A DNA stretch of 64,000 bases from Escherichia phage FL04. Positions within the stretch are counted from its first letter, which is position 1. The number at the start of each line of letters is the position of its first letter. The stretch lies in sequence record PP358550; one strand, 5' to 3'. The notes under the pieces are model-generated. The model was not told the origin of the DNA. It saw nothing but the letters and a program-made list of their open reading frames with translations, and ran no database searches. A program made the translations under genes and the position numbers. This document shows positions 1 through 64,000 of this stretch, one piece after another.

Positions 1-2
1 CT

Positions 3-629
3 AATGCTTTACCGCCAAAATGGATCGTAAGTCGCTTTTATACTCTCAAGGAAGGTAACGCACCTGATGGTCGTCCGATCCGAGATCTGTTTCTGGAGAT
101 GACTACAGCCGAAGCACAGTTTTATAATGATCTGACAGACGATAAGCCATTTCTCGTAAATTCGGTGGACCTTGATGGCAATGTCACATCAATCATCACA
201 CATGGTGGGGGAGTGAAAAATATTACTTCTCTGCGTGATCACGGTTGGGAAATTGCTTGTGTATTTCCTGCGGATGTACGCGGATTCTTTGATGAGGTAT
301 CTGATATTAAAGTAAATGCACTGGAACCATATGACGAGATCCCACCACTGAAAGAAGAAAAAGAGTTGACACCAGAAGATGTAGATAGTACACTACACCC
401 AGACCTATTTAAGAAGATTAGCGGTTTATGGACTGTTACCCTGTATCCAACCGCATTAGGTCTAGAATTGGGTATGCCAACTTATTCTGATATTGATAAC
501 TGGAATAAGAGCATTGATAAAGAGGTTACAAGAGAGCGAAATAATGCTAAAATGCAACTTAAAGAGAAACGCAAAAATCTTGAACGACAACTGAAAGAAA
601 CAAAACATTTGCTTTCTACATTCGATTGA
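3..629 (+). CDS. hypothetical protein, 5-prime partial (reading frame open to window start)
   Basis: No stop codon in this frame between position 3 and 629; internal Met at 99; same orientation as downstream primase gene. Identity not recognised. Confidence 0.5.
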   Translation, partial: NALPPKWIVSRFYTLKEGNAPDGRPIRDLFLEMTTAEAQFYNDLTDDKPFLVNSVDLDGNVTSIITHGGGVKNITSLRDHGWEIACVFPADVRGFFDEVSDIKVNALEPYDEIPPLKEEKELTPEDVDSTLHPDLFKKISGLWTVTLYPTALGLELGMPTYSDIDNWNKSIDKEVTRERNNAKMQLKEKRKNLERQLKETKHLLSTFD

Positions 630-659
630 TCTATAATGAAACTCTAAGGAGACTATATT

Positions 660-1037
660 ATGAAAAATATGATTACGCCGGAAGATGTAGCATTCAAAAC
701 CGCATTCAACGGAGATATTCTTATTTTTATCGACGGTAAACACGCCGGAATGATTGAACCGGAAGGTCGCTGGGGTGTTGCTGAACTATATAACGTGGCG
801 GGTGTAGAAGGTCATAAAACAGCACTTGTTTTCTTGTCAGATAAAGATCAAATGCGTCGAAAAATTGCTGCGCTCTATAATGAAGCAGTATATTTCTACG
901 AACCGTTTCATCGTATTAAAACGATCTCCCGCGTGACTCGAAAAGATGTTAATGCTTGTGTTATCAAGATTGTAGAGAATCAGGATAAACTGACGAAAGA
1001 CCAGATTGTTGACTTACTGAAAGAGATTATTCTATGA
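660..1037 (+). CDS. hypothetical protein (125 aa)
   Basis: ATG preceded by AGGAGA; stop overlaps next start (ATGA). Confidence 0.65.
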   Translation: MKNMITPEDVAFKTAFNGDILIFIDGKHAGMIEPEGRWGVAELYNVAGVEGHKTALVFLSDKDQMRRKIAALYNEAVYFYEPFHRIKTISRVTRKDVNACVIKIVENQDKLTKDQIVDLLKEIIL

Positions 1038-1210
1038 TTGGATTTAAACAGTTTGTTGAAGAAAATAAACTCAAAGAAGATATGACCGCTGGCGATGCTG
1101 GCGGCAATCCTGAGAAGATCGCAGCAGGGGAAACGAGCGGATCTATTACCAATCGTGGACCTAGTGTAGCGGGTAAAGAAAAACGCAAAAAGGAGAAAGA
1201 CGGTGCTTAG
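1034..1210 (+). CDS. hypothetical small protein (58 aa, Lys-rich C-terminus)
   Basis: ATG overlapping upstream stop (ATGA); not in the ORF track (under 60 aa); part of a chain of translationally coupled small ORFs. Confidence 0.4.
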   Translation: MIGFKQFVEENKLKEDMTAGDAGGNPEKIAAGETSGSITNRGPSVAGKEKRKKEKDGA

Positions 1211-1361
1211 TATCATCATGTTTATCGTTGGCTTGCTGTCCGCTATTGTCGGTGTTGTTGTTTTCGGATTATCTGGACACAAAACAAAAACAGAAAAGTT
1301 ATCCGAGATCACAATGTATGTTGGTGTAGTTCTCATTCTGTTGTCGGTGGCGCTTAAATGA
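1203..1361 (+). CDS. hypothetical small membrane protein (about 52 aa, GTG start; alternative ATG at 1218)
   Basis: AAGGAG 7 nt upstream of GTG 1203; hydrophobic segments; stop overlaps ATG of next ORF. Confidence 0.35.
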   Translation: MLSIIMFIVGLLSAIVGVVVFGLSGHKTKTEKLSEITMYVGVVLILLSVALK

Positions 1362-1561
1362 TTACGATGAAATGTCTTAAAAGCACATATGCACTTTTTG
1401 AAGCCGGAAAAGAATATGAATTTACAGAACTTGATTCGGTAGGCCGTTTTCGTGTATTCTCTTACACATCGCCAGATGGTAGTGTCTACAAATTTGGCTT
1501 AGATGAGAACGGAGAGAATGAAAATGAAAGTGTGGGAACTTTCATGAAATTTGAGCTATAA
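1358..1561 (+). CDS. hypothetical protein (67 aa)
   Basis: ATG overlapping upstream stop; ends 10 nt before primase start. Confidence 0.55.
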   Translation: MITMKCLKSTYALFEAGKEYEFTELDSVGRFRVFSYTSPDGSVYKFGLDENGENENESVGTFMKFEL

Positions 1562-1570
1562 GAGGTTAAT

Positions 1571-2599
1571 ATGATTTACTACGCAGATTATGAAATAGCG
1601 GAAAAAGCCATATACGGCGAACGAAATTTTAAACGGTTGCATACTAGCTCATTTACGCTGGTCTGTAGTTGTCCGATCTGCGGTGACTCAAAGAAAAATC
1701 ATACTCAAGCGCGATTCCGTATCTATACCTATAAGGATAGTTTGCGTTGCGGCTGTTTCAACTGTAACTACAATCAGCCGTTAGGTGAATTTCTCAAACA
1801 GTATAAGCCGGACCTATTCAGGGAATGGCTTATGGAACGACGGAAGGAACAAGGCGACCACAAGAACACCACGTTCAAGCCACTGAAAAAGGTAGAAAAG
1901 CCGGAGATTAAGAAAGTGCAAACATTGCCTTTCTGCGAGAGATTAGATACTCTTCCGGCTAATCATCCTATAATAAAGTATGTCAGTGATCGCTGTATTC
2001 CTCACGATAAATGGGATCTTCTGTATTTCACTAGAGAATGGCAAAAGGTAGCAAATCACATTAAGGCTGATACTTTCAAGAATCCACAACCTGAACCGCG
2101 TTTAGTGATTCCTATCTTTAACCGCGAGAACAAGATAGAATCCATTCAGGGGCGAGCATTGAGAAAGGATTACGGAAAGACCAAATATATGACGATTAAA
2201 ACTCATGAGTTAGCGAGTAAGGTCTATGGTCTTGAACGCGCCGATCCGAGTAAACCAGTGTATTTCTTAGAAGGTCCGATCGATTCATTGTTTATTGATA
2301 ACGGGTGTGCAATTACTGGCGGTACTTTGGGATTAGATGAAATCCCTTTCCCAGACCAGCGAGTGTTTGTACTTGATGCGGAACCACGGTCTGCCGATAC
2401 AATGCACCGACTGGAAAAGTTTATCAATGCAGGTGAAAAGATTGTATTGTGGGACCGTTGCCCGTGGCATTCTAAAGACGTTAACGCCATGATTCAGGAC
2501 GAGGGCGCTACACGCGACCAGATCATGGAATATATCAAAGAGAACACCGTACAAGGTCTGATGGCTAAAATGCGGTTTATGAAATATTGTAAATTTTAA
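1571..2599 (+). CDS. 61: DNA primase gp61
   Basis: 342 aa; N-terminal Zn-ribbon CPICGDSKK...CFNCNY, conserved PIIKYV, LEGPIDSLFI, KDVNAMI..GAT motifs matching T4 gp61 along its length. Confidence 0.93.
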   Translation: MIYYADYEIAEKAIYGERNFKRLHTSSFTLVCSCPICGDSKKNHTQARFRIYTYKDSLRCGCFNCNYNQPLGEFLKQYKPDLFREWLMERRKEQGDHKNTTFKPLKKVEKPEIKKVQTLPFCERLDTLPANHPIIKYVSDRCIPHDKWDLLYFTREWQKVANHIKADTFKNPQPEPRLVIPIFNRENKIESIQGRALRKDYGKTKYMTIKTHELASKVYGLERADPSKPVYFLEGPIDSLFIDNGCAITGGTLGLDEIPFPDQRVFVLDAEPRSADTMHRLEKFINAGEKIVLWDRCPWHSKDVNAMIQDEGATRDQIMEYIKENTVQGLMAKMRFMKYCKF

Positions 2600-2607
2600 T
2601 TAATGAG

Positions 2608-3132
2608 GTGAATATGTCAGAATTTAATTCTTGTGCTGGTCTGGTTAACGAAAAAGATATTAACGCGGCTATCGCCGCATATCATCACGCTATTGCAGAA
2701 GGTAAAGATCCGTTTCAGGTGATGCTAGAAATGCAAACTGGTTTGCAGGTTGCATTATCAGAAAAATTTGATTGGGTCCCAAATCCAACTAAGCTAGAGA
2801 CTTGCGGTGAAATGCTGGATTGGATGCAGCGGATGGATGACGCTATCGCAGACGAAACACGAGAGCTTTACACATCGCTGGGTGGAATGTCCAATGGTAA
2901 AGATGCAAGTGCAATCTGGAAAATGTGGAAAAAGAACCACGGGGAAGCGCGAGCGCGTAAATTCTCTGAACTGTCACCGGAAGATCAGCTTGAAGTGAAA
3001 TTTGAATTTGTGGATGCGATCCACTTCATTCTGTCAAAGATGATCCCGCTGGGTATTGACGCTCAAGAACTCTTTATTCTGTACTATCTGAAAAATGCTG
3101 AAAACTTCGCCCGTCAAGAACGCGGCTACTAA
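2608..3132 (+). CDS. hypothetical protein, possibly all-alpha NTP-pyrophosphatase-like (candidate dCTPase gp56 analogue)
   Basis: 174 aa; acidic ExxxE / ExxD patterns (ETCGEMLDWMQRMDDAIADETRE, EDQLEVKFEFVD); T4 gp56 is recalled as a similar length, but that match is from memory and unverified. Confidence 0.35.
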   Translation: MNMSEFNSCAGLVNEKDINAAIAAYHHAIAEGKDPFQVMLEMQTGLQVALSEKFDWVPNPTKLETCGEMLDWMQRMDDAIADETRELYTSLGGMSNGKDASAIWKMWKKNHGEARARKFSELSPEDQLEVKFEFVDAIHFILSKMIPLGIDAQELFILYYLKNAENFARQERGY

Positions 3133-3139
3133 AAATTAG

Positions 3140-3168
3140 TTGACACTACTCTATAATGGTTTTATTAT
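3140..3168 (+). promoter_or_regulatory. sigma70-type early promoter (TTGACA-17-TATTAT)
   Basis: -35 TTGACA 3140-3145, -10 TATTAT 3163-3168; immediately followed by hairpin plus T-run. Confidence 0.5.
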
Positions 3169-3198
3169 GCCTCCCGTCGAAAGATTGGAGGCTTTTTT
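3169..3198 (+). terminator. hairpin plus T-run (terminator/attenuator) whose 3-prime arm contains the GGAGG Shine-Dalgarno of the next gene
   Basis: GCCTCC...GGAGGC stem followed by TTTTTTATT, 4 nt before ATG 3202. Confidence 0.55.
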
Positions 3199-3201
3199 AT
3201 T

Positions 3202-3705
3202 ATGCAATTTACACCAGAAGAACTTAACATCATTGATGAATTGATGAACTCTAAAGAAAATATCGATATGTCGATCCTTAATGGATTGATCGAAAAGACT
3301 GAACGGTTAGTGCATCATGAAGCCTTGTATCGCGGTGTGAGCAAAAGAGAAGGCCGTAAGCTGGATACCTTAATTGTAGGTGATTCTTTCGTTGTAGATC
3401 GTCCTATGAGCTTTACGCCACTGCAATCAACAGCAGAGGACTTTGCAACCGATGTTTATGCAACAGGAAAGATTATTGCAATAAAACCTACCAAGCCTTG
3501 CATGAATTATTACGAACATGCTATTGACCGAGTGGTGTCTAAAGAGTATGACAATCCGACTACTCGACTGTCTTTGTATGCTATGTTGGCAGATGAGCGC
3601 GAGTGCATATACAAGACAGGGACGACCATGATCCTTGATGAGATCGAGGAAGTTTACGCGTGTAATGGCGATCTGATAGAGATTTACAAATTTTCTTTAA
3701 TTTAA
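3202..3705 (+). CDS. putative ADP-ribosyltransferase (ModA/ModB-like)
   Basis: 167 aa; R (LYRGVS), S-x-T (MSFTPLQST) and E-x-E (ADERECI) motifs in the order expected for R-S-E type ARTs. Confidence 0.4.
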   Translation: MQFTPEELNIIDELMNSKENIDMSILNGLIEKTERLVHHEALYRGVSKREGRKLDTLIVGDSFVVDRPMSFTPLQSTAEDFATDVYATGKIIAIKPTKPCMNYYEHAIDRVVSKEYDNPTTRLSLYAMLADERECIYKTGTTMILDEIEEVYACNGDLIEIYKFSLI

Positions 3706-3708
3706 GTG

Positions 3709-3738
3709 TTGACAGCACAAACCAGATAGACAATAATA
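3709..3738 (+). promoter_or_regulatory. sigma70-type early promoter
   Basis: TTGACA 3709-3714, 17-nt spacer, AATAAT-like -10 at 3732-3738. Confidence 0.55.
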
Positions 3739-3766
3739 CACACATACCAACTAAGGAGAATCAATT

Positions 3767-4522
3767 ATGAAACTGTTTGCTTTTAAATCTAACGAAGAAT
3801 TGGCGCTGGTTGTTTTCCGGCTGAACTCTATCATGGCTGGCGCTTCACGTCGCAACAAAGACTTCTCTATGAGCTTAGTCACTGTTCGTAACATTTACCG
3901 TCAGACTCATTGTGTCTATTCAGGTGAGGCTTTCGGTGAAGGTGATGACGGACTCTCCTTAGAGCGCATTGATTGCAATCTGGGATATGTTGATGGCAAT
4001 GTAATTCCGGTTAAACTGAAATACAATTCTTTCCGTGGCAATCACACTATCGAATCTCTTAAAGAGATCCAAGAACTAGGAACTAACGGTAAACTTTCTG
4101 ATGATGAAATTGCCCTACGTGCGAAGTACATCGAGTGGATCGAACTTAACGAGAATCGCATCAAAAATCAGGAAATGGCAATCGAAGAAAAGAAATTAGC
4201 AATCGAGCGCCACAAAAAGCACAACGAACCGGAGAAAGCAGAGGCAGCCGAGCGAGCGATTAAAAATACTCTCTTCCGTATGGAAGAACGTTATCAGAAA
4301 ATTGCAGATCTCAAGCAAGCCCTTAGCGAAATCAACAAGAAAGAAGAAAAACTTAAGGCTATTGCAAACAATACCGAAATCGTGCTAAAATATACCAGCG
4401 TTTTGATTGAATCTCTTTCTAAGTATGAGAACTTAACGCCAGCACAAAAAGAACGCGTGAAATACGGGCTTCCGATTGATGCGTCGTGGATTGAATTGAT
4501 GAAAGCGAAGGTAGGTTTATAA
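3767..4522 (+). CDS. hypothetical protein with C-terminal coiled coil
   Basis: 251 aa; RBS AAGGAGA; N-terminal region has a degenerate HNH-like stretch (SLERIDCNLGYVDGNV) without His; C-terminal half is K/E-rich. Confidence 0.6.
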   Translation: MKLFAFKSNEELALVVFRLNSIMAGASRRNKDFSMSLVTVRNIYRQTHCVYSGEAFGEGDDGLSLERIDCNLGYVDGNVIPVKLKYNSFRGNHTIESLKEIQELGTNGKLSDDEIALRAKYIEWIELNENRIKNQEMAIEEKKLAIERHKKHNEPEKAEAAERAIKNTLFRMEERYQKIADLKQALSEINKKEEKLKAIANNTEIVLKYTSVLIESLSKYENLTPAQKERVKYGLPIDASWIELMKAKVGL

Positions 4523-4836
4523 TGCATGTATTTGCTGTATGTTATCGTGATAAAGACGGATTCTTTCAATACTCAGTGGACGCGAAAGGTCGCGTCCTAA
4601 CTTGCGAAACACATGATGCTGCGTTAGCGTCAATGTGTGATCAGATAGATTATTGTGAGAGTCTATTGGCGGGTGAACCGAAATACAAGGTTGTACCTAA
4701 ACGAAAATTTGGCATAATCCGGTCTTCTGAAATTGTTCGGGATGGTATAGAATATAAAATTCCTGAATATGAAAAAGAACGGGTACGGCGAGAACTCAAT
4801 ACTATCTGTGTTCGCAAGGTGAGGATTTTAGGATAA
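4522..4836 (+). CDS. hypothetical protein (104 aa)
   Basis: Start overlaps upstream stop (TAATG); stop overlaps dda start. Confidence 0.55.
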   Translation: MHVFAVCYRDKDGFFQYSVDAKGRVLTCETHDAALASMCDQIDYCESLLAGEPKYKVVPKRKFGIIRSSEIVRDGIEYKIPEYEKERVRRELNTICVRKVRILG

Positions 4837-6227
4837 TGAGCAGAGTATTAACTTTCGATATGTTAACAGACGGGCAAAAACATGCTTTTGATGTTCTAAT
4901 GAAACGCATTGAACAAAAGAAGCATACAACTGTCCGGGGTGCGGCGGGTACTGGTAAAACCGCAATGATGAAATTCATTGTTCAGGAAATGGTCCGCCGT
5001 GGTGTAACTGGTGTGGTTTTGGCAACGCCTACCCACCAGGCTAAAAAAGTTTTGAGTAAAGCGGTAGGTCGTCAAGCATTTACTTTACATGCACTACTGC
5101 GACTAAACCCGACCAACTATGAAGATACTCAAGTATTTGAGCAAAAAGATACTCCTAAGCTAGATGATGTTCAGATCATCATTGTTGATGAAGCGAGTAT
5201 GGTCGATAAGAAACTATTTGATATTCTCATGAAGAGTATCAACGGTCGAATTGTTATTATTGCCGTGGGTGATCTGTACCAGTTACGACCAGTTGATCCG
5301 AGCGGTGCAACGTCGATCTCTCCTTTCTTCACCGATGAAAGGTTTCAGAATGTAGAACTTACAGAGATTAAACGATCTAATGCGCCAATAATTGATGTGG
5401 CGACCGCTGTCCGTAATGGTAAATGGGTATTCGAAAAGCAGTGCGGTAACGAGGGTGTATTCCATAGCTCAACTCTGCCGGAGTTTATGAAGCATTATTT
5501 CGAAACCGTTAAAACGCCGGAAGACCTTCTAGAAAACCGTATTCTGGCCTACACTAACAAGAGCGTCGAAAAACTCAATGAAATTGTGCGTAAGCGCGTT
5601 TATAACACCGATGAACCAGTGATTGTAGATGAAATTCTGGTTACTCAGGAACCATTGATCGAATATCTGCGAGATGAACGCGGGAAGAAGATTCCCAATG
5701 TTATTTTTAACAATGGTGAGATGATCCGAGTTAAAGAGGTCATCCCGCGTGAATTTACATTACGTTGCACGGGTGTAGATCCGCAACCAGTTTTAGGATA
5801 TACTCTGAAAGTGGAAAGCGTCGATGATGACGAAGACAAAGAAATCCTAAATCAGAAAGTCGGTTTAGATGCAGTCGGAATAACTACAGATAAACCAGAT
5901 TTAGTAGAAATCAACATTCTGACAGAACAACGTCAGAAGAACATTTTCTCTATCTATCTGAATACGGTCGCCGGACAATATCGCGAAATGAAGAAAGAGA
6001 ATCCGAATTTTAAACCGGATTGGGATTCTTTCTGGACGATGAAGCGTATGTTCTTGAATGTAAAAGCATTACCAGCTTGCACTATTCATAAGTCACAAGG
6101 AATCAGCGTAGACCGCGTGTTCCTGTATACCCCTTGCATGTGTACAGATAATGTTGACTTTGAATTGGCAATGCAGTTATTATATGTGGGTGTTACCCGT
6201 GCACGGTATCGTGTAGACTATATTTGA
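4836..6227 (+). CDS. dda: DNA helicase Dda (SF1B)
   Basis: 463 aa; Walker A GAAGTGKT, IIVDEASMVD, VGDLYQLRPV, RSNAPIIDVAT, LYVGVTRARY; collinear with T4 Dda. Confidence 0.93.
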   Translation: MSRVLTFDMLTDGQKHAFDVLMKRIEQKKHTTVRGAAGTGKTAMMKFIVQEMVRRGVTGVVLATPTHQAKKVLSKAVGRQAFTLHALLRLNPTNYEDTQVFEQKDTPKLDDVQIIIVDEASMVDKKLFDILMKSINGRIVIIAVGDLYQLRPVDPSGATSISPFFTDERFQNVELTEIKRSNAPIIDVATAVRNGKWVFEKQCGNEGVFHSSTLPEFMKHYFETVKTPEDLLENRILAYTNKSVEKLNEIVRKRVYNTDEPVIVDEILVTQEPLIEYLRDERGKKIPNVIFNNGEMIRVKEVIPREFTLRCTGVDPQPVLGYTLKVESVDDDEDKEILNQKVGLDAVGITTDKPDLVEINILTEQRQKNIFSIYLNTVAGQYREMKKENPNFKPDWDSFWTMKRMFLNVKALPACTIHKSQGISVDRVFLYTPCMCTDNVDFELAMQLLYVGVTRARYRVDYI

Positions 6228-6238
6228 GGAATATTATT

Positions 6239-6406
6239 ATGATTATGCGAAGTATCCCAGAATTTGACGAAGTGAAAGTATCGTATCATGGCGAATGTGT
6301 ATACATGCATTTCAGGTGGGGTAACTACGGATGGGGTATATCTGGAATCAGCGAGGCCGATTGTATTAATTCCATGATAGATCACTTCACTAAGCGGGGT
6401 TACTGA
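6239..6406 (+). CDS. hypothetical small protein (55 aa)
   Basis: ATG 6239 with GAGGA 8 nt upstream; track ORF begins at an upstream TTG. Confidence 0.45.
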   Translation: MIMRSIPEFDEVKVSYHGECVYMHFRWGNYGWGISGISEADCINSMIDHFTKRGY

Positions 6407-6407
6407 T

Positions 6408-6647
6408 ATGATGATTATTGATGAACTTGATAAACTGTTATGTTTAGATGCCATCGTAACATTCCATCGTGATAAAATTCACGCTGATTATGCACAACAT
6501 GTAATGTCTTTTCGACATAAAGTACAGTCGGTACAGGCGATGGAAAGTTTACTGATTAATGTTTGCAATTATCGGTCAACCAAATGCAATCTAGTGTTAG
6601 ATAAAAACGATCTGGAGTTATTCCGGCACATCGCGGAGGATATTTAA
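6408..6647 (+). CDS. hypothetical protein (79 aa)
   Basis: Tightly packed between upstream ORF and dexA. Confidence 0.5.
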   Translation: MMIIDELDKLLCLDAIVTFHRDKIHADYAQHVMSFRHKVQSVQAMESLLINVCNYRSTKCNLVLDKNDLELFRHIAEDI

Positions 6648-6648
6648 A

Positions 6649-7317
6649 ATGCTTCCAGTGGATTTAATGATTGACTTTGAAAGTTTAGGTTATCCGCCTG
6701 ATGGGGCGGTTATCAATATGGCGGCAATCGGATTTAAAGAAGATCCGCACAATCCACCTACATTTAAAGAACTGGTCGACAATTCCTTTCTGGTAAAATT
6801 TGATATTCCTTCCCAGAAAGGTGTAAGGGTGTTTGATCATGGTGTGGTTGAATGGTGGAAGAATACCGCCTCAGAAGGCATGAGAAAGCAATTAATCACA
6901 AATGGTACGGAAGTATCAACTAAAGAAGGTTTAGCGCGTTTTAACGCATTCTGTGAAGCCGTAGGAGTAGATCCGGTTAAATCCGTAATGTGGTCACGCG
7001 GTAATGCGTTTGATATTCCGTTACTAGTTGATATGATCCGCCGTGCACACAATACACGAGAGACGTTCAGCCTTGAACCTGTGCGATTCTGGAATATCCG
7101 AGATGTTCGCACCGCCATTGAGCGTACATTGATGCATCGCGGGATGTGTGAGTGTCCGTTACCAATGGGTACGCTAGATGGTTTTATCGCACATGATGCA
7201 ATTCATGATTGCGCTCGCGATATTCTTATGCTAATCTATGCACAACGTTATGCTATGGGTCTGGAAGACCTACCAGAAAATCCAGATCCAAATTCAGTTA
7301 AGAAACAAAGGGGATAA
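6649..7317 (+). CDS. dexA: exonuclease A (DexA, DnaQ-like 3-prime to 5-prime exonuclease)
   Basis: 222 aa; N-terminal DFESLG exonuclease motif, later HDAIHDC; T4 synteny (dda-dexA). Confidence 0.8.
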   Translation: MLPVDLMIDFESLGYPPDGAVINMAAIGFKEDPHNPPTFKELVDNSFLVKFDIPSQKGVRVFDHGVVEWWKNTASEGMRKQLITNGTEVSTKEGLARFNAFCEAVGVDPVKSVMWSRGNAFDIPLLVDMIRRAHNTRETFSLEPVRFWNIRDVRTAIERTLMHRGMCECPLPMGTLDGFIAHDAIHDCARDILMLIYAQRYAMGLEDLPENPDPNSVKKQRG

Positions 7318-7318
7318 T

Positions 7319-7492
7319 ATGCCATTATACGATTATTCTTGTGAAGAACACGGTCAATTTCAGAAAATCCGCAAAATTTCCGAACGTGAAAAGGCAGAAT
7401 GCCCTGAATGTGGTAAAGAATGCAAACAGGGATTAACTGCCCCGCGCGGTATTAATGGCGGGTACTATGATAAAAATGTGCGCGTGTCATGA
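7319..7492 (+). CDS. FmdB-like zinc-ribbon protein (57 aa)
   Basis: MPLYDYSCEEHGQF...CPECG pattern typical of FmdB-family Zn-ribbons; not in track at this start (track ORF starts further upstream). Confidence 0.5.
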   Translation: MPLYDYSCEEHGQFQKIRKISEREKAECPECGKECKQGLTAPRGINGGYYDKNVRVS

Positions 7493-7595
7493 GTCATATA
7501 CTTGACAATCACTCAATTTTTAATATGATTGTTGCAGCCGTCTTTGTGGCGGTTGCAGTAAGTTATGGTTATGTTATGTATTGGAGAGAGAAAAA

Positions 7596-8324
7596 GTGAA
7601 CATCAAAAAGTTTATTGTTGATGTTCTGGAGGCGAAAAGCGGAAATAGACTAAACTCAAATCTTTTTAAAGAAAATAAAATTCCAGAAATGGAAAAATTG
7701 TATCCTGCGGAATTTCAGATTATAAGGAATGAGTTTAAGTTCTGTAATGGAGGTCTCAGAAATCAACAACCATATAACGAGGCTGTTTATAGATTGCGCC
7801 ACGGAATAACAGGAAGAGTTAAATGTGCAAGATGCCCAAATCCTGTAAATTATCATACATACTCTAGAGGCTATCATAAATTTTGCTGTTCTCGTTGCGC
7901 ATCGTTGGACCAGGCACAAAACATAAAGATTGAACGAGAATGCGCTAAATGTGGTAAACCATTTGTTGCAATAAACGTATCTCAAAAGTATTGTTCTGAT
8001 GAGTGTCGATTGTTCGAGAAGCGAGAGCGAGAACTAGATAGGCCATATCATCATGCCGAAAATGGTATAAAAATATCAAAAAGAGAAGCGTTAGAAATTT
8101 TAGGCAGAGTTGACAATTGCGAGATATGCGGTGTAAAATTCATAAATGAACGATGCGGCGTGAGAAAACGCCAAAAGTGGAAACATCTTGACCATAATCA
8201 TAAGACTGGTAAGATAAGAGGTGTTCTTTGTGGAAAATGTAATGCCGGATTAGGGATGTTCAAAGACGATCCTCAAAGATTATATGCGGCATTGGAATAC
8301 CTGAAACGAACTGACGGAGAATGA
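7596..8324 (+). CDS. Endonuclease VII-domain (HNH-like) nuclease with N-terminal Cys-rich zinc-ribbon repeats; putative homing endonuclease
   Basis: C-terminal HLDHNHKTGKIRGVLCGKCNAGLG matches Endo VII catalytic motif; several CxxC pairs upstream; probable GTG start at 7596 after GGAGAGAG (track starts at TTG 7581). Confidence 0.7.
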   Translation: MNIKKFIVDVLEAKSGNRLNSNLFKENKIPEMEKLYPAEFQIIRNEFKFCNGGLRNQQPYNEAVYRLRHGITGRVKCARCPNPVNYHTYSRGYHKFCCSRCASLDQAQNIKIERECAKCGKPFVAINVSQKYCSDECRLFEKRERELDRPYHHAENGIKISKREALEILGRVDNCEICGVKFINERCGVRKRQKWKHLDHNHKTGKIRGVLCGKCNAGLGMFKDDPQRLYAALEYLKRTDGE

Positions 8325-8330
8325 TATAAT

Positions 8331-10154
8331 ATGTCTGAATTTTTGCTGTTAGATGATCGCGCTCACTGTCTTAAGAGACCTTCAATGTACATCGGGTCAA
8401 CGACTTATGAATCACACAATCGTTTCCTATTTGGAAAATGGACCAAAGTTTCATACGTTCCTGGTCTAGTTAAAATTATTGATGAAATTATCGACAATTC
8501 TGTAGACGAGGCGATCCGCACTAATTTTGAGTACGCTAATGTTATTAGTGTGGATATAAAAGATAACATTGTGTCAGTAACAGATAATGGTCGCGGTATT
8601 CCGCAACATATTGTTACGACGCCAGAAGGGAAACAGATTCCACAACCAGTTGCTGCATGGACACGAGCTAAAGCAGGGTCTAACTTTGATGATACAAATC
8701 GTGTTACTATGGGTATGAATGGGATCGGAAGCGCGCTCACATCATTTTTCTCGTCCTGGTTTACTGGTGTGACGTGTGACGGAGAGAATGAACTGACCGT
8801 TCAATGTACCAATGGTGCAGAAAATATTAGCTGGTCATCTAAGCCGTCAAAACTGAAAGGAACTAAGGTTACGTTCTGCCCCGATTTCGATCATTTTGAA
8901 GGTATGATCATGTCACAAGAAATTTCAGATGTAATTTGTGACCGTATGTATTCCTTAAGTGTAATCTTTCCTAAGATCACGTTTAAGTTTAATGGCAAAA
9001 AGATAACCAGCAAATTCAAGGATTATGCTAAACTATACAATGATGATCCGTTTGTCATTGAAGATAAAAACTTTTCACTTGCCCTAGTTCCTGCGGTTGA
9101 AGGTGAAGGTTTTAAATCAGTATCATTTGCTAATGGTCTGTTTACCAAAAACGGGGGAACACACGTTGATTATGTGACAGATGATCTTTGTGAAGAGATT
9201 GTAAAACGAATCAAGAAAGAATATAAGGTTGATGTTACTAAAGCTGCGGTTAAGTCTGGATTGACCTGTATTCTTATTGTTCGTGAATTGCCAAACCTCC
9301 GTTTTGATTCACAGACAAAAGAACGATTGACTAATCCAACTGGTGATATCAAGCGTCATATTGATCTTGATTTTAAAAAACTGGCTAAAGTCATTGCGAA
9401 GAAAGAAAACATTATCATGCCTATTATTGCTGTAGTCCTGGCACGCAAAGAGGCAGCAGATAAAGCGGCAGCGACTAAGGCAGCAAAGGCAGCGAAACGG
9501 GCTAAGGTGGCAAAACACGTTAAAGCTAACCTTATTGGAACTGACGCAGAAACTACCCTGTTTTTGACGGAAGGTGATTCCGCGATCAACTATCTGATCT
9601 CTGTACGTGATCAAGATTTACATGGCGGTTTCCCGTTGCGAGGCAAAACTCTTACAACGTGGGAACAACCGGAGGCAAAGATCGTTAAGAACGCCGAAAT
9701 TTTTAACATCATGGCGATCACTGGCTTGCAATTTGGTGTTGATGCATTGGAAGTTATGCAATACAAAAATATTGCGATTATGACAGACGCTGATACTGAC
9801 GGGATTGGGTCTATTAAGCCTAGTCTGATCTCTTTCTTTGCACGTTGGCCTGAATTGTTCGAAGATGGACGAATCCGGTTTATCAAAACACCTATTATCA
9901 TTGCGGAACCAAAGAAAGGTGATGATGTTCGATGGTATTATGACCTAGAAGATTTTGAGAACGACCGAGATAATATCAAAGGTTATAGCATTCGATATAT
10001 CAAAGGGTTAGCATCGCTTACAGAATCAGATTATCATCGCGTGATCAACGATCCTGTAATGGAAATCATCACGTTACCGGAAAACTATAAAGAGCTATTC
10101 GATTTGCTCTATAGTGAAGATGCAGATCAGCGCAAAATTTGGATGCAATCATAA
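8331..10154 (+). CDS. 39: DNA topoisomerase II large subunit gp39 (unsplit, GyrB-like ATPase)
   Basis: 607 aa; Bergerat ATPase motifs (IDEIIDNSVDEAIR, DNGRGIP), Toprim region (LTEGDSA, MTDADTDG); length matches a fused gp39+gp60 as in T2-type phages. Confidence 0.93.
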   Translation: MSEFLLLDDRAHCLKRPSMYIGSTTYESHNRFLFGKWTKVSYVPGLVKIIDEIIDNSVDEAIRTNFEYANVISVDIKDNIVSVTDNGRGIPQHIVTTPEGKQIPQPVAAWTRAKAGSNFDDTNRVTMGMNGIGSALTSFFSSWFTGVTCDGENELTVQCTNGAENISWSSKPSKLKGTKVTFCPDFDHFEGMIMSQEISDVICDRMYSLSVIFPKITFKFNGKKITSKFKDYAKLYNDDPFVIEDKNFSLALVPAVEGEGFKSVSFANGLFTKNGGTHVDYVTDDLCEEIVKRIKKEYKVDVTKAAVKSGLTCILIVRELPNLRFDSQTKERLTNPTGDIKRHIDLDFKKLAKVIAKKENIIMPIIAVVLARKEAADKAAATKAAKAAKRAKVAKHVKANLIGTDAETTLFLTEGDSAINYLISVRDQDLHGGFPLRGKTLTTWEQPEAKIVKNAEIFNIMAITGLQFGVDALEVMQYKNIAIMTDADTDGIGSIKPSLISFFARWPELFEDGRIRFIKTPIIIAEPKKGDDVRWYYDLEDFENDRDNIKGYSIRYIKGLASLTESDYHRVINDPVMEIITLPENYKELFDLLYSEDADQRKIWMQS

Positions 10155-10157
10155 CAC

Positions 10158-10185
10158 TTGACATACAAGGGAGATTCTCTATAAT
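10158..10185 (+). promoter_or_regulatory. early promoter cassette with hairpin (PeSL-like)
   Basis: TTGACA 10158-10163, TATAAT 10180-10185; inverted repeat AGGGAGA/TCTCCCT brackets the -10. Confidence 0.6.
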
Positions 10186-10219
10186 GGGAGTCTCCCTTTT
10201 CTTTTATGAGGATTTAATA

Positions 10220-10519
10220 ATGAGCAAAAAGAATAACATGATGATGAGTATGGCAAAGTTCATGGAAGCAGACCTGATCAAAAATACAGTACAGCATGAA
10301 CGCCAGAGAGAAGCCGCAGTGATTGCAGAACAAGGTTTTCAGGTTATCCACAATCCACCTAAAGACACGGTTAAATCGAAATACAGAGACGATCTGAAAG
10401 ACCATGAAGTACGGGAACTGGTTAATGATCTGCGTGACATTGCCATCAAATATCATGGTTATCAGTGCTTACGAGAACTGATCGCAGAGCGAGTAATGGA
10501 TGCATTGAAAAAAGATTAA
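10220..10519 (+). CDS. hypothetical protein (99 aa)
   Basis: ATG 10220 with GAGGA upstream, downstream of promoter cassette. Confidence 0.55.
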   Translation: MSKKNNMMMSMAKFMEADLIKNTVQHERQREAAVIAEQGFQVIHNPPKDTVKSKYRDDLKDHEVRELVNDLRDIAIKYHGYQCLRELIAERVMDALKKD

Positions 10520-10526
10520 AAATCTG

Positions 10527-10555
10527 TTGACACTGGATCGGGGATATATCATAAT
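10527..10555 (+). promoter_or_regulatory. early promoter cassette with hairpin (PeSL-like)
   Basis: TTGACA-17-CATAAT; GGGGA/TCCCC inverted repeat spanning the -10. Confidence 0.6.
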
Positions 10556-10585
10556 GTCCCCATCGAAAACAAAAGGTTGACTTAT

Positions 10586-10780
10586 ATGAAACCGTTTAAG
10601 AATGAAGAAACTCAAAAATTTTGTGAAAAAATTGCAGAAATCTACTTGACAGGGAATAAGGAAAAAGCTAATATTATGTTCAAAGAGTCGGTTTCCATGA
10701 TGAAAGTAGCACGCTGGGAACTGATCGCAATGCAAGACCAAATTCGTTATCTAGTAACAAAGGAGAATCAAAATGCGTAA
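10586..10780 (+). CDS. hypothetical protein (64 aa)
   Basis: ATG 10586 downstream of promoter cassette. Confidence 0.5.
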   Translation: MKPFKNEETQKFCEKIAEIYLTGNKEKANIMFKESVSMMKVARWELIAMQDQIRYLVTKENQNA

Positions 10781-10967
10781 CCATTACATCGAACTGGCAA
10801 GCCGTAAAGTTTCAGACCTGAAAGGCGTAATTGCTTACTATGAAGAAGTCCTGAAAAACAAAATTGCTGATTGGGAACGTAAAGAATACAGCAAGTGCTT
10901 AGAGAAAAGCCGCGCTGAACTGGTTGACGCAGAAGCCCATCTGCAATGGGTAATTGAAAATGTATAA
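10773..10967 (+). CDS. hypothetical protein (64 aa)
   Basis: AAGGAGAATCAAAATG initiation region. Confidence 0.55.
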   Translation: MRNHYIELASRKVSDLKGVIAYYEEVLKNKIADWERKEYSKCLEKSRAELVDAEAHLQWVIENV

Positions 10968-10978
10968 GGAGTAGAAAA

Positions 10979-11236
10979 ATGAGTCGAAGTTTTGATTTTA
11001 TGATCGCCAAGTGTCATCGAGAAAAGAAATCGATGGACCTGTTTATGAAATGTCTGAGGTATGAATATGCACACCTTCGTAAACACAAAATTGATCCGCA
11101 AGTTTCCTACGAAAACATCAAGAAATATGCGAAAGAAGTGATTGACAACGATTGCACCGTGACATATAATGCGTTTATTGATTTATGGGCGTGGGATGTA
11201 ATCTACGCAGAGATGGACAAAGAAGATTTTAATTAA
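10979..11236 (+). CDS. hypothetical protein (85 aa)
   Basis: RBS GGAG upstream; precedes rIIA. Confidence 0.55.
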   Translation: MSRSFDFMIAKCHREKKSMDLFMKCLRYEYAHLRKHKIDPQVSYENIKKYAKEVIDNDCTVTYNAFIDLWAWDVIYAEMDKEDFN

Positions 11237-11250
11237 GTGAGGATTATATT

Positions 11251-13359
11251 ATGAAAATGCATATTGATAATGAAGAAGTATTTGGCAGTGACTTGAGCGG
11301 TGCGGTTGATTTTTCTCTGAAAGCAAGTAGCAAGGCTTTTATGGTGCTTTCTAAAAACACTTATCAATATTGTGAACGTGCTTGTGTCCGTGAGTATTCA
11401 TGTAATGCCACCGACACCCACAAAGAAGCCGGAACCTTAGATCGTCCGTTTGACATTCATTTACCGACTGCAATCGAACCGTATTTTTCTGTGCGCGATT
11501 ATGGTACTGGTATTCCGTCTAAGAAAGAATTAGAACAACTGTTTACGGTTTACTTTGAATCAACAAAAGACCAGACTAATGATTATATCGGATCTTTTGG
11601 TTTAGGTGCGAAGTCTGCTTATAGCTATACCGACACCTTTACAATCGTAAACTATTACAATGGTCGCGCTTATGGCTTTACGGCATTTGTGCAAAACTCT
11701 ATGCCGAAAATGGTGCAGATTTTCGACGAACCGACCTGTGAAGACAATGGTCTGAAAATCACTATTCCGGTGAAAGAAAAAGACATTCAGACATGGCATC
11801 GAGAAGCGCAATTTGTACTGCGTCATTTTGGGGAACACAAACCGAATATCAATGCAATCGAAATTAATTATTTCCCTAGCTTTGATAATTATTATGTTTG
11901 TAATGGGCGTGATAACGATTCCTATGTAGTATATGCAATCATGGGTAAGATCCAGTATCCGATCCCGTATGAATATGTTCGCGGAACATGGTTAGAAGCT
12001 GTAAACCGCCAGCACCAGACCATTTACATTAATTTTGAGTTGGGTGATCTAGACCTTATGCCATCGCGTGAAGAAGTTCACTTGTCAATTGAGACTAAAG
12101 CGAACATCGAAAAACGCATTGCAGAAATCAATGAAATGATGTTGGAAAAGGTTAAAGAAAAGATCGCCAACATTAAAACAGAGCGTAAACTTGCGCAATT
12201 TATGAGCGAGTATTCATCGACTCAACGCAATATTATTAGCAAGATGGGTAAGATCGGACAATGGGATGATCCGGTAGCAATCTATAATAAGTTTGTGAAT
12301 GCGGGTAAAGATTCGCCTAATGACGTAGAAGGTCAGGTGTATACTCTGTATCGTACTCGTCACACAATCAGTAAATTGCGCCCTGCTTTCGTTAGCAGTC
12401 AATACAACATTACGCATTTTGTATGGATGCATAAAGAAGATATTCTGTGTGTAATTGATGATACCGATAAACCGAAACTGCGTGCACTGACTCTTAACGG
12501 CATGGTCCAGGAATACGGAATCAATAAAAAGGTACTGGTGTTCCGTCAGCGCAACGAAAAACATATGGAGACTTTCGAGTACATCAAACAGTATTATGAT
12601 GATTCTGAAATGACCGTGATTAAGGTATCAGAGGCCGATGATCTGCGTGCTAAAGCAGTTAAACCGGAGAAGACCGAGCGTACACAACGTGAAGCTACTC
12701 CCAAGCTGCCTAACGTGTATATTATGGAAAAGATTGGTGACAGTTGGCATAAAACCAGCCATCACATGAAAGCGGCAGAGATTCGCGAGTTATCAGGCTT
12801 GCACATGTTCCGCGTAGGTGATGCATTCGAAAGCCGTAGTCGTAAATCGATCTATAGTGAAAATACATTACATACGGCGCTTGACTACTTCGGGGTAACA
12901 AAGTATATTATTACTCGAAACGAGACACAAAAATATCTCGTTGACGAACAATTGGAATGTGCGCTAGAATTTGTTCGCGGTAAGCTGGCTGGTCTGGCTA
13001 AGAAGGTTAAGACCAATCATCTGGGGTATGGCGAATATCTGGGTGTGATCACTATGTTGTTTCATGACGATGAACTAGAACGCTGTGTTCCAGAATTTAT
13101 TGACAGACTGTACGGTCGTCATTATAATAAAGAGGTTTCCAAGTTACTCCTTCGTACTCGTTGGATTATGGACGAAGAAACTAAAAAGATCTGTGATGAA
13201 AAATTCACGGCAGCAAACGAACGAATTAAAGCAGTTTGTGCGAAGTTTAAAGAGAATAGCCCGTTACTGTATGATATTGTAGATAACTGGTATCGTATTC
13301 TGCACAACGACAAACGCGCACAAGACTTTATGAAACTGGTTAAGAATGTTAAATTTTAA
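11251..13359 (+). CDS. rIIA: rIIA protein (lysis inhibition / membrane integrity protector)
   Basis: 702 aa; N-terminal region and overall length similar to T4 rIIA; adjacent to rIIB in conserved order. Confidence 0.8.
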   Translation: MKMHIDNEEVFGSDLSGAVDFSLKASSKAFMVLSKNTYQYCERACVREYSCNATDTHKEAGTLDRPFDIHLPTAIEPYFSVRDYGTGIPSKKELEQLFTVYFESTKDQTNDYIGSFGLGAKSAYSYTDTFTIVNYYNGRAYGFTAFVQNSMPKMVQIFDEPTCEDNGLKITIPVKEKDIQTWHREAQFVLRHFGEHKPNINAIEINYFPSFDNYYVCNGRDNDSYVVYAIMGKIQYPIPYEYVRGTWLEAVNRQHQTIYINFELGDLDLMPSREEVHLSIETKANIEKRIAEINEMMLEKVKEKIANIKTERKLAQFMSEYSSTQRNIISKMGKIGQWDDPVAIYNKFVNAGKDSPNDVEGQVYTLYRTRHTISKLRPAFVSSQYNITHFVWMHKEDILCVIDDTDKPKLRALTLNGMVQEYGINKKVLVFRQRNEKHMETFEYIKQYYDDSEMTVIKVSEADDLRAKAVKPEKTERTQREATPKLPNVYIMEKIGDSWHKTSHHMKAAEIRELSGLHMFRVGDAFESRSRKSIYSENTLHTALDYFGVTKYIITRNETQKYLVDEQLECALEFVRGKLAGLAKKVKTNHLGYGEYLGVITMLFHDDELERCVPEFIDRLYGRHYNKEVSKLLLRTRWIMDEETKKICDEKFTAANERIKAVCAKFKENSPLLYDIVDNWYRILHNDKRAQDFMKLVKNVKF
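13100..13128 (+). promoter_or_regulatory. internal sigma70-type promoter near the 3-prime end of rIIA
   Basis: TTGACA 13100-13105, 17-nt spacer, TATAAT 13123-13128. Confidence 0.45.
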
Positions 13360-13370
13360 GAGGTGATATT

Positions 13371-13502
13371 ATGACTAAACTGACCGCTATCCAGAAAGAA
13401 ACCATCCGTAAACAATACGCTCGCGGCTTGACTAAAGGCGAACTGGCACGAATCTATAATGTATCAGACCGCACAATCCGCAAGGTTGTAGAAGCAAAAT
13501 AA
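13371..13502 (+). CDS. small helix-turn-helix protein (43 aa)
   Basis: ATG after GAGGTGA; HTH-like GLTKGELARIYNVSDRTIRKV; not in track (under 60 aa). Confidence 0.45.
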   Translation: MTKLTAIQKETIRKQYARGLTKGELARIYNVSDRTIRKVVEAK

Positions 13503-13514
13503 TTCTGGTATAAT
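13486..13514 (+). promoter_or_regulatory. promoter with extended -10 (TTGTAG-17-TGgTATAAT) followed by leader hairpin
   Basis: TGGTATAAT at 13506-13514; hairpin GGGCG...CGCCC at 13525-13542 in the rIIB leader. Confidence 0.5.
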
Positions 13515-13564
13515 GATGTGAATCGGGCGGCGATAGTCGCCCAACTAATAGAGGAATGAATACT

Positions 13565-14557
13565 ATGACTAAAGCAAAAATCACCGTCTCTGACCGTAAC
13601 GTTCAATGCCTGGATTCTGCGAAACAAATCAAACTGGCTAAACAGTGGGGCGAAGGTAAGTTTACTACCCGCGAAGCACTTGCGGCAGCATTTGGTGTAT
13701 CTCGTCGCACTGCCTCCCGTGTATTACTGATTCAGAAAGACGCAGTAGCGGAAGGTCGCCAGGCACTAGAAAAACGTAAAGCACGCCGTAAAACCAGTAA
13801 AGGAAAAGGCGGTGAACGCGCAAAAAAGCCCGTGACTACTTCCTCAAAAATCGTAGCAATAGCCTCAACTAAGTTTATTACTATTACATGCGGTGACATT
13901 GTTTATACTGCTGATCCGTCGCATGTTAACTTTAATGAAGCACTGGAAGCGATTAAACATAATGATTTCATCAAAGCTATTACGCTGATTGACATTAAGA
14001 AAGCGGTTGAAGTATATTATCACGGCGCTTTCCGTATCGAAAATGGTATTGTGTATTATCATAATATTGTTCTTGATAATAATCTGACTCGTCGAGTTGT
14101 GGAGTCGATTAAAGAGAATAAGCCATATACGCACTATCTGAACTTCTTTGAGAAGTGCAAGAAAAACCCTAGCCGTAAGGCCGTAGATCGTCTATTTGAC
14201 TTCTTAGAGCACAACGACATTGAGATCGTGGAAGATGGTTGTTTCTATGCATGGAAACGTGTTGATGTTGATTATAAAGATTTCTTTACGCATACGTTTG
14301 ATAATAGCCCAGGTCGCACGGTTAAAATGAAGCGTAAAGACGTGGACCCAGATGATGATCGCACTTGCTCTAATGGACTCCACGTTGCAGCGAAACACTA
14401 TATTCCGCACTATGGCGGTGGACGAGGCCGAATCATTAAATGTAAAGTTGATCCGCGTCACGTTGTAAGTATCCCGAAAGATTATGCGAATGCCAAAATG
14501 CGCTGTCATCGTTACTATGTGGTTGAAGATGTGACCGAAGGGTTTAGCCATTACTAA
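13565..14557 (+). CDS. rIIB: rIIB protein
   Basis: Conserved blocks SRLFDFLEHNDIEI, FYAWKRVD, FDNSPG, SNGLHV, PRHVVSIP, AKMRC..Y.VVEDVTE matching T4 rIIB; start 13565 preferred over 13556 (RBS spacing). Confidence 0.88.
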   Translation: MTKAKITVSDRNVQCLDSAKQIKLAKQWGEGKFTTREALAAAFGVSRRTASRVLLIQKDAVAEGRQALEKRKARRKTSKGKGGERAKKPVTTSSKIVAIASTKFITITCGDIVYTADPSHVNFNEALEAIKHNDFIKAITLIDIKKAVEVYYHGAFRIENGIVYYHNIVLDNNLTRRVVESIKENKPYTHYLNFFEKCKKNPSRKAVDRLFDFLEHNDIEIVEDGCFYAWKRVDVDYKDFFTHTFDNSPGRTVKMKRKDVDPDDDRTCSNGLHVAAKHYIPHYGGGRGRIIKCKVDPRHVVSIPKDYANAKMRCHRYYVVEDVTEGFSHY

Positions 14558-14571
14558 CAGAGGAATTAATT

Positions 14572-14898
14572 ATGATTGATATGAAAGTTACTTGCGAAAG
14601 TGCACATGTTGAAGTTGAAAGTAGCCAATATTCATTGCGTCCGTCCGGTCGCGTTACTGTGACTATGGATGATGTTGATTTGGTTAATAATGTTAGTGTT
14701 GAAGATATCGTTAATGAGTATGATCATAGCGAACTGCTAGACGCAATTCCTGAACATGTTGTGATCCAGCACGTAGTAAGCAATAATGATCCATCGACTT
14801 TCATTAAAGAATATGGCGCTGATGAAATGCTCGATGAAATTGGTGAAAAGATTGTTATTGCATGGCTTGAAAACAACGGTTATACTGTAGAACAATAA
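14572..14898 (+). CDS. hypothetical highly acidic protein (108 aa)
   Basis: About 20 percent Asp+Glu, few basic residues; followed by terminator. Confidence 0.6.
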   Translation: MIDMKVTCESAHVEVESSQYSLRPSGRVTVTMDDVDLVNNVSVEDIVNEYDHSELLDAIPEHVVIQHVVSNNDPSTFIKEYGADEMLDEIGEKIVIAWLENNGYTVEQ

Positions 14899-14906
14899 TC
14901 AACATA

Positions 14907-14930
14907 GGCCGCTTTGCGCGGCCTTTCTTA
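14907..14930 (+). terminator. rho-independent terminator
   Basis: GGCCGC-TTTGC-GCGGCC hairpin followed by TTTCTTA. Confidence 0.6.
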
Positions 14931-14943
14931 GAGGGAATACATT

Positions 14944-15237
14944 ATGACGGTCACGGTTATTACCAAATACGACGACGAAAATGTGATTTACGGTGATGTG
15001 GTTGTTGTTCACGGTCGTAGCATGAAAGTTACTGGTAATTGTAAAGATGGTGCTATTATTTGCGGTGAATTGGTGAGAACAGTCAATCCTATCACCGACG
15101 AACAAAAGCGAGTCATTATCAGAAAACTTAAAGACAGTGGATATTGTAACGTCGTGGTGATTCAAGAAAAAATTGAAGTAGGCCAGTTATACACAAATCA
15201 GAAAACAATTCCAGTATCAATGATGAAAGGCGGTTAA
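14944..15237 (+). CDS. hypothetical protein (97 aa)
   Basis: RBS GAGGGA upstream of ATG. Confidence 0.55.
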   Translation: MTVTVITKYDDENVIYGDVVVVHGRSMKVTGNCKDGAIICGELVRTVNPITDEQKRVIIRKLKDSGYCNVVVIQEKIEVGQLYTNQKTIPVSMMKGG

Positions 15238-15239
15238 TA

Positions 15240-15602
15240 ATGCTAGGTCATTCTAAAATAGAAGATTGCTCATTCAGAGCAATGAAAGATGATTTTTCGG
15301 TCCTGTACGCGTCTATCCGAGAGTTGTTTGTAGATTTTAAGCAATTCAGGGAATACAAAGGCGTTAAGATGCGGGAGTGGGTATTCTGGCCTTTCTATAT
15401 CATTACTCTGTTTTCTATGGTATTTTGTTTTGTCGGGATCACTATCGCTAGTTTTGTCACTTGCGTTTTCCTGATTATCAGGTGTATCATGTTTGCTTTG
15501 ATTGCTGCCCCGTTTATTGTGTCAATCCTTCCGTTAAAATGGCTATTGGATTGGGCTGATAAATCTGATAAAGTAAAGAATGTGATTTGTAAGCGTGTAT
15601 GA
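15240..15602 (+). CDS. hypothetical membrane protein (120 aa)
   Basis: Two long hydrophobic segments (WVFWPFYIITLFSMVFCFVGITIASFV, MFALIAAPFIVSILPL). Confidence 0.55.
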   Translation: MLGHSKIEDCSFRAMKDDFSVLYASIRELFVDFKQFREYKGVKMREWVFWPFYIITLFSMVFCFVGITIASFVTCVFLIIRCIMFALIAAPFIVSILPLKWLLDWADKSDKVKNVICKRV

Positions 15603-15609
15603 GGTGAAG

Positions 15610-16956
15610 ATGAATAAATCAGTTACTTACCGCAGCCTTGAAAGCATTGTACATAATGAAGCTAAGGAATATGCGATCTATTCTGCCGAGGAACGCGGGA
15701 TTCCTCAATTAGTAGATGGGCTTAAACCAGTGCAACGCTTTGTTATGGAATGTGCTTTGCAAAAGAGTAAAGGCGACCGTAAGAAATTCCGTAAGATGGC
15801 AGATATTGGATCTGGTGTTGCTGAATTGGGGTATCACCACGGCGAAACTAATGCCGTAGAAGCCGGATCACTCATGGCGAATACATGGAGCAATAATACT
15901 CCACTGCTTGACGGTCAAGGTAACTTCGGATCTCGTTTAGTCCAGAAAGCAGGTGCAGCACGTTATATCTTTGCTCGTGTGCATGAAAACTTCTTTAAAA
16001 TCTATAAAGATATGAATTGCGCACCTAAGCACGAAGATCTGGAACACATCCCGCCAGCGTTCTACTTGCCAGTTGTGCCAATGGTATTGGCTAATGGTAT
16101 TAGTGGTATTGCTACAGGGTATAAAACTGACATTTTACCGCATTCACTGGAAAGCCTCATTGAATGCACAGAGCTAGCACTTGCCGGAAAACTGGATAAA
16201 GAACCTAGTGTTCAATTCCCGAAATTCACGGGTAAAGTTATCCCGCGAGATGATCGCGATGGTGTGATTCTTGAGGGTACATATGAACTAAACGGAAAGA
16301 CTAAGCTGACAATATCAGAAGTTCCTTATAAGTTCGACCGTGAGGAATATGTAGCGGTACTGGATGCACTGGAAGAAAAAGATCTGATTGTCTCATATAA
16401 TGACCGTTGCTCTAAGGACGGATTCAGATTTGAAGTAACACTGAAACGCGATTATTTCAAAAGCGAAGATGAATCCGCTCGACATGAGCAAATCATGAAG
16501 GATTTTAAACTAACGCAGTTAGTAGCCCAGAATATCGTAGTGGTTAATGAACGTGGTTTAGTAGAAGTATTCGAGAAAGCGAGCGATCTGATCCGTCGAT
16601 TCGTCGAAATCCGATTAGGGTATGTCGATAAACGCATTGAATTGATGCAAGCGGAAACGCTGGAAGCATACAATTATGCAATGGCTAAAGCCGAATTTAT
16701 CGATCGCGTAATTAAGGGCGAAATCGAGCTACAGGGCAAGAAAAAGGCCGAGGTAATGCAATCCATCAATGGACATGAAAAACTGCGTCCATACGCCGAT
16801 AAGCTAGTTTCTATGCCATTGTATAGCGTTACTCAAGAAGAGTATGATCGACTGGTCAAAGATGCCGATAAACATCATAGTGAATATGAGTATTGGACAA
16901 AGACGACCGCAATGAAGGAATATAAGAAAGATCTTAAAGAACTTAAGAAGGGTTGA
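15610..16956 (+). CDS. 52: DNA topoisomerase II medium subunit gp52 (GyrA-like)
   Basis: N-terminal AIYSAEERGIPQLVDGLKPVQRFV matches gp52/GyrA N-terminus; ATG 15610 after GAGGTGAAG. Confidence 0.9.
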   Translation: MNKSVTYRSLESIVHNEAKEYAIYSAEERGIPQLVDGLKPVQRFVMECALQKSKGDRKKFRKMADIGSGVAELGYHHGETNAVEAGSLMANTWSNNTPLLDGQGNFGSRLVQKAGAARYIFARVHENFFKIYKDMNCAPKHEDLEHIPPAFYLPVVPMVLANGISGIATGYKTDILPHSLESLIECTELALAGKLDKEPSVQFPKFTGKVIPRDDRDGVILEGTYELNGKTKLTISEVPYKFDREEYVAVLDALEEKDLIVSYNDRCSKDGFRFEVTLKRDYFKSEDESARHEQIMKDFKLTQLVAQNIVVVNERGLVEVFEKASDLIRRFVEIRLGYVDKRIELMQAETLEAYNYAMAKAEFIDRVIKGEIELQGKKKAEVMQSINGHEKLRPYADKLVSMPLYSVTQEEYDRLVKDADKHHSEYEYWTKTTAMKEYKKDLKELKKG

Positions 16957-17156
16957 TTATGAAAGAATATCCAGAAGGCGGTTATATTGCATTTCTGTAC
17001 AACAATAAAAAGATTGTGCCAATTGTCGTTGAAACACTGGAAGAATCCAACCGGATCACCAGTGAATCTCTGAGCAAATTAGCAGAAATGACAAACACGC
17101 CAGAACACAGAGCAAAGATCGACAGCTTGATGAAAGAATTATCAGAGAGGAAATAA
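16953..17156 (+). CDS. hypothetical protein (67 aa)
   Basis: Start overlaps gp52 stop (ATGA). Confidence 0.5.
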   Translation: MIMKEYPEGGYIAFLYNNKKIVPIVVETLEESNRITSESLSKLAEMTNTPEHRAKIDSLMKELSERK

Positions 17157-17159
17157 ATT

Positions 17160-17555
17160 ATGACTGAACGACGCATCACTTCAAATGGTTTGGGTACTCA
17201 TCATGCATGGATGGTTGACCCAGACAAAAATCCTTATAAACTTTACGATACAACAATTAAACCGTGGAATAATGGTGTGTGGAAAACACCACCCACAACA
17301 GCACCTATTATGACTGATCCGAAACCGATTAGCCCGATGGCGGAACCAGTACAGATCAAGCCGTTACCTTACCAGATAACGACGAATAGCATCACCAACA
17401 AACAAGAAAATGATATTGATATGATCTACGAGATGATTAAACTTTGGCGTGATGTTTATCTGGGTGTTCTATGCAACACAGATAAAAGTGCACATGCGGC
17501 AGCGGTGCTGGCATCTCATGCAGTAGACGAAGCCAAAAAGAAATTTAGTAAGTAA
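17160..17555 (+). CDS. hypothetical protein (131 aa)
   Basis: Followed by strong terminator. Confidence 0.55.
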   Translation: MTERRITSNGLGTHHAWMVDPDKNPYKLYDTTIKPWNNGVWKTPPTTAPIMTDPKPISPMAEPVQIKPLPYQITTNSITNKQENDIDMIYEMIKLWRDVYLGVLCNTDKSAHAAAVLASHAVDEAKKKFSK

Positions 17556-17565
17556 CTGACTATTA

Positions 17566-17592
17566 AGCCGATCCTTGTGGTCGGCTTTTTTA
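17566..17592 (+). terminator. rho-independent terminator
   Basis: AGCCGATC-CTTGT-GGTCGGCT hairpin plus TTTTTT; near-identical hairpin in opposite orientation at 28821-28853. Confidence 0.75.
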
Positions 17593-17605
17593 TTTGAAAA
17601 GTTGT

Positions 17606-17634
17606 TTGACTTCCATAATCCAGCATTGCATAAT
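17606..17634 (+). promoter_or_regulatory. sigma70-type early promoter
   Basis: TTGACT-17-CATAAT. Confidence 0.55.
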
Positions 17635-17665
17635 ACACACAGTGAAACAAAAAGGAGATTCAAAA

Positions 17666-17872
17666 ATGAAAGTACGTTGCATTGAAACCGATCACATCAA
17701 TTATAGCTTTGGTGTCGGGTGTGATTATGATGTTGATGTATTCACGGACAATAGCGGAAACACATTTGATGTAGTTCATGGTGACTATATTTGGTTTTAC
17801 TTTGACAAACAACAACTTACTGCAACCAAACGAAACGGTGATCCGGTAGCAAAATTTGAAATAATCGAATAA
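17666..17872 (+). CDS. hypothetical small protein (68 aa); paralog family with 47020 and frameshifted 44474
   Basis: AAGGAGA-N7-ATG; MKVRC...FGVG..YD... KFEIIE pattern shared with 47020..47238. Confidence 0.6.
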   Translation: MKVRCIETDHINYSFGVGCDYDVDVFTDNSGNTFDVVHGDYIWFYFDKQQLTATKRNGDPVAKFEIIE

Positions 17873-17878
17873 AATCTA

Positions 17879-17913
17879 TTGACACTGAATAATGGGAGTA
17901 GTAATATACTCCC
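17879..17913 (+). promoter_or_regulatory. PeSL-type early promoter (hairpin GGGAGTA-N6-TACTCCC overlapping -10)
   Basis: TTGACA 17879-17884, 17-nt spacer, TAATAT 17902-17907 inside hairpin. Confidence 0.65.
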
Positions 17914-17938
17914 ATTCCAAACAAAAGGAGAATCAAAG

Positions 17939-18211
17939 ATGAGCAACGAAAACAGCAAAGTGTTAGCAATTGCAAATAAAGTAGGTTACTGGAAATGCTG
18001 GGATGATATGGAGAAATTAGGCGGTCGCTATCTCGATAACTTAGAGTTGCATTATTGCCAAGCGCGTAATGCAGAAGTTGCTGGAGTAGCAATTGAAGAT
18101 ATCCCGTCTAAGGTCTTCGGATTCTCTAAAGATGATACTCTAGAATATGTTTTCAAGGCTGTTATGGATCAAGCATGGGAAGACGCAGAGACACGCGCTC
18201 TTGATTGGTGA
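17939..18211 (+). CDS. hypothetical protein (90 aa)
   Basis: AAGGAGAATCAAAGATG initiation region. Confidence 0.6.
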   Translation: MSNENSKVLAIANKVGYWKCWDDMEKLGGRYLDNLELHYCQARNAEVAGVAIEDIPSKVFGFSKDDTLEYVFKAVMDQAWEDAETRALDW

Positions 18212-18215
18212 TAAT

Positions 18216-18386
18216 ATGAACTGGTATAAAATTTGGAAAAATCAGGTGGAGGCTTATCTAGGGTATAAGCCCACCGACAAAGAATTACTTGATGCAATGT
18301 ATGAAGACGGACTAAATCCGAAAGTAGCCGCGCAAGAATACGCGGAATGGGTGAAGGTCGAAGATAACCTAAAGAGGAAACTATGA
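18216..18386 (+). CDS. hypothetical small protein (56 aa)
   Basis: ATG 18216 just after upstream stop. Confidence 0.45.
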   Translation: MNWYKIWKNQVEAYLGYKPTDKELLDAMYEDGLNPKVAAQEYAEWVKVEDNLKRKL

Positions 18387-18607
18387 AGAAAATGATTGCG
18401 ATTGCTTTGTTGGCGAGCGCATGTACTGTAAATGCTAACACCGCAGCGATGGTCGCGGCTGTAACTGCCGCAAATGCTTCCGTTATGGCATCGCAAGAGG
18501 CAGCACGCCAGCAAGCACAACAAGAAGCCAAGCGAAAAGCACATGAGGCGACGAAAAATTTTCACGAAAATAACAAAAAACTAGTTGACGCCAAAGGTCA
18601 TCGGTAG
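18383..18607 (+). CDS. hypothetical secreted protein (74 aa)
   Basis: Signal-peptide-like N-terminus MKKMIAIALLASACTVNA; Ala/Gln-rich mature part. Confidence 0.55.
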   Translation: MKKMIAIALLASACTVNANTAAMVAAVTAANASVMASQEAARQQAQQEAKRKAHEATKNFHENNKKLVDAKGHR

Positions 18608-18613
18608 TATTAT
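18585..18613 (+). promoter_or_regulatory. PeSL-type early promoter (degenerate hairpin)
   Basis: TTGACG-17-TATTAT; imperfect GGTAGTA/TACTCCC repeat. Confidence 0.55.
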
Positions 18614-18647
18614 ACTCCCATACCGAAACGAACTGGAGGAAATAAAA

Positions 18648-18890
18648 ATGGTTAAAGTGAATGTTATCGAAGTTGCACTGTACGACGCTGGGATCTTCCT
18701 GAATGAAAAAGAAGCTGCCGTGCTCGATGAACTGAAAACTGTTTTTGTTCCTGTAGTCGAAGACGATGAAGCAATCAAAATCGCTTCTCGTAAACTGTCC
18801 CGCGAAGCATTCGACATGATTGATCCGGTTTTCAAAGTTATGCACGAATGCGCGGTTATGATGACCGAAGAAGAAGCGAAAAATTTCTAA
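18648..18890 (+). CDS. hypothetical protein (80 aa)
   Basis: GGAGGAAATAAAAATG initiation region. Confidence 0.6.
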   Translation: MVKVNVIEVALYDAGIFLNEKEAAVLDELKTVFVPVVEDDEAIKIASRKLSREAFDMIDPVFKVMHECAVMMTEEEAKNF

Positions 18891-18897
18891 AAACTAG

Positions 18898-18932
18898 TTG
18901 ACGTAAAGATAAGGGAGTAGTAATATACTCCC
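18898..18932 (+). promoter_or_regulatory. PeSL-type early promoter
   Basis: TTGACG-17-TAATAT with GGGAGTA/TACTCCC hairpin. Confidence 0.65.
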
Positions 18933-18955
18933 ATACCAAACGAAAGGAGAATCAC

Positions 18956-19168
18956 ATGAAATCTATTGAGCAAGTAGTGACTGAATTTATGAGCTACGAA
19001 GGAAACCGCATCTTTGGACGTTCTCAAGTTCGCGAGATCGTAGAAGAAGTTGCGGGAGAGTTTGCGGAATCTGGTCACGTTATCACGCAAGAACGTAAAG
19101 AAGAAGCAGTAAGCCAGATCATGGCTATGCAGAAAATGCGTATTAATGCACGAGCGGGTAAAAATTAA
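18956..19168 (+). CDS. hypothetical protein (70 aa)
   Basis: AAGGAGAATCACATG initiation region. Confidence 0.6.
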   Translation: MKSIEQVVTEFMSYEGNRIFGRSQVREIVEEVAGEFAESGHVITQERKEEAVSQIMAMQKMRINARAGKN

Positions 19169-19178
19169 AAAATAGTTG

Positions 19179-19207
19179 TTGACAGGGGATCGCCGATCCC
19201 CTATAAT
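19179..19207 (+). promoter_or_regulatory. PeSL-type early promoter with palindromic 17-nt spacer
   Basis: TTGACA-GGGGATCGCCGATCCCC-TATAAT. Confidence 0.7.
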
Positions 19208-19238
19208 GAACTCATCAAGACAACGAAGGAGAATCAAA

Positions 19239-19394
19239 ATGAAACATACTCACAAATTAATGGTTAAATTTGAAGGCGCTAAGGGATATGAACGTTACGG
19301 TGTATTCTTCTCTGAGGATGATGCATGGGATGCTGGTTTGGCGACGTTCGCCGAGCACAACAACATTGAAGACTTTACTGTAGAAGAAATTTAA
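19239..19394 (+). CDS. hypothetical small protein (51 aa)
   Basis: AAGGAGAATCAAAATG initiation region. Confidence 0.5.
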   Translation: MKHTHKLMVKFEGAKGYERYGVFFSEDDAWDAGLATFAEHNNIEDFTVEEI

Positions 19395-19401
19395 AAAGTA
19401 T

Positions 19402-19436
19402 TTGACATCGGATTAAGGGAGTAGTAAGATACTCCC
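19402..19436 (+). promoter_or_regulatory. PeSL-type early promoter
   Basis: TTGACA-17-TAAGAT with GGGAGTA/TACTCCC hairpin. Confidence 0.65.
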
Positions 19437-19464
19437 ATCAAGACAAAACACTGAGGAATATATT

Positions 19465-20211
19465 ATGAAAAACATTATCGCTGCTATCGTTCTTTCTGCT
19501 ACTGCTTTCGGTGCTAACGCTGCGTCCTTTGATTGCGCTAAAGCTACTACCAAATCAGAGAAGTTTATTTGTGCTAATGAGTCTATCTCCGCACTGGACT
19601 CTAAACTTCATGAGGTGTATGTTAAGGCTGTTAAGATTGATCCGTCTCTGAAACAAGAGCAACGAAACTGGAATAAAACTGTTCGTGATACAATGATCAA
19701 TATCGGGCAGATTCAGCCACTGGAGGCTGTATATAACGCTCAAATCCAAAACTTGATGAATGTATTACCTAAAGAAGAAAGCGATTCAGAGACTTCTGCG
19801 AAGGTTGAAGAAGAACAACCGAAACAGGAAGCAAAAGTGGTAGAAGAACCGAAGGTCGAAACTTTTACCTATCAATGCACCGTTCGTTATGAGTGGAGTA
19901 TGAAAGATGGAATTTCCACAAAAATTAAAGAGGCTCCACTGTATGCAAAATATGGAAACCAGCCAGGGGATCTTAAAGTAACCATTAAAAATGGGAAGAT
20001 GGTTGATTTTGTATACATTGATGAATACAACGTACACAAAGCAAACGTACAAGAAACCGTTATGACTAAAGGCGGGTTTTATAAGAATGTTGGCAAGAAA
20101 GATCTATATGAATACTCCGTTTTCGAACCAAACGACGGAACTATTCGATTTGAAAAACGTCATCCTACATTCGGTGGCGCAATTGATGTAGATCAATACG
20201 TTTGCAAGTAA
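19465..20211 (+). CDS. secreted DUF1311/LprI-like domain protein
   Basis: 248 aa; signal peptide MKNIIAAIVLSATAFGANA; FDCAKATTKSEKFICANESISALDSKLHEVY...QRNWNK pattern typical of DUF1311 (LprI-like); acidic linker; C-terminal Cys-containing domain. Confidence 0.6.
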   Translation: MKNIIAAIVLSATAFGANAASFDCAKATTKSEKFICANESISALDSKLHEVYVKAVKIDPSLKQEQRNWNKTVRDTMINIGQIQPLEAVYNAQIQNLMNVLPKEESDSETSAKVEEEQPKQEAKVVEEPKVETFTYQCTVRYEWSMKDGISTKIKEAPLYAKYGNQPGDLKVTIKNGKMVDFVYIDEYNVHKANVQETVMTKGGFYKNVGKKDLYEYSVFEPNDGTIRFEKRHPTFGGAIDVDQYVCK

Positions 20212-20222
20212 GAGGTTAAATT

Positions 20223-20495
20223 ATGCAATTCAATAACATGAAGATTACAAAAGATTGGTGGAAGGCGATGCAAGATACTCCAGAAACCAAATTAAGCGAG
20301 ACAACAACCACAATACAAGTTGATTACGAAGATCCGAAAGACATATACAGAGAGCTTATAAAAGCTGGAAACTATCAAACACCAGATGGCCTTATTGACA
20401 TGATGGTTAAAGGTCTGTATAGTGGTAAAAATCCAGATATTTTACCGTGGTACGAGGGATATTTTAAAACATATCGTGACCACAACCGAAAATAA
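20223..20495 (+). CDS. hypothetical protein (90 aa)
   Basis: GAGG RBS. Confidence 0.55.
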   Translation: MQFNNMKITKDWWKAMQDTPETKLSETTTTIQVDYEDPKDIYRELIKAGNYQTPDGLIDMMVKGLYSGKNPDILPWYEGYFKTYRDHNRK

Positions 20496-20518
20496 TTTGT
20501 TGACGTGAGGATTATATT

Positions 20519-20710
20519 ATGGTAATTTTTAATCGTGATGGTATTATAGTTCGACAGCATCCATTCCTTGAATACTATCAGGTTGAACAATGGGGATATG
20601 GAGATTGCAACCGCTCATACGGTCAAAGCTGGGGATACCGTACAGTTTTTGAATCAACTAATATTGACAAAGTACGACAGAAAGTTTTAGAACTTCTTAA
20701 CGATAAGTGA
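20519..20710 (+). CDS. hypothetical protein (63 aa)
   Basis: GTGAGGATTATATTATG initiation motif. Confidence 0.55.
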   Translation: MVIFNRDGIIVRQHPFLEYYQVEQWGYGDCNRSYGQSWGYRTVFESTNIDKVRQKVLELLNDK

Positions 20711-20720
20711 GGATTACATC

Positions 20721-21089
20721 ATGGAAATTCAAAACAATTACGAAAAATGTGTTATTATCAATGATCTGCAACGTCAATTGCATCATTACGAAACCGATTA
20801 TAAAACAGCAACCAAAACCGGAAAGCTGAAAGTGTGGGAAGTCTGGTATAACCGGAACTATCTGGGAAGCATCCACAAACTTGATCGCAGTGATGTTTAT
20901 ACAATGCATGTGGGCGCGTGTGGCGAATCGGATGTAGCATCTAATTTCATGGAAGCACTTGCATTCTATGTAGAATATCTGGTAGACTATATCGAGTTGG
21001 AAGAGGAAGTGGTAGAATTGCTTCCTCCACCGGAAGAAGCGCCGGAAGCAACGATCCTGAAAGCATTAAAGAAAATCTTTGTTAAGTGA
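20721..21089 (+). CDS. hypothetical protein (122 aa)
   Basis: GTGAGGATTACATCATG initiation motif. Confidence 0.55.
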   Translation: MEIQNNYEKCVIINDLQRQLHHYETDYKTATKTGKLKVWEVWYNRNYLGSIHKLDRSDVYTMHVGACGESDVASNFMEALAFYVEYLVDYIELEEEVVELLPPPEEAPEATILKALKKIFVK

Positions 21090-21097
21090 GGTGAACT

Positions 21098-21430
21098 ATG
21101 AAAAATGTACTGATTGTGTGGGAACTGATTCCAGAAACTACTGAATTATATATGGTACAGGTTGATAATAAAGAATTTGAAATTCTGAAACGCGTCAACT
21201 GCAAATATATTAACATTGATGACATGACCCCAGAAATGGACTATGTAAACTATGCTCTCATGCAGCCTAGTTGGATTATGGATGAAACCAAAGCAGACGC
21301 CGAATCGCTGGGTGTGCCGGAAGAAGTATTAGCGAAATGGCATCAATTCAAAGTTGAAATAAAAGAGGGTGAACCGTTTATTCCTAGCGGTATGATCGAT
21401 GCGGTGATTGTAACAGGTTTTCATCTGTAA
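21098..21430 (+). CDS. hypothetical protein (110 aa)
   Basis: GTGAGGTGAACTATG initiation motif. Confidence 0.55.
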   Translation: MKNVLIVWELIPETTELYMVQVDNKEFEILKRVNCKYINIDDMTPEMDYVNYALMQPSWIMDETKADAESLGVPEEVLAKWHQFKVEIKEGEPFIPSGMIDAVIVTGFHL

Positions 21431-21442
21431 GGACATTATACA

Positions 21443-21775
21443 ATGTTTAACTATGACAAATATGAATCATGGAAAGCGACCGAATTGAAAGAGGCAGCGC
21501 GGTTAATCACACCGCGTCTTTATCCGGTGTTGTTTAGCGCCGATAAAGTAACAAGGGAAGTAAACGAGGCTCTATCGGTTTTAGGCTATCTGATCGATAA
21601 AGTAGAGAAAACATCGGTATTCACAAATAGTGTAGAATATACCCGGTATCGAGTGTTTTTAGATTCCTTGCTCGTTGTCATTAAGGCACTAAATGATCAT
21701 AACTACACCATGAACATGACGAAAATAATCGACGAAGCAAGAATTATGACAGAGAATATTTTCGGTAAATTTTGA
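21443..21775 (+). CDS. hypothetical protein (110 aa), tandem paralog of 21890..22213
   Basis: C-terminal ...DEARIMTENIFGKF versus paralog ...NDARKLAENVYGKF. Confidence 0.55.
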   Translation: MFNYDKYESWKATELKEAARLITPRLYPVLFSADKVTREVNEALSVLGYLIDKVEKTSVFTNSVEYTRYRVFLDSLLVVIKALNDHNYTMNMTKIIDEARIMTENIFGKF

Positions 21776-21889
21776 TTATGAAAGATGATGAATCATTGAA
21801 AATTGCACTGGTTATGCTATTACAAGGTATAGAATTAGCAAACCACGAAAAAATGTTGACACAACAGCGTGAAATTATGAGAGGTGATT

Positions 21890-22213
21890 ATGATCGAGTT
21901 TGAAATTGACAACTTTCACGAAAAAGCAGAAGACCTAACCAAAATTTTGATTAGTCGAGGTGCATATAATACGAAAGATATTATAAAAGAAGTTAATGTA
22001 GCGATGGACGCGATCCGAAAGGAATTTAAACATATTTCAGCGATTGGAGAAAATGGTCATCTTGAAGATGTTGAGCTGGTAGCACTGCGACGCTATTACT
22101 TCTTTGTTGATTGCATCATTGATCTAGCTAAAAATTATAGTCATTACATGAAAGATATTGTAAACGATGCACGTAAGTTGGCAGAGAATGTTTACGGGAA
22201 GTTTCCAGAATGA
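21890..22213 (+). CDS. hypothetical protein (107 aa), tandem paralog of 21443..21775
   Basis: ATG 21890 after GAGGTGA; shared C-terminal motif. Confidence 0.55.
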   Translation: MIEFEIDNFHEKAEDLTKILISRGAYNTKDIIKEVNVAMDAIRKEFKHISAIGENGHLEDVELVALRRYYFFVDCIIDLAKNYSHYMKDIVNDARKLAENVYGKFPE

Positions 22214-22458
22214 AATTAGAACAAGCGATTGTATACTTTGAGATGGGCTATGATATTGCTCGTGTAGAGTGGGAAGATGGTGATTTTGTCCGATTGATTG
22301 ATCTTCCAGAAACAGCTATTGCACTGGTCAAAGTAGAAAACGGCATACAACGAAATTACGCGTTTTCTGACGAAGACAAACAAGCCGATGACTGGTACGC
22401 TACCTGTTTTCATCATACAGCGTCAAAATGTGATTCAGGGGCTTCTATGCGCCAATAA
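22210..22458 (+). CDS. hypothetical protein (82 aa)
   Basis: Start overlaps upstream stop; last + strand gene before convergent terminator. Confidence 0.5.
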   Translation: MKLEQAIVYFEMGYDIARVEWEDGDFVRLIDLPETAIALVKVENGIQRNYAFSDEDKQADDWYATCFHHTASKCDSGASMRQ

Positions 22459-22490
22459 AAAGAAGGGGAGGCCGAAAGGCTTCCCCTTTA
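22455..22490. terminator. bidirectional terminator between convergent early (+) and late (-) units
   Basis: GGGGAGGCC-GAAA-GGCTTCCCC hairpin; T-run on - strand side (TTCTTTTTAT), short T-run on + side. Confidence 0.65.
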
Positions 22491-22492
22491 AG

Positions 22493-23149
22493 TTATCTAA
22501 TCCTTCCGAGGATTCTGGCAGATTGATTGCAAAGAGTATCTAAATTCTCAATGTCAATATCCGGTTTATTCTTCCATGAAATGGCGATACTACCAGAATA
22601 GACATTATCGAGATTGAATATAGGACAAGAATACATGAAACCTATATCGATATTCTCTAATTTCTTTTCTCTTGATGGAATATACTGGAAATCTTTATCG
22701 GTAAAATAGGATTTACCTAAAAGATGCCTACGATATTCTTCACTCGTTTTATTGATAGGGAATCCGCCTAAATTTTTTTCATCGATTGTATGCGGTAGCT
22801 TTCCTTCATATGCCACCAAATCAACAAAATAGTTTAGGTTTTTCGGACGAAAACTAAAAACAGCAGAAAAATCGGCATCAGCCGACACATGAACTATCTG
22901 TAACTGCTCCTGTGCTGCATTATCAAAATTGCGGTCTTTCTCTACCTGGAGAACGTGAGCATAAGTCTCATAACGAGTCTCTTTATACAAGGCAAATAAC
23001 TCGTTTTTACTATAGACGACAAATGCTAATATGGACAACACGACGGCAGCAAAAACACGAAGTACGAGCAACTCCGTGCTTTTAGTTGTGAAAATAGCGC
23101 GCAGGACATTTGAGATAGCAAAGTCTTTCCCTTTTTCAGAAACTTGCAT
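22493..23149 (-). CDS. t: holin T
   Basis: 218 aa, same length as T4 holin; conserved blocks EQLQIVH.S..ADFSAV.SFRPKNLNYFVD..AYEGKLP, MYSCP.FNLDN.Y.G, ARILGR; single N-terminal TM. Confidence 0.9.
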   Translation of the reverse strand: MQVSEKGKDFAISNVLRAIFTTKSTELLVLRVFAAVVLSILAFVVYSKNELFALYKETRYETYAHVLQVEKDRNFDNAAQEQLQIVHVSADADFSAVFSFRPKNLNYFVDLVAYEGKLPHTIDEKNLGGFPINKTSEEYRRHLLGKSYFTDKDFQYIPSREKKLENIDIGFMYSCPIFNLDNVYSGSIAISWKNKPDIDIENLDTLCNQSARILGRIR

Positions 23150-23182
23150 ATAATGCCCTAAGATAACTATGACAGTGTACTC

Positions 23183-23422
23183 TTATTTAGGTACTTGACT
23201 ATCACTATTTTTATTTTGCTCGTTGCTATCTTCTGACTGATCTTTATTAAACTCCTTATAAAGTTCTTCCACAAAACGATCATCAATTGGCGTATTGGTA
23301 TAAGCCGCAAGACGACGAGCGCAATAGAAGAAAATTTTAGTGAGCATCTTTTCACTAATTAACTTTGACAATAATTTCATTCCGAAATTAGACAAAGCAC
23401 CAATGACGATATTATAGACCAT
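23183..23422 (-). CDS. hypothetical small protein (79 aa) between adhesin and holin genes
   Basis: AAGGAG 7 nt upstream of ATG on - strand; hydrophobic N-terminus, acidic C-terminus. Confidence 0.5.
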   Translation of the reverse strand: MVYNIVIGALSNFGMKLLSKLISEKMLTKIFFYCARRLAAYTNTPIDDRFVEELYKEFNKDQSEDSNEQNKNSDSQVPK

Positions 23423-23487
23423 AGCCGTTTCTCCTTAGTAGTTTCCCCTTCCGTGGGAGTTTTCCTTAATTCTTTTTATAATTGCGT

Positions 23488-24270
23488 CTAAACAGCCGGT
23501 CCGTAAATAGCTCCGCGATTTTGCCACGTTGGAGAAGACCCTATAACAGCATATCCAGAATCGCCGCCATTATATTCAGATCCTTGACCACGAATATTAC
23601 ATCTACCTCCTGCGGCGCCTACCTCACCACCGCTTCCACCATTATAGATACCGTTCACGGACCCCGAACCGGGCGCATAAAGAGTACCAGCAGTTGCGCC
23701 TGATTGCATATCAATAGATCCGCCCGGCGCACCAAACGGACGCCCACCGCCACCGCCAAAGGTTAATCTCATTTGTGAAAAAGGAGAATAATACCCACCA
23801 CCGCCACCGCCACCGCCACCTGCAATAGCTCCACCATTATTAATTCTTAGTCTCCCACCAATATCATTTTGAATACAATGCCCACCGGCTGATCCAGGAC
23901 CATTGCTACCGCCATTCCCGCCACGACCATACATCGTTACGCCATGTATATTCAACTGAACATATTCATTCGGTGTATCTCCGTACATAAAGAATAAAGG
24001 AACATCTTTAGAATATGATACTAAATCTCCAGTGATATTAAACACTATAGGTGTACTACCTGCTTCAAAGCATCTATCACGGAACCACTGACCGTTGAAG
24101 TTATGGTCTGCACCAAGTGTATGAATAATTTCTCGCGAGCGACCTGCAAATTGACTCATCCAGCAAGGAACACCCAATCTTAATTGACCAGCCGCTTGAC
24201 TCATCCATCTTTGTCCTGTTTCATTTGCGGCTGAACTTCCAATCCAACCAGGAACACCAACTACTGCCAT
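23488..24270 (-). CDS. 38: receptor-recognising tail fibre adhesin gp38 (T2-type, glycine-rich motifs)
   Basis: 260 aa; N-terminus [48 protein letters not shown] matches T2-type gp38 attachment domain; poly-Gly motifs ([11 protein letters not shown]). Confidence 0.88.
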
Positions 24271-24285
24271 AATTTATACTCCAAA

Positions 24286-24300
24286 GGGGGCGTTGCCCCC
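24286..24300 (-). other. GC hairpin (GGGGGC-N3-GCCCCC) in the 37-38 intercistronic region, no U-tract
   Basis: Perfect 6-bp G/C stem; member of a recurring hairpin family (also 30017, 42099, 54848). Confidence 0.5.
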
Positions 24301-24306
24301 TTGTTG

Positions 24307-27105
24307 TTAGAATTTAAAATATTTACTAATTTTGCGAGCAATTTTAGTAAAGAGAGGCGTTTTCAATTCTTTAATTTCTTCACTCATTTCCTGAATAGCC
24401 TTAATTAAAAGAGCATTCACAGCGGAGTTAGAAATTGTCAGAACATCAGATCCATCAACTTCAACTTTAGACACAGCTTCCGGTAATTCTTTTTCAAGAT
24501 CCTGAGCAATAATACCAACTTCGCGTTTAATCACGCTACGATCTTTAATAGACTTAACTTTATCGTAAGTATAAACTTTCAGTCGGCAAACTTTTTCGAC
24601 CGCTCCATATTCTAATTCTTCTTTATTAATCTTGAGACGGGAGTCAGAACGAATATACACATCGCTAAAGCTACCATTTCCTGGTGTATAAAAGAATCCA
24701 TCATGATGGAATTCAAATATAGCTTGTGGGTGTCCAGCATCAGGAGAAGCCTCCGTGGATCCGACGCGAATGATTGCTTGCCCCCACTGTGATGGAATAC
24801 GACGCATACCAAAGTCAACAGCGGTGCTATATCCTTGATTGGTTATAACGCTTCTTGCTTTAAGAATAGGATAATAACTATCTTGACCAACATAACCATG
24901 ATCAACGAATAATGGAGCTTCTACTCGCCATTGGTTGCCCCAATCACCCGGTTGTCTAGCAATCCATCCAGAACCGTTAATGTGTACACGGTCGCGGTTA
25001 ACGTTAACCATTAAGGTATTTTGCGGGTTTAACGCAATCTCACCATTGTTTGTTATATGTACTGCCGCCTGAGTAGCATAGCTATAAAATGCTAGCGAAT
25101 TATCAGCACCACCTTTACCAATATACCAGTTACCATTCCCGTCTACGTCACCGCGAATATGCAAAGCGTTGCTGGCTGTAGTCGATAATACAATAGCATC
25201 ACCCGGACGTTTAATAGTCAATCGACCAGTTGATTCAACTTCACCAAAGAATTTAGTTTTAATTGCACCAGTCGCTAAAGTACGTTCAGTGGAAAAATGA
25301 GCGCCTTTACTATCTTCTAACTGAATAATGTTATCACGAGCGTTATTGCTATCACCCCAATGATTAAACCGGAAATAATCGCGTGATTGCTTACCACCCG
25401 CTTCAAACGTCAGCGTACCTTTACTTAAATTAACATCACCGCTAAAGGTAGCAGCAAGAGAACCGCCTTTTAATACTAAAGCGTTAGCACCGCTAGTGCC
25501 ACCCAAAGTAACATCGCCAGTTTTTAATTGATAGCGGAAAGGTCTATTTGTATTAAAGTTTCCATCTTGATCATTTTCGTCGGTGGAAAGAATATAAAGA
25601 CTTTCACCATCATTACGGAAAATTGTGCCAAATTTACCGCCATACATACGGAATGCATTAGATGAGCGGAATTTAACTTCTGTTTTAAATGTGGTAGTGT
25701 TATTAAGGTTAACAGTAGAGTTAAAATTGGTAGGAGCACCGAAGTTAACAGCACCATTAAAATCTTGTTGAGCTGTCCATGTGTGGCGACCATCTTCAAG
25801 AACAACACGGCGGACTGTGTAAGTTCTATTTCCAGAATTACCGAACACACGAACGACAAAATAACGGTAGTTTGTCTGGGATACAGTACCGCGCCAAACC
25901 TGAACAGTACGCCCTGTGCTAGTGTGTTCACTAGGACCAACGGAAAACATAACCAGGTTTCCGTCAATCGTCCCCCAATCCATATTTGCTGGCATGTTCT
26001 TTATTTTGTTCAAAGGAACGCTAAACATACTACCAGGAACAAAATCAAAGGTTTGCCAATCTAACTCCGCTAATTGAGCTTTAATACCACCCATACCCAA
26101 AGTAATTGGAAGAGAATAAGATGTATATACTTCGTTCCATACACCCCACGCACCACCAGTATATGCACGCTCAAAAATACGATCGCGAGTAGTTGCACCC
26201 GTTCCGGCAGTAGTAAATTTTTGGAAAATAGCACCACCAGAAGCACGCTGTTTAACTTCCAGCAAACCAACAATAACGGCTGGTAAACCTTCACCAGTAG
26301 GACAGTTAATAACGGCATCAGTGCCTAAAATGTTATATAACCCAGGAGTTTTAAAATCATTCAGATCTCCATCATAGAAAGTCGCTGGTGTGCCATGACC
26401 AACCTGCTTCCATTCCTCCCACTTAGGTGCACTAGCATCCCATGCAGCAGCGAGACAACGAGTATAAACCATACCCATGCGGGTAGTATAACGCTGCGTT
26501 CTTGTGTAGAAACCACCTTCAAATATTTCTAAAAATCCTTGTGCGGCTGATCCTTCTTCTGGATAATGGCGATCAAATGATGCGATTGCGCTTGAACTGT
26601 TTCTCCATAAGCCACAATGTTCTAATTCTCCCAAGCTATCAAGGTCAATCGTTTGTGAAAGTGGACGAGTTGACGCTTGAACATTACGCCACACACCCCA
26701 TGGACCATCTACACCATTCCATTTCGCAGACAAAGAACGGATATAAACGTTACCAGACCGAACAGTATAACGCTGAGTGCCAGCAAATTGACCAGCCACA
26801 AATACTTCTAATACACCTACAGCATTCTCTTCTGGGAATTTATTTGCTGGCTGCGCATTTGTTGAAGTTGATTTAGACCAAACGCCAGTAAATTTACCAG
26901 TAGGTCCATAATTATCTAAATTTGCATCAGATGGCAACTCACCGCGAAAGTGTCCCAAAGTAATTACATTATTGCTGTCATCTTTTGTATATAGTTCTCG
27001 ATCCGCTAGGTTAATAGCAAGTTCACCCGGAGTTAGAATATTCGCATCCGGCTTGCGACCTGCCGTACTTGTTCTTTTAAATTGGATTCTCTGTAAATCT
27101 GCCAT
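24307..27105 (-). CDS. 37: long tail fibre distal subunit gp37 with C-terminal intramolecular chaperone (S74-like) domain
   Basis: 932 aa; N-terminus MADLQRIQFKRTSTAGRKPDANILTPGELAINLADRELYTKDD matches gp37; C-terminal SDVYIRS/DSRLKINKEE...AVNALLIKAIQEM resembles autoproteolytic chaperone domain. Confidence 0.88.
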   Translation of the reverse strand: MADLQRIQFKRTSTAGRKPDANILTPGELAINLADRELYTKDDSNNVITLGHFRGELPSDANLDNYGPTGKFTGVWSKSTSTNAQPANKFPEENAVGVLEVFVAGQFAGTQRYTVRSGNVYIRSLSAKWNGVDGPWGVWRNVQASTRPLSQTIDLDSLGELEHCGLWRNSSSAIASFDRHYPEEGSAAQGFLEIFEGGFYTRTQRYTTRMGMVYTRCLAAAWDASAPKWEEWKQVGHGTPATFYDGDLNDFKTPGLYNILGTDAVINCPTGEGLPAVIVGLLEVKQRASGGAIFQKFTTAGTGATTRDRIFERAYTGGAWGVWNEVYTSYSLPITLGMGGIKAQLAELDWQTFDFVPGSMFSVPLNKIKNMPANMDWGTIDGNLVMFSVGPSEHTSTGRTVQVWRGTVSQTNYRYFVVRVFGNSGNRTYTVRRVVLEDGRHTWTAQQDFNGAVNFGAPTNFNSTVNLNNTTTFKTEVKFRSSNAFRMYGGKFGTIFRNDGESLYILSTDENDQDGNFNTNRPFRYQLKTGDVTLGGTSGANALVLKGGSLAATFSGDVNLSKGTLTFEAGGKQSRDYFRFNHWGDSNNARDNIIQLEDSKGAHFSTERTLATGAIKTKFFGEVESTGRLTIKRPGDAIVLSTTASNALHIRGDVDGNGNWYIGKGGADNSLAFYSYATQAAVHITNNGEIALNPQNTLMVNVNRDRVHINGSGWIARQPGDWGNQWRVEAPLFVDHGYVGQDSYYPILKARSVITNQGYSTAVDFGMRRIPSQWGQAIIRVGSTEASPDAGHPQAIFEFHHDGFFYTPGNGSFSDVYIRSDSRLKINKEELEYGAVEKVCRLKVYTYDKVKSIKDRSVIKREVGIIAQDLEKELPEAVSKVEVDGSDVLTISNSAVNALLIKAIQEMSEEIKELKTPLFTKIARKISKYFKF

Positions 27106-27140
27106 TTTATAAAATCCTTAACGGTTGTTAGAATAATATT

Positions 27141-27167
27141 ATTTAGAAAAGCGGGGATAATCCCCGC
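27141..27167 (-). terminator. rho-independent terminator after gp36 (- strand)
   Basis: GCGGGGA-TTA-TCCCCGC hairpin followed on - strand by TTTTCTAAAT. Confidence 0.6.
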
Positions 27168-27172
27168 TAGAA

Positions 27173-28663
27173 TTAGAAAGTACCAAAATCAATTACCGCA
27201 TTAAGCGGAACAGCGCCAACATCATCAGGAGTTGGTTTGTGTCCTTCGTGGTATAATTCAAATGTATCGGTGTCCTGAGTATTGTTGCGTGATTTAACGA
27301 AAATAATTTTAGAATCATGTGTGATGCCTAGTTTCTCGTGCGCTTTAATATCACTAACACGATGAATCATTGCTGTGCCATCTAAGCTATTAAGTCCAGC
27401 GTAGCAATTATCACCATTATAGTTAGCTTTTGCGGTACGAACGCCGTTTGCCGCCGGAACAGTTAACGGTCCTGTCATGGTATCGCCAGTTACGTTAACA
27501 TAGCGAATATCAGCCAATTTACGGTGATCTACATAGTTCCATGCAGTCCATGATTCATTAGAACACGAACGCCAGCACATCGGATGGTCAATAGATTCAG
27601 GATAATACACCTGAACAATTCGACGAGTACCGACCGCATCTTCTGGGCGATATACCATCAAAACGCCGTTATAATAGCTATCAGACGGTTTATTAGTACC
27701 TGATCCAGCATTTTCCACACGATAGATACCGCGATTAATAAGAGTGTTCCAATCAACGTTTCCAATGATTGTTGGATTTGCTACCATTGATTTTTTCTCA
27801 AAGTAGCTCAAACGAACCAATTCATTCGGACCAGCAGGATCGTTTGTCGCCAACATTCTAGGCGCTTGCAAGTTACCTTCCATAATATCACCAGCACGTT
27901 TAACCTGTGCATCATTGGTGACATTACCTAGTCCAACATCGGCTTTAGTTGGTTTATTGTTGGTGTGATAAAAACGACCTTCTTTGCCATTAACAAAAAT
28001 GGTAGGCTCATCTTTGCTACGGAATACCAACGTATCAAGAACGTTACCATAATAGATCTTAGTCGCATCAAAATTAATTAAATCACGTTCCCTTGCAATT
28101 AATTTCGAATCAACCGATAGTTTAACAGTGACAGTGTTTAAATTATATGTTCCTGTGAGAGTATCACCGCGACGAGACACCAAATCTAAATCATTATTCG
28201 TTGGTTTATTAACAGGGCTATAGACGCGTTGACCTGTGTCTTTAATGGTTGTCCCTTCGATAGTCCCTTTAGACTTAAATTCGCCCGTTGTGGTGTCAAT
28301 ATACGCCATAATAACGCCATCACGGGCATTAACAAAGCCTATTGACTTCCATGAATGCAAACCCCAGCTTACGCCGTCAAAATTAGCAGCGTCGCTCTGA
28401 CCTTTAAAGATACCATTCTTTTTGGTTTCCCCAGCCGATGCGCTACCTACGCTTAAACCTTCCTCGAAATGAACTTGCTTTTGAAATGTGCCACCTTCGG
28501 ATGCACTAACAGCATCAAAATCGGTAGCCGAAGGTCTATCAAAAGCGGTATAGATTTTATGACCTTTGTAGAAAAGCTGATCCCCCGCTGGCTGGATCGT
28601 CAAGTTTCCTTGCGTCCAAATGGGAGATCCACCTACAGTAGATCCATATTTCAAATCTGCCAT
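27173..28663 (-). CDS. 36: long tail fibre hinge/distal connector gp36 (enlarged, 496 aa)
   Basis: N-terminus MADLKYGSTVGGSPIWTQGN...PAGD matches T4 gp36 N-terminus; C-terminal extension relative to T4 (221 aa). Confidence 0.8.
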   Translation of the reverse strand: MADLKYGSTVGGSPIWTQGNLTIQPAGDQLFYKGHKIYTAFDRPSATDFDAVSASEGGTFQKQVHFEEGLSVGSASAGETKKNGIFKGQSDAANFDGVSWGLHSWKSIGFVNARDGVIMAYIDTTTGEFKSKGTIEGTTIKDTGQRVYSPVNKPTNNDLDLVSRRGDTLTGTYNLNTVTVKLSVDSKLIARERDLINFDATKIYYGNVLDTLVFRSKDEPTIFVNGKEGRFYHTNNKPTKADVGLGNVTNDAQVKRAGDIMEGNLQAPRMLATNDPAGPNELVRLSYFEKKSMVANPTIIGNVDWNTLINRGIYRVENAGSGTNKPSDSYYNGVLMVYRPEDAVGTRRIVQVYYPESIDHPMCWRSCSNESWTAWNYVDHRKLADIRYVNVTGDTMTGPLTVPAANGVRTAKANYNGDNCYAGLNSLDGTAMIHRVSDIKAHEKLGITHDSKIIFVKSRNNTQDTDTFELYHEGHKPTPDDVGAVPLNAVIDFGTF

Positions 28664-28696
28664 AAAGTAACCTCAAAAATTAGTTATAGTTCCGAG

Positions 28697-28704
28697 TATT
28701 TATA
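28697..28704 (-). promoter_or_regulatory. T4-type late promoter TATAAATA (for gp36)
   Basis: Exact TATAAATA on - strand about 35 nt upstream of gp36 ATG. Confidence 0.6.
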
Positions 28705-28820
28705 GAATGTTAACAAAATATCGCTTCGCGACGTGCCGTAGGCACTGACTAATTTTTAACCGAAACAAATTTCTATTATTCTAAAGATCTTTCTTCGTTT
28801 TGGTTACATTTTAACCAACT

Positions 28821-28853
28821 GTATAAAAATAAAGCCGACCACATGGATCGGCT
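28821..28853 (-). terminator. rho-independent terminator after gp35 (- strand)
   Basis: Hairpin AGCCGACC-ACATG-GATCGGCT (reverse complement of the 17566 terminator) followed on - strand by TTATTTTTAT. Confidence 0.7.
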
Positions 28854-28864
28854 TGTTAAAAATG

Positions 28865-30004
28865 TTAATCAACATCGAACTCTTTAAAGTTGTTGGATGT
28901 GATGTGTTTATTATCTCTAGGCAGTTTAAGAAGACTCATTACAGGGTTAGTAAAATCACCGTTATCCTGAATATGAGTTGTTCTAACACCATTAACACCA
29001 AATGAAGTAGGACCAGTAGTTTTGACGACTCCACTGATCGGCGTTATTAGTATGTTTCTAATTTTAACAATACCTTCATTGGAGTTGGTTGGATATCTGA
29101 TACAACCAGTTACTACACTATCAACTCCTTCCGGTACGGTATAGACGGCTTCAAACTTTTCCCATTGGTCTTTTTTGCTGGCATTGTATCGAACACCAGT
29201 TTGATATTGTCCATCGGTGAAGTAGTTGTGATAGAAACGCGCTGTTACGTTGGCTGCGGCTGCGGCACTATCACGGAACAATTCAAAGGATATTGATAGT
29301 TTGTCACCTGCCTTTATGTTAAAATCCTCAAGTGGGGCGCTGGTCTCATCATGAGGCCATTGTATTAGCTCGAAATGTTCGGCATCTTCGCTAACATACT
29401 CAACCGGATAATCTAAAAATCGTTGTGGTGTTCCTGTTATAGCAAGATCATCTATAGTATCATAGACTTTCTCAATTTGTATAGATGAATCTTGTCCTTC
29501 CCCGTTGGTCGCTTGCATCCCTTCACACACAATTTTACCCATTTTAGTAGAATAAATTGCTGCATAGGATACACGAGGCATTTGCTGTAGCAAAATGTGA
29601 TTCGGGAATGATACAGATCCCATCTTAGAAAATACAACATCACTTATCGGATCTGCAAACAATTCTCCATGCGTTGCCATCGCAATGATATAGTCACCTT
29701 TCAGCAAAGAAAGATAATCACGCATTGCCAAAACAGCACCGCGACCATAGAATACCTTTTCTTCGTGTAGTTGTCCAGTTGGAGTAAGAACTTTAAAATT
29801 TAGGCCATTTTCATAGCCAGTGCCAACGATCTCCACTCCATTAAATCTAATCCTTGCTGGTTTGGTAGAATCCGCATTAGATCCGCGTACTTCCAGCTTA
29901 TACATCACAGAGTTATTTTCTGAAATGCTGGTAAATGTCGCAGAGTCTTCGTCGAAATGCGCAAACCTAATTCCAGTGTTGCGTAATTCTATATCTTGTG
30001 TCAT
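28865..30004 (-). CDS. 35: long tail fibre hinge protein gp35
   Basis: 379 aa (T4 gp35 372 aa); position between gp34 and gp36. Confidence 0.7.
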   Translation of the reverse strand: MTQDIELRNTGIRFAHFDEDSATFTSISENNSVMYKLEVRGSNADSTKPARIRFNGVEIVGTGYENGLNFKVLTPTGQLHEEKVFYGRGAVLAMRDYLSLLKGDYIIAMATHGELFADPISDVVFSKMGSVSFPNHILLQQMPRVSYAAIYSTKMGKIVCEGMQATNGEGQDSSIQIEKVYDTIDDLAITGTPQRFLDYPVEYVSEDAEHFELIQWPHDETSAPLEDFNIKAGDKLSISFELFRDSAAAAANVTARFYHNYFTDGQYQTGVRYNASKKDQWEKFEAVYTVPEGVDSVVTGCIRYPTNSNEGIVKIRNILITPISGVVKTTGPTSFGVNGVRTTHIQDNGDFTNPVMSLLKLPRDNKHITSNNFKEFDVD

Positions 30005-30016
30005 AATAACCCCATA

Positions 30017-30032
30017 GGGGGCTTTCGCCCCC
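30017..30032 (-). other. GC hairpin GGGGGC-GAAA-GCCCCC (GNRA loop on - strand) between gp34 and gp35, no U-tract
   Basis: Perfect stem; 12 nt upstream of gp35 ATG. Confidence 0.5.
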
Positions 30033-30038
30033 CTTTAA

Positions 30039-33000
30039 TTAGTCTTCCCAGATAAAGTCTACGGTACGAGTCAGATTATTGGCGATGATTTTAACATTAC
30101 CAACTTTGATCCAATCACGAACCGTCATAGAGTTCATTAAACCACCTTCTGCAACTACTGCCCCGATTTCCTGAGCGGTAGGCTTATTCTGTTTGGTGTA
30201 AATTTCACCCCATGCGGTCCATTGACCACCAGTACCGGAACGGATATAATGTTTATGAGTACCATCAGGGGACCAAAGCTGGGTAAGCCCGTCCTCGTCA
30301 GTACCCCATTGCATCAGAGTACCGTTTTTCTTCTCTGGATAAGTTTCTTTGATGTTCTGGGTAGTAACTCGCATATTCCAGAAACCGATGTTACCGATTG
30401 CCGGAGCGGTTGCCGCGCTAGCTTCATGCTTAACAGAAACAATAGGCGCATTATCCATAGTCAGCTTACCGACCATTGTATCGCCAGCATTCTTAACAAA
30501 CTGACGGTTAAGAACTTCGTCAGCGTTTCCTGCGTGTACGATCTGATATTTCTGTCCGGAGATCTCTGTAGTTAACGTTTGAGAACCTGCCTTGATGTTA
30601 ACACTTCCACCGTGACCGATATTCAGCATACCATCTGGGGAACGAGTCATTGCCGGATTAGACTGGTCAACAATGTATAAACCGCCTTGTTTCGCATACA
30701 GGTTACGACCTGCAATAAAGTCTCTATATGCTGTCGCGTCGCCATTGTGTTCCATAGCAAAGGCGTAATGCTCGACGACTCCACCATCATTGATTTTACC
30801 GAAAGCAATAGCATCACTATCAACAACTTGCGCTGTTCCAGTACCACCAACGATAATAGACCAAGAGTTTTTCATGCCTTCCGATGCGGTTGTGCCATGC
30901 AGAGTAATTCCGGTGTGACCGTCAACTCCACGCTCCCCCAACACCAGATGACCATTACTCGGAACATCGGTCGAGTTCTTAGTCACAGACAGAGTTTCAA
31001 AGGAACCTGATTTTAAGCACTCTAAATCGCCCTTCACGTTAACGTTTTTATTAAACGTGTAATTGCTCTCTATGATCTGGTCAATGTCTCTACGCGCCCA
31101 TTTAGCGGCCTCTACGTTACCCAATTTCAAACTATTCTGAGCGGTTGCCATCTTAGGTAAGAAATTAGCAAGTGCGTAGTTTAATCCTTTCGGAGTTACC
31201 GCAATCCCGTCATGCTGGTAGTTTCCTAGCTCTTGAGTAGAACCTTGCAGATTATCACCAACAAAACAGTTTTCCTGAGTAGCAACTTTCAAGAAACCAC
31301 GACGCGCTTCGGTTGCTTTCCATGTATCCTCTGTCTGAACAACATATTTGAAGTTCTTCGGAGAAATTGCTACATTAGCCAGTGCACCAGCCACGGTTTC
31401 GGCTTGAGTACCAACTCGGATAATACCTTCTTTACCTTCGGTGGCCTTTTTGCCTTGCAGCTTTTTAGGAGTGATGATTGTAGTATCATCTTGACCAGCA
31501 TCCGTAAGCTGAGTAGTAGCAACTTTAGCGACACCTTTTGTGTCTTCGGTTGCATCCAGACCGCTGATCATGATACCTTGCCACAAATCACCAGTAAGGT
31601 TAAGCCCCTGAGTCGGATCTACTTTCAAACGCTGTGCATTCTCAAAGAAGGTTTTAATCTTCAATGGGGTAGAAATGCGAGCATCGTCACGACCTGCGTC
31701 AAATTCCGACTGAGTTGCAATTTCTGCTAAACCGTGTAAAGTTTCCGTAGCACGGCGAGTATGCAGTTTTTTAGGTGTGATAATATGGTTATCACTTTGG
31801 CCTAAGTTAGTTTCTTCCTGCGTAGCAATTTCAGCGATACCAGTACGGGATTCGGTAGCAGTACGCTTGGTTAACGTGCGAGTAGTGATCAGCAATGCAT
31901 CTTGCGGGGTTGATTCAGTAGCCCCTTGCACTTCCGCGTCAGTTGCCAGATACCCAACACCACGAGAAGTTTCAGTAGCTTTAACTTCGTTGATGTTTTG
32001 CGGAGTAACGATTTTAGCGTGGTCGTCGATGTTATAGATCCCTGTACCAGCTTCACCCCTTCGAGCGGCAGCATTACCGCCTACCTGAACAATTTCAGCG
32101 ATACCAGCAAGATCCTCGGACGCGCGACGTTCTTCTAACTTCTTAGGAGTGATTGCGCGGGTATCGTCTAAACCTTCGTTTGTTTCATGTTGAGTTGCAA
32201 TTTCCATCACACCACGACGGTCTTCGGTAGCAACACAGTCATTTAACTTTTTAGGTGTAACGATAACATCATCCAGGAAGCTGGAACCAGTATCTTGATG
32301 CGTTTCCGCTTGAGTTGCAATGCGAGCAATACCGCGTCGAGTTTCGTTGGCTGTTTTATTAGCCAGAACCTTTGGGGTCACCGCAACTTCGTCGCTAGGA
32401 TTATCTTCATGGTTTTTGTTTGTTTCATCCTGGGTAGCCAGTGCAATTACACCAACACGATCTTTACGAGTCGGATCTACTCGTTCTACAATCGGGTGAG
32501 CATGTGCCACCAACCAGTATTTCTTACCATCATCACCTTCTGAATAAGAGAACTCCAGATAAGGTACATAATCATTTGCAGCGTTGAAAGACAATTCAGA
32601 CACTCCAGTCCATGTATCGGTCCCATTGAATGGGTACTCGCTACGCTTAGGAAACTGAACCATGTTTTTCTGCATAAGGATTTTTGTATCCTCTTCTGAG
32701 GTAATGATTCGGCAAGTCTGGTTTCCGTGCATATACTGCATAGAAACTTGGATACGATCACCCGGCTCGACATTGGTCGGTAAAGTCAAGGTAACATCAC
32801 GATCACCAAATACTGCAACATAGCTATTAGGGGATAAGCGAGTATCACTAATGATAGGATTCAAGCGAACAGACTGATCGCCATCCCACAAACGCCATAA
32901 GTTTTCCGGTTTGTCAAAGATGAATACACCATGACCGCTACGCTTACCAACAATTTCTTTTACCCCGAAAGTACCGATCGATTGTTCTTGCGCACCTTCA

Positions 33001-33779
33001 TGTACTTTTACTGTAACATGGTTGGTTGCAGTCAATCCGTCAAGATCGGTAGTCTGGATCATATCACCGTTATTAGCAAACTTAGGAAGCATCAAAACAA
33101 TGTTACCTAAAGAACTACGACGGAATACCTGATCACCGTTTTGCATCTGAATCGGATCAATAGATGGCTGTGCATATACCCCGCGCGGCTCCGTTCCCGT
33201 CTGGTAAACGTGCCAGCGATTGCGAACAAAAATGAAGTAGTTCATTGCATAAGGGGTAGTACAATACCATTTGCGGTTGTTTACCACACCGTTATGATAG
33301 AACTCATGACCAGCCGCAAGGAACGATAACTCATTAACACCGCACTTGCCACCGATATCTTTTACTGTTATAGTGTCGCCCTCTGCCGGATTAGTAGGCA
33401 TTGAGAATGTCAAGTTTGCAAACTGACAGTCCGCTGCGATATAATCACCGGACTTTAAAGGAGTATCGCCGGAAGTTGCTGCAACATAATCCCAACGTGG
33501 GTCCGTGCGCAGTGCTTGCCATTTAGTCGGGTCAAAGTCACCTGCTGGTTTTGCGATATCTTCTTTTGCATAATACGGACGGTTTTGATAGATTGTAGTT
33601 CCGTATTGATCATAACCGCGAGTTGTGTCATACTGAGTAATACCATTATGGTAATTGAAAAATTCAACGTTGACCGCATCCGTTGATGTGTTTTTATCTG
33701 CGTATGCTACATTGACGACCTTTTCATTACCAGCGTCAAAGCCAAATGTGGCCTTGAAATGTTGAGAAAAATCTGCCAT
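30039..33779 (-). CDS. 34: long tail fibre proximal subunit gp34
   Basis: 1246 aa; N-terminus MADFSQHFKATFGFDAGNEKVVNVAYADKNTSTDAVNVEF resembles T4 gp34; internal repeats of type G(I/V)AxIATQxET. Confidence 0.88.
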   Translation of the reverse strand: MADFSQHFKATFGFDAGNEKVVNVAYADKNTSTDAVNVEFFNYHNGITQYDTTRGYDQYGTTIYQNRPYYAKEDIAKPAGDFDPTKWQALRTDPRWDYVAATSGDTPLKSGDYIAADCQFANLTFSMPTNPAEGDTITVKDIGGKCGVNELSFLAAGHEFYHNGVVNNRKWYCTTPYAMNYFIFVRNRWHVYQTGTEPRGVYAQPSIDPIQMQNGDQVFRRSSLGNIVLMLPKFANNGDMIQTTDLDGLTATNHVTVKVHEGAQEQSIGTFGVKEIVGKRSGHGVFIFDKPENLWRLWDGDQSVRLNPIISDTRLSPNSYVAVFGDRDVTLTLPTNVEPGDRIQVSMQYMHGNQTCRIITSEEDTKILMQKNMVQFPKRSEYPFNGTDTWTGVSELSFNAANDYVPYLEFSYSEGDDGKKYWLVAHAHPIVERVDPTRKDRVGVIALATQDETNKNHEDNPSDEVAVTPKVLANKTANETRRGIARIATQAETHQDTGSSFLDDVIVTPKKLNDCVATEDRRGVMEIATQHETNEGLDDTRAITPKKLEERRASEDLAGIAEIVQVGGNAAARRGEAGTGIYNIDDHAKIVTPQNINEVKATETSRGVGYLATDAEVQGATESTPQDALLITTRTLTKRTATESRTGIAEIATQEETNLGQSDNHIITPKKLHTRRATETLHGLAEIATQSEFDAGRDDARISTPLKIKTFFENAQRLKVDPTQGLNLTGDLWQGIMISGLDATEDTKGVAKVATTQLTDAGQDDTTIITPKKLQGKKATEGKEGIIRVGTQAETVAGALANVAISPKNFKYVVQTEDTWKATEARRGFLKVATQENCFVGDNLQGSTQELGNYQHDGIAVTPKGLNYALANFLPKMATAQNSLKLGNVEAAKWARRDIDQIIESNYTFNKNVNVKGDLECLKSGSFETLSVTKNSTDVPSNGHLVLGERGVDGHTGITLHGTTASEGMKNSWSIIVGGTGTAQVVDSDAIAFGKINDGGVVEHYAFAMEHNGDATAYRDFIAGRNLYAKQGGLYIVDQSNPAMTRSPDGMLNIGHGGSVNIKAGSQTLTTEISGQKYQIVHAGNADEVLNRQFVKNAGDTMVGKLTMDNAPIVSVKHEASAATAPAIGNIGFWNMRVTTQNIKETYPEKKNGTLMQWGTDEDGLTQLWSPDGTHKHYIRSGTGGQWTAWGEIYTKQNKPTAQEIGAVVAEGGLMNSMTVRDWIKVGNVKIIANNLTRTVDFIWED

Positions 33780-33807
33780 TATTGGGTCTCCTTTTATAGT
33801 ATGTTCA

Positions 33808-33815
33808 TATTTATA
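33808..33815 (-). promoter_or_regulatory. T4-type late promoter TATAAATA (for gp34)
   Basis: Exact TATAAATA on - strand about 30 nt upstream of gp34 ATG. Confidence 0.6.
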
Positions 33816-33853
33816 AAATAAGGCTTGATAGAAACAAAAGAGGATGATATATT

Positions 33854-34039
33854 ATGGTTAAAGTTGATTTGTCAGACGGTGCAAAATGGGTAGTTGACCG
33901 AATCCCTGATAAGGATTACAATTATTTTCGCGCAGAACTAAACAATGCAATTCTGCGAGTTATGGAGAAATACGGGTATGATCGTGAAGTATCTAGCTCG
34001 TTTGATGAGTCTGTTGTTGTGAGAGTGGAGAGAACTTAA
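33854..34039 (+). CDS. hypothetical protein (61 aa)
   Basis: Immediately upstream of rnh, same strand. Confidence 0.45.
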   Translation: MVKVDLSDGAKWVVDRIPDKDYNYFRAELNNAILRVMEKYGYDREVSSSFDESVVVRVERT

Positions 34040-34041
34040 TT

Positions 34042-34989
34042 ATGACGTATAACCCGTTTACAAAAACTACCGCTACACTTAATGATTTCTTTGATGATCC
34101 AGAAGATAAACTGCCGGAAGGTGTGCATTTGATTGATATGTCGCAGCTTATGATTGCTACTATCTCGCATACCTTTAAACCGGAAGATCCTATTAATGAA
34201 GGCATGATCCGTCATCTTATTCTTGACACCATGCGTTATAATATGACAAAATTCAAAGATCAATACCCAATCACGGTACTTGCTTTTGATTCAAGCAAAG
34301 GTTACTGGCGACGTGATATCGCACCTTACTATAAACGCAACCGTAAGGAAAAACGAGACGCAGATCCTCGTGATTGGGAGATGATCTTTGCTGCGATCAA
34401 TAAGATCACCGAAGAGTTTAAAGAGAACATGCCTTATCACGTTATTAAGGTTGACAAAGTTGAAGCAGATGATATAATCGCTGTGTTAACTAAAAAGTTT
34501 TCTGTAGAAGGTCGTCAGGTGCTAATCAACTCCGGCGATGGTGACTACACACAGTTGCACAAATACAAAAATGTGAAACAGTGGGCGCCAGTACAGAAAG
34601 CATGGAAGAAATGCAAATATGGTAGCCCTTACAAAGACCTTATGGTAAAATGTGTTAAGGGTGACGCAAAAGACGGTGTGGCTTCTGTCAAGTGTCGTAG
34701 TGATTTCATTATCTCTCGACTGGAAGGGGAACGAGCTAAACCAGTTCCAACCAAATGGTTGGAGCAAATTTTCGATGCCGAAGATCCAAAGTCTTTGATG
34801 ACAGAGGAAGAAGCACGACGATTTGACGAAAACCGCGAACTTATTGATTTCGATTACATCCCAGATGATATTCAGAATCAGATTCTGGAGTCATGGGAAA
34901 AATCTAAACCAGCACCACGCGGTAAAATTTATAACTATTTTGTAACAAATGCGTTAGTTAAAATGTTGCAGAAAATTGGTGAGTTCTAA
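34042..34989 (+). CDS. rnh: RNase H (5-prime to 3-prime exonuclease, FEN family)
   Basis: 315 aa; GYWRRD, MPY.V.K.DK.EADD.IAVL.KKFS.EG, DGD.TQLHKY.NVKQW, KDNVASVK.RSDF, LIDFDYIPD, PRGKIY.YFV matching T4 RNase H. Confidence 0.93.
   Translation: MTYNPFTKTTATLNDFFDDPEDKLPEGVHLIDMSQLMIATISHTFKPEDPINEGMIRHLILDTMRYNMTKFKDQYPITVLAFDSSKGYWRRDIAPYYKRNRKEKRDADPRDWEMIFAAINKITEEFKENMPYHVIKVDKVEADDIIAVLTKKFSVEGRQVLINSGDGDYTQLHKYKNVKQWAPVQKAWKKCKYGSPYKDLMVKCVKGDAKDGVASVKCRSDFIISRLEGERAKPVPTKWLEQIFDAEDPKSLMTEEEARRFDENRELIDFDYIPDDIQNQILESWEKSKPAPRGKIYNYFVTNALVKMLQKIGEF
34451..34478 (+). promoter_or_regulatory. internal sigma70-type promoter within rnh
   Basis: TTGACA 34451-34456, 16-nt spacer, TATAAT 34473-34478. 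Confidence 0.4.
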
Positions 34990-34999
34990 GGGTTGACAT

Positions 35000-35599
35000 A
35001 TGAAAGAACTTGAATTAAAATGCTATGCACACTCACAAATTGGCGTCGAAACCATCTGTGATTTGTGGGTGGCAATGTATGACGGATACAATCTCTTAGA
35101 CCGAGATAACATTCTAAAACACGAATTTTATTATGATACCGAAGATCATGCGCTACGTCAAAAAGGAATTTATGCACGACTTGACTGTCGAAAATCAGAG
35201 ATCATGGTCAAAATGGGTGATAATGAATCTGGACTATTCAACCGCGAGGAAATTACATTTTCAAATTGGGATGAGTTTGTCCATTTTATTGATAGTATAG
35301 GGGTAAACTCAGACTATATCACTACAACAATGCAAGTAATGACATATCGCAAGTCATTGACTATAGATATGGGTTGTGGTATAGTGGAAATGTGCAAAGA
35401 CACTTTCTATTATGGCAAAGTAGGCGAAGGATTGGGCGACACTGCTCATTATGAACTTGAGTTCGAGTTAAAATCAGGTGATGAAAAAGCACTTGACATT
35501 ATCCGAGAAATGATGCTAGAATATGTGGGTGACGATTTACGTCCTAGCGAAATCTCAAAAGCTGAACGTGGTTTTCAATTAATGACGAAAGAGGGTTAA
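35000..35599 (+). CDS. CYTH-like domain protein (triphosphate tunnel metalloenzyme family)
   Basis: 199 aa; N-terminal ExExK (KELELK), HEFYYDTEDHALRQKGIYARLD, REEITF, C-terminal HYELEFELK acidic strand motifs in the order typical of CYTH domains. Confidence 0.65.
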   Translation: MKELELKCYAHSQIGVETICDLWVAMYDGYNLLDRDNILKHEFYYDTEDHALRQKGIYARLDCRKSEIMVKMGDNESGLFNREEITFSNWDEFVHFIDSIGVNSDYITTTMQVMTYRKSLTIDMGCGIVEMCKDTFYYGKVGEGLGDTAHYELEFELKSGDEKALDIIREMMLEYVGDDLRPSEISKAERGFQLMTKEG

Positions 35600-35603
35600 T
35601 ATT

Positions 35604-36128
35604 ATGACTGAACAGAAAAAAGAAAAAGTAGTATTTGACGAAAATGTACACGGAAATACCCTGGCACAACTGATTAAAGAAGCCAGCGATCAGAAAACCA
35701 TTCAAGAAGCATACGGCGATAAGATCAAAGAGATCAAACAGCGTGCTAAAGAAGAATTAGGCGTAGACGGTAAAATGTGGGGCATTCTGTTTAAACTGTG
35801 TATCACCAGCAACAGCGCGAAACCTTCGAAGCAGAACGCGATGAAGCGGCAGAACTCTATGATCGGGTGTTCAATGCTTAATGAACATGCGGTAAAAGCC
35901 GCGAATAAAACAGCAAACGGTCTTGCAATCGAAAAACTGGTTGTTGAAGAGGGATTGACTTATCTTGAAGCGACCACTCAGTTTGTAGAGGAAAACTCTA
36001 TCGAATATGGTCACTATCAGAAATATATTCCGGTGTCCATTATTGACAAGATCACACAAGAATGTATAGTAAATAGAACGCTCAGGAAGGGAGTGATCGA
36101 CGAACCGACCAACACTCTCGATATTTAA
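35604..36128 (+). CDS. hypothetical protein (174 aa); positional equivalent of T4 gene 33
   Basis: Located between rnh-proximal gene and gp59; C-terminus ...TNTLDI; function not verifiable from sequence. Confidence 0.5.
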   Translation: MTEQKKEKVVFDENVHGNTLAQLIKEASDQKTIQEAYGDKIKEIKQRAKEELGVDGKMWGILFKLCITSNSAKPSKQNAMKRQNSMIGCSMLNEHAVKAANKTANGLAIEKLVVEEGLTYLEATTQFVEENSIEYGHYQKYIPVSIIDKITQECIVNRTLRKGVIDEPTNTLDI

Positions 36129-36137
36129 GGGGTATGT

Positions 36138-36818
36138 ATGATCAGAAACCGTCTTCCTCCAGATCCAGATATGCGAATTAATGCTAAATCTGTGTATATG
36201 TTATATTGCATGATGAAAGCTCACATGAACGGGCGTTATGATTGCGTAAAATATAATTGGAGGATGCGGTTGTCTGATGCCGCATTCAATAAACGCAGAG
36301 ATAAGTATTATTTCGCAAAATTAGCGGAAAAGTACAATCTAAGAGAATTATACTTCCTATTCCTAAGCAATCTGGTAGCTAATACCGATGCATGGGTAGG
36401 TGAAATCACCGATGTTGACGCATACGGGTTTTACATGGAGTACATCGGTAAAATCACTGATGCGGCAACACGATTTGACGATGACATTAAAAGTCTTGTA
36501 TACTTCTCAGAGAAACGCGGGGTTACTCTTAAAGAGCTAATTACATATAATCCCGCAACCGAAACTAGCGGTATCTTTAAACTACTGCAAAATCGGATTA
36601 TATCGTTTGAGTCGTTTATGTTGTTAGATAGCTTTCTAAATATAATCGACGAACACGACAAGGTAGCCAAAGACTTGATTTGGCAAACTTATAGTGTTAA
36701 AATGAAGGCGTACAAGAAACTACTTGTTATTGACGTCGCAAAAGCAAGAGCATTATTTGTTAAAGTAGTTAAAGAGTGTAAAGAAATATCTCAATTAAAA
36801 GCCGAAACAAATAGTTGA
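36138..36818 (+). CDS. 59: helicase loader gp59
   Basis: 226 aa; KSVYMLYCMMKAHMNGRYD.VKYNW.MR.SDAA..KRRDKY.F.KL.EKY.L.EL, LSNLVAN.DAW.G.I.D.DA matching T4 gp59. Confidence 0.92.
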   Translation: MIRNRLPPDPDMRINAKSVYMLYCMMKAHMNGRYDCVKYNWRMRLSDAAFNKRRDKYYFAKLAEKYNLRELYFLFLSNLVANTDAWVGEITDVDAYGFYMEYIGKITDAATRFDDDIKSLVYFSEKRGVTLKELITYNPATETSGIFKLLQNRIISFESFMLLDSFLNIIDEHDKVAKDLIWQTYSVKMKAYKKLLVIDVAKARALFVKVVKECKEISQLKAETNS

Positions 36819-36842
36819 CAAGTAAATTTAAATCTGTATAAT
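36815..36842 (+). promoter_or_regulatory. sigma70-type promoter upstream of gene 32
   Basis: TTGACA 36815-36820, 16-nt spacer, TATAAT 36837-36842. Confidence 0.55.
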
Positions 36843-36872
36843 AGTCTAGTAAATTAATCAAAAGAAGGAATA

Positions 36873-37847
36873 GTGAATATGTTTAAACGCCAAGATTCTT
36901 CCAAACTGCAAGCTCAACTGGCCGCACTGAAAGGTGGCAACGGTTTCTCCAAAGAAGATCCGAAAGAGTGGAAGATTAAGACTGATGCAGCAGGTAACGG
37001 TGAAGCCCTGATTCGCTTCCTGCCGTCTAAGACAGAAGACGGTCTGCCGATTGTGAAACTGGTAAACCATTCCTTCAAAGTTAATGGCAAATGGTATTGG
37101 GAAAACTGCTCCAGCACCCACGGTGATTTTGATTCTTGCCCTGTGTGCAAATATATTAACGAAAAAGACTTGTACAATACCGATAAAACCGAATGGCAAC
37201 TGATTAAGCGTAAAGCGTCTTACTACGCAAACATTCTGGTACTGAAAGATCCTCAAGCACCAGAAAATGAAGGTAAGGTATTCAAATTCCGCTTCGGTCA
37301 GAAAATTTATGATAAGATCGTTGCAATGGTGAACGTGAATACCGATATGGGCGAAGTTCCGGTAGATGTAACTTGTGTGTTCTCTGGTGCTAACTTCCTC
37401 CTGAAAGCTAAGAAGGTTGATAAACACCAGAACTATGATGATTCTCGTTTCATGCAGCAATCACAGCTTCCGAAAATTGAAGACGAAGCATATCAGAAAT
37501 ATCTGATGGAAAACATGGTTGATCTGAGTGAGATTGTAGCGCCTAGCCAGTTTAAACCGTTCGATGAACTGGAAACCAAATTTAAGAAAACTATGGGCGT
37601 TTCTATGGTAGCTGGTGCTGCGGCTTCCAGTGCTGCGGCAGCGATTAACAGCCAGCTTGACGATTTTGACGCACAGATGAATGCATTCGATTCTGGTATG
37701 ACCGCAGCTAGCACTGTAGTTGGTATTAACGCAGCTAGCACGGCGTTAGATTCTTCCGCTGATGACCTGATGGCATCTCTGGACCTGGGTGGCGGTACTT
37801 CCTCCGCTTCTGATCTGGATGATCTTGACGCTCTGTTAGGGATGTAA
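36873..37847 (+). CDS. 32: single-stranded DNA-binding protein gp32
   Basis: 324 aa; MFKR...EWK.K.D.AGNG.A.IRFLPSK, NHSFK.NGKWY.E.CSSTHGD.DSCPVC.YI...[19 protein letters not shown], acidic C-terminus (DLDDLDALL). Confidence 0.95.
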
Positions 37848-37858
37848 TGAATTTTACA

Positions 37859-37882
37859 GCCTCCCTCCGGGGAGGCTTTTTT
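37859..37882 (+). terminator. rho-independent terminator after gene 32
   Basis: GCCTCCC-TCCG-GGGAGGC hairpin plus TTTTTT. Confidence 0.75.
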
Positions 37883-37908
37883 ATTGCCTAAAATTTTATG
37901 AAAAGGTG

Positions 37909-37936
37909 TTGACATGCTTATGTGGTAATGTATAAT
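37909..37936 (+). promoter_or_regulatory. early promoter cassette (TTGACA-16-TATAAT, type TGTATAATGCACA)
   Basis: Followed by conserved CATCGAAACAA-GGAGGA initiation region; same cassette repeated at 39170 and 39553. Confidence 0.6.
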
Positions 37937-37966
37937 GCACACATCGAAACAATGGAGGATAAAAAT

Positions 37967-39181
37967 ATGTTAGTACGTCAAGCGCATGAAATTGAATGGA
38001 CTAAGGAGAAACATAATTGTAGAGCGAAAAGCCCAACAGATTTTTATGGTAAAATTTTAGAAATATGTAAAACAGAAAATTTAGTTTTTGTCGGCTTTGT
38101 TGGGGAATGGGAAGGAAACAAAACAAAAATAAAACTTATCTGCGAACATGGTCATGAATGGATATGTTCGATAGATAAATTTGTAAGTAAAGGAACAAGA
38201 TGTTCTCATAAACAATGTAAAGGTAAACGAATATCTAAAAAATTGTCTATATCCGAAACGGAATACAAAACGAGAATTTTAGAAATATGTGAAACTGAAA
38301 ATCTAATTTTCTTAGGTTTTGTTGGTGAATGGAAAGGGTGTGATACTAAAATTCGCATAAAATGCAAATACGGTCATGAATGGGATGTATCTATATATAG
38401 CTTCACAAAAATGAATACCAGATGCCCTACATGCGCAGGAAAGAACAAGACAAAAGACGAATACAAAACGAGAATTTTAGAAATATGTGAAACTGAAAAT
38501 CTAATTTTCTTAGGTTTTGTTGGTGAATGGAAAGGATGCCGCACAAAAATAAAACTTAGCTGCAAACACGGTCATGAATGGATATCTTCCATATTACATT
38601 TTGTGTATCAAAATACTCGCTGTCCTGTATGTGTTGGTAGATTGTCTATCGACGATAGAATGATACAGATTAATCAAGTTTGCAATTCTTTAGGTTATGT
38701 AATAATTAAGATCCACGAAGAATGGAAAAACACAGAAACTAAAATTGATGTTAAATGTTTATGTGATTATATATGGACAACAACAATACATAGAGTCATA
38801 CATGGGACTACAGGTTGCAGAAAGTGTGCTACATATGGATACAATACAAAAAAATCGGGGACTCTTTATATACAGAAATTAACCAACGATGATTCCTTTG
38901 TTGGTGTGAAATTTGGAATAACAAACAGAGACACGAATGAACGAATGAAAAACCAATCATCAAAGTCTAAATTCGACCATGAGATCTTTTATGAATTGAC
39001 TTTACAAGACGGTCAAAAGATCTTAGAATTAGAGAACAAGATCAAGGAAGCGATGAAAGGTAAAACTTCCTATATCTCAAAAGAAGATATGCCGGATGGC
39101 TGGACCGAAACAGTAGCGCCGTCTGAATTGAGCACTATCATGTATATCGTAAAAACTTTTGAAAAAGAGTTGACAGCGTAA
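37967..39181 (+). CDS. T5orf172 (GIY-YIG-like) domain protein with four N-terminal zinc-ribbon repeats; putative nuclease/homing endonuclease-like
   Basis: 404 aa; four ~70-aa repeats each with C..HGHEW ... RC..C; C-terminal GTLYIQKL...VGVKFGITNRDTNERMK pattern. Confidence 0.65.
   Translation: MLVRQAHEIEWTKEKHNCRAKSPTDFYGKILEICKTENLVFVGFVGEWEGNKTKIKLICEHGHEWICSIDKFVSKGTRCSHKQCKGKRISKKLSISETEYKTRILEICETENLIFLGFVGEWKGCDTKIRIKCKYGHEWDVSIYSFTKMNTRCPTCAGKNKTKDEYKTRILEICETENLIFLGFVGEWKGCRTKIKLSCKHGHEWISSILHFVYQNTRCPVCVGRLSIDDRMIQINQVCNSLGYVIIKIHEEWKNTETKIDVKCLCDYIWTTTIHRVIHGTTGCRKCATYGYNTKKSGTLYIQKLTNDDSFVGVKFGITNRDTNERMKNQSSKSKFDHEIFYELTLQDGQKILELENKIKEAMKGKTSYISKEDMPDGWTETVAPSELSTIMYIVKTFEKELTA
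38261..38547 (+). repeat. intragenic tandem direct repeat (two near-identical ~78-bp copies 210 bp apart, 38261-38337 and 38471-38547)
   Basis: GAATACAAAACGAGAATTTTAGAAATATGTGAAACTGAAAATCTAATTTTCTTAGGTTTTGTTGGTGAATGGAAAGG present twice; more diverged copy upstream. Confidence 0.8.
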
Positions 39182-39197
39182 CGCAATAGTGTATAAT
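39170..39197 (+). promoter_or_regulatory. early promoter cassette (TTGACA-16-TATAAT)
   Basis: Overlaps 3-prime end of upstream CDS; followed by CATATCGAAACAACGGAGGA. Confidence 0.6.
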
Positions 39198-39226
39198 GCA
39201 CATATCGAAACAACGGAGGATTAACA

Positions 39227-39556
39227 ATGTTTTTGAATGCCACCCTTTCCCAGAAAAGTGATAAAATCGAACTTCTGTATGTCATTGCTGATGTGGACGT
39301 ACAACGAAGAAATATAGATTTAAAAATTCACAAATATTATACTATGAGCGAATATCATGAAATAGAGATCCCACATAGTGTGTATCCTGCATTATTGTTA
39401 GGAAAAGGAAATCTAAGTGAATATTCTTTGAAAGTCATCAAAGATTCTAAATCAATGCTTGCTCATATGGAAAAAGATTTTCTTGATGAAGTTTCCGCGC
39501 TAGTTATTAAACTGAAAGAAGAAACAGCACCGCTTTTCATGGAACAAAAAGGTTGA
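39227..39556 (+). CDS. hypothetical protein (109 aa)
   Basis: GGAGGA RBS. Confidence 0.55.
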   Translation: MFLNATLSQKSDKIELLYVIADVDVQRRNIDLKIHKYYTMSEYHEIEIPHSVYPALLLGKGNLSEYSLKVIKDSKSMLAHMEKDFLDEVSALVIKLKEETAPLFMEQKG

Positions 39557-39580
39557 CGCCGAACACAGATGATGTATAAT
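39553..39580 (+). promoter_or_regulatory. early promoter cassette (TTGACG-16-TATAAT)
   Basis: Followed by ACATCGAAACAAAGAGAGGA initiation region. Confidence 0.6.
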
Positions 39581-39611
39581 ACAAACATCGAAACAAAGAG
39601 AGGACTATATT

Positions 39612-39941
39612 ATGTGGACAGTAGAAAAAATCGTTGACGAATCAACCGAAATTGTCTCGTGTGGCACTATTGAAGAATGTCTTAAAGCCGCTAACCGTGA
39701 ATGTATTACGGTTTATGAATCCCGTCGCGGTGATGGTAGCTTGATTCAAAGTGATTATCGTTACACCGCACATAAAATTGTATTCCGTTTCTGGGAAAAC
39801 GGTGTCAATGTCGGTGTCAGCTTACTGAAAATGTGGCGTGATTATTCCGAACGCTACTATGTTTCTCCTGATGATGGTAATGAATTTAAGACAGCAATCA
39901 CAGAAGAAAATGTAAACGAAAACTATTTCAAACTGATTTGA
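39612..39941 (+). CDS. hypothetical protein (109 aa)
   Basis: AGAGAGGA RBS. Confidence 0.55.
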   Translation: MWTVEKIVDESTEIVSCGTIEECLKAANRECITVYESRRGDGSLIQSDYRYTAHKIVFRFWENGVNVGVSLLKMWRDYSERYYVSPDDGNEFKTAITEENVNENYFKLI

Positions 39942-39956
39942 TGGGAGATTTATATT

Positions 39957-40526
39957 ATGATTCAATGTGTATTTGCTATTGGTGACACTAAAATGTCAGA
40001 TGAAAATTGGGCTTTTGGTTTTAAAGGCGGTTTACCGTGGGGGCGTCCAATTAAAAAGGACATGGAAAACTTTAAAATGCGCACTATGGGAGATGTTGAT
40101 CTTGCGGCGGTTGTAATGGGACGTAATACCTTTGAAAGTCTGCCTAAAGCACTGGAAGGTCGTCTTAATGTGGTTATTAGTACCGATGCCAGCAAGCCGA
40201 CACCGAAAGCCAAAAACGGCGACCAGCCTAATGTGTATACTGGAATTGAATTAAAGGATCTGTTAAAAGTCCTGGAGAAAACGCAAGGTTTGGTAAGTGT
40301 TATCGGTGGACCTTCCCTGATTGAAAAAGCGGTTGACTTTGCGGATCGTATTGTGTTAACATATGTTCAACGAGCAGGAATTAATGATCCGTTCGAATAT
40401 GATGTTGGTATCTCTAAGGAAATGATTCAGGAATTATATTTTGACTTTGCAACAAAAGAAGAACATAATTACTTCCTTGATGATTACCTGATCAGCGAAC
40501 AAATTTTAGAACGTAAGAAGGCGTAA
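39957..40526 (+). CDS. frd: dihydrofolate reductase
   Basis: 189 aa; FGFKGGLPWGRPIKKDMENFK, VVMGRNTFESLP, VIGGPSLIEKA matching DHFR motifs; T4 synteny (frd-td). Confidence 0.88.
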   Translation: MIQCVFAIGDTKMSDENWAFGFKGGLPWGRPIKKDMENFKMRTMGDVDLAAVVMGRNTFESLPKALEGRLNVVISTDASKPTPKAKNGDQPNVYTGIELKDLLKVLEKTQGLVSVIGGPSLIEKAVDFADRIVLTYVQRAGINDPFEYDVGISKEMIQELYFDFATKEEHNYFLDDYLISEQILERKKA

Positions 40527-40527
40527 C

Positions 40528-40620
40528 ATGAAAATTCTGACAGATTATGAGTGCAAACATTGTGGTGAATCTTTGATGTTTGCTGGTAGTCGGTGCTTAC
40601 ATTGCGGACGGGAACAATAA
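40528..40620 (+). CDS. small zinc-ribbon protein (30 aa)
   Basis: MKILTDYECKHCGESLMFAGSRCLHCGREQ; start overlaps frd stop; not in track. Confidence 0.35.
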   Translation: MKILTDYECKHCGESLMFAGSRCLHCGREQ

Positions 40621-40889
40621 TGAAAGTCGGTATTATTCAATTATGGACGGCTACCAGTGAAAACTACGCAGTAGCCGTAGATTATTACGGTTTACAATAT
40701 CTCTATGATGAAGCGAGCGCATCATGGCTTCCTGTGCAAGAAAATAGCGATATCTCAAGACCTGCTACTATATTCGACCGTGGCGTTGTCTTTATCGATA
40801 TTGACGAGACAGTAGCAAAACTGCGTAAGAAAGCAATCAATAAGAAAAAGGTGATGTGGGATGAAAGAATATTTGAAACTATTGCGTGA
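40620..40889 (+). CDS. hypothetical protein (89 aa)
   Basis: ATG 40620 overlapping upstream stop; 3-prime end overlaps td start by 29 nt. Confidence 0.45.
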   Translation: MKVGIIQLWTATSENYAVAVDYYGLQYLYDEASASWLPVQENSDISRPATIFDRGVVFIDIDETVAKLRKKAINKKKVMWDERIFETIA

Positions 40890-42093
40890 TGTTCTTGATA
40901 ATGGATGGCCTCGTGAAGACCGAACTGGGGTAGGTACGCTATCTAAATTCGGCGCAGAGATGCGAATTGATTTAAGCAAGGGTTTCCCATTACTGACCAC
41001 TAAAAAGATGGCTACAGCCTCTGTAATTGGCGAATTGCTATGGTTTATGGAGGGATCACTTGACCGCCGTCGCTTACAGGAAATTACACGCGGTAAGTTT
41101 GACGAAGAAGCCTTCGACATTTGGCGCGGCAACTGTCTTGATATGAAAGAAAAGAATCCTTTGCGATTCAATGGTTATAATGTCGGCAATATGTATGGTA
41201 TGGCATGGCGACGCAAACCGATTCATCCACACGGTGAAATCAAAATTAAGCGCGTTAAGAGCAAATATGCACATACATTTAAGCACCCGTGGGTAGAAGA
41301 CTTTACGCCAACCAATGAAACAGAAGACCGTTTATGTGCTATCTGGCGTGGTATGCGTTATGAAGAGTTTGATTCTGAATATAATCAATTCTTAGTAGCA
41401 GACCACTGGAAGACTCAATCTAATTTTGTTAATGATGCATATTGCTTGTGGGGATTCCAGGAATGGGTAGATGATGGTTATTTCGGTTATCTGCTTGATA
41501 GTGATTATCTGGGCGGGGATATTTTAGCGCCAGATACCACGATCTTTGCTAGTATGGACGTAGACACATCGAGCACTAAAGACGATGAAGAATATGTCTA
41601 TCGACCGAAGATTTGGGAAGACCAGTTACAAAACGTGATTGAACAAATTAAAAACAATCCAACGGATCGACGTATCATCATTGACTCATGGAACGTACAA
41701 GGAACACATAATGCTGTATTAGGTGTATGTCATCCTTTCGTGCAATTCTACGTCAATGAAGGTAAACTGTCTTGTATGTGGTTTCAGCGAAGCGTAGACA
41801 GCTTTTTAGGCTTGCCCTTTAACGTCGCCAGCTATGCGCTGTTAACTCACATCATAGCGAAAATGTGTGATCTTGAGGTAGGAGAACTGATTTTCTCTGG
41901 TGGAGATACTCACATTTACAAAAACCATTTTGATCAAGTTATGGAACAGTTAAGCCGTGTTCCGTTTGATAAACCAACGATTGAGTTGCCGGAATTTGAA
42001 TCTTTAGATGAGGTATTGACAAAGACTCCGAAAGACTTTAAAATTCACAACTATCAAAGCCATCCAGCAATCACCGCTCAAATGGCAGTATAA
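40861..42093 (+). CDS. td: thymidylate synthase with large internal in-frame insertion
   Basis: 410 aa; TS motifs DRTG.GT, LLWF, YG.AWR, DRRIII.SWN, active-site CHPFVQFYV, RSVDSFLGLPFN.ASYALLTHIIA, GGDTHIY; residues about 119-254 have no counterpart in canonical TS. Confidence 0.88.
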   Translation: MKEYLKLLRDVLDNGWPREDRTGVGTLSKFGAEMRIDLSKGFPLLTTKKMATASVIGELLWFMEGSLDRRRLQEITRGKFDEEAFDIWRGNCLDMKEKNPLRFNGYNVGNMYGMAWRRKPIHPHGEIKIKRVKSKYAHTFKHPWVEDFTPTNETEDRLCAIWRGMRYEEFDSEYNQFLVADHWKTQSNFVNDAYCLWGFQEWVDDGYFGYLLDSDYLGGDILAPDTTIFASMDVDTSSTKDDEEYVYRPKIWEDQLQNVIEQIKNNPTDRRIIIDSWNVQGTHNAVLGVCHPFVQFYVNEGKLSCMWFQRSVDSFLGLPFNVASYALLTHIIAKMCDLEVGELIFSGGDTHIYKNHFDQVMEQLSRVPFDKPTIELPEFESLDEVLTKTPKDFKIHNYQSHPAITAQMAV

Positions 42094-42098
42094 ACAAA

Positions 42099-42114
42099 GG
42101 GGGCGAAAGCCCCC
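42099..42114 (+). other. GC hairpin GGGGGC-GAAA-GCCCCC between td and nrdA, no U-tract
   Basis: Perfect 6-bp stem with GNRA tetraloop 6 nt after td stop. Confidence 0.5.
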
Positions 42115-42161
42115 AATATGGAGGATAAACTTGTTCCTGCTAAAATATGAAGTGAGGTAAT

Positions 42162-44405
42162 ATGATTAAAAATGTTGTTAAGTCTTCCGGTCTGACTGTT
42201 CCGTTTGAAAAAGAAAAAGTAATGAAAATTCTGGAAGCGGCAGCCGAAGGTCATAACGTTGATCCATATGAATTGTTTGATATGGTTGAACCACTTCTGA
42301 CAGAAGGTATGTCTACCAATGATATCCAGAAAGTATTGATTAAGGTCGCAGCAGATAACATTACTGTCGAAACACCCGATTATCAATATGTAGCAAGTAA
42401 CCTTGCAATGTTCGCGCTTCGCAAATCAGTATACGGTCAATTCCAACCTATTGATTTTTATAGCCATATTGAGCGTAATATTGCAACCGGAAAATATGAT
42501 CGCGAAATTCTGCAAAAGTATTCCCGTGAAGAAGTGGAATATCTGGAGAAATTCATCGACCATAAACTTGATTTTAAAATGACCTATGCTGGTGCGATGC
42601 AGTTAAAAGAGAAATATCTTGTTCAGGATCGCAGCACTAAGAAAATCATCGAAACACCGCAATTTGCGTATATGCTGATCGGTATGTGCTTGCATCAAGA
42701 AGAGACCGAAAATCGACTTGAACATGTGATTGATTTTTATAATGCGGTTGCGAATAAGCAAATCTCTCTGCCTACTCCGATTATGGCAGGTGTGCGTACC
42801 CCAACACGCCAATTTAGTTCGTGTGTGGTGATCGAAAGTGATGACTCATTGCAGGGTATTAATGAAACCGCAAATGCAATCATTAAGTATATTAGCAAGC
42901 GTGCTGGTATCGGTATCAACGCTGGCATGATTCGCGCGGAAGGATCTAAGATCGGGCATGGTGAAGTTCGTCATACTGGCGTTATCCCATTCTGGAAACA
43001 TTTTCAGACTGCCGTTAAGTCATGCTCACAAGGCGGTATTCGTGGCGGGGCAGCGACACTCTATTACCCAATGTGGCATTTAGAGTTTGAAAGTCTGATT
43101 GTGTTAAAGAACAATAAGGGCGTGGAAGATAACCGCATTCGCCATCTTGACTACGGCGTACAGATTAATAACCTGATGGTAGAGCGATTCCTTAAACGGG
43201 ATTACATTACTCTGTTTAGTCCAGATGTTGCGGGTGGCTTGTTGTGGGATCTATACTTCCGAGATGAGGAAGGTTTCCGCCAACTTTACGAAAAACTGGA
43301 AAAAGATCCGAGTGTTCGTAAAACTCGTGTTAAAGCCGAAGACCTGTTTTTAGCGGTGGCAATTGAACGTTTTAACACTGGTCGAATCTACCCAACGTTC
43401 ACAGACAACATGAACAATCACGGGGCGTTTATTCGTAATGTAGCACCGATTAAACAATCTAACCTGTGTTGTGAAATTGCACTGCCTACTAAACCGATGG
43501 GTCGTGATGATTCAGAAATTAGCCTATGTACTTTGGCAGCATATGTTTTAGGTAATTTCGATATCGAAAATATGGAAGAAGTAGAACGCATTGCTATGGT
43601 TATGGTGCGTGCACTTGACAACCTGTTAGATTATCAGGATTATCCTGTAGAACAAGCTCTGACAGCCAAAAAACGTCGCTCTCTGGGTGTTGGTGTTACT
43701 AACTTTGCATCATATCTAGCAGATAATTTCTTCACATATGAAGACGCTAACGAGTTTACGCATAAAACGTTTGAACGCTTGCAATATGCTCTGATTAAGG
43801 CTAGTGTGCGACTGGCTAAAGAGAAGGGTGCTTGCGAACTGATGCACGAAACACGCTATGGTCGCGGTGAACTGCCTATCGACTGGTACAAAAAGACAGT
43901 AGATGAACTGGTTGATCCGGTGTATGAGATGGATTGGGAAGAACTGCGCGAAGACCTGAAAAAATATGGCATTCGTAACAGTACACTGTCGGCGCTGATG
44001 CCTTGTGAGTCGTCTTCTCAGGTATCTAACAGCACAAACGGTATTGAACCGCCTCGCGGGATTGTATCGGTTAAAGGATCGAAAGAAGGACAATTTAATC
44101 AGGTTATTCCGAACGTAGAGAATAATGCTGATGTTATTGACCTGCTTTGGACACTGATCAAGAAAGGTAACAAGCCTTATCTGACACTGGCAGCAATCAT
44201 GCAGAAGTTTGTGGATCAGGCGATTAGTTCCAATACATCCTATGATCCAAGCACTTATAAGACTGGTAAAGTCGATATTGCTGATGTATTAGATGATATG
44301 TTGTTTGCTCAATATTACGGTCTGAAAACCCTGTATTATGCGAACGTTCGCGACGGTGCAGATGGTACGGAAGACGCTAGCGAGTGCTCATCTTGCAAGC
44401 TGTAA
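42162..44405 (+). CDS. nrdA: ribonucleotide reductase large subunit (class Ia)
   Basis: 747 aa; N-terminal ATP-cone region, catalytic region with SNLCCEI, C-terminal CSSCKL redox pair. Confidence 0.92.
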   Translation: MIKNVVKSSGLTVPFEKEKVMKILEAAAEGHNVDPYELFDMVEPLLTEGMSTNDIQKVLIKVAADNITVETPDYQYVASNLAMFALRKSVYGQFQPIDFYSHIERNIATGKYDREILQKYSREEVEYLEKFIDHKLDFKMTYAGAMQLKEKYLVQDRSTKKIIETPQFAYMLIGMCLHQEETENRLEHVIDFYNAVANKQISLPTPIMAGVRTPTRQFSSCVVIESDDSLQGINETANAIIKYISKRAGIGINAGMIRAEGSKIGHGEVRHTGVIPFWKHFQTAVKSCSQGGIRGGAATLYYPMWHLEFESLIVLKNNKGVEDNRIRHLDYGVQINNLMVERFLKRDYITLFSPDVAGGLLWDLYFRDEEGFRQLYEKLEKDPSVRKTRVKAEDLFLAVAIERFNTGRIYPTFTDNMNNHGAFIRNVAPIKQSNLCCEIALPTKPMGRDDSEISLCTLAAYVLGNFDIENMEEVERIAMVMVRALDNLLDYQDYPVEQALTAKKRRSLGVGVTNFASYLADNFFTYEDANEFTHKTFERLQYALIKASVRLAKEKGACELMHETRYGRGELPIDWYKKTVDELVDPVYEMDWEELREDLKKYGIRNSTLSALMPCESSSQVSNSTNGIEPPRGIVSVKGSKEGQFNQVIPNVENNADVIDLLWTLIKKGNKPYLTLAAIMQKFVDQAISSNTSYDPSTYKTGKVDIADVLDDMLFAQYYGLKTLYYANVRDGADGTEDASECSSCKL

Positions 44406-44413
44406 AATAAGTG

Positions 44414-44442
44414 TTGACGCGGGGAGAAATCCCCGCTATAAT
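44414..44442 (+). promoter_or_regulatory. PeSL-type early promoter with hairpin spacer
   Basis: TTGACG-GCGGGGA-GAAA-TCCCCGC-TATAAT. Confidence 0.65.
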
Positions 44443-44473
44443 ACAACCATCAAAAACAAGTGAGGATTTTATT

Positions 44474-44642
44474 ATGACCAAATTAAAATGTGTTGCTGTA
44501 GATTTTTGAACTAGCTGATAGCTTTGTTGTTGGTGATGAATATGATGCTCGACATGATGGGACTTGCTACTACGTCGAGGATGAATATGGTGTAGAATGG
44601 GCGATTCTTCCTGATGATAAATGTTTTGAGGTTGTCGGATAA
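44474..44642 (+). pseudogene. small ORF disrupted by +1 frameshift at a T5 run (or programmed frameshift / sequence error)
   Basis: MTKLKCVAVDF-stop at 44507; continuing in +1 frame from 44508 gives ELADSFVVGDEYDARHDGTCYYVEDEYGVEWAILPDDKCFEVVG; joined product resembles paralogs at 17666 and 47020. Confidence 0.45.
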
Positions 44643-44815
44643 TGGCTACTGTATGGTTATTGATTGCAATCAGCAATTCAATGTATAATTACGGAAATAT
44701 GTCAAGCATTGAATTTGCAACAAAGCAGGATTGCGTTAAAGCTCGCGAGATTATCCGCGAAGACAATAAACGATTTATGAATCTATATTGCGTTGAAAAA
44801 CAAAAGGTGAACTAA
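44642..44815 (+). CDS. hypothetical small protein (57 aa), tandem paralog A
   Basis: MATVWLLIAISNS... ; ATG overlaps upstream stop; not in track. Confidence 0.45.
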   Translation: MATVWLLIAISNSMYNYGNMSSIEFATKQDCVKAREIIREDNKRFMNLYCVEKQKVN

Positions 44816-44982
44816 TGGCTACATTATGGTTATTGCTTTCCGTTAGCGTAGGAGTATATAATAAAGGAACTGTTACCAGCGTAGAGTTTTCATCATATCA
44901 AAATTGTTTTGAAGCTGTGCAGGAATTGCAGCAGGATAGCGAAATAAACAGAAATACTAAGTTCTTTTGTGTTAAAAAGTGA
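44815..44982 (+). CDS. hypothetical small protein (55 aa), tandem paralog B
   Basis: MATLWLLLSVSVG... similar to preceding ORF throughout; not in track. Confidence 0.45.
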   Translation: MATLWLLLSVSVGVYNKGTVTSVEFSSYQNCFEAVQELQQDSEINRNTKFFCVKK

Positions 44983-44997
44983 TAGTGAGGTGAATTA

Positions 44998-46158
44998 ATG
45001 AGCGTATTTAACCGCGAACATGTTGATATTATGAACGAACCGATGTTTCTGGGTAGTGGGTTGGGTATCGCTCGCTATGATATTCAGCGTCATCAAGTAT
45101 TTGAAGAACTGATCGAAAAGCAATTGTCATTTTTCTGGCGTCCAGAAGAAATTTCACTTGCAACCGACCGCATTCAATATCTTAATATGGGTGACGTTGA
45201 AAAGCGTTTCTTTACTGAAAACTTGAAGTATCAGACATTACTTGATTCTATTCAAGGTCGCGCACCGTCCGCAGCATTTGGTCCAATTGTATCTGATCCA
45301 ACTCTCGATACATGGTTGCAAACATGGACATTCAGCGAAACGATTCATAGCCGAAGCTATACACACATTATGCGTAACTGTTTCATTGATCCGGCTAGTG
45401 AGTTCGACCAGATCATCGATAACCCTGCTATCATGAAGCGAGCGGAATCTATCGGGAAATATTATGATGATGTTCTTTATTGGATTCGTAAGTATGAGAA
45501 TGCAAAAGAAGATCTCCGCTATTGGGAAGAACGAGACGACCAGACAGCATTAGATGATGCAAGAAGATTTTTTGAAGATACAAAACGAGATCTGATGGCT
45601 TCGATTTATCTGTGTGCACACTGCGTAAATGCACTGGAAGCAATCCGTTTTTATGTGTCCTTTGCATGTACTTTCAGCTTTGCCGAACGTGGTTTACTGG
45701 AAGGTAACGCGAAGATCATGAAATTTATTGCGCGTGATGAACAACTTCACTTAAAAGGAACACAATACATTATTCGTCAATGGCAAACGGGGGTTGATGG
45801 TGATGAGTGGAAACAGATTGCGGAAGAACTTGAAGGCGAAGCAACGAAAATCTTTCTGGATGTTGTCGAGCAAGAAAAAGAATGGGTAGACCACCTATTC
45901 GCAATGGGGGCAATTCCTAACCTGTCACCGGAAATTCTGAAAACCTATGTAGAATACCTGGCAGATTCCCGTATGCGTGCTGCCGGACTGAAAAGCCCGT
46001 TTAGTGTTCGTCGTCATCCGTTACCGTGGATGCGTAAATGGTTGAACTCTGACGAAGTACAGAATGCAGCGCAGGAAGTAGAGATTATGTATCTGGTATC
46101 TCAGGTTAATACCGATTTAACAGATGACGACTACAACCGATTCGGGAAATATCTATGA
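44998..46158 (+). CDS. nrdB: ribonucleotide reductase small subunit (class Ia), uninterrupted
   Basis: 386 aa; di-iron ligand region (SETIHSRSYTHI, EAIRFYVSFA, LHLKGTQYI); no intron-like interruption. Confidence 0.92.
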   Translation: MSVFNREHVDIMNEPMFLGSGLGIARYDIQRHQVFEELIEKQLSFFWRPEEISLATDRIQYLNMGDVEKRFFTENLKYQTLLDSIQGRAPSAAFGPIVSDPTLDTWLQTWTFSETIHSRSYTHIMRNCFIDPASEFDQIIDNPAIMKRAESIGKYYDDVLYWIRKYENAKEDLRYWEERDDQTALDDARRFFEDTKRDLMASIYLCAHCVNALEAIRFYVSFACTFSFAERGLLEGNAKIMKFIARDEQLHLKGTQYIIRQWQTGVDGDEWKQIAEELEGEATKIFLDVVEQEKEWVDHLFAMGAIPNLSPEILKTYVEYLADSRMRAAGLKSPFSVRRHPLPWMRKWLNSDEVQNAAQEVEIMYLVSQVNTDLTDDDYNRFGKYL

Positions 46159-46631
46159 TATATTTTGTCGATTTAGATTTTACGATCACAGATCCAACAC
46201 ATCGACTAGCAAAGATGCCAACCGAAAATCTTGATAAAGTCGAGTCATGGATCGAATATAACAAAGCATGTGGGGGAGATTCCCCCATTTACGATGTAAT
46301 TCGTGTTATTAATGCTCTTTCCGACAACGGGCATTTGATTTACATCCTCACCGGACGAAGTTCACATGCTTACATGGAAACAATTGATTGGTTAATTTCT
46401 AACGGGGTGTGTTTTGATAAAATCTTTATGAGAGGCCGTACCGATTCCCGTAAAGATTATCACATCAAATTAGAGGTAATTAAATCCTTTGATAAAGATG
46501 AAGTTGTCGGAGTCTTTGAGGATAACCCAGAAGTGATTAAAGTTTTGCGTGAAAATGGTTATCGTGTCTTTGACGTAGGAAATCACAAAGATAAGACGCG
46601 AGCGGATATTGCAAATCACGGTCATGATTAA
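46155..46631 (+). CDS. HAD-superfamily phosphatase-like protein
   Basis: 158 aa; N-terminal DLDFT (DxDxT-like motif I), later ILTGRS, GVFEDNP; start overlaps nrdB stop. Confidence 0.5.
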   Translation: MIYFVDLDFTITDPTHRLAKMPTENLDKVESWIEYNKACGGDSPIYDVIRVINALSDNGHLIYILTGRSSHAYMETIDWLISNGVCFDKIFMRGRTDSRKDYHIKLEVIKSFDKDEVVGVFEDNPEVIKVLRENGYRVFDVGNHKDKTRADIANHGHD

Positions 46632-46643
46632 TGTTTGTTCAAA

Positions 46644-46667
46644 GTCGCCCATAGTGGCGACTTTTTT
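46644..46667 (+). terminator. rho-independent terminator
   Basis: GTCGCC-CATAGT-GGCGAC hairpin plus TTTTTT. Confidence 0.7.
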
Positions 46668-46678
46668 GTTATTGGGTG

Positions 46679-46707
46679 TTGACAATCTGATCTTGCCATA
46701 GCATAAT
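46679..46707 (+). promoter_or_regulatory. sigma70-type early promoter
   Basis: TTGACA-17-CATAAT followed by ACGCACATCGAAACGGAGGA. Confidence 0.6.
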
Positions 46708-46731
46708 ACGCACATCGAAACGGAGGAACAT

Positions 46732-46950
46732 ATGGAAACAGAAGAACAAGTCATTGCACATTTTCATCGTAAAAAGATGAAACTTAGAATTGAAAAGCAG
46801 TACATCAATCACTACATTGACCGAGTTCACTTAACAAGTACACCTTACCTATTCCGGTTGATAAACCCTAGAAAACGGTGGGAGAAGTTGGATAGAAACA
46901 CAAAAATAATTGATAAGCTCACCCAGTGGTGGAATGAATACAACAAGTAA
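46732..46950 (+). CDS. hypothetical protein (72 aa)
   Basis: GGAGGA RBS. Confidence 0.55.
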   Translation: METEEQVIAHFHRKKMKLRIEKQYINHYIDRVHLTSTPYLFRLINPRKRWEKLDRNTKIIDKLTQWWNEYNK

Positions 46951-46957
46951 AAAGTAG

Positions 46958-46992
46958 TTGACACTGAATAACGGGGGTAGTAAGATACTCCC
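46958..46992 (+). promoter_or_regulatory. PeSL-type early promoter
   Basis: TTGACA-17-TAAGAT with GGGGGTA/TACTCCC hairpin. Confidence 0.65.
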
Positions 46993-47019
46993 ATCGAAAC
47001 GAAACAAAGGAGAATCAAA

Positions 47020-47238
47020 ATGAAATTTACTTGCACCGACTCTATCAGCAAACACTTTGTAGTAGGCGAAGTATACGAATCTACTACCATTCGCCAGCGT
47101 GACCTGATGGGTCGCCTTTACAATCAGCCAGTATTCATTATTGGCGAAGAATTGTTCTACATTGAAAACCGTCCGTGGGTTGCTTTCAATAAACGAGGAC
47201 GCAAGGTAGCAAAATTCGAACTTGTCATTAAAAAGTAG
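47020..47238 (+). CDS. hypothetical small protein (72 aa), paralog of 17666..17872
   Basis: MKFTC...FVVGEVYE...VAKFELVIKK. Confidence 0.6.
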   Translation: MKFTCTDSISKHFVVGEVYESTTIRQRDLMGRLYNQPVFIIGEELFYIENRPWVAFNKRGRKVAKFELVIKK

Positions 47239-47273
47239 TTGACAGCATGAAACGGGGGTAGTAATATACCCCC
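47239..47273 (+). promoter_or_regulatory. PeSL-type early promoter
   Basis: TTGACA-17-TAATAT with GGGGGTA/TACCCCC hairpin. Confidence 0.65.
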
Positions 47274-47296
47274 ATCGAAACGAAATACACTTTAAG

Positions 47297-47455
47297 GAGA
47301 ATCAAATGAACAACTTTGACGCGGTACTGAAAATGGCAATCGAAACTTACGCGGAGATCTCCGGCGAGAAAGTAGAGGACATTATCAAAGAATGTCAGAA
47401 CTTTGAAAGCCAGACAGCCAAGAATGTTCAAATGTTGATGTTTGCGGTTGCATAA
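47297..47455 (+). CDS. hypothetical small protein (52 aa)
   Basis: AAGGAGAATCAAATG; not in track. Confidence 0.45.
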   Translation, partial: ENQMNNFDAVLKMAIETYAEISGEKVEDIIKECQNFESQTAKNVQMLMFAVA

Positions 47456-47464
47456 AAAAAGCAG

Positions 47465-47499
47465 TTGACAGCATATCACGGGAGTAGTAAGATACTCCC
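47465..47499 (+). promoter_or_regulatory. PeSL-type early promoter
   Basis: TTGACA-17-TAAGAT with GGGAGTA/TACTCCC hairpin. Confidence 0.65.
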
Positions 47500-47526
47500 A
47501 TACCAAAACAACTAAGGAGTATCAAG

Positions 47527-47925
47527 ATGATTAAATTTCAAACTCGCAAAGACGTTCTGGACTTCGTTAAAGTTTTCGGTTACGCTGCATTGCAACATGC
47601 AATGGACAAAATGACCATCTCCCCAGATCAGACTATGCTGATCCGTATGGTTAAAGCAACCGCCTACAAAAACGACATTACCCTCTCAGAAATCAACGAC
47701 GGTAATACTGTTCGCGAGGTAATTGTTTCTTTCGAATCACCGAAAATTGGCGGTTTTCATACCACGATGTTAGGTGAAATCACTGTCACTGTATACGGGC
47801 AAGGTGGCGGAGTGTTTACCGTCAAAGAAGCAATGGAAAATGGAACGCTGAACAAAGAAAAACTGGAATTTGTCCTGAAAATCATCAAGGAGCGTAACGA
47901 AGCTCGCGATATTCTGGAAAGTTAA
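47527..47925 (+). CDS. hypothetical protein (132 aa)
   Basis: AAGGAGTATCAAGATG. Confidence 0.6.
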   Translation: MIKFQTRKDVLDFVKVFGYAALQHAMDKMTISPDQTMLIRMVKATAYKNDITLSEINDGNTVREVIVSFESPKIGGFHTTMLGEITVTVYGQGGGVFTVKEAMENGTLNKEKLEFVLKIIKERNEARDILES

Positions 47926-47932
47926 TAAGGTG

Positions 47933-47957
47933 GGCGGGAGAAATCCCGCCTTTGTTG
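47933..47957 (+). terminator. rho-independent terminator
   Basis: GGCGGGA-GAAA-TCCCGCC hairpin plus TTTGTTG. Confidence 0.6.
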
Positions 47958-47975
47958 TGACGTGAGGAAAGGATA

Positions 47976-48437
47976 ATGATTAATGAGCTAATAGAAAACT
48001 ATGGATTCGTTAAATATTCATGTTTAGAGTGTAAAGATGGTGATGTGATTCTGCCGCCTCAGAAGAACCGTTTAAATGTTCTTTACGCTATTGTTGTTGA
48101 TGATGAACTGGTATACATTGGTCAGACTGTCAATCTCAGAAAGCGGATCAATTATTACCGGACTAGCATTAACAGACAAACACCAACAGCGGATACTCGC
48201 AAGAGTAAGAATATTCATAAGGCGCTAGAGGAAGGTAAGACAGTAACATTCTATTACCGACAGTGCTTTGAGTTGTACATCGAGAATCCAACGGGTAAGG
48301 ATATTATAAGCACTGCCGATATCGAAGAACCTGTTTTGATCACCAAATTTAAACCAGAATGGAACACAAATTATGTCAACAAAAGAAAACAACAAAAAAG
48401 TTTTAGCATTGTTCAAAAATCTGATGACACTATGTGA
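47976..48437 (+). CDS. GIY-YIG-like endonuclease domain protein
   Basis: 153 aa; NVLYAIVVDDELVYIGQTVNLRKRINYY resembles GIY-(N10)-YIG...R motif; 3-prime end overlaps rnlA. Confidence 0.55.
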   Translation: MINELIENYGFVKYSCLECKDGDVILPPQKNRLNVLYAIVVDDELVYIGQTVNLRKRINYYRTSINRQTPTADTRKSKNIHKALEEGKTVTFYYRQCFELYIENPTGKDIISTADIEEPVLITKFKPEWNTNYVNKRKQQKSFSIVQKSDDTM

Positions 48438-49542
48438 CGGATCTGATACGTTCTATTACAAAGATGAAATTACGGCGATGCAAACCCGTATGCGCATTTT
48501 TAGTTATCTGTACTTGAGCAAACCGGAAATGTGGAATAAACCAGATGCGTTAGAGTGTCGCGGGATCATGTTTGAAATTGACGATAAAGGTCGTCCGGTC
48601 CGCATCGCATCTCGTCCTATGGAGAAGTTTTTTAATTTGGGTGAGAATGATCGCGCTCGCTTTAAGCCGGAAGATGTGGAAATGGTCATGGACAAAATGG
48701 ACGGTAGTCTAGTAAGCACATACATTGATAACGGCTATGTTCAGTTGAAGTCTAAAGCGGCCTTGTACTCAAGCCAGGCAGAGAGAGCAAACGGTCTTCT
48801 GTATTCAGAGAAGTATGCGGATCTACGCGCTAAGATTGCTGATATTGGGTCTGATTATACTTTCAACTTTGAATATACAGCGCCCAGCAACCGAATTGTT
48901 GTAGAATATTCTGAACCGTCGCTAACACTTCTGAATGTACGCCATAACGTCACAGGAGAGTACGTACCGCATCAAATGCTATTTTCTGACGCAATCCTAC
49001 GTCCTCATCTGGTAAATGCGTTACAGGTTGATTCAGCGCGTTTTAGCAATATTCTTGATGAAGTTCGGACCGCAGAAGGTATCGAAGGAATTGTTGCACG
49101 CACTAAAGACGGTCAAATGTTCAAAGTGAAGAGTGAATGGTATATTGGTGTGCATAACATTAAAAACACATCGATGTTTCCTAATAACCTGATCTACTAT
49201 GTCGTAGAAAGCGAAACCGATGATTTGCGTGCTGCATATGAAGGCGAACCGGAAGCACTGGAACGAATCGAGCTATTCGAGGAAGCATTCAGGTCTATTC
49301 TTCGCAATGCCTTCACGACAGCAACAGAATTTTATAACGCACACGCGGGAGAAGACAGAAAGACATATGCATCAAATGCGACTATCGAATCACGTAAACA
49401 TGGTGATGCACAAGCATATATTTTCATGTGTCTGATGATTGCATTTGATGGTCTTGATTATGACCGTATTCTGGATTCAATGAAAACTTACTATCTACGG
49501 AATTATAAGAAACTTATTCCGGCTGATAAGATTGATTGGTAA
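48373..49542 (+). CDS. rnlA: RNA ligase 1
   Basis: 389 aa; conserved blocks ALECRGIMFE, PVRIASRPMEKFFNL, active-site DKMDGSLVSTY, NFE.TAP.NRIV, LLNVR.N.TGEY, KDRKTYA, FLKNYKKFIP-like C-terminus, matching T4 Rnl1. Confidence 0.92.
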   Translation: MSTKENNKKVLALFKNLMTLCDGSDTFYYKDEITAMQTRMRIFSYLYLSKPEMWNKPDALECRGIMFEIDDKGRPVRIASRPMEKFFNLGENDRARFKPEDVEMVMDKMDGSLVSTYIDNGYVQLKSKAALYSSQAERANGLLYSEKYADLRAKIADIGSDYTFNFEYTAPSNRIVVEYSEPSLTLLNVRHNVTGEYVPHQMLFSDAILRPHLVNALQVDSARFSNILDEVRTAEGIEGIVARTKDGQMFKVKSEWYIGVHNIKNTSMFPNNLIYYVVESETDDLRAAYEGEPEALERIELFEEAFRSILRNAFTTATEFYNAHAGEDRKTYASNATIESRKHGDAQAYIFMCLMIAFDGLDYDRILDSMKTYYLRNYKKLIPADKIDW

Positions 49543-49548
49543 TAATAA

Positions 49549-49572
49549 GCGGGGCTAGTTCCCCGCCTTTTG
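49549..49572 (+). terminator. rho-independent terminator
   Basis: GCGGGG-CTAGTT-CCCCGC hairpin plus CTTTTGT. Confidence 0.6.
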
Positions 49573-49586
49573 TCGTTGGGGGTAAT

Positions 49587-49910
49587 ATGTCAAAGCTGAT
49601 ATACATTGTTATCATCTCTGTGTTGCTAGGGGTAGGTGGTAATATGTGGTGGGAAAATAAAAAGGAGGTAGATCGACTGAATCAGGAATTTACAGAGTAT
49701 AAGAAAAAGACAGATGAAAAGATGAAGGTCGTAGACTCACTACAAAAGGAGATGTACGGAATAAGAACTAAGTTTGCAGAAGAACAAAACAAAGCAATGA
49801 AAGACGCTACACGAGGCTATGTAGTAGCACAAAAACCAAAGTTGGTAGAGAAACAGCTTAATGATTCATTTAAGGAGTTTACCGAAGAATTAAAGGAGGC
49901 TACTAAATGA
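49587..49910 (+). CDS. putative i-spanin (membrane-anchored coiled-coil protein)
   Basis: 107 aa; N-terminal TM (LIYIVIISVLLGVGG), charged helical remainder; position upstream of pseT as for T4 spanins. Confidence 0.5.
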   Translation: MSKLIYIVIISVLLGVGGNMWWENKKEVDRLNQEFTEYKKKTDEKMKVVDSLQKEMYGIRTKFAEEQNKAMKDATRGYVVAQKPKLVEKQLNDSFKEFTEELKEATK

Positions 49911-50026
49911 GCATAGAAATATTGCCTACACAAGAGCAGATAAGCAATTTTAATCTGGTTGATTATCTGTGGATAGGTGCAAGCATTATTATCCTGATGG
50001 TGTTTTCAATTTTCGTGATACACTGG

Positions 50027-50359
50027 ATGTTTAAGAAAGCACATAAGAATTTTCAGACCTCCATAATCCATGTCTTCGCTTTGCCTATTGTATTTGCGCT
50101 TTCTTCGTGTACAATGGACCATTATTCACAGGAACCGAAATTACATCCTCCACTACCAGCACCAATAGAAAAAGTTGACATTGACCTGAAAGTGGATACA
50201 ATAGACGGTAAACCTAGAGTTTCTATGTCGTGGGAGGACTCCCAAAAATTCAGAGTCTGGCTTGCGGATATTAAGAGATATACACTTGAAAGTAAGTTGA
50301 TCATGTGTTATTATCGAAAAGAACTTAATGAGGAACGGTGCAAACCGAAGGAGAAATAA
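50027..50359 (+). CDS. putative o-spanin (lipoprotein); alternative upstream start at 49907
   Basis: Signal peptide with lipobox ALSSC, Pro-rich mature region (PKLHPPLPAPIEK); start overlaps i-spanin frame. Confidence 0.45.
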   Translation: MFKKAHKNFQTSIIHVFALPIVFALSSCTMDHYSQEPKLHPPLPAPIEKVDIDLKVDTIDGKPRVSMSWEDSQKFRVWLADIKRYTLESKLIMCYYRKELNEERCKPKEK

Positions 50360-51237
50360 TGCCGAAATGTGAAGTGATTTTAACCGTTGGTTGTTCTGGG
50401 TCCGGTAAAACTACATGGGCGATGGAAACATGTAAACGGTTTAGTAATTATCGTAATGTGAATCGTGATGATCTTCGTCTTATGTTGTTTGGTGTTGACT
50501 CACATTTGAAATACAAGTATACTAAGGAAAAAGAAAAGCTGGTAGAGTCTATTCAGAGAATGATTGCTCGTGAGACTCTATCACGCGGATTGAGTATCAT
50601 TATCTCCGATACCAACCTGAAAGAAAAACATCGTGTATTCTACAAAGAACTTGCAAAAGAATTTAACGCGGTGTATACTGAACAAGTGTTCAATGAATCA
50701 TTTGAGACACTAAAGAAACGTAATTTATATCGCGGTGAGAAAGCAATTCCACTTTCTCATTTGCGCAACCAATTTTATCTGATGCAGGAATATATGGGTC
50801 AAGAAGTATACAAACCGAATACCATGCTGCCAAAGGCAGTGATCTTTGATATTGATGGGACATTAGCGGATAAGGGCGGTCGTCATCCGTTTGACTGGAC
50901 AAAGGTCAAAGAAGATAAACCTCGTCCGCAAGTGGTCGAAATGCTTAAACTGTATCGTGATAATGGTTATCGTATCATTACATGCTCAGGGCGTGAGGAT
51001 GTTTGCGAAGAAGATACTCTGCAATGGTTGCGTGAACAGGGTATTGAACCGAGTGATCACTTTCAACGTGAAACTAATGATCGTCGTCCTGATCATGAAG
51101 TGAAGAAAGAGATCTTCTTCTCTGAAATTGCACCGCGTTATCATGTTGTTTTGGCGGTAGATGACCGTGATCAAGTGGTTGACATGTACCGCTCAATTGG
51201 TGTAGAATGTTTTCAGGTTAACTACGGAGAATTTTAA
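50359..51237 (+). CDS. pseT: polynucleotide 5-prime kinase / 3-prime phosphatase
   Basis: Walker A GCSGSGKTTWA, NRDD.R, IISDTNL, phosphatase DIDGTLA, SGRE, KEEIF, AVDDRDQVVDMYRSIGVEC.QV matching T4 Pnk. Confidence 0.92.
   Translation: MPKCEVILTVGCSGSGKTTWAMETCKRFSNYRNVNRDDLRLMLFGVDSHLKYKYTKEKEKLVESIQRMIARETLSRGLSIIISDTNLKEKHRVFYKELAKEFNAVYTEQVFNESFETLKKRNLYRGEKAIPLSHLRNQFYLMQEYMGQEVYKPNTMLPKAVIFDIDGTLADKGGRHPFDWTKVKEDKPRPQVVEMLKLYRDNGYRIITCSGREDVCEEDTLQWLREQGIEPSDHFQRETNDRRPDHEVKKEIFFSEIAPRYHVVLAVDDRDQVVDMYRSIGVECFQVNYGEF
51179..51208 (+). promoter_or_regulatory. internal promoter-like element at the 3-prime end of pseT
   Basis: TTGACA-18-TAGAAT. Confidence 0.3.
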
Positions 51238-51440
51238 TGTTTACCGATAAACTCAAGCAATTAGGCGAAGCACTTGCTAAACGTGGTTTTAGTGTTGATA
51301 TTGAACCAGCGCCAGTTATGCCGTTTAGCGATGAACGTCGCAGTGTATATGTCATCATGAGAAATAATCATGGTGTGAATACATTCAATGTAAAACAGTA
51401 TAGCGACGGATCAGTAGAATACTTTCGCGTATACGGTTAA
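51237..51440 (+). CDS. hypothetical protein (67 aa)
   Basis: Start overlaps pseT stop (TAATG). Confidence 0.5.
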   Translation: MFTDKLKQLGEALAKRGFSVDIEPAPVMPFSDERRSVYVIMRNNHGVNTFNVKQYSDGSVEYFRVYG

Positions 51441-51461
51441 TTACTATGTGAGGATTATATT

Positions 51462-51968
51462 ATGTTGTCACAAACTTACATGCAGATCGCCTATCTAATC
51501 GCAAAGAACTCTAAATGCGTTTCGTGGAAGGTAGGCGCACTGATCGAAAAAGACGGGCGAATCATTTCTACTGGATTTAACGGAACTCCAGCAGGGCAAG
51601 TAAATTGTAGCTGTCATGCACATAAAAACGGTTGGCTGGATGATGACGGCAAAATGATCCCAGAAAAACGACCAGAGCATAGTGCATGGTCACAGAAAAA
51701 CGAGATCCATGCTGAATTAAATGCTATTTTGTTTGCTGCCCGTAGCGGTGTATCGATTGAAGGCGCTAGTATGTGGTGTACTGCTTCACCGTGTCCAGAT
51801 TGCGCTAAAGCAATTGCAAACAGTGGTATTAAACATCTATACTATTGCGACACATATGATCGAAATGGTGGGCGTGATTGGGCTGATATTCTGAATAATG
51901 CAGATATTACAATCACGCGTATTCCAAAAGCATTATTGACTGATTTGAAGGGTATTGATAATGACTGA
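51462..51968 (+). CDS. cd: deoxycytidylate (dCMP) deaminase
   Basis: 168 aa; zinc-binding HAELNAI and SPCPDCAK motifs. Confidence 0.88.
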   Translation: MLSQTYMQIAYLIAKNSKCVSWKVGALIEKDGRIISTGFNGTPAGQVNCSCHAHKNGWLDDDGKMIPEKRPEHSAWSQKNEIHAELNAILFAARSGVSIEGASMWCTASPCPDCAKAIANSGIKHLYYCDTYDRNGGRDWADILNNADITITRIPKALLTDLKGIDND

Positions 51969-52275
51969 ACAAGTTGATAATATCGCACTTCGTGAAGCAC
52001 TAAAGAAAATGTTTTCGGTCGGTACTCACTCTTTGCAGTTTACTAAGAAAGATGGTACTGTCCGTGAGATGATCGCCACGCGAGATCCGGCACTGATGCC
52101 GTTTGAAACATACGAAAAGTGGTTAGTTCCGAATGTTGAAAAACCGCGTAAAGAATCAGAAACATCTTTGCCAGTATATGAAATTGCAGTTGAAGGTTTC
52201 CGTAGTTTTGGGCTTGATAGTCTGATTAATGTAGACGGGCTGACTCCAGCGCAGATCGTCGAAATTTATAAATAA
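51961..52275 (+). CDS. hypothetical protein (104 aa)
   Basis: ATG 51961 overlapping cd stop. Confidence 0.5.
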   Translation: MTEQVDNIALREALKKMFSVGTHSLQFTKKDGTVREMIATRDPALMPFETYEKWLVPNVEKPRKESETSLPVYEIAVEGFRSFGLDSLINVDGLTPAQIVEIYK

Positions 52276-52316
52276 TTCATCATTAAACTGTATTGATTTG
52301 AAGAGGTAATAAAATT

Positions 52317-52640
52317 ATGACCGTTAAAACTCCTAAAGCACTTGGTGACTATGTGATCATTGAAGCTAAAGCAGAAAGCGCAGGGACAGAAGTAAAAAGC
52401 TCTATGGGGATCATTATTGAGCAAAAGCGCACTATGGGCGAGATTCCGCTGGTAGGTAAGATTATTGATATCGGTGAAACGGTAGATAAAGAATTGCTGG
52501 GTAAAACTGTTTTACTGCCACATGGCAAGATGAATAAAGTTCCTCATCCAGACGTTATTAACGGCGTTAAGAAGGAAGAAGAGATCGACCTGAAATGGAC
52601 TGTAACACACAAACAGAATATTGTGGTAGTTTACGGTTAA
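52317..52640 (+). CDS. 31: co-chaperonin gp31 (GroES-like)
   Basis: 107 aa; GroES-like pattern (GDYVIIEAKAES..., IIDIGETVDKELLGKTVLLP, NKVPHPDVINGV); T4 synteny (cd-31). Confidence 0.75.
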   Translation: MTVKTPKALGDYVIIEAKAESAGTEVKSSMGIIIEQKRTMGEIPLVGKIIDIGETVDKELLGKTVLLPHGKMNKVPHPDVINGVKKEEEIDLKWTVTHKQNIVVVYG

Positions 52641-52651
52641 TGATTTTAAAC

Positions 52652-52678
52652 GGCGGGAAATAATCCCGCCTATATTTT
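52652..52678 (+). terminator. rho-independent terminator
   Basis: GGCGGGA-AATAA-TCCCGCC hairpin followed by TATATTTTGG. Confidence 0.55.
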
Positions 52679-52723
52679 GGCTATATGATTTTGTAAGTTA
52701 TTGATTATTAAGGAAATTTTATT

Positions 52724-52888
52724 ATGAAAACTATGAATGTAAACATCCACGAAATCCATACCGAAGTATTCACCGAAGAAGACCAGTTTGGTGTATGGGT
52801 AAATCCTCATTCGATTACTATCGATATTCCTAATGACGATTATGATCCGTTCTCTCTGATTAGCGAGATTAGTTTCAATGACTTCTGA
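52724..52888 (+). CDS. hypothetical small acidic protein (54 aa)
   Basis: AAGGAAATTTTATTATG; not in track. Confidence 0.4.
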   Translation: MKTMNVNIHEIHTEVFTEEDQFGVWVNPHSITIDIPNDDYDPFSLISEISFNDF

Positions 52889-53357
52889 AATTGATATCTA
52901 TGCGGGTGGACCTTATCCATCGGGTGAATTGAGTAATTTCAATAAAAGACCATTCCGTTTATTTGGCTGCGATATTAACAGCACAGAAGGATTTTTACAG
53001 GGGCTAAGATTTAAGAACCCTCAGAGACAAAGAGAAATCTTTTTGATGCACGGTGGCAAAGCAAAAAGAACCGGAAGAACTGAAAAGATTGAGAATCACA
53101 TGTTATATTTTCAGGGTCGCCCGATTCATCGAATGAGTGAGCATTATTACAGACTGGTACATCTGGCATTTGTTACGATGGCACGGAATAACCCAGAATT
53201 TTGTAAAGCATTACTTGCTACCGGAAATAAGAAATTACGTCATAGCATAGGTGGAACTGATCCGTTAAAGACTATATTGACTGAATCGGAATTTTGTAGT
53301 ATCCTCAATGATATTCGTGAACGTTTAACAAAACGAGGTGAAAATGTCAATTCTTAA
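52878..53357 (+). CDS. NADAR-family (YbiA/DUF1768-like) protein
   Basis: 159 aa; GELSNFNKRPFRLFGCDINSTEGFLQGLRF and CKALLATGNKKLRHSIGGTDPL align with NADAR signature blocks. Confidence 0.65.
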   Translation: MTSEIDIYAGGPYPSGELSNFNKRPFRLFGCDINSTEGFLQGLRFKNPQRQREIFLMHGGKAKRTGRTEKIENHMLYFQGRPIHRMSEHYYRLVHLAFVTMARNNPEFCKALLATGNKKLRHSIGGTDPLKTILTESEFCSILNDIRERLTKRGENVNS

Positions 53358-54840
53358 TATCATTAATCAGCTTGCAGCAACAGACAAAACATCGCTGAAA
53401 GAAAAGATTCTGAAAGAATCCGCGAGCAATGAAACGCTGAAAGAATGCTTTTATCTGGCATATTGCAAACAGGTTACGTTTGGCGTAAAGAAATACGATA
53501 AACCGTCTCGCTATTCGTCTGTATTGTCTTTATCCGGTGCATTACAGGTCTTTAAAAATAAACTTGCCACGCGTCAAGTAACTGGTAATGCAGCATTACA
53601 GCTAGTTACCGATACTCTGACTTGCTTGTCAGAGGATGATGCTAAAGTTGCAATGATGGTCCTGAATCGTGATCTGGAATGCGGCTGTTCCGCTACCACT
53701 GCAAACAAGGTATGGAAGAAACTGATCCCCCAGCAACCGTGCCACCTTGCATCGTCATGTTCTGATAAGACTATTGCTAATATCAAGTATCCGGCGTATG
53801 CACAACTTAAAAGCGATGGCGCTCGTGGTATGGCTGATATTGACGGGGAAACATTAGCAATCTATACCCGCTCAGGTAATACCTATCAAGGGCTTGATGA
53901 TTTGTTTGCGGTTTTAGAGCGTCTACGAGGCCGTGGAATTGTTCTAGATGGCGAATTGGTATATATGCCTACCCTTTCGCAAACACCAGCGCAGAACTTC
54001 GTTGAAAGCGTTTATGATGGTACTCTGTCATGGATATTTGAAGAAGAGGAAATGCCATTAACGCCAGTAGCGGAAGCAGTGAAAGAATCCGTTGTTGCAG
54101 ATCGTCAGACCGGAAATGGTATCCTCAACAAATCACTTAAAGGAACTATTCCAAAAGAAGAAGCCCAATGTATTGTTTACACTGTCTGGGATGTTATCGA
54201 CCGTGATGTGTATTACGGAAACGAGAAAGCAACGAAGAAATATAAAGATCGATTCGAAGAACTAAAACAGATTGTTGAAGAACTTAACGATCCTCGTGTT
54301 CAGATCATAGAAAACACTGTAGTTAACAATATCGATGAAGCTCGCGAAGTATATCATCGTTATGTCAACATGGGCTTAGAAGGTATTATCCTTAAAAATT
54401 TACATGGTGTATTTGAAGATCGCCGTAGTAAAGATCAGGTTAAATTTAAAGAAGTGATTGACTTCGACGCGGAAATTGTTGATGTATATCCGCATAGTAA
54501 AGACCCCAATAAGGTAGGCGGTTTTACTGTCCGTAGTGCGTGCGGACGAATGATGACTAACACCGGATCGGGATTAACCGACACTACAACCGAAAAAGGT
54601 GATGATGGTACTGAACGTGTAATTCCGTTCGATCGTCGAAATGAACTCGACCGAGAAATGTTATGGGCTGACCGTCATAACCTGATTGGAAAAGTCATTG
54701 AGATGACATGCAACGGGTACATTCGCAGCAAATCACGTAAAGAAGATGAACCGGAGTTCTCTTTATTTCTCCCAATCATCAAACGTATTCGCTACGACAA
54801 GACCACTGCAAATACAGTAAAAGAGGTATTCGATGTGTGA
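53338..54840 (+). CDS. 30: ATP-dependent DNA ligase gp30
   Basis: 500 aa; adenylation motif I lysine in AQLKSDGARG, downstream nucleotidyltransferase motifs; N-terminus similar to T4 ligase. Confidence 0.92.
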   Translation: MKMSILNIINQLAATDKTSLKEKILKESASNETLKECFYLAYCKQVTFGVKKYDKPSRYSSVLSLSGALQVFKNKLATRQVTGNAALQLVTDTLTCLSEDDAKVAMMVLNRDLECGCSATTANKVWKKLIPQQPCHLASSCSDKTIANIKYPAYAQLKSDGARGMADIDGETLAIYTRSGNTYQGLDDLFAVLERLRGRGIVLDGELVYMPTLSQTPAQNFVESVYDGTLSWIFEEEEMPLTPVAEAVKESVVADRQTGNGILNKSLKGTIPKEEAQCIVYTVWDVIDRDVYYGNEKATKKYKDRFEELKQIVEELNDPRVQIIENTVVNNIDEAREVYHRYVNMGLEGIILKNLHGVFEDRRSKDQVKFKEVIDFDAEIVDVYPHSKDPNKVGGFTVRSACGRMMTNTGSGLTDTTTEKGDDGTERVIPFDRRNELDREMLWADRHNLIGKVIEMTCNGYIRSKSRKEDEPEFSLFLPIIKRIRYDKTTANTVKEVFDV

Positions 54841-55309
54841 TAATGAAGGGGCGAAAGCCCCTAAACCTAAAAAATTGTCAAAGAAAGAGCAACGCCAGAT
54901 CCTGAAAATGAAATATGGTGGACGTTGTGCCTATTGTGGTGAGGAATTAGGGGATCGCTGGCACGCAGACCACATCAAACCAGTATTGCGACGCTCAAAG
55001 GTAGTCTATGATGAAAATGGACGAATTGTCCGTAATGATGATGGATCGTGGAAGTATAAGGTTGTAGGAATGCATAAACCGGAGCATGATATACTTGATA
55101 ACATGAATCCGGCATGTGTGCAATGCAATCTTTATAAAAGCTGCATGGGCTTAGAATCCTGGCGTAAGTGTATACGCGAGAACTTCCAGAAGTACATTCA
55201 GCGCAATATGGGATTGCGAGCGGCTAAACGCTTTGGCTTGCTGTCAATCCACGACCAGCCAGTAGAATTTTATTTCGAAAAGTACGATCGCGAGCATCAA
55301 GAAAAATAA
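54833..55309 (+). CDS. HNH endonuclease
   Basis: 158 aa; CAYCGEEL...WHADHIKP...NMNPACVQCN HNH motif; start overlaps ligase stop. Confidence 0.7.
   Translation: MCDNEGAKAPKPKKLSKKEQRQILKMKYGGRCAYCGEELGDRWHADHIKPVLRRSKVVYDENGRIVRNDDGSWKYKVVGMHKPEHDILDNMNPACVQCNLYKSCMGLESWRKCIRENFQKYIQRNMGLRAAKRFGLLSIHDQPVEFYFEKYDREHQEK
54848..54861 (+). other. GC hairpin GGGGC-GAAA-GCCCC within the first codons of the HNH gene
   Basis: Same core as hairpins at 30017 and 42099. Confidence 0.45.
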
Positions 55310-55321
55310 TTCAAAAAGTTG

Positions 55322-55350
55322 TTGACAGGGGATCACGTATCCCCTATACT
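55322..55350 (+). promoter_or_regulatory. PeSL-type early promoter with palindromic spacer
   Basis: TTGACA-GGGGATCACGTATCCCC-TATACT. Confidence 0.65.
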
Positions 55351-55395
55351 ACACACATCAAAACGAAACACACTTTCTTAAACGGAGAATCAAAA

Positions 55396-55707
55396 ATGAA
55401 ATACATCGTAACGCTGCCAATGATTGACTTCGACGGAACCATGAACACTCAGAAGACCATGAGCGCGGAGAACCAACTGAAAAACGCTATCCTGATTCGT
55501 GAAGTTCGCAAGGCACTGGCAAAAGAATTTAACACCAAAATTCATTCTGTAACTGGCGAACGTTTCGCGGATCATCTTGATATCAATATCAAACCAGTGC
55601 GCAACGGTGTTATCTCTGTAACAACCAACCGCCCACATGCTGACGCTGATAATCTGACCGCTCGCGCAGAAGATGTAATTATGACCGTTATCATGGAAAA
55701 ACTTTAA
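55396..55707 (+). CDS. hypothetical protein (103 aa)
   Basis: ACGGAGAATCAAAAATG. Confidence 0.6.
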   Translation: MKYIVTLPMIDFDGTMNTQKTMSAENQLKNAILIREVRKALAKEFNTKIHSVTGERFADHLDINIKPVRNGVISVTTNRPHADADNLTARAEDVIMTVIMEKL

Positions 55708-55715
55708 AAAAGTTG

Positions 55716-55745
55716 TTGACAGGGGAGGTTAAACTCCCCTATAAT
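55716..55745 (+). promoter_or_regulatory. PeSL-type early promoter with palindromic spacer
   Basis: TTGACA-GGGGAGGTTAAACTCCCC-TATAAT. Confidence 0.65.
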
Positions 55746-55779
55746 ACACACATACCGAAACGAACTAGGAGAATCAATT

Positions 55780-55959
55780 ATGAACTTCAACGAAATCATC
55801 GCTAAAATCCGCTACAACGAAGAAACCATTGAACTGATGCAAAACAATATCACCAATGGCTATATGATTGCAGCGTCACAAGAAATCATTGATTTGACAG
55901 TAGCAGAAAATGCTCAGTTGAAACATCAACTTTCAACGGCTGGCGTAATTGTTATGTAA
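55780..55959 (+). CDS. hypothetical small protein (59 aa)
   Basis: AGGAGAATCAATTATG; not in track. Confidence 0.45.
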   Translation: MNFNEIIAKIRYNEETIELMQNNITNGYMIAASQEIIDLTVAENAQLKHQLSTAGVIVM

Positions 55960-55976
55960 TAAAGAGAGGTGACTAA

Positions 55977-56297
55977 ATGGCAAAAGTTCAGGTAGGCGAG
56001 GTCTTCAAAATGGAAGACCACACCGTGGAAGATATGAAAGGCGCAGTATTGAAAGTAATTAATTCAATGTGGCGTAGTGTGCTTTACATCAACTTTATCG
56101 ACGGTGATGTGTGGTGGGCTAGCGATAGCGTTAAATGGGATGAGGAAGGTAGTCTGATTATCAAGTTCTACAAAGGTCATACTCACTGGTTAGGATCAGA
56201 GGATGTTGTAGAAGTTCTGGCGGTTGATGTTATGCCAGGAGAGATAGAGAATCTTAGCGGAACAGCAAAAGAAGCATTGACACGCCATTTTGCGTAA
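55977..56297 (+). CDS. hypothetical protein (106 aa)
   Basis: AGAGAGGTGACTAAATG. Confidence 0.55.
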   Translation: MAKVQVGEVFKMEDHTVEDMKGAVLKVINSMWRSVLYINFIDGDVWWASDSVKWDEEGSLIIKFYKGHTHWLGSEDVVEVLAVDVMPGEIENLSGTAKEALTRHFA

Positions 56298-56353
56298 TGT
56301 AGTATAACAATAATCGGGAGGGTAATACTCTCCCACAAATTGAGGATAATATT

Positions 56354-56872
56354 ATGTGTGGTCTTAAAATGGTTGCTGAATACAAGCGGTCTGGTAATGT
56401 TATGATGTATCGACGCAATACCAACGAAGACTGGAAACCTTCCAAACGAATTAAATCCATCCAGACGTTTATGAATAACATAAAAGAAAACCTTTTCGTT
56501 AAGCGTGCTCTGGTGTTGGACATTGGGAAGTTTACGAAGCTGTATAATTTTGAGGAAAATACTATGGAACATACTAATTTGTTTGTAGCCGAACCTTTCG
56601 TTGAAGGCAATAAAAATCTTGCTAAAACAATCATTTTGTATTCGGATTGGATCTTTTATATCGATGGGAATTTAGACGTATATTGTCGCACAACTCCAAA
56701 TGATTCGTTTTATATCGAAGAAAACGACACTCATAATCATTGGTATGATGGAAACGACAAAACAGAACTAGCTGTTGTCCTAGCGTCAGACGTAGAACCT
56801 GAAAACGCGGACAAAGTAGCAGACAAATTTATGACGTACGCATATCAAGATAAAGATGAAGATGAAGAATAA
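56354..56872 (+). CDS. hypothetical protein (172 aa)
   Basis: TGAGGATAATATTATG. Confidence 0.55.
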   Translation: MCGLKMVAEYKRSGNVMMYRRNTNEDWKPSKRIKSIQTFMNNIKENLFVKRALVLDIGKFTKLYNFEENTMEHTNLFVAEPFVEGNKNLAKTIILYSDWIFYIDGNLDVYCRTTPNDSFYIEENDTHNHWYDGNDKTELAVVLASDVEPENADKVADKFMTYAYQDKDEDEE

Positions 56873-56879
56873 AAAGTTG

Positions 56880-56909
56880 TTGACAGGGGATCGGGAGATC
56901 CCCTATAAT
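56880..56909 (+). promoter_or_regulatory. PeSL-type early promoter with palindromic spacer
   Basis: TTGACA-GGGGATCGGGAGATCCCC-TATAAT. Confidence 0.65.
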
Positions 56910-56942
56910 ACACACATACCGAAACGAAATAGGAGAATCAAA

Positions 56943-57110
56943 ATGTTCGAGACTAAAGCAGCATGTGAAGCATATATCATTGAAACCCACGGCGAAGATT
57001 ATCTGAAATTTGACATTGTAGTAGCACAGAAGATTGTAGGGATGGTTGCGAAATACCTCGGAGTTAAAGAAGGTTACTATCCTAGCAACGCACCAGAAAT
57101 TAACAAATAA
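56943..57110 (+). CDS. hypothetical small protein (55 aa)
   Basis: AGGAGAATCAAAATG. Confidence 0.5.
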   Translation: MFETKAACEAYIIETHGEDYLKFDIVVAQKIVGMVAKYLGVKEGYYPSNAPEINK

Positions 57111-57124
57111 TTTTATAAAAAGTG

Positions 57125-57153
57125 TTGACAGGGGAGGATAACTCCCCTACAAT
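57125..57153 (+). promoter_or_regulatory. PeSL-type early promoter with palindromic spacer
   Basis: TTGACA-GGGGAGGATAACTCCCC-TACAAT; heads a six-gene operon. Confidence 0.65.
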
Positions 57154-57193
57154 ACAACCATCAAGACTAGATACCACTTAGGAGAATCAAACA

Positions 57194-57445
57194 ATGGCTA
57201 ACATCGAAACCGCAAAGAAAATCGCTAAAGACCTGAACGTTAAAGGCTTCCGTAAACTGAAATTACAGCGTGTACGCTACACCATCGGCAAACAGTGCTC
57301 TTTCATGAGCGAAGAAGTTGCTAACAGCCTCATTGATAACCTGATTGCGGCTGGCTGGGAAGTTGCGGATCTGAAAACTTGCCGCGAACTGGCTAACAAA
57401 GGTCTTTTAGATTCTGTTACTATCAAACCAATGGGGGCAGCGTGA
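57194..57445 (+). CDS. hypothetical protein (83 aa)
   Basis: First 16 nt of the ORF (ATGGCTAACATCGAAA) identical to ORF at 59748. Confidence 0.6.
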   Translation: MANIETAKKIAKDLNVKGFRKLKLQRVRYTIGKQCSFMSEEVANSLIDNLIAAGWEVADLKTCRELANKGLLDSVTIKPMGAA

Positions 57446-57687
57446 AAAGAAAATTAATTAAACGCAATAAGGAATTTCTTAATAACTGCATTAAGGCCGC
57501 TAATGGTTGGCCTTTGTGCCTCTTCCTTTATGATTGGTATTCTAAACAATCGGCTGAGGAAGCACGACACTATAAGAAGATCAGAAAAGAATCATATACA
57601 AAACAAGGCCGCATTAATGGACTTTACTTAATGTGGCACGGCAAAGAACCTTCTAAAATCTGTGTTGGATTAAAGGGGCGTATATGA
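57442..57687 (+). CDS. hypothetical protein (81 aa, GTG start)
   Basis: GTG overlapping upstream stop; stop overlaps next ATG. Confidence 0.5.
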   Translation: MKRKLIKRNKEFLNNCIKAANGWPLCLFLYDWYSKQSAEEARHYKKIRKESYTKQGRINGLYLMWHGKEPSKICVGLKGRI

Positions 57688-58400
57688 AACAAAAATTAAT
57701 ATTCTGTAACTTTGACGGATCGGGGATAATGGGGCTAGAATGGGCTAAAGCAGGTCATAAGGTAGTCTGCTTTAATGCGGATGACGCCGACCACGGTACA
57801 TACAAAAAGTATAATACCAGATTTGAACACCCAAACATTACCTATGTAAACACATGGATTGATTTGAACTGGCTAGAAAGAGCAATGGACCTTGAATGGG
57901 GGAAACCGGATATTATCTTTGCATTCCCACCGTGCACCAATTTAGCTGTTAGTGGCGCTGCACACTTTGAACGAAAGAAACGAGAACAAGGACCATTGAT
58001 TCAAGTTCATGATGTAAGGGCAGCTAAAATAACCGCTTATTTGGGTGAATGGCTAGGAGTTCCCTACATGATAGAGAATCCTGTAAGCGTTATCTCTAGC
58101 ATGTGGCGTAAGCCTGATTACATGTTCCACCCGTGGGAATATGGCGGTTATTTGCCGGAAGATGATAAACATCCTACTTTTCCTGAGTATATCGCCGCCC
58201 GTGATATGTACCCGAAAAAGACTTGCTTATGGACCGGACAAGGCTTTATAATGCCAGAAAAGAAACCGTTGCAGATTAATAAAGGGTACAGTAAACAGCA
58301 TTCTAAGCTAGGCGGGAAAGGAACGAAAACAAAGACTATCAGGTCACTTACCCCGCGAGGATTCGCAAAGGCAGTATTTGAAGCAAATAAGGATCTATGA
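57684..58400 (+). CDS. C5-cytosine methyltransferase-like protein (minimal catalytic core, no obvious target-recognition domain)
   Basis: 238 aa; motif I-like FCNFDGSGIMGLEWAKAGHKVVCFNADD, motif IV-like IIFAFPPCTNLAVSGAA (Pro-Cys), motif VI-like YMIENPVS; no recognisable motif VIII/TRD. Confidence 0.6.
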   Translation: MKQKLIFCNFDGSGIMGLEWAKAGHKVVCFNADDADHGTYKKYNTRFEHPNITYVNTWIDLNWLERAMDLEWGKPDIIFAFPPCTNLAVSGAAHFERKKREQGPLIQVHDVRAAKITAYLGEWLGVPYMIENPVSVISSMWRKPDYMFHPWEYGGYLPEDDKHPTFPEYIAARDMYPKKTCLWTGQGFIMPEKKPLQINKGYSKQHSKLGGKGTKTKTIRSLTPRGFAKAVFEANKDL

Positions 58401-58735
58401 TGAGATTGTTTAAGTATTCGCTAACGTCAAATTACGATAAACAAGGTCATTGCATCCGTTGCCCTGATTGTCATAGCCATAACATCGAAAGCAAGATCAC
58501 CGATCATATTGATGGACTTTGGTCGCCAGCAAGTGAAATAGAATACTATTGCGCTGATTGTGGAATTGTAGTAGCATATTGGGCATACGGATCATATGAT
58601 CCATACTTCCAGATGGGAGAACGTTCAATCCCTGCGCTTATCTGGAGAATTAAGAACAATATCCGCTATTCATGGGATGAGTTCTTAAAAGATATTGATT
58701 TACGTGATGATCCATTCAGGAGAACTATATTATGA
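58397..58735 (+). CDS. zinc-ribbon protein (112 aa)
   Basis: CIRCPDCHSH ... CADCG; start overlaps upstream stop (ATGA). Confidence 0.55.
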   Translation: MMRLFKYSLTSNYDKQGHCIRCPDCHSHNIESKITDHIDGLWSPASEIEYYCADCGIVVAYWAYGSYDPYFQMGERSIPALIWRIKNNIRYSWDEFLKDIDLRDDPFRRTIL

Positions 58736-58910
58736 TAACACCACAACTACACGGTAAAGAGATTTGCGATCTTACTTGGGAAGAGTTGGTCATGTATCGC
58801 GACACCTACAAATGGTTTGAATCCATGAAAGAATTTGTAGCAGCAGTACGAGAAGAAATGAGCATTCGCCAGTATGCGGACGCATATATTGAAAAGGTAA
58901 GCACACTATG
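58731..58910 (+). CDS. hypothetical small protein (59 aa)
   Basis: Overlapping start/stop with neighbours; not in track. Confidence 0.4.
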
Positions 58911-59426
58911 AACCGTTTAACGCCTAAACGCCGTTACTATACCAATACTAAAAACTTTGTCATCTCTGTTTATGAGGCGTGGTTAGAAGATGGCTTTATC
59001 AACATGAACCCAGATTATCAGCGTCCTTTGGTATGGGACACCGAAAACAAACGTATGTTTATCGAAAACCTGATTAATGATTTTCCGGTTGGTGCTATCG
59101 CAATGGCTAAGATTGATGATGGCTCTCGCTATGAGATCGAAATCGTGGACGGTAAACAGCGTTTAAACGCAATATTCTCCTTCATGAAGGATGAGTTTAG
59201 CATTGCTGGTAATGATGATTCTATGTTGTATTACAGTGATTTTACGCCAGCAGAAAAGCGACGTTTCCGAAATCTCGGACTACCCGCGATCATGATGGAA
59301 GAGAGCACACGAGAAGACCGATTAGAGTATTTCTACAAAACAAACTTTTTCGGTGTGCCTCAATCGGAAGAACATCGCCAGCATGTGATTGCCCTATTGC
59401 AAGATGAGCAATTAAAAAATAACTAA
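58908..59426 (+). CDS. stand-alone DUF262 / ParB-like (GmrS N-terminal type) domain protein
   Basis: 172 aa; DYQRPLVW and VDGKQRLNAIF (DGQQR-like) motifs; start overlaps upstream stop. Confidence 0.6.
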   Translation: MNRLTPKRRYYTNTKNFVISVYEAWLEDGFINMNPDYQRPLVWDTENKRMFIENLINDFPVGAIAMAKIDDGSRYEIEIVDGKQRLNAIFSFMKDEFSIAGNDDSMLYYSDFTPAEKRRFRNLGLPAIMMEESTREDRLEYFYKTNFFGVPQSEEHRQHVIALLQDEQLKNN

Positions 59427-59433
59427 AAAGTTG

Positions 59434-59462
59434 TTGACAGGGGATCATCGATCCCCTATAAT
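59434..59462 (+). promoter_or_regulatory. PeSL-type early promoter with palindromic spacer
   Basis: TTGACA-GGGGATCATCGATCCCC-TATAAT. Confidence 0.65.
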
Positions 59463-59496
59463 ACACACATACCGAAACGAACTAGGAGAATCAAAC

Positions 59497-59676
59497 ATGA
59501 AACACTTAACCATCGAATCGGCAATCATCGCAATCGCTAAAGTTCAAGCGGCTTATAATTGCACTGACATTGAAGCCATTTCAAAAATGCAAGCAGAAGC
59601 AGCAAAAGCGGGTGACGAGAAATCTTTAGATGTTCTCTGCGAAATCAAAGCAGAATTGATTTCAAAAATGTTCTAA
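59497..59676 (+). CDS. hypothetical small protein (59 aa)
   Basis: AGGAGAATCAAACATG. Confidence 0.5.
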   Translation: MKHLTIESAIIAIAKVQAAYNCTDIEAISKMQAEAAKAGDEKSLDVLCEIKAELISKMF

Positions 59677-59682
59677 AAGTTG

Positions 59683-59717
59683 TTGACATAACAGAGGGTG
59701 TATATCATAATACACCC
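59683..59717 (+). promoter_or_regulatory. PeSL-type early promoter (hairpin GGGTGTA/TACACCC around -10)
   Basis: TTGACA-17-CATAAT. Confidence 0.65.
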
Positions 59718-59747
59718 ATACCGAAACGAACTACTAAGGAGTATCAA

Positions 59748-59960
59748 ATGGCTAACATCGAAATCATCATTACCGACGTAACTTATGACCGCATTAACGA
59801 AATCGGTACTGCATTACTGGAAGATGGAACAACTCGTACCATCAACTACGCAGAATACGTTGAAATGCGCGGTTGTATTAAACGAGTAGGAAAATATATC
59901 CTGATTGAAAAAGACTATTCAGGATACACCTTAGAGCAATTGCTCGATGGTGCATTATAA
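59748..59960 (+). CDS. hypothetical protein (70 aa)
   Basis: Starts MANIE like ORF 57194; followed by terminator. Confidence 0.6.
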   Translation: MANIEIIITDVTYDRINEIGTALLEDGTTRTINYAEYVEMRGCIKRVGKYILIEKDYSGYTLEQLLDGAL

Positions 59961-59965
59961 TAAAT

Positions 59966-59987
59966 GGGGGCGTTAAGCCCCTTTTTC
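59966..59987 (+). terminator. rho-independent terminator
   Basis: GGGGC-GTTAA-GCCCC hairpin plus TTTTT. Confidence 0.7.
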
Positions 59988-60027
59988 ATAAATATAGGTT
60001 TATAGGTTATCAACTAGAGGATATAAA

Positions 60028-62079
60028 ATGTTTAACTTAGAAATCGACGATCTAATGATTGAATCTTTCGAGAAATGGCTGTTGACGGAAGAGGAAGAAA
60101 ACTTTGGCAGTATTGCTCCGGTACAGTGCTTAAAGCCTAAGCAGAATCCTAAACAGCTTTTTGCAGTACAGACACGCGATAAAGATGTGATTGTCCGTCT
60201 TTGTAACTTCACCAACAAAACACCTAAAATCATTCGTATGGGTGACAAGACCGCACATGTTGTACTGTGCGAAATGAACAAAAGCGGTCGTATTGTACAG
60301 CTTAAAAATGGTCTAGGCGATAACCCGATTGCAGTTATGTCAAGTGCTTTTGATGTGGTTATGGAAACAGCCCGTAAAGCGCAATTAGACGCTGTTATGT
60401 TCCGTTTTAACGTATCCCGCATGAAAGGTAAGACCGAACTGGTTAAGCGCGTTATAGAGCGTTTGGTGCGTCGTACACCGAAGTTTGAAGTATTCCAGCA
60501 GGAAGTAATGACCAGCAAAAAGATCGCTTTAGTTGTTGTCAAGCGTCGCGGGATGGCGATTGATAAGATTAAAGGGATTAAACTTGATGAATCCTTGTTC
60601 ACTAAAGTAGAAAGTGATTTAGGTGATCGCTGGGTATCTAAGGCTACTGGTGAATCTCTGACTAAAGATGAGGCATATGCGGCTAGTCTTGTGTCAGAAG
60701 AAGAACGAAACGCGGAAGCAGAACAACGAGTAGCGGCTAAATCTCGTTTGACTAAAGAAGAAATGCTGAAAACTCAAGCGACCTATAACAGCGACTATGT
60801 GAATCATCCAGAAAAAATTAATCTTAAACCGGAAGAAGATATCACCGAAGCAGAACCTAAGAAACAGTTTAATACTCTGATTGACCGTCAAGCCTTAGAA
60901 CGTTCAACCGCTCGTTCTCTGAATGACTGGACAAGTGATATTATCACTCGCTATGGTTTCATGCGTACTATTTTTGAAAGCGAAGCCGATGCAAAATACG
61001 CAGTAAGCGAACTGGTAAAAGTTCAGGATCAATATGATCCATTGTCTGCGGAAGTTATCGCAGCATCAATCAAACGCTTAAAAGAAATCATGAGCGAGGA
61101 AGTATTCGAAAACAAGATCACCGCCCTGGCAATGGATCGAGTAGACCAGTCTATGCCAGCAGATGTAAAAGCTGAAATGCTGCGTAGTCACATCACCCAG
61201 ATTAAAACCGATGCCCTACGTAATGTTGCTTCCGGTATGTTTGAAGCAATTGCTAGCAACATGGGTGAAATGATGGCAGATATTGATCTTGATCTGCCGG
61301 GCGCGGAAGGTTTTGTGTTGAGCGAATATGCCGATGCAGCATACATCAATATGAACAACTTCCTAACCGACCGTAAGCTGGAAGAGTTTGAAGGCATCGC
61401 AGATCCAGAAGAATTGGTCAAGATGTGCGATGCATTGGATAATGCCTTCTCCAACTATGGCGTTAAACTTGATCCGGGTACTATTCTGTATCGTGGTATG
61501 GACTTCCGGTCGCAAATGTGGGAAACTGCACGTAAGCAAAAAGCGTTTTACTTTAAAAACTATGTGAGCACTTCCCTTGCACCTAACATTTTTGGCGGCT
61601 GGAATGCAAACGTGGCTAGTGCCGTTGCTGGTGTTGATTCTATGGCTGGCTCTCGCGGTGAAGGTGGCGCTAATGTTGCTTTCTCCATTGCTGGCGCGGA
61701 AAACATCCCTGTATTGCCAGTAGGTAACAAAGCATTTGCTTACAAAGAATGCGAGATTTTACTTCCTCGCGGTGTTGTGTTATCCTTTGATACGGTAACT
61801 CGTGCTACGGCATCGACGGATTCACAAGAAACTTATTACATTGAGGCACATATTATGAACAAAAATGAACTGGCAGCATTACAAGAATCTGGCGAGATGA
61901 TCGCGGACGGTGATGCATTCATCCGTGAAGGTGTTATTAAACCTGCTTCTGACCTGTCTTTCTCCAGCTTCATTAGCGAAGCTAAAACCGAACGTAAGAA
62001 AGCAGATAAGGCAACTCTACGTCAGCTTATCGCTGATCTGGTATCTGTAGACGCAATGCCAGATAAATTTAAAATGTAA
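60028..62079 (+). CDS. alt: ADP-ribosyltransferase Alt
   Basis: 683 aa (T4 Alt 682 aa); C-terminal catalytic region with R (LYRGM), STS (YVSTSL) and ExE (KECEILLPRG) motifs. Confidence 0.8.
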   Translation: MFNLEIDDLMIESFEKWLLTEEEENFGSIAPVQCLKPKQNPKQLFAVQTRDKDVIVRLCNFTNKTPKIIRMGDKTAHVVLCEMNKSGRIVQLKNGLGDNPIAVMSSAFDVVMETARKAQLDAVMFRFNVSRMKGKTELVKRVIERLVRRTPKFEVFQQEVMTSKKIALVVVKRRGMAIDKIKGIKLDESLFTKVESDLGDRWVSKATGESLTKDEAYAASLVSEEERNAEAEQRVAAKSRLTKEEMLKTQATYNSDYVNHPEKINLKPEEDITEAEPKKQFNTLIDRQALERSTARSLNDWTSDIITRYGFMRTIFESEADAKYAVSELVKVQDQYDPLSAEVIAASIKRLKEIMSEEVFENKITALAMDRVDQSMPADVKAEMLRSHITQIKTDALRNVASGMFEAIASNMGEMMADIDLDLPGAEGFVLSEYADAAYINMNNFLTDRKLEEFEGIADPEELVKMCDALDNAFSNYGVKLDPGTILYRGMDFRSQMWETARKQKAFYFKNYVSTSLAPNIFGGWNANVASAVAGVDSMAGSRGEGGANVAFSIAGAENIPVLPVGNKAFAYKECEILLPRGVVLSFDTVTRATASTDSQETYYIEAHIMNKNELAALQESGEMIADGDAFIREGVIKPASDLSFSSFISEAKTERKKADKATLRQLIADLVSVDAMPDKFKM

Positions 62080-62096
62080 TTTTTAAGAAATAATGG

Positions 62097-62125
62097 TTGA
62101 CTCAAACGGGGACTAGTTTTATACT
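62097..62125 (+). promoter_or_regulatory. early promoter overlapping a hairpin/terminator after alt
   Basis: TTGACT-17-TATACT; imperfect inverted repeat CGGGGACTAGT/ACTAGCCCCG followed by TTTTCTG. Confidence 0.55.
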
Positions 62126-62157
62126 AGCCCCGTTTTCTGTTATATGGGAGGTTTAAA

Positions 62158-62982
62158 ATGTTCAAGAAATTACAGGATTTTCGTCTTTCAGAAGAATCAC
62201 GCGAATCAATGATGGAACGTATGGATAATTACATCGAAACATATGACATTGAGGGGATTAATGGTTACATGATCACTGAGATGATCAGCGATCAGATTAA
62301 CTTTGATGATTATGTGAAGGTTATCCGCTTCCTTGAGCGCGAGACACAAGATTATGGATTTGTCAAGAAAATCATTAATGTGATGTATGAAGTACACTCC
62401 GAAGACTTTGGAGATAATGTATTCAAACATTACAAACATAACAACATAACCCCAGCAGAATATAATGCAATCTGTGATTATGTGTCTGAACAATACGAAT
62501 GGGTAAATGGTGCTCTCTTAGGGGAAGAAGACATGACCGATGAGATATCAGAGATTGTTGATTTGATGGATTGTGTCATGGATAAAACCGAAAAGTTAAA
62601 CGGTACTCTTTATCGAGGTCAACATCTTGACATTCAGACAATAGAGCGTATCATTGAAGATAAGGAGTTTACCTTTAAAAACTTTGTATCTACCAGCATG
62701 ACACCGATCATCTTTGGAGGATGGCTATCAAACAGCACTAGCCTTTATTGTGAGAATCGATATGAATCAATGACCGGAAAGATGCAACATTCTTGTAATG
62801 TATCATGGGTAATTGACGTAAAAGATCATAAAGGTTTTGTTGTTGGGTCAATTGCATGGAACCCTTGCGAATGTGAAGTAATTTTACCGCGAGGGACTTG
62901 CGTCAAGGTAAACGACGTAGTAGAATCTTTCGGCGATGAGAATCGTAGACAATTTACAATTTTCGGTGAGGTGACTAAATGA
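62158..62982 (+). CDS. Alt-like ADP-ribosyltransferase paralog (274 aa)
   Basis: LYRGQ, FVSTSMTPIIFGGW, CECEVILPRGT mirror the Alt catalytic motifs. Confidence 0.65.
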   Translation: MFKKLQDFRLSEESRESMMERMDNYIETYDIEGINGYMITEMISDQINFDDYVKVIRFLERETQDYGFVKKIINVMYEVHSEDFGDNVFKHYKHNNITPAEYNAICDYVSEQYEWVNGALLGEEDMTDEISEIVDLMDCVMDKTEKLNGTLYRGQHLDIQTIERIIEDKEFTFKNFVSTSMTPIIFGGWLSNSTSLYCENRYESMTGKMQHSCNVSWVIDVKDHKGFVVGSIAWNPCECEVILPRGTCVKVNDVVESFGDENRRQFTIFGEVTK

Positions 62983-63464
62983 AAATGATTAAACTGATTG
63001 GTCTTGCGGCTGCATTCATGCTTACTGGTTGTGCCAACATGGAAGCTATGATGAATGCTAAATCAGATCCGGTTTTCTTGCTTCGTGAATGTAAAGCAGC
63101 ATATGCAAGTGATGATCAGATCGAATCATGCTTTATTTCTAAAATGGAACGTCGAGACGTGGATCGCGTTAAAGTTGGTTTAGCACCACAAACGCAGATG
63201 TTCAAGGATGCAATCAAAGAAGCGCGGGAAGAGAAAGCACAAGAAGAAAAGAAGCGTCAAGAAGAATTGCGCAAGCAGAAAGAAGAGTCTATACAACTTG
63301 AGAAGATGAAAGCGCGGGATCGCTGTATTATCATGTCTGACATGCAGATAGAGCAAGAAGCAAGAAAGGCAGCATTAAACGGTGATTATGACCGTTATGA
63401 AGAACTTAACAGCGCAGAATTTCAAACTAAGGCACTAAAATATTGCAATGATTTAGCAAAATAA
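62979..63464 (+). CDS. putative lipoprotein with coiled-coil region
   Basis: 161 aa; signal peptide with lipobox LTGC; K/E-rich central region. Confidence 0.6.
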   Translation: MKMIKLIGLAAAFMLTGCANMEAMMNAKSDPVFLLRECKAAYASDDQIESCFISKMERRDVDRVKVGLAPQTQMFKDAIKEAREEKAQEEKKRQEELRKQKEESIQLEKMKARDRCIIMSDMQIEQEARKAALNGDYDRYEELNSAEFQTKALKYCNDLAK

Positions 63465-63467
63465 AAA

Positions 63468-63486
63468 GGCGGGGATAATCCCCGCC
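63468..63486. terminator. bidirectional terminator between convergent genes
   Basis: GGCGGGGA-TAA-TCCCCGCC hairpin flanked by AAAAA and TTTCGTTT. Confidence 0.65.
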
Positions 63487-63495
63487 TTTCGTTTA

Positions 63496-64000
63496 TCAGA
63501 ACCAGTTAGTGACAGTATTCACCACACGTCCACCAACGCCATTTAGACGCGATAAAGCATTACCAGCAGCAGATAACCCACTATCAAGTAAATTATTGCC
63601 GAAAGTGTTTGTTATTGCGTTTATTGCCTTATCCTCAATCCATTCTCGCGCGGCTTGCTCTCCTACAGCACCAGTTTGCATAGTCCTATACGCAAAAGTA
63701 ACATCGAATGTTGTAATTTCGTTGTTGTTTTCATAGGTTAATTCCGGTGCACTCACACCAACAGGAACACAACCATTAAACATCATGATCGTGTGAGGAA
63801 CTCCCATTCGGTTATGTAAGTTAACCTGAATATCTGCTTCAACGTCAACAGGAAGCGCACGAAGCCCTGTAACTGGGTCTTCTACTGAGTTAACCCAATC
63901 CTGCATTGCTCTATAGTTTGATGCGCTAGAGTCCATTCTAAAGCTCAATACAAGCGGATCAAAATCACGTCCGGTAATTCGAATGTTTGGCGCATTGTGG
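63496..64000 (-). CDS. late structural protein, 3-prime part only (gene continues past window end); possibly tail-tube/baseplate family gp54 by synteny with alt
   Basis: Frame open on - strand from 64000 down to stop at 63496; convergent with alt operon; identity not verified. Confidence 0.4.
   Translation of the reverse strand, partial: HNAPNIRITGRDFDPLVLSFRMDSSASNYRAMQDWVNSVEDPVTGLRALPVDVEADIQVNLHNRMGVPHTIMMFNGCVPVGVSAPELTYENNNEITTFDVTFAYRTMQTGAVGEQAAREWIEDKAINAITNTFGNNLLDSGLSAAGNALSRLNGVGGRVVNTVTNWF

What the first reader, a model, noticed from the sequence alone, without database searches (positions are those of the whole stretch)
14572..14898. Highly acidic small protein downstream of rIIB: possible DNA mimic
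The 108-aa product is about 20 percent Asp+Glu with very few basic residues and is followed by a terminator. Such composition is characteristic of DNA-mimic anti-restriction or anti-defence proteins.
Basis: inference. Interest (0 to 1): 0.35.

Follow-up and report, generated by a model that had tools for sequence, protein, structure and literature searches.

The report
Acidic early protein after rIIB
A real, strongly acidic 108-residue early gene of an RB49-type (Krischvirus) T4-like phage belongs to an unnamed family also found in the early operon of lambda-like prophages; it probably acts as a charged decoy for a host protein, but nothing here shows it mimics DNA.

Summary
Window 14572-14898 (+) encodes a 108-aa protein with 23 Asp+Glu (21.3%), 5 Lys+Arg and net charge about -18. 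It is the most negatively charged ORF in the window. A conserved GC-rich hairpin with a short T-tract follows it.

The window is a Krischvirus (RB49-like), and the gene is RB49p272, "hypothetical". It is present in all 58 Krischvirus records and under purifying selection (dN/dS 0.13-0.19).

New here:
- It belongs to a family with no Pfam, NCBIfam or PDB relative (PHROG 14049).
- Short 69-82-aa members sit in the early-left (pL-type) operon of lambdoid prophages of Yersinia, Providencia and Vibrio, upstream of the recombination genes or, in Vibrio, just after them.
- The 103-108-aa form in virulent phages arose by internal duplication of a ~25-30-aa helical unit.
- High acidity is conserved across the family.

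The DNA-mimic reading is not demonstrated. There is no homology to Ocr, Arn, Gam or Ral. The AlphaFold model is poor (pLDDT 64, pTM 0.31) and has no structural match. Published data show that Krischvirus TB34, which carries a 97%-identical copy, is restricted by BREX and rescued by Ocr supplied in trans.

Best reading: an early accessory protein that binds a host protein through its acidic surface; the target is unknown. Interest is modest.

The parts
14559..14564 (+). Shine-Dalgarno AGAGGA, 7 nt upstream of the ATG. The ORF starts 14 nt after the rIIB stop (14555-14557), so it is most likely the last cistron of the rIIB transcription unit.
   Evidence: Sequence read directly. Conserved in 5 Krischvirus genomes. 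Annotated as an RBS in Ec_Makalu_003.
14572..14898 (+). CDS of 108 aa, the acidic early protein (= RB49p272 / NP_891843.1, PHROG 14049). Net charge about -18.
   Evidence: searches (phrog_14049, E 6e-66, full length; 58 of 58 Krischvirus records), 9, and 72 (dN/dS 0.13-0.19).
14572..14679 (+). N-terminal part, residues 1-36: predicted beta-hairpin (strands at residues 10-15 and 28-33) with a variable loop (residues 17-26) that carries a 3-codon indel among Krischvirus. This is the least conserved part of the rIIB-ORF region.
   Evidence: secondary structure, low confidence; 26 of 50 invariant columns at 14606-14655 against 39-50 elsewhere; dN/dS about 0.2 against 0.05-0.10 for the C-terminal part.
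14710..14784 (+). Helical repeat 1, residues 47-71 (VNEYDHSELLDAIPEHVVIQHVVSN). This is the inserted copy that is absent from the 69-82-aa prophage forms.
   Evidence: local alignment of the two halves scores 48, against shuffles with mean 18.2, sd 3.7 and maximum 38 (0 of 5000 reach it); short forms have a roughly 31-column gap here.
14800..14874 (+). Helical repeat 2, residues 77-101 (IKEYGADEMLDEIGEKIVIAWLENN). It carries the family signature EYGxxxLLDxIGxxxVIxWLExxGYTV, the best conserved part of the family.
   Evidence: (nearly invariant L87, I90, W98, E100, G103, V106), and 85 (dN/dS 0.05-0.10).
14906..14929 (+). GC-rich hairpin (stem 14906-14912 / 14918-14924, loop TTTGC) plus a TTCTT tail. 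Likely an intrinsic terminator or RNA-stabilising hairpin closing the rIIB-ORF unit.
   Evidence: -13.9 kcal/mol, z -2.4; identical in 5 genomes; annotated as a terminator in relatives. Not called on the + strand by the consensus scan.
13989..14018 (+). Candidate internal sigma-70-type promoter inside rIIB (TTGACA-18-TATATT, 11 of 12), about 550 nt upstream of the ORF. Uncertain.
   Evidence: consensus match only; 11 sites found against 7.8 expected in the region. Invariant in 5 Krischvirus genomes, but so is most of rIIB.

Best explanation
This is a small, soluble, folded early accessory protein. It works by stoichiometric binding: its dense, conserved carboxylate surface docks onto a basic surface of a host protein, probably one that binds nucleic acid, and blocks it. 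Candidate targets are a defence, repair or nucleoid factor.

In the Krischvirus it is translated as the last cistron of the rIIB message and is closed off by a hairpin. In lambda-like prophages the short version is made from the repressor-controlled early-left operon. It would therefore be made only after infection or induction.

The virulent-phage version carries a tandem duplication of the helical unit, which lengthens the charged module.

Shown here: the gene, its composition, purifying selection, the family, the duplication, and the early-operon context. Inferred: binding to a host protein, the decoy mechanism, and early timing in the Krischvirus. The target is unknown. True DNA mimicry is one sub-case of this explanation and is not established.
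For: - Extreme charge: net about -18, the top ORF in the window.
- Conserved acidity: across 41 members at 30-45% identity, median D+E is 23.6% and K+R 5.6%. The conserved columns are the hydrophobic core plus a few acidic positions (D36, E49, D88, E100).
- No catalytic or known domain in any member.
- Strong purifying selection, especially on the helical part (dN/dS 0.05-0.10).
- Present in all 58 Krischvirus records.
- Same locus in a divergent T4-like contig: acidic gene, then a TM protein, then gp52, with 40% identity for the acidic protein and 36% for the TM protein.
- Another long form lies among small early genes of a 135-kb phage contig.
- Short forms always lie on the CI/N strand of lambdoid prophages: between N and cIII in Yersinia, two genes after Ral in Providencia, and next to RecT/exo in Vibrio and IMG/VR contigs. 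By established lambda biology this is the pL operon, which houses ral, cIII, kil and gam, all of them host-directed inhibitors.
- In T4 the rIIB-gp52 interval encodes host-directed genes denB, ndd, stp and ac.
- Sharing between unrelated phage types argues for a host-directed rather than phage-internal function.
Against: - There is no direct evidence of any binding partner.
- The structure model is low-confidence (pLDDT 64, pTM 0.31), so even the fold and the surface charge layout are unverified.
- There is no structural or sequence link to any characterised inhibitor.
- The family is absent from plasmids and rare in bacterial species-representative genomes (2 loci). It is therefore not a widely mobile anti-restriction module like ArdA.
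- Acidic small proteins can also be chaperones, adaptors of phage proteins or regulators.
- A Krischvirus carrying the gene is still restricted by BREX and by a type I R-M/DarTG2 island.
Confidence: 0.4

Rival explanations
1. An Ocr-like double-stranded-DNA mimic that blocks type I restriction-modification or BREX, which is the core of the first reader's reading.
For: - Size, and charge density between Arn and Ocr (0.167 against 0.098 and 0.239).
- Krischvirus DNA can be unmodified (TB34; PMC13390438), so such a protein would be useful.
- In Providencia prophages the short form lies two genes after ral.
Against: - TB34 carries the gene at 97.2% identity yet is restricted by Salmonella BREX and fully rescued only when Ocr or Gp5 is added in trans (PMC11341690).
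- TB34 is restricted about 10^4-fold by a type I R-M/DarTG2 island. Which component acts was not resolved.
- hhalign to Ocr gives probability 1.0%, and to Arn 0.3%.
- No PDB fold match.
- The family is absent from plasmids and ICE-like DNA, where anti-restriction genes are common.
Confidence: 0.07
2. An inhibitor or decoy of a host DNA-end or repair complex such as RecBCD, functionally analogous to lambda Gam or T7 gp5.9. Other nucleoid or DNA-binding proteins (H-NS, HU, SSB) are also possible targets.
For: - Short forms sit in the pL operon just upstream of Erf/RecT/Rad52 plus exonuclease modules. This is where lambda places gam.
- None of the Yersinia or Providencia loci shows a recognisable Gam or Abc2 domain.
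- gp5.9 and Gam are acidic DNA mimics (established knowledge; EVADES text).
Against: - Several other unannotated small ORFs in those operons are equally good candidates.
- The Vibrio prophages that carry the family already have a gp5.9-like domain fused to their exonuclease.
- hhalign to Gam gives probability 0.2%.
- T4-like phages protect DNA ends with gp2 (established knowledge), so the need is less obvious.
Confidence: 0.15
3. A phage-internal partner: a small acidic adaptor or chaperone for a phage protein. Candidates are rIIB, the conserved 120-aa membrane protein downstream, or the gp39/gp52 topoisomerase in T4-likes, and recombination proteins in lambdoids.
For: - Tight coupling to rIIB (14-nt gap).
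- Conserved order of acidic gene, TM protein and gp52 in two T4-like lineages.
- Proximity to DNA-metabolism genes in all contexts.
Against: - Lambdoid prophages have no rII, gp52 or homologous TM gene next to the short form.
- The frequent Yersinia neighbour (about 320 aa, phrog_1376) is unrelated to rIIB and is absent in Providencia, Vibrio and other loci. No phage partner is therefore conserved across the family.
Confidence: 0.15
4. A dispensable passenger gene with no specific function, whose acidity is incidental.
For: No function can be assigned. Many small T4-like early ORFs are non-essential in the laboratory (established knowledge).
Against: - Purifying selection (dN/dS 0.05-0.2).
- Presence in 58 of 58 Krischvirus genomes.
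- Conservation of the acidic composition and the hydrophobic core over 30% identity and across phage types.
Confidence: 0.05

Closest known systems
T7 Ocr (gene 0.3), a DNA-mimic inhibitor of type I R-M and BREX
   Same: Small (117 against 108 aa), very acidic, few basic residues, made early, phage-only distribution.
   Different: No sequence relation (hhalign probability 1%). Charge density is lower (0.167 against 0.239). The predicted architecture is a beta-hairpin plus two three-helix repeats, with no PDB fold match. A Krischvirus carrying the gene still needs Ocr in trans to escape BREX.
T4 Arn, a DNA-mimic inhibitor of McrBC that also binds H-NS
   Same: A small acidic early protein of a T4-type phage, encoded in the same hyperplastic arm near gp52 and rIIB.
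   Different: Unrelated sequence (hhalign probability 0.3%). Arn is less acidic (0.098). Arn's known role, protecting hmC DNA from McrBC, is irrelevant for a phage genus that lacks the hmC pathway.
Lambda pL-operon host-directed small proteins: Ral, CIII, Kil, Gam (and T7 gp5.9)
   Same: The short family members occupy the same operon and position: between N and cIII, next to ral, and upstream of bet/exo-type genes. All are small early proteins that act by binding a host protein.
   Different: No homology to Ral, Gam or Ea10. Ral is basic and Cys-rich (net +0.045 per residue). The target is unknown.
PHROG 14049 (and distantly PHROG 7311 and 11519), families of unknown function
   Same: Full-length match, E 6e-66. 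The Yersinia short form also matches 14049 (E 1e-15), 7311 and 11519.
   Different: These are unannotated clusters and say nothing about function.

Membership tests
DNA-mimic proteins (functional class: Ocr, ArdA, Arn, Gam, gp5.9, UGI, etc.) | Small protein with low pI and a high Asp+Glu content | tested here: met
   108 aa, 21.3% D+E, pI about 3.8-4.1, net -18. Charge density lies between Arn and Ocr. Acidity is conserved family-wide.
DNA-mimic proteins (functional class) | Three-dimensional array of surface carboxylates that reproduces the spacing or shape of the DNA phosphate backbone, often as a dimer | tested here: inconclusive
   Two AlphaFold2 runs gave pLDDT 43.6 (7 sequences) and 64.4 with pTM 0.31 (41 sequences). 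Foldseek against the PDB found no hit at E<=0.001. The oligomeric state is unknown.
DNA-mimic proteins (functional class) | Competitive binding to the DNA-binding site of a defined target protein | not testable with these tools
   Needs pull-down, EMSA competition or a complex structure.
T7 Ocr family | Sequence or profile homology to Ocr | tested here: not met
   hhalign of the family profile against Ocr: probability 1.0%, 7 aligned columns. PDB sequence and profile searches listed no Ocr entry at E<=10.
T7 Ocr family | Confers resistance to BREX or type I R-M on the phage that carries it | tested here: not met
   From the literature, not my experiment. TB34 (gene 97.2% identical) is restricted by BREX and rescued by Ocr or Gp5 in trans (PMC11341690). 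It is restricted about 10^4-fold by a type I R-M/DarTG2 island (PMC12255303). A weak or system-specific activity is not excluded.
T4 Arn | Sequence or profile homology to Arn | tested here: not met
   hhalign probability 0.3%.
Lambda Gam / lambda Ral | Sequence or profile homology | tested here: not met
   hhalign probability 0.2% for Gam and 0.1% for Ral. No Pfam Gam or Ral hit on any of the 41 members.
PHROG 14049 (unnamed phage protein family) | Full-length match to the family profile | tested here: met
   E 6.1e-66, residues 1-108 on profile positions 1-108.
Known anti-phage defence components (PADLOC) | Match to any defence-system model | tested here: not met
   No hit at E<=1.

The most novel reading that the evidence does not exclude
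The family is a new fold of phage charge-decoy or DNA-mimic protein shared by virulent T4-like and temperate lambda-like enterobacterial phages. It would neutralise a host DNA-binding immune or repair complex other than BREX or type I R-M, for example RecBCD, a nucleoid protein or a newer defence nuclease. The tandem-duplicated helical module in virulent phages would act as a built-in 'dimer'.
Probability: 0.2. Interest if true: 0.6.

Novelty: new member of a known kind. Interest (0 to 1): 0.3.

Why it matters
If the protein does block a host DNA-binding defence or repair factor, it would add a structurally new inhibitor family. The family is a core gene of a phage genus used in therapy cocktails (RB49/JSE/Phi1 types). 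It also has compact 70-aa versions in Yersinia, Providencia and Vibrio prophages.

Krischvirus phages can carry unmodified DNA, so how they cope with DNA-targeting defences is a practical question.

As it stands, this is a well-defined and cheap candidate for anti-defence or host-takeover screens, not a discovery.

Tried and rejected
- **Domain searches.** Pfam, NCBIfam and PADLOC found nothing on the ORF and its two downstream neighbours. Pfam on all 41 family members gave only scattered sub-threshold hits.
- **PDB sequence and profile searches.** Only noise was returned (ASF1, bacterioferritin; E 0.03 or higher).
- **First AlphaFold2 run.** With 7 near-identical sequences it was useless (pLDDT 43.6).
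- **Second AlphaFold2 run.** With 41 sequences it improved only to pLDDT 64 and pTM 0.31.
- **Foldseek.** No PDB hit. In BFVD only unannotated homologues were found.
- **T4 Arn lead.** The weak PHROG 7311 profile is 92 aa, the same length as Arn, which suggested a link. hhalign rejected it.
- **rIIB-partner idea.** I asked whether the roughly 320-aa gene that follows the short form in Yersinia prophages is an rIIB analogue, which would make an rIIB-plus-acidic-protein module. BLASTP found no similarity, and the neighbour is phrog_1376 of unknown function.
- **Plasmid or ICE leading-region occurrence**, which is typical of anti-restriction genes. There was no tblastn hit in 72,556 plasmids for two short forms.
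- **E. coli prophage occurrence of the 76-aa variant.** No megablast hit. No hit in sequenced phages either.
- **Short and long relatives against 50,697 phage records.** Only the 58 Krischvirus records matched.
- **Species-representative genome scan.** Only 2 loci, in Yersinia massiliensis and Rahnella.
- **Literature search** for the accession, locus tag and PHROG ids found 0 papers.
- **Rfam** on the whole window found no RNA family.

Full report
**What the window is.** The 2.2-kb stretch around the finding is 98-99% identical to 58 GenBank phage records. All are Krischvirus, the RB49/JSE/Phi1-type "pseudo-T-even" coliphages. The local gene order is:
- gp39 topoisomerase (8331-10154)
- small ORFs
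- rIIA (11251-13359)
- a 43-aa HTH ORF (13371-13502)
- rIIB (13556-14557; PHROG "RIIB lysis inhibitor", E 3e-106)
- the ORF in question (14572-14898)
- a hairpin
- a 97-aa ORF (14944-15237)
- a 120-aa membrane protein (15240-15602)
- gp52 topoisomerase (15595-16956)

In RB49 the ORF is RB49p272 / NP_891843.1, "hypothetical protein".

**Checking the observation.**
- The ORF encodes 108 aa with 23 Asp+Glu (21.3%), 5 Lys+Arg and 4 His, and net charge about -18.
- Biopython gives pI 4.09. Its routine floors at 4.05, so I recomputed and got 3.79.
- Net negative charge per residue is 0.167, the highest of 145 ATG-ORFs of at least 60 aa in the window; the runner-up is 0.10.
- On the same measure, T7 Ocr is 0.239, T4 Arn 0.098 and lambda Gam 0.058.
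- A good Shine-Dalgarno (AGAGGA, 14559-14564) precedes the ATG by 7 nt, and the gene starts 14 nt after the rIIB stop.
- Downstream, AGGCCGC-TTTGC-GCGGCCT (14906-14924) plus TTCTT folds at -13.9 kcal/mol (z = -2.4).
- The tool's consensus scan did not call this hairpin on the + strand because the T-run is short. It is invariant in five diverged Krischvirus genomes, and others annotate it as a terminator.

The only caveat is that the terminator is plausible, not proven.

**It is a real, constrained gene.**
- tblastn finds it in 58 of 58 Krischvirus records at 87-100% identity.
- Pairwise dN/dS is 0.13-0.19 between the more diverged copies (0.38 for the near-identical SSG23/Makalu3 pair, which differ at only about 5 sites).
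- The helical C-terminal 60% is under very strong constraint (dN/dS 0.05-0.10).
- The N-terminal third is looser (about 0.2), carries a 3-codon indel, and is the least conserved 50-nt block of the whole rIIB-ORF region.

**The family.**
- Pfam, NCBIfam and PADLOC give nothing. PHROGs gives phrog_14049, of unknown function (E 6e-66), and weak links to phrog_7311 and phrog_11519, also unknown.
- The word-indexed search found only near-identical proteins.
- The exhaustive HMMER scan of 1.84 billion representatives found distant relatives: two other long forms, P0009 and P0012 (103 aa), and several 73-76-aa proteins.
- A profile search then retrieved 45 proteins. Most are "hypothetical protein" from Yersinia (enterocolitica, massiliensis, mollaretii, aldovae, intermedia, proxima), Providencia and Vibrio.
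- IMG/VR added further 75-82-aa variants on prophage-sized contigs of 40-60 kb.
- No member has a Pfam domain. The family profile hits no PDB sequence meaningfully.
- No member is on a plasmid.
- In one-genome-per-species bacterial representatives, only 2 loci appear.
- Among 50,697 sequenced phages, only the Krischvirus records carry it.

**Architecture.**
- The alignment shows that long forms equal short forms plus a roughly 31-residue insertion.
- The insertion is a duplicate of the C-terminal unit. Residues 47-71 (VNEYDHSELLDAIPEHVVIQHVVSN) align with residues 77-101 (IKEYGADEMLDEIGEKIVIAWLENN) at score 48. Composition-matched shuffles have mean 18.2, sd 3.7 and maximum 38, and 0 of 5000 reach the observed score.
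- P0009 and P0012 show the same two-repeat layout.
- AlphaFold2 with the 41-sequence alignment predicts a beta-hairpin (residues 10-15 and 28-33) followed by six short helices, three per repeat. Confidence is poor (pLDDT 64.4, pTM 0.31).
- Foldseek finds nothing in the PDB (best E 6). In BFVD it finds only unannotated homologues.
- Conserved columns are the hydrophobic core (L37, I46, Y50, L87, I90, W98, L99, V106), a Gly (G103), and a few acidic positions (D36, E49, D88, E100).
- The whole family is acidic: median 23.6% D+E and 5.6% K+R.

**Genomic context elsewhere.** In eight Yersinia prophage loci the short gene lies on the same strand as, and downstream of, the CI repressor (Peptidase_S24). 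RexAB is present in one of these loci, and an N-like antiterminator in most.
- The gene is upstream of cIII and of the Erf/RecT/Rad52 plus SSB/exonuclease recombination module, methyltransferases, xis and int.
- By established lambda genetics this is the pL early-left operon, silent in the lysogen. The slot between N and cIII is where lambda has ral and ea10.

Other contexts:
- In Providencia it is two genes after a Ral homologue (PF11058).
- In Vibrio it follows RecT and an exonuclease and precedes Dam.
- In an IMG/VR contig it lies between CI and RecT/YqaJ.
- A roughly 320-aa protein (phrog_1376, unknown function) follows it in 7 of 8 Yersinia loci but not elsewhere. It is unrelated to rIIB.
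- Long form P0012 is in a 135-kb virulent-type contig amid small early genes, near T4_Y16D, DUF2528, DNA ligase and RdgC.
- Long form P0009 (40% identical to the window protein) is in a divergent T4-like contig. It is immediately followed by a 123-aa membrane protein, 36% identical to window 15240-15602, and then gp52.

The acidic gene, membrane protein and gp52 arrangement is therefore ancestral to at least two T4-like lineages. In T4 itself, the rIIB-gp52 interval instead holds denB, ndd, stp and ac, with arn just beyond gp52. This is a classic hyperplastic, host-directed region.

**Is it a DNA mimic?** The generic criteria (small, pI below 5, about 20% or more D+E) are met, and the conservation of charge argues that the charge is functional. 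The specific criteria are not met or not testable:
- hhalign of the family profile against Ocr, Arn, Gam, Ral and Ea10 gives probabilities of 1.0, 0.3, 0.2, 0.1 and 0.2%.
- No solved mimic appears in the PDB searches.
- The model is too weak for surface analysis.

The literature gives a functional constraint.
- Krischvirus TB34 has canonical cytosines (PMC13390438) and encodes this protein at 97.2% identity (H67).
- It is nevertheless restricted by Salmonella BREX: a 10-100-fold drop in plating efficiency (EOP), and a further 10^4-fold when brxL is deleted. It is fully rescued by Ocr or Sp6 Gp5 supplied in trans (PMC11341690).
- It is also restricted about 10^4-fold by an EPEC type I R-M/DarTG2 island (PMC12255303), although the responsible component was not resolved.

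An Ocr-equivalent activity is therefore unlikely. Other targets are not excluded. As a base rate, 11 of 268 curated anti-defence proteins are DNA mimics.

**Most likely mechanism.** I commit to this reading: an early accessory protein that acts stoichiometrically. It would use a conserved carboxylate-rich surface on a small beta-hairpin plus helical-repeat fold to occupy a basic surface, probably one that binds nucleic acid, of a host protein. The helical module is duplicated in virulent phages. Confidence is 0.4.

The rivals are:
- an Ocr-like anti-R-M/BREX mimic (0.07)
- a RecBCD or nucleoid-protein decoy in the Gam/gp5.9 sense (0.15), which is really a more specific version of the main explanation. 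It is suggested by the position upstream of recombination genes in prophages that lack a recognisable Gam. It is weakened because the Vibrio prophages already carry a gp5.9-like domain.
- a partner of a phage protein (0.15)
- a functionless passenger (0.05)

The remaining probability is "something else".

**Novelty and verdict.**
- The gene is already deposited many times as "hypothetical". No paper mentions it.
- New here are the definition of the family, its presence in both T4-like and lambdoid phages, the internal duplication, the conserved acidity, and the literature-based argument against an Ocr-like role.
- This makes it a new, uncharacterised member of the known kind "small acidic early phage proteins". 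It is a reasonable screening candidate of modest interest (0.3).
- The DNA-mimic label should be treated as an untested hypothesis.

Noticed in passing
window 13989-14018 (+), inside rIIB: Near-consensus sigma-70 site TTGACA-18-TATATT (11 of 12) about 550 nt upstream of the acidic ORF. It is invariant in five Krischvirus genomes, but most of rIIB is too. It could be an internal promoter.
   Followed up: partly
window 14606-14655 (residues ~12-28 of the ORF): A local divergence hotspot with a 3-codon indel inside an otherwise 90-100% conserved rIIB-ORF region. Phage Skers is diverged from the window in the N-terminal part (dS 0.61) but nearly identical in the C-terminal part (dS 0.056). That suggests an intragenic recombination mosaic.
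   Followed up: partly
window 15240-15602 (+) and L053:1215-1586: A 120-aa predicted membrane protein immediately upstream of gp52 is conserved (36% identity) in a divergent T4-like contig, again directly after the acidic gene. It occupies the slot of the T4 membrane proteins 52.1 and ac. Function unknown.
   Followed up: partly
window 13371-13502 (+) and rIIB N-terminus (13556-): A 43-aa ORF between rIIA and rIIB looks like a bare helix-turn-helix (…GLTKGELARIYNVSDRTIRKV…). rIIB residues about 37-57 also give weak HTH hits in Pfam (E 0.02-0.35).
   Followed up: no
L014:5515-7254 and L015:5568-7256 (Vibrio prophages): A YqaJ-type exonuclease is fused to a domain matching PF25708, Phage_T7_Gp5_9 (the RecBCD inhibitor). 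This would be a recombination exonuclease carrying its own RecBCD decoy.
   Followed up: no
L053:6906-7154: A weak Tad2-like (anti-Thoeris) hit on an 82-aa ORF next to the holin t gene in the divergent T4-like contig.
   Followed up: no
L003-L009 about 8300-9540 (Yersinia prophages): A 317-339-aa coiled-coil-rich protein (phrog_1376, no Pfam) follows the short acidic gene in 7 of 8 Yersinia loci, between it and cIII. It is possibly a functional partner in that genus only.
   Followed up: partly
Literature on Krischvirus SAP and TB34 (relatives of the window): SAP and TB34 are 99.96% identical, yet SAP DNA carries modified cytosines and TB34 does not. No known hmC or glucosyl-transferase genes are present, and the authors left this unexplained (PMC13390438).
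   Followed up: no
window 15595 / 15610 (gp52 start): The gp52 ORF can start at GTG 15595, overlapping the upstream gene by 8 nt, or at ATG 15610. Relatives annotate differing lengths.
   Followed up: no
whole window: There is no Rfam family at gathering threshold anywhere in the 64 kb.
   Followed up: yes

Follow-up and report, generated by a model that had tools for sequence, protein, structure and literature searches.

The gene 52-t interval of Escherichia phage FL04: a Krischvirus run of small ORFs and PeSL cassettes in which neither motA nor asiA is found

In phage T4, the interval between gene 52 and the holin gene t holds motA and asiA, as the original prediction stated; the gene order is 52, motA.1, motA, arn.4, arn.3, arn.2, arn.1, arn, asiA.1, asiA, t. 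For phage RB49, no motA orthologue and no middle-promoter consensus could be found, and AsiA was listed for RB69, 44RR, Aeh1 and KVP40 only (Nolan et al. 2006, PMC1524935). That motA, asiA and middle promoters are missing in RB49 was already stated in that study, which itself cites Desplats 2002. The hyperplastic regions built on PeSLs are also published, and both promoter and terminator activities were measured for the PeSLs of RB49 and phi1 (Arbiol et al. 2010, PMC2839356). The findings that we report here for the same locus of phage FL04 are correct, ordinary and already known from RB49.

The DNA that we analysed, hereafter the window, is a stretch of 64 kb from a genome of about 164 kb. 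It comes from a Krischvirus, an RB49-type T4-like coliphage, with about 97% identity to RB49, ELT4 and KMB43, the last being its closest relative. In total, 58 Krischvirus records match it at 90-99% nucleotide identity, and 55 of these at 95-99%. The likeness to RB49-type phages that had been proposed from the sequence is thus confirmed, and the absence described below matches that reported by Nolan et al. (2006, PMC1524935). The window is collinear with RB49: both of its ends align to it with 97-99% identity, and the region 15500-23200 is 97% identical with 90-97% coverage. For the part of the genome outside the window, our conclusions are drawn from RB49, which is complete, and from the early half of KMB43.

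The two flanking genes were correctly recognised at the outset. On the left, a 453-aa ORF (15595..16956, + strand) aligns to RB49p269, annotated as gene 52, the DNA topoisomerase II medium subunit; on the right lies the holin gene t (22493..23149, - strand; Pfam Phage_holin_T 1e-60; RB49p254). The intervening ORFs are indeed small, but they number 18 rather than about 20, all on the + strand. Fifteen have counterparts in RB49 (RB49p268 to p255), and the other three (17666-17872, 18383-18607 and 18648-18890) are extra. Just outside the interval, a GP38 adhesin gene adjoins gp37.

Immediately after gene 52 come ORF1 (16959..17156, 65 aa, RB49p268, phrog_15105), which has no promoter of its own, and ORF2 (17160..17555, 131 aa, RB49p267, phrog_15644). 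ORF3 (17666..17872, 68 aa, phrog_9122) belongs to a cassette missing in RB49, and is followed by ORF4 (17936..18211, 91 aa, RB49p266, phrog_7287) and ORF5 (18216..18386, 56 aa, RB49p265, phrog_8655). ORF6 (18383..18607, 74 aa, with a signal-peptide-like N-terminus) and ORF7 (18648..18890, 80 aa) have no PHROG match and are missing in RB49. Further on lie ORF8 (18956..19168, 70 aa, RB49p264, phrog_14966), ORF9 (19239..19394, 51 aa, RB49p263, phrog_19699) and ORF10 (19465..20211, 248 aa, RB49p262, phrog_14799), which combines a signal peptide with an N-terminal LprI/DUF1311 domain (PF07007, 24.1 bits for a cutoff of 22). ORF11 (20223..20495, 90 aa, RB49p261) and ORF12 (20519..20710, 63 aa, RB49p260) precede ORF13 (20721..21089, 122 aa, RB49p259), a homologue of T4 arn.4. 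Indeed, ORF13 matches phrog_1594 at 9e-26 and T4 arn.4 (long frame) does so at 1e-53; the two proteins are 29% identical by blastp, and the Pfam family PF26821 (Phage_T4_Y16F) is found on the ORF13 orthologue. The right part of the interval contains ORF14 (21098..21430, 110 aa, RB49p258, phrog_4658), ORF15 (21443..21775, 110 aa, RB49p257, phrog_9457), ORF16 (21772..21903, 43 aa, RB49p256.1, phrog_17009) and ORF17 (21890..22213, 107 aa, RB49p256, phrog_9457), a paralogue of ORF15. Finally, the position adjoining t, which is that of asiA in T4, is occupied by ORF18 (22210..22458, 82 aa, RB49p255, phrog_1048), with a Tad2-like domain (PF11195, 27.9 bits for a cutoff of 25). Between ORF18 and the convergent t, a strong hairpin at 22462..22489 is a likely bidirectional terminator, with a folding energy of -23.2 kcal/mol (z -4.6) on the + strand and -16.8 kcal/mol (z -3.1) on the - strand.

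Each small ORF had been credited with its own sigma70-type promoter, which proves overstated. PeSL cassettes, made of a near-consensus sigma70 promoter and a G/C hairpin, precede six of the 18 ORFs, all within 17.56-19.46 kb, and each leads to a Shine-Dalgarno sequence and then an ORFan; the other 12 (ORFs 1-2, 5-6 and 11-18) are packed close or overlap, without a cassette. Compared with TTGACA-N17-TATAAT, the six promoters score 9 to 12 out of 12, with a 17-nt spacer in every case (all cassettes are on the + strand; promoter coordinates start at the -35 box). In PeSL-1 (17565..17665), a hairpin at 17565-17587 with a T run (-12.7 kcal/mol) is followed by TTGACT-17-CATAAT (17606-17634) and the Shine-Dalgarno sequence. 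PeSL-2 (17869..17935) has TTGACA-17-TAATAT (17879-17907) with a hairpin, GGGAGTAG..ACTCCC, across the -10 box (-14.5 kcal/mol). The hairpin also lies over the -10 box in PeSL-4 (18888..18955; TTGACG-17-TAATAT, 18898-18926) and PeSL-6 (19392..19464; TTGACA-17-TAAGAT, 19402-19430), at -11.9 kcal/mol in both. PeSL-5 (19170..19238) carries a perfect TTGACA-17-TATAAT (19179-19207) whose spacer is filled by the hairpin GGGGATCGCCGATCCCC (-12.8 kcal/mol). The folding energies of these five hairpins range from -11.9 to -14.5 kcal/mol (z -3.2 to -5.3), and the hairpin of PeSL-3 (18575..18647; TTGACG-17-TATTAT, 18585-18613) is degenerate (-4.7 kcal/mol, z -0.8). The stem-loops thus lie before the -35 box, within the spacer or across the -10 box; the cassettes belong to a hyperplastic region, immediately precede ORFans and border indels between close relatives, all of which is characteristic of PeSLs. 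By analogy with the RB49 and phi1 experiments of Arbiol et al., the cassettes probably act as promoters and terminators.

Sigma70-like sites without a hairpin also occur, at 20395-20423 within ORF11 (11/12) and at 20500-20528 (TTGACG-17-TAATTT), where the -35 lies in an intergenic gap and the -10 overlaps the start of ORF12; a weak match at 17215 falls inside an ORF. In the interval, the + strand contains TTGACN-N16-18-TANNNT 8 times for about 0.45 expected, a figure scaled down from shuffled-sequence counts. Only near-consensus sites stand out, as a scan with a loose sigma70 consensus showed no enrichment (22 found for 25 expected). Over the whole window, the sigma70 pattern was observed 59 times (55 of them on the + strand) for 10.5 expected, and the two PeSL sequence types of the interval are found again at 44.4, 46.9-47.5 and 55.3-59.4 kb.

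With respect to RB49, the stretches 17670-17905 and 18374-18876 are insertions. Each is bordered by a PeSL on at least one side; none is found at the left junction of the second (18374). ORF3 is present at full length in 13 of the 58 Krischvirus records, and partial matches (73-76% nucleotide) exist in the Shigella/E. coli phages of about 50 kb Sfin-1, Shfl1 and phi2457T, which we take to be T1-like. ORF6, PeSL-3 and ORF7 occur together, at a coverage of at least 80%, in 27 of the 58. We propose that the two extra cassettes are there because recombination between repeated PeSLs adds or removes cassettes.

As the original prediction had held, none of the small ORFs resembles MotA or AsiA, whether searched with tblastn, Pfam, PHROGs and custom HMMs or compared by hhalign. 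With AsiA and MotA as queries, tblastn gave only E values of 0.2-0.4 at best in the window and in the remaining 100 kb of RB49, for 1e-56 and 1e-139 in T4, our positive control. Among the 18 ORFs, Pfam (E<=1) and PHROGs (E<=0.01) returned no match to the AsiA family (Pfam AsiA; phrog_1166) or to the MotA family (phrog_1345; Pfam MotA_activ and MotCF), while T4 AsiA and T4 MotA matched phrog_1166 at 1e-41 and phrog_1345 at 2e-98. A resemblance of ORF6 to the MotA linker (residues 80-126), obtained in a 27-sequence database, was discarded as a composition-only match that the HMMs do not support. The gene asiA lies near t or gene 52 in T4, ZZ1, PspYZU05, PSTRCR_121, UPEC01, phage 31, AdhaG2 and Astolliot; here, no AsiA-like gene adjoins either, with the Tad2-like ORF beside t and ORFans beside gene 52.

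The promoter motifs agree with the gene content. Defined as TGCTT at -30 followed by a -10 box after 11-13 nt, Mot-box promoters are at or below chance in the window (1 observed for 2.9-3.0 expected) and in the two remaining stretches of RB49 (1 for 2.3 and 1 for 2.2 expected), when 50 kb of T4 contains 16 for 3.8 expected. The enrichment that would accompany MotA is thus absent from the stretches scanned. As for the late machinery, a gp33 domain is encoded in the window, and gp55 and gp45 in RB49 and KMB43; no TATAAATA late promoter was found in the gene 52-t interval.

Altogether, we consider it highly probable (about 0.9) that the interval is the gene 52-t hyperplastic region of Krischvirus, a run of early ORFans and PeSL cassettes from which motA and asiA are simply missing. 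Judging from the sequence searches, the absence of both genes from this lineage is real. Non-essential early ORFans would be arrayed on the early (+) strand and transcribed by the host sigma70 RNA polymerase, with no need for a phage factor. Transcripts would come partly from read-through out of gene 52 and partly from starts at the six PeSL cassettes (17.56-19.46 kb), whose hairpins may attenuate those arriving from upstream. The transcription unit would stop at the strong hairpin that it has in common with t, the convergent late gene, and ORF cassettes would be gained or lost by recombination between repeated PeSLs. Lacking MotA-box promoters, the lineage would follow the two-class programme reported for it, with early sigma70 and late gp55/gp33/gp45 promoters.

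A different, improbable reading is that one of the early ORFans is a non-homologous substitute, remodelling or inhibiting sigma70 RNA polymerase and producing a delayed-early switch without AsiA, MotA or Mot boxes. In its favour, ORFs of unknown function stand here where T4 has motA and asiA in its gene order. Candidates include ORF15 (21443-21775) and ORF17 (21890-22213), the paralogues predicted as four-helix bundles, or a further small ORF. ORF17 is small, Krischvirus-confined and confidently predicted as an all-helical four-helix bundle (AF2 pLDDT 86, pTM 0.81). However, a Foldseek comparison of its model with the PDB returned no neighbour at E<=0.001, the matches listed do not include AsiA, and nothing speaks positively for the substitution. 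Moreover, RB49 reportedly has two promoter classes only. The same idea was raised for KVP40, which is without MotA, by Hinton (2010, PMC2988021).

Still less credible is a true AsiA or MotA homologue too divergent for sequence methods. AsiA is short and diverges fast: that of KVP40 is 27% identical to T4 AsiA (PMC2988021), and that of Astolliot, at 29%, reaches only E 0.2 by tblastn. Nonetheless, this Astolliot AsiA, when left out, was still recovered by hhalign at 97% probability, and each of the 18 ORFs, ORF17 included, remained at or below 1% against AsiA and MotA (the control covers the AsiA arm only). Run on the 2672 six-frame ORFs that T4, the window and RB49 (12-112 kb) yield together, custom HMMs built from 7 AsiA and 4 MotA sequences matched the controls alone, and they found neither protein in the early half of KMB43 (12-62 kb); UPEC01, outside the training set, was detected at 1e-30 and 4e-45. 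The best non-control AsiA match among the six-frame ORFs of the window, RB49 and KMB43 (E 0.016-0.044) lies inside gp43, the DNA polymerase. As for MotA (about 210 aa, two domains), the only ORF of its size in the interval is the secreted LprI-like protein.

Relocation of both genes elsewhere in the same genome is equally implausible: only 64 kb are visible and the pair can be separated, since motA of Aeromonas phage 31 is not within 4 kb of asiA, but no match was found in the rest of RB49 or the early half of KMB43, Mot-box enrichment is absent, and 60 rows spaced evenly down the ranking of the 1173 phage records matched by AsiA in tblastn include no Krischvirus, which suggests that the genus has no AsiA match, since 58 near-identical records would stand together in numbers that such sampling should hit. 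Of the earlier proposal that the phage "lacks or relocates" the MotA-dependent middle mode, the first term is borne out and the second finds no support.

T4 has the same flanking genes, and its small genes are likewise oriented as gene 52 and converge on t. The only gene common to both intervals is arn.4 (phrog_1594, ORF13 here); motA, asiA, arn, arn.1-3, asiA.1 and motA.1 of T4 were not found, and PeSL sigma70 promoters are present, without Mot-box promoters. KVP40, nt-1, Aeh1 and phage 65 have AsiA without a recognisable MotA (Hinton 2010, PMC2988021), and are, like Krischvirus, which has neither gene, T4-like phages with an incomplete sigma-appropriation pair. Unlike Krischvirus, AdhaG2 and Astolliot retain asiA just downstream of gene 52. 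The closest systems are RB49 and phi1, of the same genus and at the same locus (Arbiol et al. 2010, PMC2839356; Comeau et al. 2014, PMC4122927), with 15 of the 18 ORFs orthologous to RB49p255-p268. Gene content alone differs, by the three extra ORFs in two insertions and the GP38 adhesin gene beside gp37. The PeSLs are built alike: a sigma70 promoter close to the consensus, with A-rich sequence upstream, is combined with a G(n)-loop-C(n) hairpin, and the hairpins occupy the same places, corresponding to the subclasses of PMC2839356. Finally, ORFan indels between close relatives are tied to PeSLs in RB49 and phi1, as they are here.

The region at 15500-23200, which includes the interval between gene 52 and the holin gene t, matches 58 phage records that are all RB49-type (Krischvirus), 55 of them at 95-99% identity, and the closest are vB-Eco-KMB43, LF73P4, ELT4 and RB49. 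The ends of the window correspond to RB49 positions of about 12.6 and 110.5 kb, and it therefore passes across the origin of the RB49 coordinates (rIIB, 52, t, tail-fibre genes, 32, alt). As a proxy for the complete genome, we used the window together with RB49 12000-111999 (stretches L003 and L004). KMB43 was covered over its early half (12-62 kb, as distinct from the structural half at 62-114 kb).

In the T4 record, the genes follow the order 52, motA.1, motA, arn.4, arn.3, arn.2, arn.1, arn, asiA.1, asiA and t, and the original prediction was correct on this point. In FL04, gene 52 (15595-16956, + strand) and t (22493-23149, - strand; Pfam Phage_holin_T, 1e-60) enclose 18 small ORFs on the + strand (ORF1 to ORF18, from left to right), roughly the 20 or so that had been announced. 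Fifteen of them are orthologous to RB49p268 to p255 and the other three are not in RB49. ORFs 1-2, 5-6 and 11-18 abut or overlap one another. The unit closes at the convergent boundary between ORF18 and t with a strong hairpin (22462-22489), which was spotted by eye and then folded, giving -23.2 kcal/mol on one strand and -16.8 kcal/mol on the other; it was missed by a generic promoter and terminator scan, which showed no overall enrichment.

No homologue of AsiA or MotA was found in the window, in the rest of RB49 or in KMB43 12-62 kb, which supports the proposal that the MotA-dependent middle mode is lacking. With tblastn, T4 AsiA and MotA gave a best E of 0.2 against the window; in a search of the window, the RB49 remainder and T4, only T4 was recovered (1.5e-56 and 1.5e-139), the next best E being 0.4. 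Among the 18 ORFs, neither Pfam (E<=1) nor PHROGs (E<=0.01) returned an AsiA or MotA family, and in the same PHROG run T4 AsiA was assigned to phrog_1166 (1e-41) and T4 MotA to phrog_1345 (2e-98). We also built HMMs from seven AsiA sequences with identities down to about 29% (T4, ZZ1, Aeromonas 31, PspYZU05, PSTRCR_121, AdhaG2 and Astolliot) and from four MotA sequences. Against 2672 six-frame stop-to-stop ORFs, each 30 aa or longer, from the window, RB49 12-112 kb and the T4 locus, the T4 controls alone scored (5e-40 and 8e-98). These HMMs had no match in KMB43 12-62 kb or in one Krischvirus metagenome contig, and they recovered the proteins of UPEC01, a phage outside the training set, at 1e-30 and 4e-45. 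That one of the small ORFs could be a divergent AsiA or MotA is made very improbable by this null HMM result for all 18 and by hhalign, in which each ORF reached a probability of at most 1% against the AsiA and MotA alignments; Astolliot AsiA, excluded from the profile as a control, reached 97%.

Weaker matches were considered and rejected. The best non-control match of the AsiA HMM (E 0.016-0.044) lies within the gp43 DNA polymerase, in RB49 and KMB43 alike, and is spurious. ORF6 (18383-18607) matched MotA residues 80-126 in blastp (E 5e-5 in a 27-sequence database); we discarded this as a composition match because it involves a charged A/K/E/Q-rich linker, and it has no HMM or hhalign support. 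A tblastn match of AsiA at 61855-62070 (24% over 76 aa, E 0.63) corresponds to the C-terminus of a 683-aa Alt-like ADP-ribosyltransferase. The gene encoding the latter (60028-62079, +) is adjacent to a second ADP-ribosyltransferase gene (62158-62982, +, 274 aa; Pfam ADPrib_exo_Tox for both), which has its own predicted sigma70 promoter with a hairpin at 62097.

The Mot-box promoter pattern TGCTTNA-N11-13-TANNNT is not enriched in the window (1 observed versus 2.9-3.0 expected) or in the two RB49 halves (1 versus 2.3 and 1 versus 2.2), whereas T4 1-50000, used as a control, holds 16 versus 3.8 expected; the control was taken from these 50 kb, and the 7-kb T4 locus gave no positive control. Two variant patterns behaved in the same way. 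The scan for MotA boxes thus shows an excess in T4 and none in the window or the RB49 remainder, in line with the original prediction.

The + strand of the interval has eight copies of the sigma70-type pattern TTGACN-N16-18-TANNNT, where about 0.45 are expected, and the whole window has 59 for 10.5 expected, with 55 of the 59 on the + strand. Downstream of each of six near-consensus promoters with 17-nt spacers (-35 boxes at 17606, 17879, 18585, 18898, 19179 and 19402) lie a Shine-Dalgarno sequence and an ORF. The idea that each small ORF has its own sigma70 promoter is consequently wrong as stated and right for about a third of them. Sigma70-like matches devoid of a hairpin lie at 20395 and, weakly, at 17215, both within ORFs, and at 20500, which begins in the intergenic gap upstream of ORF12. 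No TATAAATA late promoter is present within the interval.

Arbiol et al. 2010 (PMC2839356) defined the PeSL, a promoter and stem-loop cassette, as the combination of a G/C hairpin with an A-rich stretch and the boxes TTGACA and TATAAT set 17 nt apart, and by this definition the six predicted promoters are PeSL cassettes (PeSL-1 to PeSL-6). The hairpin is upstream of the -35 box in PeSL-1 (17565-87, -12.7 kcal/mol), within the spacer in the PeSL at 19179 (GGGGATCGCCGATCCCC, -12.8 kcal/mol) and across the -10 box in those at 17879, 18898 and 19402 (GGGAGTAG-TAATAT-ACTCCC, -11.9 to -14.5 kcal/mol); at 18585 it is decayed. These positions are the subclasses described in the same study. The same two PeSL sequence types are found elsewhere in the window, at 44.4, 46.9-47.5 and 55.3-59.4 kb.

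Compared with RB49, the interval carries two insertions. The first (17670-17905) comprises ORF3 and a PeSL, and its breakpoint repeat lies in the -10 to Shine-Dalgarno portion of the flanking PeSLs; the second (18374-18876) comprises ORF6, PeSL-3 and ORF7. Of the 58 Krischvirus records, only 13 hold a full-length copy of ORF3 (17666-17872, +), a 68-aa ORFan. The second insertion is covered to at least 80% in 27 of the 58, and the remainder match its PeSL alone, at another genome position. ORF3 also has nucleotide matches at 73-76% in the ~50-kb Shigella/E. coli phages Sfin-1, Shfl1 and phi2457T, which we take to be T1-like. Together, this patchy distribution and these matches suggest exchange of the ORF3 cassette across unrelated phage families. 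The sequence organisation supports the reading of the interval as an early, sigma70-driven, cassette-built hyperplastic region, in which promoters and terminators would be active, transcription would be early and PeSLs would mediate recombination, all by analogy with the results of Arbiol et al. (PMC2839356).

As for the ORFs themselves, PHROGs of unknown function are the sole matches for 13 of the 18, and ORF6 and ORF7 have no PHROG match. ORF10 (19465-20211, +, 248 aa) has a signal peptide and an N-terminal LprI/DUF1311 domain (lysozyme-inhibitor-like; 24.1 bits for a cutoff of 22) and may be a secreted, periplasmic early protein. ORF18 (22210-22458, +), which adjoins t, has a Tad2-like domain (anti-Thoeris, DUF2829; PF11195) just over the Pfam threshold (27.9 bits for a cutoff of 25); the ORF has conserved counterparts in RB49 (p255) and on Krischvirus metagenome contigs, and a PDB sequence search gave no match. 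ORF13 (20721-21089) is the only gene common to the T4 and FL04 intervals, both it and the long frame of T4 arn.4 belonging to phrog_1594. The annotated 68 aa of T4 arn.4 (4128-4457, -, in the T4 locus L002 from NC_000866) form the C-terminus of a longer open frame of 110 aa, the whole of which is matched by phrog_1594 (1e-53); the Krischvirus orthologue has 122 aa. The RefSeq start may be placed too far downstream, with no ATG, GTG or TTG start recognised in the longer frame.

A Krischvirus-specific early ORFan located where T4 has motA and asiA could conceivably be a non-homologous modifier of the host RNA polymerase, one candidate being the phrog_9457 paralogues ORF15 (21443-21775, +) and ORF17 (21890-22213, +), which are confined to Krischvirus-like phages. 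Homologues of ORF17 form only four clusters among 5.8 billion proteins, all on Krischvirus-like contigs with the same layout. As a check on whether it might be an analogue of AsiA, ORF17 was modelled with AF2 and gave a confident four-helix bundle (pLDDT 86); the model has no PDB neighbour at E<=0.001, and AsiA is absent among the matches listed. We consider such a modifier very improbable; if it existed, it would provide a delayed-early switch without sigma appropriation.

Regarding late transcription, a gp33 domain is encoded in the window, and gp55, gp45 and RpbA are present in RB49 and KMB43. The gp33 late-coactivator domain (residues 99-173) shares a single 174-aa ORF (35604-36128, +) with a DsbA domain (residues 24-66). 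In RB49 these are two overlapping genes, and the frames are joined here by a 2-nt TG insertion near 35800; a sequencing error could account for this, or else a genuine DsbA-gp33 fusion or truncation. Beyond t, gp37 has as its immediate neighbour a GP38 tail-fibre adhesin gene (23488-24270, -; Pfam 4e-71). This position is empty in RB49, which carries a gp38-like gene, RB49p079 (48-57% identical), in another region; the adjoining end of the gp37 gene diverges from RB49 (73% nucleotide identity). This difference looks like a swap of host-range module.

The lack of MotA and AsiA and the shuffling of ORFans by PeSLs were already known for RB49 and phi1 from work of 2002 to 2010. Nolan et al. 2006 (PMC1524935) report, from Desplats et al. 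2002 and their own work, that neither a motA orthologue nor a middle-promoter consensus could be identified in RB49, and give AsiA for RB69, 44RR, Aeh1 and KVP40 only. Hinton 2010 (PMC2988021) places RB49 neither in the list of phages with both genes nor in that with asiA alone. Arbiol et al. 2010 (PMC2839356) dealt specifically with PeSLs and the shuffling of ORFans in RB49 and phi1, and Comeau et al. 2014 (PMC4122927) extended that work. In the light of these reports, our finding is a correct rediscovery, to which the window adds one more isolate with a slightly different cassette set. For annotation, missing motA and asiA genes are no anomaly in Krischvirus genomes.

The 52-motA-asiA-t order of T4 is also that of Acinetobacter phage ZZ1, Providencia phage PSTRCR_121 and Gaprivervirus UPEC01, and in Pseudomonas phage PspYZU05 motA and asiA adjoin t, in a stretch shown without gene 52. 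An entire genus dispenses with sigma appropriation by MotA and AsiA, an accessory module, and uses many strong sigma70 promoters instead; the early/middle/late transcription cascade of T4 is not universal in T4-like phages.

What the first reader, a model, noticed from the sequence alone, without database searches (positions are those of the whole stretch)
17606..19436. Dense array of promoter-early-stem-loop (PeSL-like) cassettes driving single small ORFs
Across the window at least 26 sigma70-type promoters with a TTGAC(A/G/T) -35 element and a 16-18 nt spacer were found; in many the spacer or the -10 hexamer sits inside a short perfect inverted repeat. Two hairpin families recur: GGGAGTA-N6-TACTCCC overlapping the -10 (17879, 18898, 19402, 46958, 47239, 47465) and GGGGA(T/G)...(A/C)TCCCC filling the spacer (19179, 55322, 55716, 56880, 57125, 59434). 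Each cassette is followed by a conserved CGAAAC...GGAGAATCAAA-ATG initiation region and a 50-130 aa ORF. Similar cassettes have, as far as I recall, been described in RB49-type phages as mobile regulatory modules; here they concentrate in 17.6-19.5 kb, 46.7-47.5 kb and 55.3-59.7 kb.
Basis: partly seen in the sequence, partly recalled or inferred. Interest (0 to 1): 0.55.

Follow-up and report, generated by a model that had tools for sequence, protein, structure and literature searches.

The report
Known PeSL promoter cassettes, RB49-type phage
The window comes from an RB49-like (Krischvirus) coliphage, and the flagged elements are its already-published "PeSL" cassettes: strong early promoters with a built-in stem-loop and a shared leader, which also act as recombination patches for swapping small genes. 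The finding is real but ordinary for this phage group.

Summary
A profile scan finds 24 strong cassette matches, all on the + strand; with regex and fold finds I list 27 cassettes.

The window is a Krischvirus, 95-99% identical to RB49, Phi1, KMB43 and kaaroe. This is the genus in which PeSLs (promoter-early stem-loops) were described and tested (Arbiol et al. 2010, PMC2839356; Comeau et al. 2014, PMC4122927). Cassette 55322 is identical from -35 to ATG to RB49 PeSL211/210, whose stem-loop was shown to terminate transcription. Cassette 56880 matches PeSL192/191 and closely resembles the promoter-tested PeSL206/205.

Comparison with eight relatives shows that 7 of 13 indel junctions lie inside cassettes, with 18-241 bp of shared sequence at the joints. 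This is the published modular-shuffling signature.

Two of the six in the flagged interval lack the in-promoter hairpin. The hairpins are not canonical U-tract terminators.

One small new inference: the conserved GGAGAAUCAAA matches the RegB/S1 cleavage consensus at 10 of 11 positions.

Verdict: already known; low interest.

The parts
17565..17668 (+). Cassette 17606. Canonical terminator hairpin 17565-17587 plus T-run, -35 TTGACT 17606-17611, -10 CATAAT 17629-17634, SD GGAGATTCAA 17654-17663, ATG 17666. This is the PeSL subclass with the stem-loop upstream of -35. It drives one 68-aa ORF (17666-17872).
17855..17941 (+). Cassette 17879. -35 TTGACA 17879, stem-loop GGGAGTA-GTAATA-TACTCCC 17894-17913 overlapping -10 TAATAT 17902-17907, SD GGAGAATCAAA 17927-17937, ATG 17939. 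It drives three ORFs (90, 56 and 74 aa).
18559..18650 (+). Cassette 18585. TTGACG-N17-TATTAT. The right arm TACTCCC is kept but the left arm is lost (TCGGTAG). The upstream ORF (18383-18607) reads into the promoter. The sequence is identical in 5 genomes. It drives one 80-aa ORF.
18876..18958 (+). Cassette 18898. Stem-loop 18913-18932 overlapping -10 TAATAT, ATG 18956. It drives one 70-aa ORF.
19155..19241 (+). Cassette 19179. TTGACA, stem-loop GGGGATC-GCC-GATCCCC (19185-19201) filling the spacer, TATAAT, SD 19228-19238, ATG 19239. It drives one 51-aa ORF. The whole module is absent from KMB43 and GEC-3S and is replaced by a different ORF in kaaroe.
19379..19467 (+). Cassette 19402. Stem-loop 19417-19436 overlapping -10 TAAGAT, ATG 19465. 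It heads a 248-aa ORF and about 9 further genes.
44390..44476 (+). Cassette 44414. Spacer stem-loop GCGGGGA-GAAA-TCCCCGC (about 44419-44436), ATG 44474. KMB43 carries an 855-bp methyltransferase module here, flanked by a 43-bp cassette duplication.
46641..46734 (+). Cassette 46679. Canonical terminator 46641-46664 upstream, TTGACA-N17-CATAAT. It drives one 72-aa ORF.
46939..47022 (+). Cassette 46958. Stem-loop GGGGGTA...TACTCCC (one G.T pair) 46973-46992 overlapping -10. It drives one 72-aa ORF.
47215..47308 (+). Cassette 47239. Compensated stem GGGGGTA...TACCCCC 47254-47273. It drives one 49-aa ORF. This module (47317|47456) is absent from JSE, Brandy and UPWr_E1, with a 90-bp junction overlap.
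47440..47529 (+). Cassette 47465. Stem-loop 47480-47499. It heads a 13-gene operon that includes denA, rnlA, pseT, cd, gene 31 and the DNA ligase gene.
55301..55398 (+). Cassette 55322. Spacer stem-loop GGGGAT-CACGT-ATCCCC 55328-55344. It is identical from -35 to ATG to RB49 PeSL211/210, whose stem-loop was the one tested as a terminator. It drives a 103-aa ORF (the ORF210 homolog).
   Evidence: PMC2839356
55691..55782 (+). Cassette 55716. Spacer stem-loop GGGGAG-GTTAAA-CTCCCC 55722-55739 (stem covaries T-A to G-C). It drives two ORFs.
56272..56356 (+). Cassette 56277. TTGACA-N17-TAGTAT with a stem-loop downstream of -10 (56316-56334), ATG 56354. It drives a 172-aa ORF.
56867..56945 (+). Cassette 56880. 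Spacer stem-loop 56886-56903. From the stem-loop onward it equals RB49 PeSL192/191. It is the recombinant joint of a 3.0-4.1 kb deletion (RB49 ORF204 to ORF192) relative to all six compared genomes.
57103..57196 (+). Cassette 57125. Spacer stem-loop GGGGAG-GATAA-CTCCCC 57131-57147. It heads six ORFs.
59413..59499 (+). Cassette 59434. Spacer stem-loop GGGGATC-ATC-GATCCCC 59440-59456. It drives one 59-aa ORF. Most alignments to relatives end at 59501, the ATG of this cassette.
59661..59750 (+). Cassette 59683. TTGACA-N17-CATAAT with a third stem variant, GGGTGTAT...ATACACCC (59696-59717), overlapping -10. It drives a 70-aa ORF followed by alt.
62079..62160 (+). Cassette 62097. TTGACT-N17-TATACT with a long stem-loop (about 62104-62135, -18.9 kcal/mol) overlapping -10.
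3127..3204 (+). Cassette 3140. The promoter is followed immediately by a canonical terminator hairpin (3169-3192) plus T6, overlapping the predicted start of its own transcript.
3704..3769 (+). Cassette 3709. A hairpin-less promoter with the shared leader and GGAGAATCAA. It heads a 9-gene operon.
10140..10222 (+). Cassette 10158. TTGACA-N16-TATAAT with a 13-bp stem (about 10167-10198, -21.3 kcal/mol) spanning -10.
10508..10588 (+). Cassette 10527. Stem-loop GGGGATAT...ATGTCCCC (one U.G pair; about 10540-10561) overlapping -10 CATAAT. It heads a 12-gene operon that includes the topoisomerase genes.
36793..39614 (+). Four early promoters with the same leader but no in-promoter hairpin: 36815, 37909 (canonical terminator 37858-37877 upstream), 39170 and 39553.

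Best explanation
These are PeSLs (promoter-early stem-loops), the composite regulatory cassettes of RB49-type T4-like phages. Each has five parts, in order:
(1) An A-rich stretch that usually holds the stop codon of the upstream gene.
(2) A near-consensus sigma70 promoter, TTGACA-N17-TATAAT, read by unmodified host RNA polymerase immediately after infection.
(3) In most copies, a G-rich/C-rich stem-loop placed in the spacer or across the -10 box.
(4) A conserved, A-rich leader of 28-38 nt.
(5) The site GGAGAAUCAAA-AUG.

Shown here or in the literature: the sequence anatomy, its significance against chance, covariation of the stems, orthology to cassettes whose promoter and terminator activities were measured, and the location of indel junctions inside cassettes.

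Inferred:
(a) The stem ends about 1 nt before the predicted +1 (the conserved C-rich -3..-1 followed by 'AT'). The cassette's own transcript therefore lacks the hairpin, and only read-through RNA from upstream carries it. The hairpin would attenuate or terminate upstream transcription, or stabilise the upstream 3' end, without affecting its own promoter's product.
(b) The roughly 95 nt of near-identical sequence repeated in one orientation gives the phage's recombination system homology patches. Cassette-plus-ORF modules are thereby deleted, inserted, replaced and duplicated.
(c) The conserved GGAGAAUCAAA may double as a RegB/S1 endoribonuclease site that shuts off cassette-driven early genes. 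I put this at about 30%.
For: Identity:
- The window is 95-99% identical to Krischvirus genomes.
- PeSLs are defined in RB49 and Phi1 as TTGACA-N17-TATAAT plus a Gn-loop-Cn stem-loop, with an AT-rich upstream region, an SD and a start codon, about 52 per genome, in five positional subclasses.
- Window cassette 55322 equals RB49 PeSL211/210 base for base from -35 to ATG. Cassette 56880 equals PeSL192/191.
- lacZ assays for promoter and terminator activity are reported in PMC2839356.
- RB49 early transcripts have been 5'-mapped and agree with this consensus (PMC1524935).

Anatomy:
- Searches show chance expectation of about 0.
- One search gives the alignment.
- One search gives 24 profile hits, all on the + strand.
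- One search gives the hairpin folding z-scores.

Structure:
- Compensatory stem variants are seen.
- In the formal count, 89% of cells are paired, 3 pairs change on both sides, and 0 of 500 shuffles reach the covariation score.
- The only non-Watson-Crick pairs are G.T on the + strand.

Shuffling:
- Junctions at 17669|17906, 19178-90|19387-93, 44401-43, 47317|47456, 55293|55302, 55367-411|55690 and 56871-57111 all lie in cassettes, with 18-241 bp shared at the joint.
- 7 of 13 junctions fall in cassettes that cover 7.3% of the sequence (p = 1.3e-5). In the test requiring both ends to lie at cassette boundaries, p = 0.004.
- ORF205 and ORF191 are 91% identical paralogs, showing that a module was duplicated.

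RegB idea:
- GGAGRAYNRAA occurs 10 times against 1.26 expected, 9 of them in cassettes.
- A GGAG SD precedes 20 of 27 cassette-headed genes against 9 of 53 internal genes (p = 1e-6).
- The consensus GGAGRAYARAA is from PMC1702504. RB49 encodes a diverged RegB.
Against: - The in-promoter hairpins have no U-tract and are not called intrinsic terminators on the + strand. Termination rests on one published reporter experiment with one stem-loop.
- Against a null of 'any gene boundary' (35% of boundaries carry a cassette), the excess of junctions is not significant (p = 0.12).
- Five or six junctions lie outside cassettes: a homing endonuclease, ATGA-coupled ORFs, and a divergent patch inside a gene.
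- The 51-aa module is found at only one place per genome in 35 records (its genomic context was not checked), so I saw no sign of relocation.
- Hairpin-less copies (18585, 3709, 36815, 39170, 39553) show that the stem-loop is dispensable for a working cassette.
- For RegB: position 8 is C, which is disfavoured for T4 RegB. The cassettes are paralogous copies, so the SD statistics are not independent.
- No transcript data exist for this phage.
Confidence: 0.9

Rival explanations
1. The elements are ordinary strong early promoters plus ordinary ribosome-binding sites. They resemble one another only because all are selected toward the same consensus. The hairpins are incidental, and the elements play no special role in gene shuffling; indels simply fall at gene boundaries.
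For: - The same leader and SD also occur at hairpin-less promoters of core operons.
- Against the gene-boundary null, the junction excess is not significant (p = 0.12).
- The 51-aa module is found at only one place per genome.
Against: - Similarity extends through positions with no known promoter or RBS role: the A-rich flank, the ACACACAT(AC)CGAAAC leader and the stem sequences. Identity between non-orthologous copies is 75-95% over 70-108 nt.
- The stems covary.
- Junctions carry 18-241 bp of cassette sequence shared by both flanks, and the both-ends test gives p = 0.004.
- Recombinant mini-circles have been detected experimentally in RB49 and Phi1 (PMC2839356).
Confidence: 0.06
2. The inverted repeats act as double-stranded DNA sites for a dimeric phage protein rather than as RNA hairpins. 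That protein would be either a repressor that shuts off early promoters or a dedicated recombination protein.
For: - The repeats sit exactly where RNA polymerase binds, in the spacer or across -10.
- They lack U-tracts.
- The GGGG...CCCC core is conserved.
- The 2010 authors themselves speculate about a DNA-binding protein.
Against: - Stem sequence changes while pairing is kept: GGGAGTA, GGGGGTA, GGGTGTAT and GGGGATAT; GGGGAT against GGGGAG.
- Loop length varies from 3 to 6 nt, which changes half-site spacing.
- Mismatches are G.T on the + strand only (only 3 independent cases, so this is weak).
- The stem-loop alone reduced lacZ in uninfected E. coli, without phage proteins.
- Junction 17669|17906 joins a cassette with no in-promoter hairpin to a hairpin cassette, and it lies downstream of the stem.
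Confidence: 0.04

Closest known systems
PeSLs of coliphages RB49, Phi1 and JSE (Arbiol et al. 2010, Genome Biol Evol 2:140, PMC2839356)
   Same: Everything tested matches:
- The host genus.
- The TTGACA-N17-TATAAT promoter.
- The Gn-loop-Cn stem-loop in the spacer or over the -10 box.
- The A-rich upstream region holding the upstream stop codon.
- The SD plus ATG at the 3' end.
- The location in hyperplastic regions ahead of ORFans.
- Indels bounded by the cassettes.
- Two window cassettes are sequence-identical or nearly identical to named RB49 PeSLs.
   Different: Nothing of kind. This genome has its own combination of modules:
- It has the 17666-17872 module that RB49 lacks.
- It lacks ORF211 and the ORF204-ORF192 block.
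- It has a 59-aa ORF at 58732-58911 that is absent from the six compared genomes.
PeSLs and PmSLs of T4/PST and KVP40/nt-1 (Comeau et al. 2014, PMC4122927)
   Same: The composite promoter plus stem-loop plus SD architecture, and the association with differential ORFs in hyperplastic regions.
   Different: Those have other promoter consensuses (TTTACW..TAYWAT; TTGYVH..TAWWAT) and other stems (AGNA..TCNT; A3-4G3..C3T3-4). Some are built on MotA middle promoters. The window has the RB49-type near-perfect sigma70 form.
Integron gene cassettes (attC) and lambdoid 'morons'
   Same: Small promoter- or terminator-equipped, single-gene units that are added to and lost from defined genome regions. Like attC, the stems conserve structure more than sequence.
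   Different: - No integrase is known.
- Crossovers fall at different places within the cassette and carry tens of bp of homology, which indicates homologous rather than site-specific recombination.
- Unlike morons, the flanking regulatory sequence is itself the recombination substrate, and the modules are co-oriented with their neighbours.
T4 RegB/S1 endoribonuclease target sites (GGAGRAYARAA; Durand et al. 2006, PMC1702504)
   Same: An 11-nt single-stranded site that starts with the GGAG of an early-gene Shine-Dalgarno and is followed by an A-rich tract. The cassette consensus GGAGAAUCAAA matches 10 of 11 positions and is concentrated on promoter-proximal early genes.
   Different: Position 8 is C instead of A. 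Cleavage was not tested, and RB49's RegB is diverged. This is a functional analogy offered as a hypothesis, not a membership claim.

Membership tests
PeSL (RB49/Phi1 type) | Near-consensus sigma70 early promoter, TTGACA-N17-TATAAT | tested here: met
   Scores are 9-12 of 12 matches, spacers are 16-18 nt, there are 30 hits against 3.1 expected, and all are co-oriented with the genes.
PeSL (RB49/Phi1 type) | G-run/C-run stem-loop between -35 and -10, overlapping -10, or just upstream or downstream of the promoter | tested here: met
   Seven are in the spacer, about 10 lie over -10, three have an upstream terminator, and two have a downstream stem. Five of 27 cassettes have none.
PeSL (RB49/Phi1 type) | AT-rich region upstream of -35 containing the upstream gene's stop codon; SD and start codon of the downstream gene at the 3' end | tested here: met
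   One search shows the AAAAAGTTG flank with TAA/TAG. Searches show the SD and an ATG 28-48 nt after -10.
PeSL (RB49/Phi1 type) | Sequence conservation over about 100 bp among copies within one genome | tested here: met
   alignment A1; 75-95% identity between non-orthologous copies; profile E-values from 1e-10 to 1e-19.
PeSL (RB49/Phi1 type) | Preferential location in hyperplastic regions, upstream of ORFans | tested here: met
   Searches show the neighbours annotated as hypothetical proteins. Searches give only unknown-function PHROGs. The cassettes cluster at 17.6-19.5, 46.7-47.5 and 55.3-59.7 kb. None lies in the minus-strand late block at 22.4-33.8 kb.
PeSL (RB49/Phi1 type) | Indels and replacements between close relatives bounded by the cassettes | tested here: met
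   Seven of 13 junctions lie in cassettes with 18-241 bp of overlap. The excess is significant against random positions and in the both-ends test, but not against a simple gene-boundary null.
PeSL (RB49/Phi1 type) | Measured promoter and terminator/attenuator activity | not testable with these tools
   Indirect only. Cassette 55322 is identical to PeSL211/210, whose stem-loop was terminator-tested. Cassette 56880 is close to the promoter-tested PeSL206/205 (PMC2839356).
PeSL (RB49/Phi1 type) | Formation of excised PeSL mini-circles | not testable with these tools
   This needs outward-facing PCR on phage DNA. It is reported for RB49 and Phi1.
Canonical intrinsic (rho-independent) terminator | GC-rich hairpin followed immediately by a U-tract on the transcribed strand | tested here: not met
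   None of the spacer or -10 stem-loops is called on the + strand; their tails are TATAAT or ATACC. Only the upstream hairpins at 17565, 37858 and 46641 and the one at 3169 qualify.
Integron attC-type site-specific cassette | Recombination at a fixed point in a folded site by a dedicated integrase | tested here: not met
   The junction overlaps lie in different parts of the cassette: -10 to ATG, the A-rich/-35 region, or the whole cassette. One junction joins a cassette with no in-promoter hairpin to a hairpin cassette. No integrase is known in RB49 or Phi1.
RegB/S1 cleavage site | Single-stranded GGAG followed by an A-rich 7-mer (GGAGRAYARAA), cleaved between G and A in early mRNAs | tested here: inconclusive
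   Ten of 11 positions match, with C at position 8. The motif is enriched at cassette-headed genes. Cleavage was not tested.

The most novel reading that the evidence does not exclude
The stem-loops are not only transcriptional insulators. They would also be structure-specific recombination sites, folded on the + strand like integron attC sites and recognised by an unidentified phage protein. That would make PeSL-plus-ORF units an active, integron-like mobile cassette system in T4-type phages.

The covariation (structure kept while sequence changes) and the + strand-only G.T wobbles are compatible with this reading. The variable crossover positions, the tens of bp of homology at the junctions, and a junction involving a cassette with no in-promoter hairpin argue against it.
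Probability: 0.05. Interest if true: 0.7.

Novelty: already known. Interest (0 to 1): 0.15.

Why it matters
PeSLs are one of the few concrete molecular explanations for how large lytic phages swap accessory genes, in effect Botstein's "linker sequences". This window adds fresh, clean examples:
- Modules of 236, 205 and 138 bp gained or lost between cassette pairs.
- An 855-bp methyltransferase module inserted at a cassette in a relative.
- A 3-4 kb deletion between paralogous cassette-ORF units.

It does not change the picture. The only modestly new points concern the design logic of the cassette rather than its existence. First, the stem ends right at the predicted transcription start, so only read-through RNA carries it. 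Second, the conserved GGAGAAUCAAA resembles a RegB/S1 site. If that holds, each shuffled gene would arrive with a promoter, an insulator and an early shut-off signal.

Tried and rejected
- A degenerate leader pattern (CATMSMRAAC) was badly designed and gave no useful enrichment. The alignment and the profile scan replaced it.
- One alignment of all stems overlapping -10 put the 7-bp and 8-bp variants in different registers, so no single structure line could be scored. Only the spacer class was counted formally.
- The test of G.U against A.C strand asymmetry yields only 3 independent wobbles against 0. That is suggestive, not significant.
- I looked for true relocation of a module with tblastn of the 51-aa ORF. 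It gave one place per genome in 35 records, and I did not check their genomic context. So I saw presence/absence but no sign of relocation.
- The RB49 transcript-mapping paper (Desplats 2002, PMC135041) is not held, so it is cited only through PMC1524935.
- An IMG/VR scan for the exact spacer-hairpin pattern gave multiple hits only in two Krischvirus-sized contigs. Single hits in other contigs were not followed up.
- Chance, MITE/REP-type repeats and canonical terminators were considered and rejected. The grounds were the shuffle controls, the single orientation without target duplications, and the missing U-tracts.

Full report

Yes. Reading 17400-19700 shows six + strand promoters of the form TTGAC-N17-(T/C)AnnnT at 17606, 17879, 18585, 18898, 19179 and 19402. 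The consensus scan also picks them up.

The two hairpin families are far beyond chance:
- GGGAGTA-N6-TACTCCC (up to 1 mismatch) occurs 5 times against 0.00 expected.
- TTGAC-N18-TAnnnT occurs 30 times against 3.1 expected, 29 of them on the + strand.
- With 16-18 nt spacers there are 55 hits on the + strand and 4 on the - strand.

Thirteen hairpins fold at -10 to -15 kcal/mol with z-scores of -2.1 to -4.5. Five hairpin-less promoters with the same leader fold no better than shuffles.

An alignment of 19 cassettes shows a conserved unit of about 95 nt. It reads: A-rich flank with the upstream stop codon, TTGACA, spacer, TATAAT, ACACACAT(AC)CGAAAC, GGAGAATCAAA, ATG.

A profile built from that alignment finds 24 hits with E below 1e-3, all on the + strand. 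Regex and fold searches add 3140, 10158, 56277 and 62097.

**2. Corrections to the observation**

- Cassette 47239 carries GGGGGTA...TACCCCC, and 46958 carries the G.T intermediate GGGGGTA...TACTCCC. Neither is the exact GGGAGTA stem.
- Within the flagged interval, 17606 has no in-promoter hairpin but sits 19 nt after a canonical terminator at 17565-17587.
- Cassette 18585 has lost its left arm, and that state is identical in GEC-3S, kaaroe, KMB43 and RB49.
- 'Each cassette drives a single 50-130 aa ORF' holds for 12 of 27 cassettes. The others head operons of 2-13 genes, including core genes such as topoisomerase, denA-rnlA-pseT-cd-31-30 and alt. First ORFs range from 49 to 404 aa.

**3. What genome is this?**

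The region is 94-99% identical to 58 phage records, all Krischvirus (RB49-like Straboviridae) infecting E. coli or Shigella. The 44-64 kb part gives the same picture and is strongly mosaic: only 8 of 96 records cover at least 80% of it.

The gene order matches RB49 and Phi1: 52, the tail-fibre block on the minus strand, then rnh, dsbA, 33, 59, 32, frd, td, nrdAB, denA, rnlA, pseT, cd, 31, 30, the ORFan region, alt and 54.

**4. What is known?**

PeSLs (promoter-early stem-loops) were discovered in exactly this phage group (Arbiol et al. 2010, PMC2839356). The published description covers:
- About 52 PeSLs per genome, with sigma70-consensus promoters.
- An AT-rich upstream region.
- A polyG/polyC stem-loop in one of five positions relative to the promoter.
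- An SD plus start codon at the 3' end.
- Preferential location in hyperplastic regions ahead of ORFans.
- Promoter activity of about 13,000 Miller units for PeSL206/205.
- Termination by the PeSL211/210 stem-loop, comparable with rrnB T1.
- Association with 10 of 14 differential ORFans.
- PCR-detected mini-circles.

Comeau et al. 2014 (PMC4122927) extended the concept to other T4-like clades and restated the RB49-type signature: Gn-loop-Cn with TTGACA-N17-TATAAT. RB49 early transcripts have been 5'-mapped, and the consensus agrees (PMC1524935, citing Desplats 2002).

**5. Membership by orthology**

The window's 55-60 kb cluster is the RB49/Phi1 ORF212-ORF186 hyperplastic region.
- Cassette 55322 is identical from -35 to ATG to RB49 PeSL211/210.
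- Cassette 56880 equals PeSL192/191 and is close to PeSL206/205.
- Cassettes 59434 and 55716 are close to PeSL210/209.

Every sequence-level defining feature of the family is met. Activity and mini-circles cannot be tested in silico.

**6. Are the stems structures?**

Stem sequence varies while pairing is kept. The variants are GGGAGTA/TACTCCC, GGGGGTA/TACCCCC, GGGTGTAT/ATACACCC and GGGGATAT/ATATCCCC, and GGGGAT/ATCCCC against GGGGAG/CTCCCC. Loops vary freely in sequence and in length, from 3 to 6 nt.

On 12 distinct spacer hairpins, 89% of cells pair, 3 of 7 pairs show changes on both sides, and 0 of 500 shuffles reach the covariation score. Slid registers score lower.

The only non-Watson-Crick pairs are G.T on the + strand: three independent cases against no A.C. 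This fits a + strand RNA structure, or a single-stranded DNA structure, but the sample is too small to prove it.

**7. How do they work?**

Promoter function follows from the consensus and from orthology.

The in-promoter stems end at about -1 relative to the predicted start, the conserved C-rich -3..-1 followed by 'AT'. I therefore infer that a cassette's own RNA lacks the hairpin and that only read-through RNA from upstream contains it. This explains how a stem can sit inside a promoter and still insulate.

These stems lack U-tracts and are not called intrinsic terminators on the + strand. The 'terminator' label rests on a single published reporter test, and attenuation or 3'-end stabilisation are equally possible.

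Four cassettes instead use a canonical terminator. It lies just upstream at 17565, 37858 and 46641, and it overlaps the cassette's own start at 3169. Five cassettes have no stem, so the stem is dispensable.

**8. Do they mark module boundaries?**

Collinear alignment chains were built against ten loci from eight genomes and gave 13-14 distinct junctions.

Inside cassettes:
- 17669|17906: a 236-bp module, absent from RB49, GEC-3S and kaaroe, with a 37-bp overlap from -10 to ATG.
- 19178-90|19387-93: a 205-bp module, absent from KMB43 and GEC-3S, and replaced by another ORF in kaaroe.
- 44401-43: KMB43 has an 855-bp cytosine-methyltransferase module flanked by a 43-bp duplicated cassette.
- 47317|47456: a 138-bp module, absent from JSE, Brandy and UPWr_E1, with a 90-bp overlap.
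- 55293|55302: ORF211 is present in RB49, JSE and KMB43.
- 55367-411|55690: the ORF210 module is absent from Brandy and UPWr_E1.
- 56871-57111: the window lacks 3.0-4.1 kb, from ORF204 to ORF192. The crossover lies in the A-rich/-35 part, between the paralogous PeSL206/205-ORF205 and PeSL192/191-ORF191 units, which are 91% identical at protein level.

Outside cassettes:
- A divergent patch inside the 248-aa gene.
- A JSE homing endonuclease.
- Three ORFs joined by translational-coupling overlaps.

Statistics:
- 7 of 13 junctions fall in cassettes that cover 7.3% of the sequence (p = 1.3e-5).
- The both-ends-at-cassette-boundaries test gives p = 0.004.
- Against the simpler null of any gene boundary, p = 0.12.

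The decisive evidence is therefore the shared sequence at the joints and the published mini-circles, not the counts alone.

The 51-aa module occurs at only one place per genome in 35 records, and I did not check their genomic context. So I saw gain, loss, replacement and local duplication, but no sign of long-range relocation.

**9. A small new inference**

The cassette SD region GGAGAAUCAAA matches the 11-nt RegB/S1 endoribonuclease target GGAGRAYARAA at 10 of 11 positions (PMC1702504).
- GGAGRAYNRAA occurs 10 times against 1.26 expected, 9 of them in cassettes.
- GGAG SDs precede 20 of 27 cassette-headed genes against 9 of 53 internal genes (p = 1e-6).
- RB49 encodes a diverged RegB that cleaves its own SD (PMC3014915).
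- Neither PeSL paper mentions RegB.

Caveats: position 8 is C, which is disfavoured for T4 RegB, and the cassettes are paralogs, so the counts are not independent. I rate this at about 30%.

**10. Verdict**

The elements are already-known PeSLs in a member of the genus where they were defined. The small ORFs they drive have no recognisable function. Interest is low. The value of this follow-up lies in the clean junction examples and the two design-logic inferences.

Noticed in passing
window 44474-44509 (T-run at about 44503-44507): The homolog of RB49 ORF233, the first gene after cassette 44414, carries one extra T in a homopolymer run compared with RB49, Phi1 and Brandy. This truncates it to 11 codons. 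It is either a sequencing error or a recent pseudogene.
   Followed up: partly
window 58732-58911: A 59-aa ORF absent from all six compared genomes is inserted between the ORF188 and ORF187 homologs. It is joined through overlapping ATGA stop/start junctions with only 4 bp of shared sequence, and no cassette is involved. This points to a second, PeSL-independent way of adding genes.
   Followed up: partly
window 19465-20211: The 248-aa protein driven by cassette 19402 has a signal-peptide-like N-terminus and a weak Pfam LprI (lysozyme inhibitor) match: 24.1 bits against a cut-off of 22.
   Followed up: no
L008 (KMB43) 8166-9017, at window cassette 44414: KMB43 carries a DNA-cytosine methyltransferase gene inserted at this cassette, flanked by a 43-bp cassette duplication. 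This is an example of a cassette delivering a gene with a likely anti-restriction role.
   Followed up: partly
L007 (JSE) 9712-10359, against window 44643-45004: A homing endonuclease gene in JSE replaces the ORF232/ORF231 homologs upstream of nrdB. This is an indel not mediated by cassettes.
   Followed up: no
window 18932-18913 and 59717-59696 (minus strand): Read on the minus strand, stem-loops overlapping the -10 box are followed by a T-rich tail, and these two score as terminator-like. They could also stop antisense transcription.
   Followed up: no
window 3140-3204: The promoter is followed directly by a canonical terminator (3169-3192 plus T6) that overlaps the predicted start of its own transcript. 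It should therefore terminate only read-through RNA. This is the clearest illustration of the insulator logic.
   Followed up: partly
L017, L018, L022 (IMG/VR contigs of 357-366 kb): Single exact matches to the spacer-hairpin promoter pattern occur in three jumbo-phage-sized contigs outside Krischvirus. Whether they are chance matches or PeSL-like elements is not known.
   Followed up: no
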